A DNA stretch of 64,000 bases. Origin: Nemertoderma westbladi. Taxonomy: Eukaryota > Animalia > Xenacoelomorpha. This document shows positions 1 through 64,000 of this stretch, piece after piece (within the stretch, counting starts at the first letter, position 1; every line of letters begins with the position of its first letter). The translations under genes were made by a program, and so were the position numbers. A model generated the notes under the pieces. The model was not told where the DNA came from. It saw nothing but the letters and a program-made list of their open reading frames with translations, and ran no database searches. The DNA lies in contig JAUCBJ010001978.1 of NCBI GenBank assembly GCA_032718475.1, forward strand, positions 48,142-112,141. The letters are read 5' to 3'.

Positions 1-790
1 GTACGCAGACTAAGTCTTACCTTGGCCACAATAAGGCGGTGATCACTGGAGAAGGGTCGAAGTGTAAATGCATTACAGTCTTGTATAGAGCTCTTGTATT
101 TCCTACGAAACAGATTATGGTCTATCTGGGACTTGTGACCACTGGGTCCACTATGAGTCCGTAGCTTTCCAGTTCGCTTCTTGAACTGTGTTCCAGCCGA
201 AAACAATCCATTTCCAGAGATAAAATCCTGAAGATGGACGGAATTTCGGTTAACACTATTGCTATAGACCCAGGGCGATGTAGGTGATTGATACAGACTT
301 GCATTAAAGTCTCCCAGGAATGTTAAAAATGCATGCTGATCCACTCCATCAGTAGCTGCTTGTAGATTGTGGTAGAAATTTTCTACCTCCTCTACAGGGA
401 CAACACTAGTTGGAGAGTAGCACACAATCAGAACCACCTTATGAAACTTCTTAGCCAGTCTTCCAGAACATGAGAAGTGGCAATGGATGATGCGGTTAGA
501 GATTTGGTCTATTTTGTCCAATGCTGCATGTGCAGTTGGATTCATCAATAGACCAATACCACCATTGCCACTATCATCTGCTGAAGCGAGGGCGAGTCGC
601 CAACCGCCCCCCCATGTCCTTATTCAGAACCTCATCAGTCTGTCCTGTCTGCATTCGGTGCTCTTGAACACTCACTGTGCTAAGAGAAAGCTTATCTGCC
701 AAGGCAGTCAGCTCACCTTGTCGCATTGGGGACCCGAGTGTTAGGGTGTTTACTGAGGCTAGTCTAGTGACTTGCCTCAGATTCACCAAT
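1..790 (-). mobile_element. Degraded non-LTR retrotransposon (RTE-like) AP-endonuclease domain fragment
   Basis: Minus-strand frames, with frameshifts, give APE motifs: RLASVNTLTL..., SVQEHR, GNGGIGLL, IVCYSPT, GDFNA and SDHRLIVAKVRLSLR at the window edge. Confidence 0.8.
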
Positions 791-1821
791 GGCTTTGTTG
801 GTCGGGGTGGAACATGAGAGTAGCCTCCAACTCCAGGACTGGTACCCGTACCAGTACCAAGAACAACAGGTTTGGTAATGCTTCAACCAAATAAATTACT
901 CGCTCCATGCATGAATATTATAATATTATTATGTAACCAATTAATTTATAATAATTATAAAATTTAAGTTAACATTTCAAACCATCAATGTCATTTCTCT
1001 AATAGGGTTGGTGCGCGAAAAAATTGTTGGGCTAGAAACAATTGAATAAGGGGTAACAAGGTGCCCTGAATCGAGTCGTGGTGGGGTGTGTTTTTTGTAA
1101 AAACACGTGGATACGGTCTAAATGGCGGGTTTAAGTAAGAGCGGGAAGCCAATTTTCAAAATCGGCTGTGATTGGATGCTACATTTTTGACGTCATTACG
1201 CAGTGCTCTGATAATTTCTTATCTTGGTTTCTATGGAGAGAGATTCGAATTATCCATAATATTATGTATTTAGATAAAATTCTTAAAACAAACAATTCAG
1301 AAACACAAAATCAGTTGAATTTAAAGATATAATTTAGAATATACATGCAAAACTCGTGCAAAGGGGTGTTAACGTTCACATGTTTCGCGTATTTTGTTGA
1401 AGTTAACACCTAGTACGTATAAATATTCCTATGTTTATAATACACAACGGCTGACATGCGGTTACAGTTTGGGTTTCATTTTTTCTCGAAATTGCTGTTA
1501 TTTACCTCAACATTCACCTGGAGATTGTAAAATCTTCACCCACCCACCCCCCCCGACCCCCTCCTACCAACATGCTATTAACGTGCAACTCAAACATACC
1601 AATGCAACTAACCTCTGTGGAATATTTCTGTTTAAATTTCTGAAAATCCCTGGATGTCTAAACACATGAAAAATAAAATCATATCCCAAAATAAACCAAC
1701 ATTATCATAAAGTAAAATAAATAAAATGACATCGTATTAACTTTATTCAACGTTAAGCAATGTATAAACGGGATCATTAACTTTATTCACCATGACGCAA
1801 TGTTTATATAAACGGGATGAA

Positions 1822-4800
1822 ACCTAGCTGCAACCTCTATCGCCGCCCACTAACCCTAGCAGCAACCTCTATCGCCGCCCACTAACCCTAGCTGCAACCT
1901 CTATCGCCGCCCACTAACCCTAGCAGCAACCTCTATCGCCGCCCACTAACCCTAGCTGCAACCTCTATCGCCGCCCACTAACCCTAGCTGCAACCTCTAT
2001 CGCCGCCCACTAACCCTAGCTGCAACCTCTATCGCCGCCCACTAACCCTAGCAGCAACCTCTATCGCCGCCCACTAACCCTAGCAGCAACCTCTATCGCC
2101 GCCCACTAACCCTAGCTGCAACCTCTATCGCCGCCCACTGACACTAGCTGCAACCTCTATCGCCGTCCACTAACCCTAGCTGCAACCTCTATCGCCGCCC
2201 ACTAACCCTCAACCTCTATCGCCGCCCACTAACCCTAGCTGCAACATCTATCGCCGCCCACTAACCCTAGCTGCAACCTCTATCGCCGCCCACTAACCCT
2301 CAACCTCTATCGCCGTCCACTAACCCTCAACCTCTATCTCCGCCCACTAACCCTAGCTGCAACCTCTATCGCCGCCCACTAACCCTAGCTGCAACCTCTA
2401 TCGCCGCCCACTAACCCTAGCTGCAACCTCTATCGCCGCCCACTAACCCTAGCTGCAACCTCTATCGCCGTCCACTAACCCTAGCTGCAACCTCTATCGC
2501 CGCCCACTAACCCTCAACCTCTATCTCCACCCACTAACCCTAGCTGCAACCTCTATCGCCGCCCACTAACCCTAGCTGCAACCTCTATCGCCGCCCACTA
2601 ACCCTAGCTGCAACCTCTATCGCCGCCCACTAACCCTAGGCTGAAACCTCTATCGCCGCCCACTAACCCTAGCTGCAACCTCTATCGCCGCCCACTAACC
2701 CTAGCAGCAACCTCTATCGCCGCCCACTAACCCTAGCTGCAACCTCTATCGCCGCCCACTAACCCTCAACCTCTATCGCCGTCCACTAACCCTCAACCTC
2801 TATCTCCGCCCACTAACCCTAGCTGCAACCTCTATCGCCGCCCACTAACCCTAGCTGCAACCTCTATCGCCGCCCACTAACCCTAGCTGCAACCTCTATC
2901 GCCGCCCACTAACCCTAGCTGCAACCTCTATCGCTGCCCACTAACCCTCAACCTCTATCGCCGTCCACTAACCCTCAACCTCTATCTCCGCCCACTAACC
3001 CTAGCTGCAACCTCTATCGCCGCCCACTAACCCTAACAGCAACCTCTATCGCCGCCCACTAACCCTAGCTGCAACCTCTATCGCCGCCCACTAACCCTCA
3101 ACCTCTATCGCCGTCCACTAACCCTCAACCTCTATCTCCGCCCACTAACCCTAGCTGCAACCTCTATCGCCGCCCACTAACCCTAGCTGCAACCTCTATC
3201 GCCGCCCACTAACCCTAGCTGCAACCTCTATCGCCGCCCACTAACCCTAGCTGCAACCTCTATCGCCGCCCACTAACCCTAGCTGCAACCTCTATCGCCG
3301 CCCACTAACCCTAGCTGCAACCTCTATCGCCGCCCACTAACCCTAGCTGAAACCTCTATCGCCGTCCACTAACCCTCGACCTCTATCGCCGCCCACTAAC
3401 CCTCGACCTCTATCGCCGCCCACTAACCCTAGCTGCAACCTCTATCGCCGCCCACTAACCCTAGCAGCAACCTCTATCGCCGCCCACTAACCCTAGCTGA
3501 AACCTCTATCGCCGTCCACTAACCCTCAACCTCTATCGCCGCCCACGAACCCTAGGCAGCAACCTCTATCGCCGCCCACTAACCCTCAACCTCTATCGCC
3601 GCCCACTAACCCTAGCTGCAACCTCTATCGCCGCCCACTAACCCTCAACCTCTATCTCCGCCCACTAACCCTAGCTGCAACCTCTATCGCCGTCCACTAA
3701 CCCTAGCTGCAACCTCTATCGCCGCCCACTAACCCTAGCTGCAACCTCTATCGCCGCCCACTAACCCTAGCTGCAACCTCTATCGCCGCCCACTAACCCT
3801 AGCAGCAACCTCTATCGCCGCCCACTAACCCTAGCAGCAACCTCTATCGCCGCCCACTAACCCTCAACCTCTATCGCCGCCCACTAACCATAGCTGCAAC
3901 CTCTATCGCCGCCCACTAACCATAGCTGCAACCTCTATCGCCGCCCACTAACCCTCAACCTCTATCACCGTCCACTAACCCTAGGCTGCAACCTCTATCG
4001 CCGCCCACTAACCCTAGCTGCAACCTCTATCGCCGCCCACTAACCCTAGCAGCAACCTCTATCGCCGCCCACTAACCCTAGCAGCAACCTCTATCGCCGC
4101 CCACTAACCCTAGCTGCAACCTCTATCGCCGCCCACTAACCCTAGCAGCAACCTCTATCGCCGCCCACTAACCCTTGCTGCAACCTCTATCGCCGCCCAC
4201 TAACCCTAGGCTGCAACCTCTATCGCCGTCCACTAACCCTCAACCTCTATCGCCGTCCACTAACCCTCAACCTCTATCGCCGTCCACTAACCCTAGCAGC
4301 AACCTCTATCGCCGCCCACTAACCCTAGCTGCAACCTCTATCGCCGCCCACTAACCCTAGCTGCAACCTCTATCGCCGCCCACTAACCCTAGCTGCAACC
4401 TCTATCGCCGCCCACTAACCATAGCTGCAACCTCTATCGCCGTCCACTAACCCTCAACCTCTATCGCCGTCCACTAACCCTCAACCTCTATCGCCGCCCA
4501 CTAACCATAGCTGCAACCTATATCGCCGTCCACTAACCCTCGACCTCTATCGCCGCCCACTAACCCTAGCTGCAACCTCTATCGCCGCCCACTAACCCTC
4601 AACCTCTATCGCCGCCCACTAACCCTAGCTGCAACCTCTATCGCCGCCCACTAACCCTCAACCTCTATCTCCGCCCACTAACCCTAGCTGCAACCTCTAT
4701 CGCCGTCCACTAACCCTAGCTGCAACCTCTATCGCCGCCCACTAACCCTAGCTGCAACCTCTATCGCCGCCCACTAACCCTAGCTGCAACCTCTATCGCC

Positions 4801-7800
4801 GCCCACTAACCCTAGCAGCAACCTCTATCGCCGCCCACTAACCCTAGCAGCAACCTCTATCGCCGCCCACTAACCCTCAACCTCTATCGCCGCCCACTAA
4901 CCATAGCTGCAACCTCTATCGCCGCCCACTAACCATAGCTGCAACCTCTATCGCCGCCCACTAACCCTCAACCTCTATCACCGTCCACTAACCCTAGGCT
5001 GCAACCTCTATCGCCGCCCACTAACCCTAGCTGCAACCTCTATCGCCGCCCACTAACCCTAGCAGCAACCTCTATCGCCGCCCACTAACCCTAGCAGCAA
5101 CCTCTATCGCCGCCCACTAACCCTAGCTGCAACCTCTATCGCCGCCCACTAACCCTAGCAGCAACCTCTATCGCCGCCCACTAACCCTTGCTGCAACCTC
5201 TATCGCCGCCCACTAACCCTAGGCTGCAACCTCTATCGCCGTCCACTAACCCTCAACCTCTATCGCCGTCCACTAACCCTCAACCTCTATCGCCGTCCAC
5301 TAACCCTAGCAGCAACCTCTATCGCCGCCCACTAACCCTAGCTGCAACCTCTATCGCCGCCCACTAACCCTAGCTGCAACCTCTATCGCCGCCCACTAAC
5401 CCTAGCTGCAACCTCTATCGCCGCCCACTAACCATAGCTGCAACCTCTATCGCCGTCCACTAACCCTCAACCTCTATCGCCGTCCACTAACCCTCAACCT
5501 CTATCGCCGCCCACTAACCATAGCTGCAACCTATATCGCCGTCCACTAACCCTCGACCTCTATCGCCGCCCACTAACCCTAGCTGCAACCTCTATCGCCG
5601 CCCACTAACCCTAGCTGCAACCTCTATCGCCGCCCACTAACCCTCAACCTCTATCGCCGCCCACTAACCCTCAACCTCTATTGCCGCCCACTAACTCTAG
5701 GCTGCAACCTCTATCGCCGCCCACTAACCCTAGGCTGCAACCTCTATCGCCGCCCACTAACCCTAGCTGCAACCTCTATCGCCGCCCACTAACCCTCACC
5801 CTCTATCGCCGTCCACTAACCCTCAACCTCTATCGCCGTCCACTAACCCTCAACCTCTATCGCCGCCCACTAACCCTAGCAGCAACCTCTATCGCCGCCC
5901 ACTAACCCTAGCTGCAACCTCTATCGCCGCCCACTAACCCTCAACCTCTATCGCCGCCCACTAACCCTCAACCTCTATTGCCGCCCACTAACTCTAGGCT
6001 GCAACCTCTATCGCCGCCCACTAACCCTAGGCTGCAACCTCTATCGCCGCCCACTAACCCTAGCTGCAACCTCTATCGCCGCCCACTAACCCTCAACCTC
6101 TATCGCCGTCCACTAACCCTCAACCTCTATCGCCGCCCACTAACCATAGCTGCAACCTATATCGCCGTCCACTAACCCTCGACCTCTATCGCCGCCCACT
6201 AACCCTAGCTGCAACCTCTATCGCCGCCCACTAACCCTCAACCTCTATCGCCGCCCACTAACCCTCAACCTCTATTGCCGCCCACTAACTCTAGGCTGCA
6301 ACCTCTATCGCCGCCCACTAACCCTAGGCTGCAACCTATATCGCCGCCCACTAACCCTAGCTGCAACCTCTATCGCCGTCCACTAACCCTAGCTGCAACC
6401 TCTATCGCCACCCACTAACCATAGCTGCAACCTCTATCGCCGCCCACTAACCCTAGGCTGCAACCTATATCGCCGCCAACCAACCCTAGCTGCAACCTCT
6501 ATCGCCGTCCACTAACCCTAGCTGCAACCTCTATCGCCGTCCACTAACCCTAGCTGCAACCTCTATCGCCGTCCACTAACCCTAGCTGCAACCTCTATCG
6601 CCGCCCACTAACCCTAGCTGCAACCTCTATCGCCGCCCACTAACCCTAGCTGCAACCTCTATCGCCGTCCACTAACCCTAGCTGCAACCTCTATCGCCGC
6701 CCACTAACCCTAGCTGCAACCTCTATCGCCGTCCACTAACCCTAGCTGCAACCTCTATCGCCACCCACTAACCCTAGCTGCAACCTCTATCGCCGTCCAC
6801 TAACCCTAGCTGCAACCTCTATCGCCGTCCACTAACCCTAGCTGCAACCTCTATCGCCGTCCACTAACCCTAGCTGCAACCTCTATCGCCGTCCACTAAC
6901 CCTAGCTGCAACCTCTATCGCCGTCCACTAACCCTAGCTGCAACCTCTATCGCCGTCCACTAACCCTAGCTGCAACCTCTATCGCCGCCCACTAACCCTA
7001 GCTGCAACCTCTATCGCCGTCCACTAACCCTAGCTGCAACCTCTATCGCCACCCACTAACCATAGCTGCAACCTCTATCGCCGCCCACTAACCCTAGGCT
7101 GCAACCTATATCGCCGCCCACTAACCCTAGCTGCAACCTCTATCGCCGTCCACTAACCCTAGCTGCAACCTCTATCGCCGTCCACTAACCCTAGCTGCAA
7201 CCTCTATCGCCGCCCACTAACCCTAGCTGCAACCTCTATCGCCGCCCACTAACCATAGCTGCAACCTATATCGCCGCCCACTAACCCTCGACCTCTATCG
7301 CCGCCCACTAACCCTAGCAGCAACCTCTATCGCCGCCCACTAACCCTAGCAGCAACCTCTATCGCCGCCCACTAACCCTAGCTGCAACCTCTATCGCCGC
7401 CCACTAACCCTTGCTGCAACCTCTATCGCCGCCCACTAACCATAGCTGCAACCTCTATAGCCGCCCACTAACCCTAGGCTGCAACCTCTATCGCCGTCCA
7501 CTAACCCTAGCAGCAACCTCTATCGCCGTCCACTAACCCTAGCTGCAACCTCTATCGCCGTCCACTAACCCTAGCAGCAACCTCTATTGCCGCCCACTAA
7601 CCCTAGCTGCAACCTCTATCGCCGTCCACTAACCCTCAACCTCTATCTCCGCCCACTAACCATAGCTGCAACCTCTATCGCCGCCCACTAACCCTAGCTG
7701 CAACCTCTATCACCGCCCACTAACCCTAGCTGCAACCTCTATCGCCGCCCACTAACCCTCAACCTCTATCTCCGCCCACTAACCCTAGCTGCAACCTCTA

Positions 7801-10800
7801 TCGCCGCCCACTAACCATAGCTGCAACCTCTATCGCCGCCCACTAACCCTTGCTGCAACCTCTATCGCCGCCCACTAACCCTAGCTGCAACCTCTATCGC
7901 CGCCCACTAACCCTCAACCTCTATCGCCGCCCACTAACCCTAGCTGCAACCTCTATCGCCGCCCACTAACCCTAGCTGCAACCTCTATCGCCGTCCACTA
8001 ACCCTCAACCTCTATCGCCGTCCACTAACCCTAGCTGCAACCTCTATCGCCGCCCACTAACCCTAGCTACAACCTCTATCGCCGCCCACTAACCCTAGCT
8101 GCAACCTCTATCGCCGTCCACTAACCCTAGCTGCAACCTCTATCGCCGCCCACTAACCCTCAACCTCTATCGCCGCCCACTAACCCTAGCTGCAACCTCT
8201 ATCGCCGCCCACTAACCCTAGCTGCAACCTCTATCGCCGTCCACTAACCCTCAACCTCTATCGCCGTCCACTAACCCTAGCTGCAACCTCTATCGCCGCC
8301 CACTAACCCTAGCTACAACCTCTATCGCCGCCCACTAACCTTAGCTGCAACCTCTATCGCCGCCCACTAACCATAGCTGCAACCTCTATCGCCGCCCACT
8401 AACCCTTGCTGCAACCTCTATCCCCGCCCACTAACCCTAGCTGCAACCTCTATCGCCGCCCACTAACCCTCAACCTCTATCGCCGCCCACTAACCCTAGC
8501 TGCAACCTCTATCGCCGCCCACTAACCCTAGCTGCAACCTCTATCGCCGTCCACTAACCCTCAACCTCTATCGCCGTCCACTATCCCTAGCTGCAACCTC
8601 TATCGCCGCCCACTAACCCTAGCTACAACCTCTATCGCCGCCCACTAACCCTAGCTGCAACCTCTATCGCCGTCCACTAACCCTAGCTGCAACCTCTATC
8701 GCCGCCCATTAACCCTCAACCTCTATCGCCGCCCACTAACCCTAGCTGCAACCTCTATCGCCGCCCACTAACCCTAGCTGCAACCTCTATCGCCGTCCAC
8801 TAACCCTCAACCTCTATCGCCGTCCACTAACCCTAGCTGCAACCTCTATCGCCGCCCACTAACCCTAGCTACAACCTCTATCGCCGCCCACTAACCCTAG
8901 CTGCAACCTCTATCGCCGCCCACTAACCATAGCTGCAACCTATATCGCCGTCCACTAACCCTCAACCTCTATCGCCGCCCACTAACCCTAGCTGCAACCT
9001 CTATCGCCGCCCACTAACCCTCAACCTCTATCGCCGCCCACTAACCCTAGCTGCAACCTCTATCGCCGCCCACTAACCCTAGCTGCAACCTCTATCGCCG
9101 TCCACTAACCCTCAACCTCTATCGCCGTCCACTAACCCTAGCTGCAACCTCTATCGCCGCCCACTAACCCTAGCTACAACCTCTATCGCCGCCCACTAAC
9201 CCTAGCTGCAACCTCTATCGCCGCCCACTAACCATAGCTGCAACCTATATCGCCGTCCACTAACCCTCAACCTCTATCTCCGCCCACTAACCATAGCTGC
9301 AACCTCTATCGCCGCCCACTAACCCTAGCTGCAACCTCTATCACCTCCCACTAACCCTAGCTGCAACCTCTATCGCCGCCCACTAACCCTCAACCTCTAT
9401 CTCCGCCCACTAACCCTAGCTGCAACCTCTATCGCCGCCCACTAACCATAGCTGCAACCTCTATCGCCGCCCACTAACCCTTGCTGCAACCTCTATCGCC
9501 GCCCACTAACCCTAGCTGCAACCTCTATCGCCGCCCACTAACCCTCAACCTCTATCGCCGCCCACTAACCCTAGCAGCAACCTCTATCGCCGCCCACTAA
9601 CCCTTGCTGCAACCTCTATCGCCGCCCACTAACCATAGCTGCAACCTCTATCGCCGCCCACTAACCCTAGCTGCAACCTCTATCGCCGCCCACTAACCCT
9701 AGCTGCAACCTCTATCGCCGCCCACTAACCCTCAACCTCTATCGCCGCCCACTAACCCTAGCTGCAACGTCTATAGCCGTCCACTAACCCTAGCTGCAAC
9801 CTCTATCGCCGCCCACTAACCCTCAACCTCTATCGCCGTCCACTAACCCTCAACCTCTATCTCCGCCCACTAACCCTAGCTGCAACCTCTATCGCCGCCC
9901 ACTAACCCTAGCAGCAACCTCTATCGCCGCCCACTAACCCTAGCAGCAACCTCTATCGCCGACCACTAACCCTAGCTGCAACCTCTATCGCCGCCCACTA
10001 ACCCTAGCTGCAACCTCTATCGCCGCCCACTAACCCTAGCTGCAACCTCTATCGCCGCCCACTAACCATAGCTGCAACCTATATCGCCGTCCACTAACCC
10101 TCAACCTCTATCGCCGCCCACTAACCCTAGCTGCAACCTCTATCGCCGCCCACTAACCCTCAACCTCTATCGCCGCCCACTAACCCTAGCTGCAACCTCT
10201 ATCGCCGCCCACTAACCCTAGCTGCAACCTCTATCGCCGTCCACTAACCCTCAACCTCTATCGCCGTCCACTAACCCTAGCTGCAACCTCTATCGCCGCC
10301 CACTAACCCTAGCTACAACCTCTATCGCCGCCCACTAACCCTAGCTGCAACCTCTATCGCCGCCCACTAACCATAGCTGCAACCTATATCGCCGTCCACT
10401 AACCCTCAACCTCTATCTCCGCCCACTAACCATAGCTGCAACCTCTATCGCCGCCCACTAACCCTAGCTGCAACCTCTATCACCTCCCACTAACCCTAGC
10501 TGCAACCTCTATCGCCGCCCACTAACCCTCAACCTCTATCTCCGCCCACTAACCCTAGCTGCAACCTCTATCGCCGCCCACTAACCATAGCTGCAACCTC
10601 TATCGCCGCCCACTAACCCTTGCTGCAACCTCTATCGCCGCCCACTAACCCTAGCTGCAACCTCTATCGCCGCCCACTAACCCTCAACCTCTATCGCCGC
10701 CCACTAACCCTAGCAGCAACCTCTATCGCCGCCCACTAACCCTTGCTGCAACCTCTATCGCCGCCCACTAACCATAGCTGCAACCTCTATCGCCGCCCAC

Positions 10801-13800
10801 TAACCCTAGCTGCAACCTCTATCGCCGCCCACTAACCCTAGCTGCAACCTCTATCGCCGCCCACTAACCCTCAACCTCTATCGCCGCCCACTAACCCTAG
10901 CTGCAACGTCTATCGCCGTCCACTAACCCTAGCTGCAACCTCTATCGCCGCCCACTAACCCTCAACCTCTATCGCCGTCCACTAACCCTCAACCTCTATC
11001 TCCGCCCACTAACCCTAGCTGCAACCTCTATCGCCGCCCACTAACCCTAGCAGCAACCTCTATCGCCGACCACTAACCCTAGCTGCAACCTCTATCGCCG
11101 CCCACTAACCCTAGCTGCAACCTCTATCGCCGCCCACTAACCCTAGCTGCAACCTCTATCGCCGCCCACTAACCCTAGCTGCAACCTATATCGCCGCCCA
11201 CTAACCCTAGCTGCAACCTCTATCGCCGCCCACTAACCCTAGCAGCAACCTCTATCGCCGACCACTAACCCTAGCTGCAACCTCTATCGCCGCCCACTAA
11301 CCCTAGCTGCAACCTCTATCGCCGCCCACTAACCCTAGCTGCAACCTCTATCGCCGTCCACTAACCATAGCAGCAACCTCTATCGCCGCCCACTAACCCT
11401 AGCTGAAACCTCTATCGCCGTCCACTAACCCTCAACCTCTATCGCCGCCCACTAACCCTAGCAGCAACCTCTATCGCCGCCCACTAACCCTAGCTGCAAC
11501 CTCTATCGCCGCCCACTAACCCTAGGCTGAAACCTCTATCGCCGCCCACTAACCATAGCTGCAACCTCTATCGCCGCCCACTAACCCTCAACCTCTATCA
11601 CCGTCCACTAACCCTAGGCTGCAACCTCTATCGCCGCCCACTAACCCTAGCTGCAACCTCTATCGCCGCCCACTAACCCTAGCAGCAACCTCTATCGCCG
11701 CCCACTAACCCTAGCAGCAACCTCTATCGCCGCCCACTAACCCTAGCTGCAACCTCTATCGCCGCCCACTAACCCTAGCAGCAATCTCTATCGCCGCCCA
11801 CTAACCCTAGCAGCAACCTCTATCGCCGCCCACTAACCCTAGCTACAACCTCTATCGCCGCCCACTAACCCTAGCTGCAACCTCTATCGCCGTCCACTAA
11901 CCCTAGCTGCAACCTCTATCGCCGCCCACTAACCCTAGCTGCAACCTCTATCGCCGCCCACTAACCCTAGCTGCAACCTCTATCGCCGCCCACTAACCCT
12001 AGCTGCAACCTCTATCGCCGTCCACTAACCCTAGCTGCAACCTCTATCGCCGTCCACTAACCCTAGCAGCAACCTCTATCGCCGCCCACTAACCCTCAAC
12101 CTCTATCGCCGTCCACTAACCCTCAACCTCTATCGCCGCCCACTAACCCTAGCTGCAACCTCTATCGCCGCCCACTGACACTAGCTGCAACCTCTATCGC
12201 CGTCCACTAACCCTAGCTGCAACCTCTATCGCCGCCCACTAACCCCCAACCTCTATCGCCGCCCACTAACCCTAGCAGCAACCTCTATCGCCGCCCACTA
12301 ACCCTAGCTGCAACCTCTATTGTCTCCCACTAACCCTAGCTGCAACCTCTATCGCCGCCCACTAACCCTAGCTGCAACCTCTATCGCCGTCCACTAACCC
12401 TAGTTGCAATCTCTATCGCCGCCCACTAACCCTAGCTGCAACCTCTATCGCCGCCCACTAACCCTAGCTGCAACCTCTATCGCCGCCCACTAACCCTAGC
12501 AGCAATCTCTATCGCCGCCCACTAACCCTAGCTGCAACCTCTATCGCCGCCCACTAACCCTAGCTGCAACCTCTATCGCCGCCCACTAACCCTAGCAGCA
12601 ACCTCTATCGCCGCCCACTAACCCTAGCTGCAACCTCTATCGCCGCCCACTAACCCTAGCAGCAACCTCTATCGCCGCCCACTAACCCTAGCTGCAACCT
12701 CTATCGCCGCCCACTAACCCTAGCTGCAACCTCTATCGCCGCCCACTAACCCTAGCTGCAACCTCTATCGCCGCCCACTAACCCTAGCAGCAACCTCTAT
12801 CGCCGCCCACTAACCCTAGCTGCAACCTCTATCGCCGCCCACTAACCCTCAACCTCTATCGCCGCCCACTAACCCTAGCAGCAACCTCTATCGCCGCCCA
12901 CTAACCCTAGCTGCAACCTCTATCGCCGCCCACTAACCCTAGCTGCAACCTCTATCGCCGCCCACTAACCCTAGCAGCAACCTCTATCGCCGCCCACTAA
13001 CCCTAGCTGCAACCTCTATCGCCGCCCACTAACCCTCAACCTCTATCGCCGCCCACTAACCCTAGCTGCAACCTCTATCGCCGCCCACTAACCCTGGCTG
13101 CAACCTCTATCGCCGCCCACTAACCCTAGCAGCAACCTCTATCGCCGCCCACTAACCCTAGCTGCAACGTCTATTGCCGTCCACTAACCCTAGGCTGAAA
13201 CCTCTATCGCCGCCCACTAACCCTAGCTGCAACCTCTATCGCCGCCCACTAACCCTAGCAGCAACCTCTATCGCCGCCCACTAACCCTAGCTGCAACCTC
13301 TATCGCCGCCCACTAACCCTAGCAGCAACCTCTATCGCCGCCCACGAACCCTAGCTGCAACCTCTATCGCCGCCCACTAACCCTAGCAGCAACCTCTATC
13401 GCCGTCTACTAACCCTAGCTGCAACCTCTATCGCCGCCCACTAACCCTAGCTGCAACCTCTATCGCCGCCCACTAACCCTAGCAGCAACCTCTATCGCCG
13501 CCCACTAACCCTAGCTGCAACCTCTATCGCCGCCCACTAACCCTGGCTGCAACCTCTATCGCCGCCCACTAACCCTAGCTGCAACCTCTATCGCCGCCCA
13601 CTAACCCTAGCAGCAACCTCTATCGCCGCCCACTAACCCTAGCTGCAACCTCTATCGCCGCCCACTAACCCTAGCAGCAACCTCTATCGCCGCCCACTAA
13701 CCCTAGCAGCAACCTCTATCGCCGCCCACTAACCCTAGCTGCAACCTCTATCGCCGCCCACTAACCCTCAACCTCTATCGCCGCCCACTAACCCTCAACC

Positions 13801-16800
13801 TCTATCGCCGCCCACTAACCCTAGCAGCAACCTCTATCGCCGCGCACTAACCCTAGCTGCAACCTCTATTGCCTCCCACTAACCCTCAACCTCTATCGCC
13901 GCCCACTAACCCTAGCTGCAACCTCTATCGCCGTCCACTAACCCTCAACCTCTATCGCCGTCCACTAACCCTAGCTGCAACATCTATCGCCGCCCACTAA
14001 CCCTAGCAGCAACCTCTATCGCCGCCCACTAACCCTAGCTGCAACCTCTATCGCCGTCCACTAACCCTCAACCTCTATCGCCGCCCACTAACCCTAGCTG
14101 CAACATCTATCGCCGCCCACTAACCCTAGCAGCAACCTCTATCGCCGCCCACTAACCCTAGCTGCAACCTCTATCGCCGCCCACTAACCCTAGCTGCAAC
14201 CTCTATGGCCGCCCACTAACCCTAGCTGCAACCTCTATCGCCGCCCACTAACCCTAGCTGCAACCTCTATCGCCGCCCACTAACCCTAGCAGCAACCTCT
14301 ATCGCCGCCCACTAACCCTAGCTGCAACCTCTATCGCCGCCCACTAACCCTCAACCTCTATCGCCGCCCACTAACCCTAGCAGCAACCTCTATCGCCGCC
14401 CACTAACCCTAGCTGCAACCTCTATCGCCGTCCACTAACCCTCAACCTATATCGCCGCCCACTAACCCTAGCAGCAACCTCTATCGCCGCCCACTAACCC
14501 TAGCTGCAACCTCTATCGCCGCCCACTAACCCTGGCTGCAACCTCTATCGCCGCCCACTAACCCTAGCTGCAACCTCTATCGCCGCCCACTAACCCTAGC
14601 AGCAACCTCTATCGCCGCCCACTAACCCTAGCAGCAACCTCTATCGCCGCCCACTAACCCTAGCTGCAACCTCTATCGCCGCCCACTAACCATCAACCTC
14701 TATCGCCGCCCACTAACCCTCAACCTCTATCGCCGCCAACTAACCCTAGCTGCAACCTCTATCGCCGCCCACTAACCCTAGGCTGCAACCTCTATCGCCG
14801 CCCACTAACCCTAGCAGCAATCTCTATCGCCGCCCACTAACCCTAGCTGCAACCTCTATCGCCGTCCACTAACCCTAGCTGCAATCTCTATCGCCGCCCG
14901 CTAACCCTAGCTGCAACCTCTATCGCCGTCCACTAACCCTAGCAGCAACCTCTATCGCCGCCCACTAACCCTAGCAGCAACCTCTATCGCCGCCCACTAA
15001 CCCTAGCTGCAACCTCTATCGCCGCCCACTAACCCTAGCTGCAACCTCTATCGCCGCCCACTAACCCTAGCAGCAATCTCTATCGCCGCCCACTAACCCT
15101 AGCAGCAACCTCTATCGCCGCCCACTAACCCTAGCTACAACCTCTATCGCCGCCCACTAACCCTAGCTGCAACCTCTATCGCCGTCCACTAACCCTAGCT
15201 GCAACCTCTATCACCGCCCACTAACCCTAGCTGCAACCTCTATCGCCGCCCACTAACCCTAGCAGCAACCTCTATCGCCGCCCACTAACCCTCAACCTCT
15301 ATCGCCGACCACTAACCCTAGCTGCAACCTCTATCGCCGTCCACTAATCCTAGCAGCAACCTCTATCGCCGCCCACTAACCCTAGGCTGCAACCTCTATC
15401 GCCGCCCACTAACCCTAGCTGCAACCTCTATCGCCGCCCACTAACCCTAGCAGCAATCTCTATCGCCGCCCACTAACCCTAGCTGCAACCTCTATCGCCG
15501 CCCACTAACCCTAGCTGCAACCTCTATCGCCGCCCACTAACCCTAGCAGCAACCTCTATCGCCGTCCACTAACCCTAGGCTGCAACCTCTATCGCCGCCC
15601 ACTAACCCTAGCTGCAACCTCTATCGCCGCCCACTAACCCTAGCTGCAACCTCTATCGCCGTCCACTAACCCTAGCTGCAACCTCTATCGCCGTCCACTA
15701 ACCCTAGCAGCAACCTCTATCGCCGCCCACTAACCCTAGTAGCAACCTCTATCGCCGCCCACTAACCCTAGGCTGCAACCTCTATCGCCGCCCACTAACC
15801 CTAGCTGCAACCTCTATCGCCGCCCACTAACCCTAGCAGCAATCTCTATCGCCGCCCACTAACCCTAGCTGCAACCTCTATCGCCGCCCACTAACCCTAG
15901 CTGCAACCTCTATCGCCGCCCACTAACCCTAGCAGCAACCTCTATCGCCGTCCACTAACCCTAGGCTGCAACCTCTATCGCCGCCCACTAACCCTAGGCT
16001 GCAACCTCTATCGCCGCCCACTAACCCTAGCAGCAATCTCTATCGCCGCCCACTAACCCTAGCTGCAACCTCTATCGCCGTCCACTAACCCTAGCAGCAA
16101 CCTCTATCGCCGCCCACTAACCCTAGCAGCAACCTCTATCGCCGCCCACTAACCCTAGGCTGCAACCTCTATCGCCGCCCACTAACCCTAGCAGCAATCT
16201 CTATCGCCGTCCACTAACCCTAGCTGCAATCTCTATCGCCTCCCACTAACCCTAGCTGCAACCTCTATCGCCGCCCACTAACCCTAGGCTGCAACCTCTA
16301 TCGCCGCCCACTAACCCTAGCAGCAATCTCTATCGCCGTCCACTAACCCTAGCTGCAATCTCTATCGCCGCCCGCTAACCCTAGCTGCAACCTCTATCGC
16401 CGCCCACTAACCCTAGCAGCAACCTCTATCGCCGCCCACTAACCCTAGCTGCAACCTCTATCGCCGTCCACTAACCCTAGCTGCAACCTCTATCGCCGTC
16501 CACTAACCCTAGCAGCAACCTCTATCGCCGCCCACTAACCCTAGCAGCAACCTCTATCGCCGCCCACTAACCCTAGCTGCAACCTCTATCGCCGCCCACT
16601 AACCCTAGCTGCAACCTCTATCGCCGCCCACTAACCCTAGCAGCAATCTCTATCGCCGCCCACTAACCCTAGCAGCAACCTCTATCGCCGCCCACTAACC
16701 CTAGCTACAACCTCTATCGCCGCCCACTAACCCTAGCTGCAACCTCTATCGCCGCCCACTAACCCTCAACCTCTATCCCGCCACTAACCCTAGCTGCAAC

Positions 16801-17818
16801 CTCTATCGCCGCCCACTAACCCTAGCTGCAACCTCTATCGCCGCCCACTAACCATAGCAGCAACCTCTATCGCCGCCCACTAACCCTAGACTGCAACCTC
16901 TATCGCCGCCCACTAACCCTAGCTGCAACCTCTATCGCCGCCCACTAACCCTAGCAGCAATCTCTATCGCCGCCCACTAACCCTAGCTGCAACCTCTATC
17001 GCCGCCCACTAACCCTAGCTGCAACCTCTATCGCCGCCCACTAACCCTAGCAGCAACCTCTATCGCCGTCCACTAACCCTAGGCTGCAACCTCTATCGCC
17101 GCCCACTAACCCTAGCTGCAACCTCTATCGCCGCCCACTAACCCTAGCTGCAACCTCTATCGCCGTCCACTAACCCTAGCTGCAACCTCTATCGCCGTCC
17201 ACTAACCCTAGCTGCAACCTCTATCGCCGCCCACTAACCCTCGACCTCTATCGCCGCCCACTAACCCTAGCTGCAACCTCTATCGCCGCCCACTAACCCT
17301 AGCTGCAACCTCTATCGCCGCCCACTAACCCTAGCTGCAACCTCTATCGCCGCCCACTAACCCTCAACCTCTATCGCCGCCCACTAACCCTAGCTGCAAC
17401 CTCTATCGCCGCCCACTAACCCTAGCTGCAACCTCTATCGCCGCCCACTAACCCTCAACCTCTATCGCCGCCCACTAACCCTAGCTGCAACCTCTATCGC
17501 CGCCCACTAACCCTAGCTGCAACCTCTATCGCCGCCCACTAACCCTCAACCTCTATCGCCGTCCACTAACCCTAGCTGCAACCTCTATCGCCGCCCACTA
17601 ACCCTAGCTGCAACCTCTATCGCCGCCCACTAACCCTCAACCTCTATCGCCGCCCACTAACCTTAGCTGCAACCTCTATCGCCGCCCACTAACCCTAGGC
17701 TGCAACCTCTATCGCCGCCCACTAACCCTCAACCTCTATCGCCGCCCACTAACCTTAGCTGCAACCTCTATCGCCGCCCACTAACCCTAGGCTGCAACCT
17801 CTATCGCCGCCCACTAAC

Positions 17819-17842
<24 letters not shown>
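1822..17842. repeat. ~16-kb minisatellite, 32-bp unit CTAACCCTAGCTGCAACCTCTATCGCCGCCCA (27- and 33-bp variants), derived from an ANKRD42 exon end plus donor
   Basis: Continuous tandem units, roughly 500 by length/unit size. The last unit merges into the coding exon at 17819-17842 (minus strand GCG GCG ATA GAG GTT GCA GCT AGG|GTTAGT). Confidence 0.98.
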
Positions 17843-38457
<20,615 letters not shown>

Positions 38458-39019
38458 TCTGTTAAATTGCTTCGGAAAATAATAACTGAAAGATATTTTA
38501 TCAAGAAATTGAAATATTTATACGGTACAGTAGGCCAATATTGCAGCACCGGTTGTATAATTTATCAAACCAGGCAGTACAAACTGAACCGTGTAGGCGC
38601 CAGTGCATTATAAAGCTGAATTGTATTTGTATTTAAGCCGTTACCAAGTAACATAAAAATCAGCTGACACAGCGTCCTTACTATTGGCGGACTAAATAAA
38701 AGGCACTTTTCGCCTTGTATATTTTACTAATTTGGCCCTGCATTTTGCCTTTCTGCTATGTATCATGTCGTTCTATAAATACTTATACAGTAGAACGCCA
38801 TGCTATGCACTGATGCTTGACAGTCAGAGTATAGCATAGGTGCTTTCGCTTTGTTGTGTTTATTATATTTTATGAAAATTGCTAAGGGCATTAAACGAGT
38901 TATACAAGCGACAAGTAAAAATACAGGGCGTAATCAACGCCTTGAAATAGTGCTTATAAAGGCGCATTATAAATCTTATTATTATTATTAATAATGACTT
39001 TATTTCAATAAATTATTTA

Positions 39020-39490
39020 AAGTTTTTGTGGACTAATGTAATATCTTTGGAGTACTATGTACACCAGTTTGTTCACCTTTTAATTTGGGGTCAATAGATC
39101 TTATTGAAAGAGTCCAAAGATATTTTACCCGTCGTTTGTATGTTCGTTGTAAATTTGATCGTGCTAACTACTTAGATCGACTCCTACGTTTAAAACTACA
39201 GCCGCTAGAAGTCCGAAGACATATCTTTGATCTAATGCTGGTGTATATGATTAATAACAATCTTGTTGATTTAAATTTTCTCATGACTTCTTTCATATAT
39301 CAGTTAGAAATAATAATAGGGGTCATTCCATGAAACTTTACAAGCCCTTTTCCAGACTTCAGACAGCTAAAGAATCGCTCTAAAATCGTGCAGTAGATTG
39401 GAATGGCCTGCCGCAAGATGTCGTTAGTGCATCCAATATTAAAATTTTTAAGGATAAAATAAAAGAAGTTGACCTGTTACCTTGGTAATT
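39020..39490 (+). mobile_element. CR1/L2-group LINE 3' fragment, degraded
   Basis: IDLIERVQRYFTRRL...YLDRLLRLKLQPLEVRR..DL, then RGHSMKLYK and WNGLPQDVVSA in other frames. Confidence 0.8.
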
Positions 39491-39778
39491 ATAATAGATT
39501 TATAGTTTGAAATTCCTATGCTTATTTTATTTTTTTCTGATAATTGAACCTTCACTTTTGATCCACTAAGAAACATATGTTGTATTGTATTCTCTTTTTT
39601 TTCCTTTTAAGAACGTATTTTATTTAATACTTTCACCCCACTGACATACAGTAAGTGTTTGTAATCTATGTTCCCCGTTTAGTAATTTCTGTCGTAAATT
39701 TAACAACATTATTGATTTATTTGACGTTTATGTATATATGTAAACGCACCTATAAGCGTAACAGTAGCATTTACGCGA

Positions 39779-41185
39779 ATTGTACCAGCTCCCAAGAAGG
39801 GCAACCTAACACTCTATGGTTCTTTTCGGGGAATCTCATTGATCTCGATTGCTGCAAAGCTATACAATAGGATTCTATTAAATCGCATCAGGGATCCCAT
39901 TGAGAGACTGCTCCGTGGAAATCAGAATGGGTTCCGTAAAGGTCATGGGACCATGGAGCCCATTTTGGCACTTAGAAGGATAATTGAAGAATTATCAAAA
40001 AAGAAAGACAGGCATCTGGCTGTTATCTTTGTTGACTTCTTCAAGGCCTTTGATTCAGTCTCTCGCTCACGTATGTTCAGCATACTTTCATTATATGGGA
40101 TTCCTGATGAAATTATTGCAGCAATCAGATCAGTATACGATGGTTCGACAACATTTGTGTCTACTGTTGACGGTGATACAGAACCATTTGAAGTATTATG
40201 GGGCGTTCTCCAAGGAGACACACTTGCACCATTCTTGTTCATTATTGTGGTTGACTATGTTCTACGCATGTCCTTAGATCATCATAATGATGATGGGGTG
40301 ATGATAACTCCACCTACTGGCTCCAGAAGTCGAGGAAATCCTGCCAAGTACCTAACTGATCTAGACTTTGCTGATGACTTAGGAGTACTCTCAGAATCAT
40401 TAGAGGGAGCCCAACGGCTCCTCAGCTCATTAGAACATTCTGCTTCTAGTGTTGGTATTTTTATTAACTCCAGAAAGACCAAAATTTTGACAGTTAACTT
40501 TGAAAGTCCTCAGCAAGTCTCTGATCGGATGAGCATAAGCTCAAAGGATGGTATGCTTGAGCATGTGGACGACTTCTGTTACCTGGGATCATGGATCCGG
40601 AAGTCAGGTAAGGACCTTCGAATACGTAAGGGAAAGGCATGTGCAGCCTTGAATAGGCTTTCCTGGATTTGGAAGTCACCGATAATTAATCGGAAACTTA
40701 AGGTCCGATTATTTAGAGCAGCAGTAGTTCCAGTACTCCTCTACGGGAGTCCATGCTGGGCTCTAACTGCTGAGGACACCAAATCTCTGGATGGCACATT
40801 TACAAGAATGCTACGCCGGGTTCATTGTGTCAAGTACAATGCACACATCTCCAACCAGACACTATATAACATTGGAGGTGTCTCATTGGTTCCCCCAAGC
40901 TTGACACTAGAAGAAAATCGCCTCCGCTTTGCAGGACATTGCTTTCGCCGTGAGGACCAGCCAGTACATAATCTTGTACTTTGGCAGCCTCATGGAGTGA
41001 ATAAGCATGGTGGACAGCCCATGACTTTCTTGAGATGCATCTTAAAGGACACTGGCCTTGAAGATGCGGATGATCTAGCAAATGTCATGGGTGATAGGGA
41101 GTTGTGGCGGTGCAATTTTGTTGATAAGCCGGCACAGCATTCTTAAAAATGCAGCTGCAATGCAGCATGCCGATCCTAGTAGTAC
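39779..41185 (+). mobile_element. 5'-truncated RTE-like non-LTR retrotransposon with an uninterrupted RT ORF (track ORF 39839-41146)
   Basis: PKKGNL..FRGISL, QNGFRKG, FVDFFKAFDSV, GVLQGDTLAP, DLDFADD, YLGSWI, RLRFAGHCFR; short (TAG)n tail. Confidence 0.93.
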
Positions 41186-42472
41186 CTTGGTGGTGTTTCC
41201 CCTTTAATTGTAATTAATGTTAATATTAAATGAGTGTTGTAATAATAATAAACTAATAAAACGTATCATCCTCCCTCCATAATTTATTCAGGGCCTACAT
41301 GTGTAACCTGAGCCTAATACCCGATAGCTATCGCTATCGGCACCAAATACTGTACTCGTAGCGTACAGTACCACTGTTACGAGAACATTATAAATTATCT
41401 AAGCATATAGGCCTACCGAAGGTTTAATTAATTTTACTACAGTATAATAATAAATATCAAAATGTTAAAGGAACTTTACTATATGAACCGATCACTTATT
41501 CTGTTGATATATTAGATTCGTAAACTAATTAACCTGAGTTGGTAAAATTAAGAACATAAAATTTACGCCTACTACATATGGGACAATTTTTTGTAAAATA
41601 ATGGTCTATTTTTTTATGTTACTATTCTTATTCATACCCTTGTCTAGTCATGGTATAGGTTTACGGTATGACAACAAACGGACAACATTTATTACAATAT
41701 AATCACATGCACTGTATGTACAGTATCAAACAATATGGACGGGCTTAAAATGATTGATGCAAGCATTGATGTAATCGCAGAATAATCTAACTAGCATAGG
41801 GTGCAGCTGAGCGCCCCCAAATGATGAAACACGGTCAATGGTTTAATTATAGGCAACAACGCCGCGAGCGAGCGGCAGAGAGAGGGGCAACAACGTTTGC
41901 AACTTCAAATAGTGGTCACCAGGAGCCAAAATTGTAAATATTAATTCCAGAACATGAATATATTTATATGCTCTGTAGTAGTTGTGAATAAGGTGACTTG
42001 ATTATATTGGTTGTCTGTCTACTGGTCTATGGCTTCTGGATACCTGCATGCATAGCTACAGTAGCTGCCTTGGTTAGGCCAGTTGCGAGATGATGGTGCT
42101 GAGTAGGGAACGCCCCCCCCCCCCCCCCCCCTCCTCTCCTAACTGACAATATTACGGACTAAAATCACACACTCTGAAGCTTTGTGGGGCGGTAATCGGT
42201 CTACAGTCAGACAGTACCTCAACTGCTCTACACACATACACTTCGTACACTGGTACAGTACCGGTACCGCACCGGCAACCTACTGACCTAATCTGTATCC
42301 AGGCATCCTCTACTACAGTACTAAACGTCTACTGGTCTAAAGCTTGCAGTACAGCAGTATTGCAGTACTGCAGTATGCAGTATCTGAGTAGGCAGTAGGC
42401 TAGTGTTGTAGCAGTGAAGTCAGGACAGCAGGAAGTGAGGAGACTTGACTTACTTCATACTTCTGTACTTAC

Positions 42473-43470
42473 CAGGCTTACGACAGCAGGACAGTACCGG
42501 TACGAAGCGAAGTGCGAAAGGAAGCGACGTAGAAAGCAAGGCAGCAAGGCCTGACTGCCTGATAGCCTGAACTGCTGAAGGCTTCAAGGATTACCAACAA
42601 CCGATAAGCCAACCAGAACCAACAGCGGCACCGGCAACAGGCTGACACTAACTGACTAACAGGCAAGATGCCAAGATGATAGGATAGCTCTAATTTCTGA
42701 ATTTCAATTTTAGTTTAGCCTATCATCACCTATCCACAATCAGCATGCTGGCATGTGCTGCTATTACACAGTCGACTGTCAGACCTGCAGACAGTATAAA
42801 TTAGTCTAAACCAGTAAACCAAATTGTTTAAGACAGAATAATCCAGTAATCTGATAATGGCTGGTATGGTGGTTGGATCAATATTTTCTGCATAGGCCTA
42901 TCTACTAATCATATCTATCTTACGGAGGTCGATGCTTGTTCTTCGCTGCTTCTACTGTTCTCAATCAGTTATAGTTTGTCATCTCCATCTGCGAACCGCA
43001 ACTGAATTAGGAGGTTTTCCGCTGAGCTGTGATCTAAAATCTTATTTCTATTGTATAGGTCTACCTACACGTACTGAACTGACGTACAGACTGACAGACG
43101 TACGTTCCATTGCAGCACTGACTGAAAATTGTTTAAATATTTTAATTTCGTTAATTTGCGCCTTTGAATTAATTACTGAATTACCGGTTACGGTAGTAGA
43201 TTAGGCGCCTTACAGCCTTACAGCCTTACAGCCTTATAAATTTGTGTTATTATTATTATTGTTATTATAATATTACTAGTAGTAGTAGAGTAGTATGGTC
43301 TATCCAGCTATCTGTATATTGTCAGTGGTCCTACTACTGCCAGATTGTCTGACTGTTGTGCATCCAATGTAATGCTGCAATGTTTGTTTACTATTCTGGG
43401 ATACAACTTACGGACTTATGGACATTATAATTATTAAAACATATCGATTGCTTAAATTTTGTTTACATTT
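42473..43470. promoter_or_regulatory. Candidate ANKRD42 5'-UTR exon (donor CTG|GTAAGT at 42472) and shared head-to-head promoter region with LEPROT
   Basis: Consensus minus-strand donor next to a locally GC/CpG-richer segment; divergent gene orientation. Inference only. Confidence 0.35.
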
Positions 43471-43498
43471 CAAGATCTCATAGATCTCATTCATCACC

Positions 43499-43915
43499 AT
43501 GGCTGCTGGAATTAAAGGTATAATTGGTCTGGCCTTCTCAGCGGCTGTCGGCGTAACATTCCTGCTACTGGGTTGCGCACTGCCTGACTATCGGAATTAC
43601 TGGCCCCTATTCGTGCTGTTCTTCTACTTGCTGGTACCAGTGCCGCTGATTATCGCCCGACGTATCAGCTCCACCGACTGGGGTGGCGGCGGTGGGGGGT
43701 CCAGCAACGCTCTGTGGGAGACTGGATTGTTCGTTACTGCCGGTGTTGTTGTCTCCGCTTTCGGCTTACCTGTCGTTTTGGCACACATCGCTACCATTAA
43801 ATGGGGCGCCTGCGCCCTGGTTATGTCCGGCAATCTTATTGTGTTTCTTACAATTCTCGCTTACTTTCTTATATTTACTGGAGACGATGAATATGCTTTT
43901 AGTGTTTGGATATAA
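43499..43915 (+). CDS. LEPROT: Leptin receptor gene-related protein / LEPROT(L1), Vps55 family, intronless CDS
   Basis: MAAGIKGIIGLAFSAAVGVTFLLLGCALPDYRNYWPLFVLFFYLLVPVP...FVTAGVVVSAFGLPVVLAH..TIKWGACALVMSGNLIVFLTI; four hydrophobic segments. The invertebrate gene is probably co-orthologous to LEPROT and LEPROTL1. Confidence 0.93.
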   Translation: MAAGIKGIIGLAFSAAVGVTFLLLGCALPDYRNYWPLFVLFFYLLVPVPLIIARRISSTDWGGGGGGSSNALWETGLFVTAGVVVSAFGLPVVLAHIATIKWGACALVMSGNLIVFLTILAYFLIFTGDDEYAFSVWI

Positions 43916-45189
43916 ATATATGTAAACCACATAAAAGTATATAGATATTCCAGTATATATACACATAATATAGCCCCCCCCCCCCCCCTACCACATATAT
44001 ATAATATATACCGGTATATGGGCGGTGTTTATCAACAACTGTACCAACACATTCGATCATCTTGCTAAATGTTGCTCATTTTTGTGCATTATTCGGATTT
44101 TATAGTTTTACTTTTTAAGTTAATTTTATAATATAATATTTATATAATATATCAATATCAGATTTAGGTTTCATTGTTTTGTCCATTGATATATATCGAT
44201 TGATTAAATCCGCTGTTTTGTATTAAGTCGCCCCTATGTCGGAATTGCATCATTGTTTTCATTCACCGTTTGGTTTCTATATTACAATTTTACAGTACGG
44301 TAACCAAACATAGCGAGTATTTATAAGAAATCAACGAGTAATTATTGTCCTGTCATCCAAAAAGGTATATTACATCGATGTAATACGTAATTATTTATAC
44401 TTTTGAAACATTATTTCACACCGGAAATCTGTGATTATTAAAATAAGGAAGAAAAAATATATTTCTCTATCTATTTAAAGTTCTCACTAAGACTACGATG
44501 GCTTTTTTTATTATTTGCATTTGGCCCAATTTTATCGATCTTTGAAAGCTGTTCGAATATCGCTGTTTTCCTAATGGCGACCGCACTTAGGAAGATACAT
44601 TTACCTTAATATTCCTCTCAATATTAGCTGGTAAATATAACCAAAAAAACACATAATATCACTATATCAGTAATTAAAAGTGAATAGTAGTCACATAAAC
44701 ATAAAAATTATAGCACTGGAGTTATAGAAAGTGGATACCAGTCAAATAAAGTGAACATCCACTCACTTAGTTAATTCTCGAAGAGTGAATAAATGTTTCA
44801 AATGTGTATATTATTTATTCCCGGTAACTATATTTATTAGTTATGTTTAAGTAATTACAAATACTATTACCACCTACCTACATACTTTATTTACAAACTC
44901 GCCCAAGTTGTTAATTTTATTTAAACTGAAGTCAATTAATTTATCAAGTATTTGAAATTTTCATATTTTTGGGTTATTTGTGATGGCCGGATCGAAAATA
45001 TTATATTAATTTCAATTTTAAACTACAATTTTTCGTCGCGTACCGATACGTGTATTTGCGTTTTGCGTTCCGCTCTACAATCATCTGATCCGTGTGGTTT
45101 TATATACTAACGAGCGTAGTGAATGAAAATATAGTTACGAGGATGTGGAATACCTCAACAGGTCAGGCGAGTAATAGTAATATTAGGCT

Positions 45190-46495
45190 TAAAAGGGAAA
45201 AAGGATCTTTGAAAAAATTTGAAATATGATTTATGAAATATGATTTGTAACAAATCTATTTTTTATTTACACCGGTTTTTTAGTGTTTGCAATTAGATGG
45301 AATTCATATAAATTAATTTGGAATTTTTAAACAATTGTTTTTTCGGTGGTGCCAAATTCTGGTGCAAACACCAAATTTTGAAATATGTCAATTTTTTAAA
45401 TTGATTGTTTGAACCTGTTTTTTGCGCAATTGGGGTTTATGGGGTTCTGGTTTCGATAGAATATATACGAGTTAAACCAAGTTTATCAAACTTGTATTTT
45501 TCGGAGCTGTGTATTAAATTTTGTGCCAGCACGAAATTTTGAAAATCCAGTCAATAATTGTTCAATGGATTGTGACAATTTATTTCTCACATTTTAGAGG
45601 GTTATGACGGTTCTGCATTCAATGGAATAAATAATTATCTAACTAGACATCTCAAACTTGTATTTTTCGGAAGTGGGTGCATTATTTGGTGCTAGCACCA
45701 AATTTTGAAACCCATCAAATTTATCAATTGATTGTGTCGCCTTGTTTCTTGGGTTTTTCGGGTTAGTGAGAGTTCCGAAATTTTTCAATGAAGTGAGAAA
45801 AATTGCATTTAAAACCCTTAAATGCAATTTTTCTCACTTCATTGAAAAATTTGTATTCAAACTTGTATTTTTCGCCGGTGGGTGAAAATTGTTTTGCCAG
45901 CACCAAATTTTTAAAAATAAGCAAACCTGAATATCATTACAACAGCACTGGACATCTCAAACTTGTACTTTTTGGTGATGGGTGTGCAATTCGGTGCTAG
46001 TACCAAAATTTTCCATATTATGCCGAAAAATACGAGTAACAATTATCTGACAACTTAGAAATGTATTCCATTAGAATCAGCGCCCCAGAAAACATGAAAT
46101 GTGAATTTATAGCATCGTATAAGTGAATTAAAGGCTTTGTGTTCAAACTGAAAAGTGCTGGTTACTTGTTTTTTTCATAAAACTAAAACTAATAACAGCC
46201 ATTTAAGTAATCAGACCATTTTTAAATATTTTCCAATGGATTCTACGCCCCAAAAACCTGTATTGAAAAACGATGAGCCGAAAATTGAAACTTTCAATTT
46301 GTTTGAAAATTGTTCACTACTTGAAATTTTGGTGCTGCAAAATAATCACCCAAGTACATTTTTTCGAAATTTTTTTTTCGGTCGGATTCAGACTATTGAA
46401 ATCTACGTTTTCGTTGAAATTTGTAGATTTTAGAGGTGGGTCAATATGACCCCCCCGGTATTTGTACAACATTTTTTGCCTGGAACTAATAAGGG
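45190..46495. mobile_element. Truncated piggyBac-like non-autonomous element with internal repeats
   Basis: Right end ...taataaggg|TTAA with subterminal gggtcaatatgacccc; repeated aaacttgtatttttcg modules. Left end not found. Confidence 0.45.
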
Positions 46496-46751
46496 TTAAT
46501 AAGTAATTTCTGACACTAATTACTTCTGCCTACATTCATACGCATTCATGTATTAAACAATTACGGCACCTTGCACAATCACCTCAGTGGCAGGATTTTA
46601 AGAATTTTTCGTTATCCATGAAGCTAAGGAAAATCAACAATTTTCACTAAGAAATATTTCCTTAGCTGAGAGTGAGATGGTGGTCATAGTGGGCCGTTTT
46701 ACTCATGTGAGTCGAAGATGGTTGCGGTAAGTGAATGCGGTTACTGAGTCC

Positions 46752-47274
46752 ATACTGGGCTCTAACTGCTGAGGACACCAAATCTCTGGATGGCACATTC
46801 ACAAGAATGCGTCGCCGGGTTCACTGTCAAGTAAAATGCACACATCTCCAACCAGACACTATATAACATTGGAGGTGTCTCATTGGTTCCCCCAAGCTTG
46901 ACACTAGAACGAAGCCGCCTCCGCTTTGCACGACATTGCTTTCGCCGTGAGGACCAGCCAGCGCATAATCTTGTGCTTTGGTGGCAAGAATGGTGGACAG
47001 TCCATGACTTTCTTGATACGTCGCTTAAAGGACACTGGCCTTGTAGATGTGGATAATCTGCTGAAAGTTATGGGGGATAGAGAGTTGTGCGCGGCAATTT
47101 TGTCGTTAAGTCGGCACCACTGTAACATCTGATGGTCTTTAACATTCTTAATGCACGCTGCATTGGAGCATGCTATTTGTGGATTGCATTGTGGTGGTAA
47201 TAATTATTTTTGCTAAGCTAGCATAGCATCTCATTGTGCAGCTGCTATGCAGCAGGCCGAGTATAGTAGTAGTA
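46752..47274 (+). mobile_element. RTE-like LINE 3' fragment with a longer 3' UTR
   Basis: Near-identical to 40752-41130 (ctgggctctaactgctgaggacaccaaatctctgg...); (TAG)n tail. Confidence 0.88.
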
Positions 47275-47430
47275 CTGTTGCACGTACTGTAGTATCATTT
47301 CCGTAGTTACATTTTTTGGAAAGGTTCAGTCATTACATTAGTCTATTACATTGTTCATTAAATATAATAGCTTGTCTGCTTCGGGGAAATTCATTCTTTC
47401 AAATTTGTAATTTTTTTGATCCAGAGACCG

Positions 47431-47721
47431 GCCAATGTGAAGAATCCCAGACTTTCTGCCGTTATATTTTACTTTGCAGTTACCCCCCATGTGAAGAATA
47501 CCAGACTTTCTGCCGTTATGTTTCACTTTGCAGTTACCCCCATGTGAAGAATACCAGACTTTCTGCCGTTATATTTCACTTTGCAGTTACCCCCACGCGA
47601 AGAATACCAGGTTTTCACCAAAAACACAGGTTACAGAAGGGCTGAATCTAACCAAAACAATAGACAAATTAGTTATATGTACTCGACCGAAAAGTGAAAT
47701 CCTGGTATTCTTCACATGGGC
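47431..47721. mobile_element. Small MITE with ~53-bp internal tandem repeats
   Basis: Terminal inverted gcc(c/a)atgtgaagaat...attcttcacatgggc, flanked by a direct repeat CAGAGACCG (47422-47430 and 47723-47731). Confidence 0.6.
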
Positions 47722-49609
47722 GCAGAGACCGATACGTTACTTTGACTTCTATGCCAGTCTTGTCTTGCCATATAATCATTGTGATAGATTACCAATCCCA
47801 GACCCCAGGCGTGTACAACACAATGAATATAATAGTTTGATTCAATTCAGATCTGTTGTTGATAGGACTTCTCTAAAAATGTATGACTTTCAATGATAAA
47901 TAGTTGAGATTTATAATCAAAATTTATGTTGTTTGTTTACATGTTTAGAATCCGTAAGGTCCACCTTTCCATCGTTACCAATAAGTCACGAAATGGGCTA
48001 AGATTATCTGCGGCACGAATGAATTCTATATATTATGAAGGCCATACAATCAAATCACTATTACATGCAATCGCAAATATGGAGCCGGGGGGGGGGGGGG
48101 GGGGGGGGGGGGGTGTCACTCAATTCCAATTGAGATAATATTCCAGGACATGCTGGAGTGTAAACGCTACACCGGCAACTGTTACAAACTTTATGAGGAA
48201 AGGAGCAGGTTAATGTGACAGGATGTTCTAAGCTTCTAACCAAAACTATAAGCAAGAGTCAAGCCCACTTGTTTCAACCGGTTGTCCTTGGCTGCCGATG
48301 TACCGGGTAGCTCTTAGTTACATCCGATATGATGTTCATATGTTTCGTCGTTGCGTACGTTGTAAAGAAGTGGTTTGATTCATATATTATGAGTTATCCT
48401 TTATTTAGTATTATACAGTATCTGTATATGTACAATTCACCCATTATCCCTACAATATCTACTACTGTACTGACTTATCTAGTGCCTGTGAGTCACTCCT
48501 TTCCGTACACGCAATGATTTTAATGCACCAGATGGGCCGTGTTGACTGACTAACGGCTTTAGGTTACCATTCTCATATATCTATTAGGGTAATGCAATAT
48601 AATAGGTTTGGGACTGGTGGCAATGTGCATTGTAATCCTTCTGCCTTGGTTTGATTATATTGCAGCTATCTAATCTGGCAGCGGTATTGGTCGATAACTG
48701 CGATATGCTGATCTGGGTTAGTACACTGTACAGACAGACACTGTAAACATTACTACAGCCTTACCTACCCTACCGGTGCGGTATCTTGCTGGGCTTGCAT
48801 ACCAGTATAGTATACCGCCTGATACTTCTGTACTTGTATACGGATACGGTTACCTGTCAGCCTGGTTTACCGGTCTGCCGGTGTGGTTTTGATATATTAA
48901 CTGTGAGGTGAGTATCTGAGTATGGCAGTATGGCTTAGCACTTAGCTGCTTAGGCCCAGGTTGGAATTTATGTGGAGTTTGCTCAACATGTGTGGCGCGC
49001 ATTTCTGCATTTAGGATCCTGGCGCGACGCGAAGGAACAGGGGTGTGTGGCCCCTATTGAAAAGTTTTATTTTCTGCGCCGAACGCGGCGCCGGGTGCCA
49101 AAAATCCTGCGCCGGCTCTGAGCAAAACCACGCCGGGTGCAAAAAATCCTGCGCCGGCTCTGTGCAAAACCACGCCGGGTGCAAAAAATCCTGCGCTGGC
49201 TCTGTGCAAACCCACGCCCATGCCAGGTGCAAAAACTTCTGCGCCGGCTCTGTGCAATGCAAAATGCTGCGCCGGGTGAAAAATCTTCCACCGGCTCTTC
49301 AAAGCCGCACCGGGCTGACTGGTATAAAACATAAAATATGCCTGTTATACTGTACAGTACCTGTAATTTATTCTGTTATCTATAAAAAAAATATGCCTGT
49401 TATACTGTACAGTACCTGTAATTTATTCTGTTATCTATAATACTGCAGCTGCACTAATCCAAGTTGATACTTAACGAACGAAAGTTGTGGGTGGGTGAAA
49501 TGAAAATAAGGATACAGAGACGGAAAACCTTAATAAAGACAAATGCAACAAGTACAGTGTCAGTAGGTACGTTGTTTTATTCCAAAAGTGTAACATTACG
49601 AAACAACTA

Positions 49610-51163
49610 CCCAGGTAGCACAGGACGTCCACGAAAGAAATTGAACGTTCATATTTGGTACTTTTTTTATGCGAATCTGAACATCAATGAAATATTGTTC
49701 AAAATAGGTAAAAATTGCTGACGTTGTGAGTAATTTACCAAATTGTGACGTTCACATTAGGTAATTTAACGTCCTAACTTTAAAGAAATTGAATATGAAC
49801 CAAAACAAACGAATATTGAACGTTCAAATTGCGTCCAGTTATGCGTTCATTTCTTTGTACCTAAATATGTACGTTGTTTGAACGTTTATGAACGTTCAAA
49901 CATAATTTACTTTAACTTGTTATGTCAACGGCATGTTCAAACTTGTTCGTGATACAATTATCTGACTATTTATTATTGTGCAATTATTTTTTATGTTGGT
50001 TAGCCTACTCCTTGTATGGTTGGTGTGGTTCCGCTTAGTTATACCTGGACTAATGGTTCATTCTCAATACAAAACAATTACTTTAAGTAATCGAAAAATT
50101 ATTCACACAACAAAACATTGATAACCAATACAATGCTGACGCATTTTTAAACATTTTAAACAACAAATAACATCAAAATTAGACAAAGGTGATTCTACTG
50201 ATTACTAAAGCTAATACACTAGTACTATGTCACGAAAAATTGTAATAAAATTATTAGAATATATTAGGCCTTTTGAACCAAGAAAATATCAAACAAAGAA
50301 AACCGGAAAAGTTTGTCTATTTTGATACCAACTGACCAAATACCATTACATTTTGTTGAGATAAATCGGATATATGGGTGTTGGAATGTTCAAACTTCTA
50401 TCATGTGTAGGGTAATTTTTTTAATCGCAAAACATTATTTTTTATTTTACAAATTTATCATATTATATAAACCTTTCTTACGTTTCAATTGCTTTTTGTA
50501 TGTATTATTGCCTTATTGCATAGATACAAAATTTAAAATATCAATTATAAGGTCATAAAATTAATTAATTTTTTTAAGATTCATCAATATGAATAATCTA
50601 TTTTGGCTGGAAATAAGATAAAATACAGAAATCTAACTAATCCAATGTGAATTTGTGGATCATCACCATAATATATCATGGATACTCTTATATCACTATC
50701 GATTAAATAATTTCATATATACTCTGATGCTTCCTTCTCTAAATGTATAGGGTATTGTAGGTGTAGGGCCGTAGGATAGTGTGTAGGGATTGGATAAGGT
50801 AGGCTACCCCCCCCCCCCCCCCCCCCCCCTCCCCTCTCTACACAGAACATGCACCAACAAACAGTGATTGGTTGGTCTCACGTTAAATTTTTACGTTTAT
50901 TCAACATAATATGGACCTATAACACACCAGAAATGAACGTCTAGTGAACACGTCATTTGAACATAGATTGCCTGTGGTCTCTTTTACGTTCAATTGCCCG
51001 TTCATATTACGGTACTTCTGACGGCCAACTTTGAACTATTGAACGTTTAGCATCAATAGCATCTTATGGGAGAAATACAACGTCATATGAACATAAATCC
51101 AGAACGTCTGGACGAATAATGAACGTAAATTTACCGTAAATTTACGTATTTGTGCTACCTGGG
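49610..51163. mobile_element. CMC/EnSpm-type MITE (TIR CCCAGGTAGCACA, TA duplication)
   Basis: ta|cccaggtagcaca...tgtgctacctggg|ta, with many subterminal gaacgt/aacgtt motifs at both ends. Confidence 0.75.
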
Positions 51164-51170
51164 TACTTAA

Positions 51171-52270
51171 CCCTTCCCCGGTAACGTGGGGTAAAATAAT
51201 ACCCCAAGGGGATTAATTTTGATATTTTTCGACAATCTCTCATATTATGTATGTCCAGCTTCATAGTATCTTCCAAAAAACTTGTAATCTAACGATTGTG
51301 TGGGTCATACCCATAAAATTTTTTTTATGAAAAATGTTATGGGCCTTTAATTTGAAAACAACTTAGTTAGGTAAGATGGGGTTATAAAAATACCCCATAA
51401 CGTTATAGTGCTGGTTTAGTGGTAGTTTGTGACTCATTTTGGTGTCATTGGAACCACAATGGTCGATTTAGTTGTACTAGACTGCTAGACAGCTAGAGGC
51501 ATGTTTTAACTTTGACTTTTTAAGACCAAATTATCAGTATTTTATGTAGCTACTGTATTCTGGTATTGTGTATGGCCTGTATTTCACAAGCCAAGACTTC
51601 GGCCTAATCGCGATATGCGATAGATTGCTAAGTATAAGTCTGTAAGTGAATAATTCTTATTGTAGGCTTTCTTAGTGGTCTTCTGTCCTTTTGGGTCTCA
51701 TTATGGGTTCATTGTAACTGCAATAATGTATAATTTAGTTGGACAATAATCACATTTAATGACCAAATCATCAGTACTTTTGCAGTCATGGTGTAAATTT
51801 CATATTACAATTCAAGATCTTCTGCTATTGCGAGGTGATATAGGGCCTATCTGTATATATATATATTTCACCTTGTTGACTTTCAGTGGTGGTATTTGAC
51901 TCATTTTATGCTTCTTGGAACTGCAATGGTATACTTGACCCATAACACCACTAAAAAACCTAAAATGAGAAACACTCTCACGCAGCTAATGCTTCACTAT
52001 GATAGTATCTTGTTACAAAACGCCCCATCGCGACGTTAACAATGATCGCGATTGTAGTGGGATAACTTTTGTGGCATTGAGCGTTGGGTAGACTTCAACC
52101 AAATTGAAAAAACAAATTCACAACGTATTTTTTCACCATTTGGCAAATTCTGGGAGGGGGATTGTAAGTGTTTTTCTGTTTAATGTTACTTAAAATGTCT
52201 TATCAATTTGGGGTATAAAAATACCCCACGTTACCGGTGAAGGATAATTTTTTACCATACCGGGGCAGGG
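51171..52270. mobile_element. piggyBac-type MITE (TTAA TSD)
   Basis: TTAA|cccttccccggta...taccggggcaggg|TTAA, plus subterminal inverted ccggtaacgtggggta / taccccacgttaccgg. Confidence 0.85.
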
Positions 52271-53149
52271 TTAAGAAACACTGCATGTAAATTTTTGTTG
52301 TCAAGTAAAGTGTACATTTTTTGAAATTACTCAAATGTTACAATATGAATTATAGAAAGAATATTAAAGACTACTTCAGTAGGCCTAGTCCTTGTATTTA
52401 TGTACTACGTTCTACTTTATTACATACTACGTAATGTGGTCCTATACGTCTATGCTACAGATACGGTATGTCTGAATGAATAATGACTAGCTGTATGTTA
52501 TGTTATTAATATCGCCAGAATAACAATATAATATTAATTTTTGCACATGTACGTACACGTACAGTAGATTAAAATAAAATGAACACATATCTGGCAAAGT
52601 ACGCTAATAAGCGTATGTACTATTGTAATAAAAATACGGATAATGGTATTCAGGTAAAATTGGTAAAATATTTAAAATTATAGTTTATTTACAGTACTTA
52701 CAGTTGGTGCATATTAATTATTAAAAAAAAAATGAAATTACAGTAAAATTAAATTAAAAACCGGCAAAGCATACTTAGGTTCAAGGGCTTCAACAACATA
52801 CAGTAGTACTAAAGGGAAACATATTAATAAGGACAAGTTTACAATACTCTATAGGATACAACACAACAATACGTAGTTATACGGAACATAAATTTGGTAC
52901 CGAAGGTATATAGTACCGTATGTCGCATAAGTAAAATATTACTGCTGAAATAAAACGCGCAAAGTAAAGTAACTACAAAAGATAGGAAAACAATTAAACG
53001 TAAAAAAACACTATTTTAAAATTTAACACAAAAAAATGTTTTTTGGGATTGAAAAAATGAAAATAATAGGTACTGTAGCTTGATTTTAATAAAGACATCG
53101 TTGTATCCGAAAGATATCGCTTTCGCTACTGCCACTTGGCGCAGAGGAA

Positions 53150-53900
53150 GATCAATATACTGTATATTCATTTTAAGGGACATTTCGCAGTCTAGTCTAT
53201 TTTTGAATATGCTCAATCATGGAGTACCAAGGGTATTACGTGCATTAACAACACTTTCCGGTAATGGTAAAGGATTCCAAATGTTTACAACGCTGTCTGC
53301 AAAGTTGTTGCGTGTTAGCATTGGTGGAGTTAGGAACGAAACTGGAAGAAATTACTTCGCTCAATTTTGTCAATCCCGGTGATAAACTTGTATGTTGATA
53401 TAAGGTCGGCTAGTACACGGCGATATATTATTGTCGGTAGTTTGAGTGCAAGTAGTCGGTTTTCATATGACAACTCAGACAGCGATAGTACAACTGTACA
53501 AGGCGAGTGACCACACGGTGTTGTACTTGTTCAAGACGTTCAATATTTATCATGTCGGAGGAATGGCGAACAAACAACTGTGTCGTATTAAAGGAGAGGC
53601 CGAACAAAGGATTTGTATAACAGGGTCATAGGGTAAACATCGGAGCTTCCAAATATGTAAAGGTTCTTCGTATTAAATGGACGACTCGCATATGGCACGG
53701 GCTACAATCTTTGTGCAGTGAGCTGTGATGCTGTGAAGGACAAGTCTGGTGTAAATGTAATTCCAAAATCACGTTCCTCGGTTGCCGATAAAAGTGTCCG
53801 TCCATTCATTGTGTAAAAAGTTGCTTGGGGATTTCTAGAACCTAGATGCATGCATGACCTTGCACTTGGAGTCATTGAACTGCAATTTCCAATGGTTACA
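53150..53900 (-). mobile_element. Degraded CR1/L2-group LINE RT 3' fragment
   Basis: Minus-strand WKLQFNDSKCKV, EERDFGITF, YKSFVRPLL and SIFKNRLD remnants, with frameshifts. Confidence 0.75.
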
Positions 53901-55016
53901 CATGTGTGTCGGTAATAAATTGTTTCATTATCAATAGTGCTATACAGCCATAGTATAAGTCGTTTATTTTATTCACTGTTCAACTTCATTCTGTCTGCCT
54001 GTTTGCTGTTTTATTATATGTGCAGTTTTATTTATACGCTTCTATGACAGCGGTGTCTCCATCCAAATAATATAATATAATATAAATATAGTTTATACAA
54101 TACAGCAATATTATGTAAATAAATAAACTGACTATGACCAATAGCAATAATGACTGATCAGCTGATAGCTGGAACCTTGATAGCCTACCTCAGTACCTGC
54201 CTACAGCATAAGGTTAAATACGTAAATAAATGACCAGTTGCAGTCAGCCAGTGCTGCAGTGTGAGTTTCCTTTATGCCTCCTGCATGGCCAGTTGTTATT
54301 GTGTTGCTGTGCTGTTGGTCTGATGAACGCATGTCTGCTGTCTCAGTCTCACTGTCTGCCTGGCAGCCTGGTGCTAGGTTCGGCTGATTTCTGCGCCAGG
54401 CAAATATGTACGCCGGGTGTGCTGGGCTGATTCTTGCTTCGGCGCCGGGTCAATTTCTGCAGCGTCGACGCCGGGAATATTTCGACGCCTGCTGCGCCGA
54501 GCGCAGCATCTCTACCATTGGCAGTGCTCCGCCGGCTACGCCGGCGTAGCACATCTCTGCGCCGACCCTTCCGGCTCATTGCCCGGCGTAGCACATTTCT
54601 GCGCCAGCTCCCGGCGCAAGTTCTAGTGCTGCGCCGAACGTGCTCGGCGTACATGTGAAACTTTTCAATAGGGTGTGTGGCGCGCATTTAGGATCCTGGC
54701 GCGAAGGAACAGGGGCGTGCGTGTGGCGCGCATTGAGGATCCTGGCGCGGAAATGGATGTCATGCTGTCATGTACAGTAGCAAAATGCACTGGCATGGCA
54801 ACATATCCAGCCACTCTCTGACTCTACTTGAAATTATACCGGTCTGCCACGCCAGTAGAGCCTATTTTTAAAAAGAGTTACCGGTAGGCCTAGGCCTTAA
54901 AATTTTTCGCTCGCTTCGCTCGCGTTTGTGTATTGTACCTGCCTACTGTACGCTCTACTCTTACTCATCATTCTAATAACCTGATAACTATTATACAGTA
55001 CCGGTAATAGGGATAT

Positions 55017-57668
55017 TTGATTAAAGTGCTATTTTATTACAGTATTTGTTTATTAACCTATAGACAGATAGAAGTAGTTCCGTGCCTTGACTGCTTGAAC
55101 TGGTTTGCACTCCCACATTATGGACAAACGGACAGATTGATATTGACAGGCGGAAACGCAACCTATTTTTTCAAATCAAGAACAGGAATCACAATAAGAA
55201 GCTCTCTAATAGATCATATAATATCCTCAGAAAACATTACTAATTGTTTAGAAGAACGCCATATCTTCCAACAAAACGATGATAACATTTCTGATCATAC
55301 ACCTGTCTCCTGCAACTTCAACATTCCTCAAATGGAGCACAAACAAAAATTACAAAACAAACCGGCGTGGAGGAATACTAGACCTCGCTTCTTTCTATTT
55401 AAAGAAGCAACAACAGAACAGAAAGAAGCCTATAGAAAATCTGTTAATGACGAGCTACTGAGCTTTAGCAAAATCTTGCTTAACGATGATGGTGTTTCGT
55501 ACTCAACAAACAAATTGCTACCAGAAGAGATGGTTAAAAAGATTAACCATACAATACTACAATCTGCCAAACACCACATCCCGTCCATAATACCCAAAAA
55601 ATTGAAACGCTGGAAGAACCATGGAAACAATGGCAAGACACTCCCAACTCGGTCTACTATATCACTGAAATCTCTAGAAATGATAAAAATTAAACGAACT
55701 TCCAACAACAACTTAACGTTGAAAGACGCCTCCCTTCAGAGACTACAAGAGGGTCGTATAAGAGCCAAAATAGCACATAGAGCATACCATGAACATATTT
55801 TGAGTCTCGCCCAAACATGTGCAAACGACACGGACAAATTCTGGAACAAACTCAAACGTGAGGAAACCAATCATACTACCATCACAGAAGCGAATGCGAA
55901 TAAACTCTATACCCACTATAAAGATTTCTTTGAGACAGACAGTAGTGATAAAAATAGCCACCAACAAACCACCAACGACGAAACTCAAGTCGACGGGGAA
56001 AACCTAGAAAGTAGTCCAACTAGTGAGCTCTTCAATGCCAAACTCTTTACAATCCAAGACATAAAGACTGCAATAGAATCACTTAATAAGGGAAAGGCGT
56101 CCGATTTTGCTAACATAACAACAGAGCACCTAATTAATGCATCATCAAATACTATGTGTAAATATATTGCTTTCCTTTTCAACAGCATGACCCATTGTGG
56201 AGTCTTTCCGGACAACCTATGTGCGAGTCTCTTACTACCACACATCAAGAATGCTACTAGAAAGAAAAACGATACAACAAATTACAGAGGAATTTCAATC
56301 TCATCAATCTTCGTCAAGCTGTGGGAAATTGTAGTTCTGAGCGAATTCACTCGAGAAGCAACTAGCCATCTCCAAATGGCATACAAGAAAGGAATCAATG
56401 GAGAAATCCCCTACATGGTAGCCAATAAACTAATTAAGCGTTTTAATGCAGGTGGCTCAGACGTCCACGTGCTCTCAATAGACTTATCTGCGGCTTTCGA
56501 CTGCGTAAACCACAAATCTCTCTTTAGTAAGCTTAGGGAAACAAATATCGATAAACCCTGGTTACAACTACTCGAATCACTCTACAAAAAATCTACAGCT
56601 TATGTAAGAACAGGACGACGTTTATACACACAATCAATCAAACTATCCAAAGGCGTAAGACAAGGGGGAGTATTATCTGCCTGGCTCTTTAATTTTTATC
56701 TAAAAGAATTATTCGTCAACATAGAATCATTAGGATTAGGTATACACATCAACAAGCACTCCTACCCTATAATTGGGTATGCAGATGACATACTGCTTCT
56801 AGCAAACCTAAAGAGCGATCTACAGAAGTTAACAACAGTCTGTACTACCTACTTCTCTGCACATGGCCTAAAAGCGAACCCAACAAAATCCCATTATGTT
56901 ATCTGCTCACCAACAACAAAGACAACCACTAAACAAACCCTGAAAGTTGGTCACACTACCCTAGAACACGAAAATAGTTGTCGATACCTAGGACTGCCCT
57001 TCCCCTTAACTCAGGACAGCCTAAAAGACAACTTCGTCAAAAGGTGCTGGTGGAATGTGGCGCGATTAAAGAACCGGGGGTTATCAACTTCTGATGTGCC
57101 CCTGATAGTTACGAAGACCATATGGAAAACCATTTGCACCCCATCAATCCTATATGGAACAGCAAATTACACAGATGCTATCACCAACGATTTTGAAGTC
57201 TTTTTTCGAAAGGCTATGAGATCAATATTAGGTGTCAAAAACTACGTATCAAACAATACCCTGTACCTTCTCCTAGGACAAGAAACCCTATCATCCCTAG
57301 TGGCATACAACAAATGTAGGATCATATACAGTGCTTTCAACTCTCGCAATCCAAAAATAATATACCTCTTCGCCTGGCTTCTAGCGCAGCATAGCCTTAA
57401 TATATATAAAGACCCCCTATTTGATGACTACAACGCTGCGTCGTGGATTTACGGACTACCATGCATAACCAGCCTAGTAACGGCATCCTACAGCACCAAA
57501 CATACCATAAAGAATGCGAAAGAACGCAACAAGCCAACAGCCAAATATAAGGACATTTTCAATGCGCTGTTTTTAAATAGTATCCTAAACAACATCAACT
57601 CAGAAAACCACGTAAGGCATGAATGTATCCTTGATTTTTATGGAATCGAAAAATCAACCACACAATAA
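55017..57668 (+). mobile_element. Non-LTR retrotransposon ORF2, 5'-truncated in the endonuclease, with intact RT (883 codons)
   Basis: APE C-terminus SLIDHII...ISDHTPV; RT motifs NYRGISI, QMAYKKG, SIDLSAAFDCVNH, GVRQGGVLS, GYADDILLL, RYLG. Short (AATGT)n-like tail near 57832-57844. Confidence 0.92.
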
Positions 57669-58143
57669 TAACTCATGACTAGGTACACACAGAGCTAACT
57701 ATCACCATGGTGTCTTTGAGTGACCTGACTTTTATTGATTTATTGTTTTATTGATTTACTGATTTATTGATTTATTTTTTGATTATTGACCGTTTTAATT
57801 ATAGCCTGCCGGGGCGTATGCCGTGCAAATGAATGTAATGTAATTGAGCGTCATGGCCAATCAGGCAGTCAGGCCAAAGTTTTAATCTCTTTCAAAATAT
57901 GAGTTGTTTGAAAGGTTTTTCAATTGTTCACACTAATATAGCTTAAAACCACGATTCAGCAGATTTTCCGTGCTCGCTACACTCCGATTTAATTCATAAT
58001 CACGTGTGGCACGCTTTTATGTCAATATATTCCCTATAGGGCTTAGGCTATGGAGTAGGAGTGGGTACGTATCTGCGTATTGCTGTATTGTGTTGCCTGG
58101 CAGCTTGGCCCGATGCAGATATATTTTTTGAACCACTTCCGTC

Positions 58144-59275
58144 CAGGGCTGGCAAAAACCTTAGGTTTTTCAGAAAAATTTTTAGGTTTTAGGTTTTTGC
58201 AAGGTTTTTGTAGGTTTTTGGAAGGTTTTTGCAGGTTTTTGAAGTTTTTCGCTAGGTTTTTGTAGTATTTCGCTAGGTTTTTGTAGTATTTCTGTATTTG
58301 TATAGGCCTATCAGCCTATTGATTGATTAGATTGACCTGGTTGGTAAATGATTAGATAAATTATATGGGGCCACATTTGGTCAACTGGTCAAGATTATAT
58401 TTTATAGACTGACTGACTGATAGATACACTATAATACAAAATTGTTGAAAGAATGAGTCCGTCAGGTTTCATTGTCATATTAGTTACAATTATATAAACC
58501 TGTACAAACTGACAAAGTCTGAAAGTAGGCTTTCAGCAGTACAGTCTTAAATTCAGACAGTAGGTGGTAGGTGCAACTATTTATTACACTATTAGTGTAG
58601 TGTATTAGTTCAGTAGTCTATCTGTCTATTAGTATCATTAGCATATCAATCAATGCATGCAGAATGCAGGCACGCGATTCAGCGAATGCAGAATGACACC
58701 CCATCCCACAGTCCCATACTGCCATAAAAGCATAACACAAACCATAGGCTAACCCGATAACCACCTGACTGCCTGTGACCACCAGCTGACCAGAGCCAGA
58801 GCTGCAGAGACCGGACCGACCACCCACTGACTGACTGACGCTGACCCAGCCACCTGGCTGCCTGAAGCCTGGACCACTTGCCACTGCTGCACTGTACGTA
58901 CGTCAGTACCGGTACGTGTACAGTTATCAGCAAGGTACATACTACATACGTCAGGATGTAGGTCTGTAGTCACAGTCAGGTAGTTGAGTTACCGGTCAGC
59001 GGTACCGGACCATCTGACTGCTAACTTGCATCAGCTAACTTGCACCAGTCAGCTTGTCAGTAGTGACAAGACAACTGGACTGGACTGGAACTCATCAGCT
59101 GACAATGCAAGTTGACTTGTTCAGTTGTTTTGAGTGTACAAATGAAATTAAAAGGCAAATTAAAGATGAAAAATCAAAAACCTAAAAACCTAGTTTTAGG
59201 CTTTTTTCAAATTTTAGGTTTTTGACAAAAACCTACAAAAACCTAGGTTTACAAAAACCTACTTTGCCAGCCCTG
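58144..59275. mobile_element. hAT-type MITE
   Basis: TIR CAGGGCTGGCAAA; 8-bp TSD CTTCCGTC (58136-58143 and 59276-59283); subterminal taggttttt/aaaaaccta arrays. Confidence 0.9.
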
Positions 59276-60023
59276 CTTCCGTCTATGGCATGGCAGTAAT
59301 GGAGGGGTGAGTACAAAACAAAGACAAAAGATTCAAGGCATGACATGTACAAAACGCAATTGTTAACTTTCGTTTATTGTTTTGGTTCCCCCAACACGCC
59401 TCTTTAACTGTAACCTTCTCCTTTCAGCCTTTACAAACCCAGTAACCTGCTCCTTTGAATGCATGTAATGGCAATGGTGGGACCATAGGATAGGATATAC
59501 GGGTTTATTGTTAATTTTCGCATATTGCTACGGAAACTAGCTAAAATTATAATCGTAGGCCTATAATTTAAAAAATGTTCTATAAATGTTGTATGATACC
59601 ATTTTTTCCTAAAATAATACCGGTACTCTTTTCTTAGAAATTGCTCTGATACGGTATTCTAGAAAATATATGTTGCAGTATATTCATACAAGTTTATGTA
59701 TTATCCTATGGTACAGCAATATACCAAACTTGCTACGGTTTCTTTCACATGTACTTGTACTATAGCTAAATATTTCACATTAAGCAAAATGACCATCTCA
59801 ATAAGATTTGTACCAAAACGAAAAAAACTATCCTGGCCCGCCTGCAGGGGTAGAACCCCACGACCTCTGGTGTCTGGAGCGATATTAATTCAAGGAAATG
59901 GATTTAAATGCTACGCCTGGCTTGAAAAAATTGAAATCGCGTGTTGGTATTAGAACACGATCCTTAAAAGTACAAAGTATGCTGTCATGTTGTTCGTTCA
60001 ATATGCTCAAATTAACAATAAAC

Positions 60024-60263
60024 ACAATATTGCAATGTTCTAGAGTTAATATACTGAAATAAAAACCTTCAGCGAATAAAATTGTAATAATCACTTCTGC
60101 CTAATCCTTCAGCAAATTAACCTAATATAATAACCTCGGCCTGCGGCCTCGGTAATTATACAGGTTAATTTGCTTCTGGAACGGCATCAGTAGGTAATTA
60201 TTCAGTTTTATTCGCTTCAGGTTATTATTTCCGTATATTAACTCTAGAACATTGCAATATTGT
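60024..60263. mobile_element. Palindromic MITE-like (possibly Crypton-derived) element
   Basis: Long inverted arms acaatattgcaatgttctagagttaatatac...gtatattaactctagaacattgcaatattgt around a ctcggcctgcggcctcgg core. A related inverted motif occurs near 60588. Confidence 0.6.
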
Positions 60264-60900
60264 ATGTATATTCACCTGAAGCAAAATAAACAATATAACT
60301 ACTGGAGACATGGCAGCATGGGGGGAAACTCGACGCAAAACCCGCCTTGGCGAATTAATATCCCGCCTCGATGTTAAATTCTCAATTTAGCTGTTTAGGG
60401 AAAGGACAGAAGGAGCAGGTTATAGTGGCACGTTATTTTAACCAAAACAATAAACTAAACACAATAGAACAGGTTACAGTTTTATTTTTGAGAGTAATCA
60501 TCTGTTATTTGCGTCCAATTTCCCTTGGAGAGGGATGAATTTTTATTGCGTCCAGTTTCCCCCCCTATCTGAACTACTGAACTACGGAGGCCGAAGGCCG
60601 AGATTGTTATTCAAGTTTTTTTTGCTGAACAAAAACAGTGAAATTTTTAAAGGCACCATGTTCAGATGTTAGATACGTTAATTGCTTTTTTAATTAGGCC
60701 TACCGCAATGAAAGTTATTGTCTGATTGTATTATACCGTTCTGCCGGTACTGTTAATACAGTAATAATAATGGTTATATAACAAGATGATGACGAGACGA
60801 TATCTTATCGATAATTGCCGCCTGTAACGTTATCATCATGTGTTCTACAGAGGTGCTGGTTTAATCGACTTAAAGGAATTACCCGTCCGTACCGGTAATA

Positions 60901-63900
60901 ATGGACGATGAAGGAGAATTTGTTAAACTTCTGTACCCTTCCCTGTGTACCGGGTACGAACTGCTCAGTAGTGGGGCCGCATACATATGCGGTGGGGTGG
61001 ACATTCAGGAACACCCCGTTATAATATTCCCGTCCTCCCACCACGGCGTGCTGACCGAGATACCGGTAAACAACCTCGCCTTACTCATCGGCTACCTGGC
61101 CTACATGTGGGGACCCAGTTACAACGCCGGGTTGTGTCTACTTATAGACCAATGCGTTTATGACGAGGCCGCATTAGAACACTTGTTACCGGCTATCCAA
61201 GTCGCTTTAACTAACTTTAAACTTAATTTCTACACGGCTTTAATTCTTCAACCCGTTTGTAAGAAACTCAGAAAGTTATTATCGAAACAACTCAGTAAAA
61301 AAACACAAAAGAAGTCGAAAACCCCGAATTACGCCTTACCGTTTCCTGTTGAACTTATTAACGATTTCAGCCATCTGCAATCATTTGTTCCTTCATGGAA
61401 TCTTCCCGTTAAATACGGAGGTAAACTTAAATATTCCCCGGATAATTTCATTAAATGGCGAAGTAAGATCCACCCTATTGACTTGAAGTATTCCGAGATA
61501 GCCCATTTACTGCCTCATTACTTATACCAGATTGACAAACTTAAAGAAGATATTAGCGGCTTAACGGCGGCCGAGGCGAAAATTAAACTTCCTCAGTTGG
61601 AAACTCGTTATCGAGAGATAATGAAAAAAATTAATTTTCCTAATATTATCGATAAATTGAACGTAAATATAATTGAATTGGAGCAAATTGATTCAGTTGA
61701 TACGAATTATTTATCGGGGACTGTGTTCCATTCAGTTACTATTGATATACTAAGGGCGAGGCGGGATAAACTGGAGGGTTTACAGGGGGTGGCCTGGGTT
61801 GTTTGGCGGGAGATTCAAACTGGGGTGGGACGCGCGGACCAGCTACAACGGCATGTGGAGGCGGGGGACAAGCTGAGAGCCTGGATTCGAGACCAGGGGT
61901 TCTTCTACCTGAGTCATCGGTGTCCGGAGGCAACCACCCCGGAGGAAGCCGCGTCCAACAGGGAGGCTTTCCGAGAGGGCTTCCTAGGGACCGCGCGTGA
62001 CGTCATCGAGTTGGCGGAGACGTGGGAGCGGGAGGATTCGGGGTTGACGCGGGGGGAAGGAGAGGGGAGCGAATTGGGGGAATTAACCGCCAAGTTTCGA
62101 GTCGAAGTCGAAACAGCCGAGAAAAAGTTTGACTTGATTTGCGATTTTTTTGATTGTTTGTTGAAAGCAAAGAGCTGGTATTATAAAGTGATGGAGATGG
62201 TGGGGGAAATGGGTGGTTTGAGGTGGGAAGGGGGCGGGTTGAGGGGGGAAGGGGGCGGGTTGAGGGGGGAAGGTAGCGGGTTGAGGGGTGAAGGGGGCGG
62301 GTTGAGGGGTGAAGGGGGCGGGTTGAGGTGGGAAGTGGGGCTCCCGGATCCCCCCACTGACGCTCAACTCGACACCATCACCGAGTCCGGTATAGTAGTC
62401 TCCAACTCTTCTCGACGTATAGCGAGTCGCGTGTTGGCGAGCCGCTGCACGCTGCTCAAACAGATGCTCCTAGGGGGCGAGCCATACGACGAGGAGTTGG
62501 CGGAATCGGTAACGCGTTGGCACGAGTTCGCCGCCGCTGGGTGGGACCTAGCTATCGAATCGACGACCCCGTCGCTCCCGTCCCACAAACAACTCCGTCG
62601 CTCCGATTCCCTACACACGACCTCGGCGCGATCCGATCTCACCGAGATCACCTCGATGTCCTCGGAATCCGAGATTCTGGAACCGTCCCCGCGTCCTGAA
62701 GCGGCCCGTAAACCCCCGGAGGGTCCCCGTAATGTTCCGGAACGCGACGATTTAGCCGAAATACTGGAAACAGCGGAGAAACTTCTGATCGAGTTGAACA
62801 CCGGACCGCTGATCTACAGAAACAAAAAACGTAAGAAAACAAGAAATTCAAACAACTTTTACCCCAAAAGTCGCGATAAAACCGATAATTTCGATGTTAC
62901 TAACTCTATGGTAACAGGAGCTGTGCATAAACTCTTTGGTAGTGTGGGTACTAGTAGGGGGGACACTCTAGGGGCCGCTAGTGGGTTCGGGACTCCGTCT
63001 AGACACCCAACTAGTTGGTCTCCATCTTCGGAAACTTTTAGTTCCTCACTCAGTGGTCCCAACAACGTTCTGCCTTCCGTCCCTCCGTTTGTCGTTCCGT
63101 CGTCCATTAAGAAAGGCTCAGACTTAAAGTCGGTAGACTCGGGTTGCCACATGTCGAGCGAGTCGTTACCTTGGTTGTTGGAGCAGGAGGTTCCGGATTA
63201 CCGGGCCGGTGGGGGTGGGTCTACCCGGTGGGTGGCACCCGACGGGTGTAGTACTAGTCGGGTTGAGACCCGCCGACCGGTCGCCGGGAGGTTTCTACTC
63301 CGCAGCCAGGATCGCGAGTTCCTAGACTCGTACCTGCGAGTTGGTAGTGGTCCGCATTCCGACAGTGTCGGACAAACAATCCGACGGTCTAACGACATGA
63401 TTACAGACAGAGGACAGACAAACAGACATCATCCCGTACAGACAACTCGATACACAACCAACACAGAGACCCCTAAACAGACCGACTTATCGTTGTCTGG
63501 ATTACAGCCAGTAGACCCGCCTAGAACTACTACAGACCTCCCAGACTACGACCCCATTGAACGCACAGAGGATTATGTTAACAGCATCGCAGGTTGGCCT
63601 AGTAACTCCCAATCAACTTCTAGGGAAGATTCGAACAAGTCGAAAGCCTTGGAGGAACGGGTTTTATCGAAACTCTTTAGCGGCGAGTTAAATGATGTTA
63701 CTGAAGATTCTGAGTTTACTAACAGACCTACTGTAGTAGAACAATATAGTGTAAACGATATATTAACTTACAGACCAACAGACAGAGCTATGAGTAATGA
63801 CTATGTCCCTGATAATCCAGACAGACGAGGGGTCAATGAGTCATCCCCTAGTAGTGCAGACCGACGAGGTTTTATTGACCGTTACCATGCCTCCCCCCAT

Positions 63901-64000
63901 TCCATGTCCGTAGATGTCGCGGAACCGAGTAGGAGGTTGCTAGGAGACGGTGACCGCAGAGGTTCCTTGCCTACCGCGAAGACTCCGGCCGAGGTCAGTG
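60901..64000 (+). CDS. Large ORF (>1,030 codons, open at the window end): SEC14/CRAL-TRIO domain, spectrin-like helical region, then a Ser/Pro/Thr-rich region; Dbl/Trio/puratrophin/SESTD1-type protein
   Basis: Hand translation from ataATGG (in-frame stop upstream at 60871) found no stop to 64000: MDDEGEFVKLLYPSLCTGYELLSSGAAYICGGVDIQEHPVIIFP...LQSFVPSWNLPVKYGGKLKYSPDNFIKWR. This resembles the SEC14 termini of Trio/Dbl-family GEFs. Confidence 0.8.
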   Translation, partial: MDDEGEFVKLLYPSLCTGYELLSSGAAYICGGVDIQEHPVIIFPSSHHGVLTEIPVNNLALLIGYLAYMWGPSYNAGLCLLIDQCVYDEAALEHLLPAIQVALTNFKLNFYTALILQPVCKKLRKLLSKQLSKKTQKKSKTPNYALPFPVELINDFSHLQSFVPSWNLPVKYGGKLKYSPDNFIKWRSKIHPIDLKYSEIAHLLPHYLYQIDKLKEDISGLTAAEAKIKLPQLETRYREIMKKINFPNIIDKLNVNIIELEQIDSVDTNYLSGTVFHSVTIDILRARRDKLEGLQGVAWVVWREIQTGVGRADQLQRHVEAGDKLRAWIRDQGFFYLSHRCPEATTPEEAASNREAFREGFLGTARDVIELAETWEREDSGLTRGEGEGSELGELTAKFRVEVETAEKKFDLICDFFDCLLKAKSWYYKVMEMVGEMGGLRWEGGGLRGEGGGLRGEGSGLRGEGGGLRGEGGGLRWEVGLPDPPTDAQLDTITESGIVVSNSSRRIASRVLASRCTLLKQMLLGGEPYDEELAESVTRWHEFAAAGWDLAIESTTPSLPSHKQLRRSDSLHTTSARSDLTEITSMSSESEILEPSPRPEAARKPPEGPRNVPERDDLAEILETAEKLLIELNTGPLIYRNKKRKKTRNSNNFYPKSRDKTDNFDVTNSMVTGAVHKLFGSVGTSRGDTLGAASGFGTPSRHPTSWSPSSETFSSSLSGPNNVLPSVPPFVVPSSIKKGSDLKSVDSGCHMSSESLPWLLEQEVPDYRAGGGGSTRWVAPDGCSTSRVETRRPVAGRFLLRSQDREFLDSYLRVGSGPHSDSVGQTIRRSNDMITDRGQTNRHHPVQTTRYTTNTETPKQTDLSLSGLQPVDPPRTTTDLPDYDPIERTEDYVNSIAGWPSNSQSTSREDSNKSKALEERVLSKLFSGELNDVTEDSEFTNRPTVVEQYSVNDILTYRPTDRAMSNDYVPDNPDRRGVNESSPSSADRRGFIDRYHASPHSMSVDVAEPSRRLLGDGDRRGSLPTAKTPAEVS
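62213..62336 (+). repeat. In-frame 21-bp coding minisatellite, (GGLRGEG)n, about 6 copies
   Basis: ggcgggttgagggg(g/t)gaaggg repeats preserve the frame within the 60901 ORF. Confidence 0.85.

Follow-up and report, generated by a model that had tools for sequence, protein, structure and literature searches.

Minisatellites spanning splice donors in the introns of an ANKRD42 gene from Nemertoderma westbladi

Tandem repeats that span an exon–intron boundary are known from a few human genes and from lancelets. The available part of PMC1557585 describes donor-spanning variable-number tandem repeats (VNTRs) in human F7 IVS7 (37 bp, 5–9 copies) and in the interferon-inducible gene 6-16 (25 pseudo-sites), as well as in CBS IVS13 (15–20), LMNB2 (100 bp, 10–15 copies) and PDGF intron 4 (81 bp, 16–18 copies); in F7, LMNB2 and PDGF the most upstream donor is used, and in F7 donors are chosen in the 5′-to-3′ direction. 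The lancelet ‘mirage’ minisatellites, found in Adh3, the globin genes BflGb6 and BflGb9, troponin C and PGBD5, have units of 10–160 bp with splice signals in many copies, are reported to be spliced normally and affect several loci per taxon (accessible sections of PMC3087553 and PMC3902484); their generating mechanism is called unclear in the former. Two further models bear on such repeats, each as set out in the available portions of its sources: the Rogers model, in which introns are gained by tandem genomic duplication of AGGT exon segments (PMC3443670, PMC2812944), and that of Haber and Louis, in which repeats are born between short flanking repeats (PMC6947457). The accessible text of PMC10078293 concerns repeats that alter splicing, not their placement.

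Here we describe an ANKRD42 gene whose donors are associated with such arrays. The arrangement itself has these precedents in lancelets and human genes; what stands out here is scale and density. We consider, with moderate confidence, that the minisatellites arose from the gene’s own exon-end DNA, as short local duplications that grew by unequal exchange and were tolerated through use of the first donor, the outcome being intron inflation without function.

Within the window (the whole 64,000-nt stretch analysed), the gene was modelled on the minus strand from 38457 to 17819 as ten coding exons, which form one open frame with GT..AG introns (Table 1). Pfam Ank matches fall in exons 2, 3, 5, 6 and 7. 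The identification as ANKRD42 made in the first-pass annotation was borne out. Exon 3 as a query returned 264 proteins, and all those with a specific name among the 120 matches listed are ANKRD42; the joined protein is 49–53% identical to its 25 best homologues over about 450 residues, and the alignment of the ankyrin region to these is gap-free at the exon joints. The layout, N-terminal ankyrin repeats and then a coiled-coil region at the C-terminal end, is colinear with that of named ANKRD42 proteins, and no single one of the homologues compared is much closer than the others. Exons 9 and 10, each used alone as a homologue query, gave no matches. Since the homologues are about 45 residues longer than the modelled protein, at least one further exon probably lies past the left window edge. 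A guessed exon 11 at 1613–1657 was dropped, having neither homology nor run cover. Five of the ten donors (37917, 37092, 29414, 18379 and 17819, minus strand) start with GTTAG, not GTRAG. A possible donor of a 5′ untranslated exon lies at 42472 (minus strand), followed by degenerate donor-like and 8–16-bp repeats (42345–42441).

Table 1 Coding exons, tandem arrays and duplications of the ANKRD42 locus (TRF, Tandem Repeats Finder).
Feature	Position	Strand	Basis and remarks
Coding exon 1	38448..38457	-	ATG + 7 nt; open spliced frame; too short for homology test
Exon 2, ankyrin repeats	37917..38087	-	Open spliced frame, Pfam, homologue alignment
Exon 3	37092..37217	-	Open frame, Pfam; top matches named ANKRD42
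Exon 4	33375..33457	-	Open frame, homologue alignment; both flanking introns at positions unshared with orthologues examined
Exon 5	29832..29988	-	Open frame, Pfam, homologue alignment
Exon 6	29414..29614	-	Open frame; both boundaries common to many animals
Exon 7	26837..27019	-	Open frame, Pfam, orthologue matches
Exon 8	25481..25618	-	Exon tail is first unit of array 2; open frame, run X3, homologue alignment
Exon 9, coiled-coil region	18379..18562	-	Open frame; joined to exon 10 in run X3
Exon 10	17819..17957	-	Ends at predicted phase-0 donor AGG|GTTAGT, by homology, not RNA-confirmed
Array 1, minisatellite	1823..17842	-	TRF 32 bp x514.8; unit = 24 nt exon-10 tail + 8 nt
Array 2, donor-spanning minisatellite	18934..25510	-	TRF 35 bp x183.1; unit = 30 nt exon-8 tail + 5 nt intron
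Donor-3 duplication	37038..37106	-	TRF 29 bp x2.4; unit = 15 nt exon + 14 nt intron; 97% matches
Donor-6 degenerate triplication	29329..29414	-	TRF 29333-29414, 31 bp x2.4; units 31-36 nt; begins 1 nt before GT
Degenerate duplication across donor 7	26803..26889	-	Period 75; partial exon-7 copy 22 nt into intron 7
AG-free array	33465..33657	-	TRF 14 bp x13.8; stops 7 nt before acceptor 4
Pyrimidine-rich, nearly AG-free array	30000..30459	-	TRF 20 bp x23; stops 11 nt before acceptor 5
18-bp x145 intronic array	34334..37019	-	TRF; begins 72 nt past donor 3; AG-free; not splice-site copy
315-bp x4.2 array	27546..28877	.	TRF; mid intron 6, off junction; counter-example
Two-copy duplication	29124-29178		Off junction
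Two-copy 40-bp duplication	1736..1818	-	Directly after array 1; AATAAA twice

The six arrays reported in the first-pass annotation were recovered by TRF, and the units of the donor arrays are indeed copied from local junction DNA. Its count of four donor-side arrays held for donors 3, 8 and 10, whose units span the junction; the array at 29330–29413 is nearly all intron, and a fifth, at donor 7, had been missed. A boundary-spanning tandem unit is thus present at donors 3, 7, 8 and 10 (the last by homology) and at donor 6 by 1 nt only, the donor-6 unit comprising 1 nt of exon and 35 nt of intron at 22% GC. Two arrays had been assigned to the acceptor side as copies of the acceptor. Neither spans a boundary: they end 11 and 7 nt short, hold 0.7 and 0.0 AG per 100 nt (5.8–20.7 in the donor arrays) and leave none of the nine acceptors covered, and they are therefore copies of upstream intron sequence rather than of a splice site. 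Nor are arrays confined to junctions: the 18-bp and 315-bp arrays and the two two-copy duplications, left out of the first-pass annotation, lie off them. An origin of the 18-bp array from the donor-3 duplication was rejected, because equally good scores came from 58 of 892 control windows and from 89 of 1000 shuffles. The units of seven arrays have only short motifs in common. Elsewhere in the window, a 53-bp x3.3 array at 47435–47610 (plus strand) has a unit resembling a pyrimidine tract plus CAG, with no exon found there, and a GC-richer ORF-like region at 60860–64000, in which Pfam matched none of three ORFs tested, holds a G-rich array (21 bp x6.6).

The two giant arrays have the most exon-rich units, at 50–58% GC against about 29–42% in nearby unique kilobase bins. 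Array 1 (16 kb, about 510 copies, 58% GC) is G-rich on the RNA strand, with a G-skew of 0.60, and contains higher-order blocks of 1013 and 1139 bp. Array 2 (6.6 kb) makes up 95% of intron 8, leaving 371 unique nt; its G-skew is −0.03 and it has a higher-order block of 1503 bp. The exact higher-order spacings of 1013, 1139, 1503 and 560 bp point to block-wise amplification. Downstream copies retain the splice signal in both arrays: 467 AGG|GTTAGT are kept in about 506 units of array 1, and array 2 has 111 CAG|GTAAC and 147 AG|GTAAC. Splicing from a later donor would bring in a stop in array 1, array 2 and the donor-3 pair, and in the last of these at once. By eye, short repeats flank the donor-3 unit (10 of 11 nt) and the donor-8 unit (6 of 8 nt, including AAA).

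Such retention could be read as selection keeping the donor stacks, the extra U1 sites protecting a long intron, tuning splicing or sending part of the RNA to decay via stops or retention. Besides the 467 intact motifs, the low variation at donor positions (0–8% per position in both arrays, except 23% at −3 of array 2) agrees with this, as does the abundance of array-1 units in the RNA-like run X3 described below. However, many non-donor unit positions are equally invariant, as recent homogenisation predicts, and the decoy donors show neither stronger decay nor clearly better conservation than the rest of the unit. The arrays share no sequence with any orthologous locus, and the tunicate-like loci L007 and L008 have no duplication in the gene. 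We thus regard selection as very unlikely, and the ANKRD42 arrays as likely to be a harmless expansion of repeats, not a device that serves splicing.

Five of the six listed sequencing runs were examined, as short-read-type contigs from at most two samples. Run X3, like the other listed runs, is not recorded as RNA, yet we take it as such because its cover is limited to exons, here 9 and 10, and because these two are connected over a 421-nt intron with GT..AG ends. The exon-9 contig extends 125 letters further; the 30 of these that are shown have a single exact match in the window, at 25484 in the exon-8 tail, and are at least one letter off every later array-2 copy. In run X3, therefore, exon 8 is spliced to exon 9 via the first of about 180 array-2 donors, a result that concerns one of five donor duplications in one run and turns on one diagnostic letter among the 30 shown. 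As to the RNA check proposed in the first-pass annotation, this RNA-like run supports the exon 8–9 and 9–10 junctions but does not confirm donor 10. There, the X3 contig departs from exon 10 at 17845, which is not a GT and lies 26 nt short of the predicted donor, and the 16 letters at the exit are absent from the window at up to three mismatches. A second X3 branch, at 18426 in exon 9, is of low depth and non-canonical, its letters likewise absent at up to three mismatches. These branches may stem from a chimera, from assembler pruning or from another allele.

Summed depth in X3, which is neither copy number nor expression level, is 9,024–10,109 for array-1 units and 163.7 for exon 10; the ratio resembles that in run X1, where array-1 units sum to 1,507–1,920 against flanks of 31.3 and 18.1. 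Given the early exit from exon 10 and the abundant array-1 units in X3, array 1 may stay in the RNA to some extent and may not be cleanly spliced out. In X1, the flank past array 1 (1216–1852) has a depth of 18.1 versus 31.3 on the array’s other side, as if single-haplotype. At 1000–1245 lies a short interspersed element that is present in very many copies, with summed depth up to 89,000 in X1.

Whether array 1 lies in an intron was judged from the homologues. As an alternative, array 1 could form a 3′ UTR that stops at the two AATAAA copies of 1736–1818; X3 has no cover of 1243–1803 and is uninformative for or against this. The intron was kept because the homologues have about 45 extra residues and an intron at the end of exon 10. 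A phase-0 intron follows the EKLE motif by 24 residues in L001, 29 in L007 and L008 and 28 in primates, and the predicted donor 10 lies 26 residues past the motif; this ancestral intron position supports the junction placed there in the first-pass annotation.

It is barely credible that the long arrays are assembly artefacts. The evidence on this comes from contigs, with no reads spanning an array, and the DNA runs X1 and X2 may be the window’s own source. Against an artefact, both flanks of array 1 enter its first unit without mismatch (17821–18960 in X1; 1216–1852 in X1 and X2), and the arrays contain 55 distinct unit variants as well as kilobase blocks. Summed array depth, to be read as a rough sign of many copies and not as a copy number, is 5,300 in X2 (against 18.4) and reaches 1,920 in X1 (against 18.1).

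The excess of duplications at donors was then assessed against chance. A k-mer scan of the window at k = 12 gave 20 local duplications, ten inside the gene and ten upstream of its coding exons; five of the ten donors and none of the nine acceptors fall within a duplication. Binomial p values for the donors, which apply to one gene in a window picked for showing the pattern and are no proof of a genome-wide bias, range from 5e-5 (in-gene background, k = 12, no slack) to 7e-4 (longer period limit), with 0.0016 and 0.0005 at k = 11 and k = 14, where four of ten donors are hit. Acceptors lie within 12 nt of a duplication in two of nine cases (p 0.10–0.25, not significant in-gene). We also scattered the ten seeds randomly over the collapsed gene, with any that were wholly exonic or covered an acceptor discarded, in three versions of 20,000 trials. 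This placement null gave a mean of 0.32–0.74 donors, with P(5 or more) at most 1e-4 and P(4 or more) at most 0.0018. The suggestion that donors hold more arrays than uniform placement gives is thereby upheld, and the excess is real within ANKRD42, for donors only. Donor-containing arrays account for 22.7 of the 37.1 kb of intronic DNA in the window, nearly all of it from arrays 1 and 2. A genome-wide test of donor enrichment was not found in the literature searched, which takes in few subscription journals.

A metagenome scan identified 21 orthologous loci, 13 of them at 67–71% identity to exon 7. Introns were modelled in L001, L008, L009 and L013, leaving out L003 and L005; 24 of 26 intron rows were kept, a 30-nt ‘intron’ in L001 and the donor of the first L009 row being dropped. 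Introns 5, 6, 7, 9 and 10 lie at positions common to orthologues. The boundaries of exon 6 recur among the homologues, where 28 of 61 short genomic ORFs end at residue 250 and 13 isoforms skip residues 183/184–249/250. For introns 3, 4 and 8 the positions are residues 102, 130 and 356, unlike those in the orthologues (97, 137, 342 and 375). Intron 2 is 2 nt off the shared position, and an intron at 291 (L009, L013) is absent here. Together, these differences suggest a high intron turnover in this lineage.

The unshared positions bear on a link, drawn in the first-pass annotation, between the arrays and the duplication of AG|GT as a route of intron gain. On the Rogers model, the introns would themselves stem from tandemly duplicated AG|GT exon segments, and the arrays would be the remains of that event. 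The likeness lies in tandem AG|GT copies at exon edges and in the three introns, 3, 4 and 8, at positions absent from the orthologues modelled; moreover, of the 16 nt that separate the present position from the shared one, 15 are covered by the exon part of the donor-3 unit, and CAG|GTA stands at both ends of intron 8. The model nevertheless predicts an exonic duplicated segment whose first copy provides the donor and whose last copy provides the acceptor. In ANKRD42 the unit joins the exon end to the intron start, with no next-exon start, and the last copy provides no acceptor. The arrays end within the intron (after array 2, 371 unique nt remain in intron 8), and units end at least 371 nt before the acceptor. 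Three of the five duplicated donors, those of introns 6, 7 and 10, belong to old introns at shared positions. The proposed link is not supported by these comparisons, and we give an origin by intron birth very little credence.

A process restricted to this lineage, as was also suggested, does not fit the wider record. Lancelets have several such arrays per taxon, according to the available parts of PMC3087553 and PMC3902484, and L001, an orthologue from another animal, carries in its counterpart of intron 10 an unrelated 21-bp x5 array (6243–6347) that straddles the donor and is the sole duplication inside that gene. The L001 array shows that the pattern is not private to this lineage, though it is much denser here: across the four orthologous loci modelled, a duplication is present at one of 24 donors (that of L001). 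No array sequence common to any orthologous locus was found. In L013, another ANKRD42 orthologue, a 41-bp x6 intronic array (3485–3734) ends about 50 nt before an acceptor. Head-to-head with ANKRD42 in the window, at 43499–43915 (plus strand), lies an intronless 138-aa ORF of the Vps55/LEPROT family (Pfam PF04133, E 1e-37), for which a protein-cluster look-up gave no name. Non-LTR retrotransposon ORFs with RVT_1 occupy 55011–57668 (plus strand, 885 aa) and 39725–41146 (plus strand, 473 aa), and related-looking fragments were seen by eye at 1–900, 30600–31800 and 46700–47200.

The donor excess could reflect a bias at birth, in which a transcription- or splicing-coupled lesion (polymerase pausing, an R-loop or a nick at the 5′ splice site) would seed duplications at donors, in more than one lineage; this takes up the process proposed in the first-pass annotation, limited to donors. 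In its favour are the five of ten donors hit, with 2 to about 510 copies, above all three placement nulls; young two-copy cases that also fall on donors (37038–37106); the independent L001 array; the G-skew on the RNA strand in array 1 and in two small donor arrays (0.41–1.0); and the mirage mechanism being called unclear. Set against this, the case comes from a single gene chosen for showing the pattern, the duplication rate in the four orthologous loci is low, and half of the 20 duplication clusters lie upstream of the coding exons, so that tandem duplications arise elsewhere too. The G-skew is absent from array 2 and reaches 0.65 in the 18-bp array, which is off the junctions; a common R-loop or G-quadruplex signature across the arrays is thus not consistent (0.60, −0.03, 0.65). 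On balance, we consider a birth bias rather unlikely. Its strongest form is more doubtful still: a donor mutational hot spot in animals, tied to transcription or the spliceosome, that in this lineage has struck half of one gene’s donors, enlarged two of its introns (to 7 and over 17 kb), swamped donor 10, thereby leaving the array in the RNA, and perhaps relocated introns 3, 4 and 8.

We therefore return to local duplication and tolerated growth. Repeats would be born where short flanking repeats allow slippage or repair between them, in the manner of Haber and Louis, as the flanks at donors 3 and 8 suggest, and would grow both by single-unit steps and by kilobase blocks. A splicing filter may then act on them. 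The first AG downstream of the branch point is used as the acceptor, so copies spanning an acceptor, which add upstream AGs, would be purged, while copies spanning a donor fall into the intron and would be spared. Such a filter explains the asymmetry between donors and acceptors, but not the excess over intron interiors: the placement null, although filtered in this way, remains far below five donors. A further step may be that arrays anchored on a conserved, GC-rich exon end survive longer and grow more, which we hold, with some confidence, to be a likelier addition than a birth bias at donors; the donor-6 array, with its low GC and single exon base, does not fit the anchoring argument. The result would be passive intron inflation of the kind seen in lancelet mirages and human F7 IVS7, without a function of its own.

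With these arrays, the case grows for boundary-spanning minisatellites as a general way in which animal introns become large. Should a birth bias at donors prove true, splicing would be tied to local mutation, intron growth and intron relocation. The closest match to the ANKRD42 arrays is the lancelet mirages, which are likewise tandem copies of exon–intron boundaries with splice signals. They differ in that mirages also include acceptor boundaries, whereas the arrays here span donors only, and in scale, with 3–6 units in BflGb6 compared with about 180 and 510 copies (6.6 and 16 kb) in ANKRD42. As in the human VNTRs, the first unit lies across the exon–intron junction, identical pseudo-donors follow, and the upstream-most site is used, as seen in intron 8. 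The human genes, however, each have one array of at most about 25 copies, whereas five donors of one gene are affected here, with 20-fold more copies. With about 180 and 510 copies against 5–25 in the human cases, ANKRD42 thus provides an extreme natural test of the upstream-most-donor rule.
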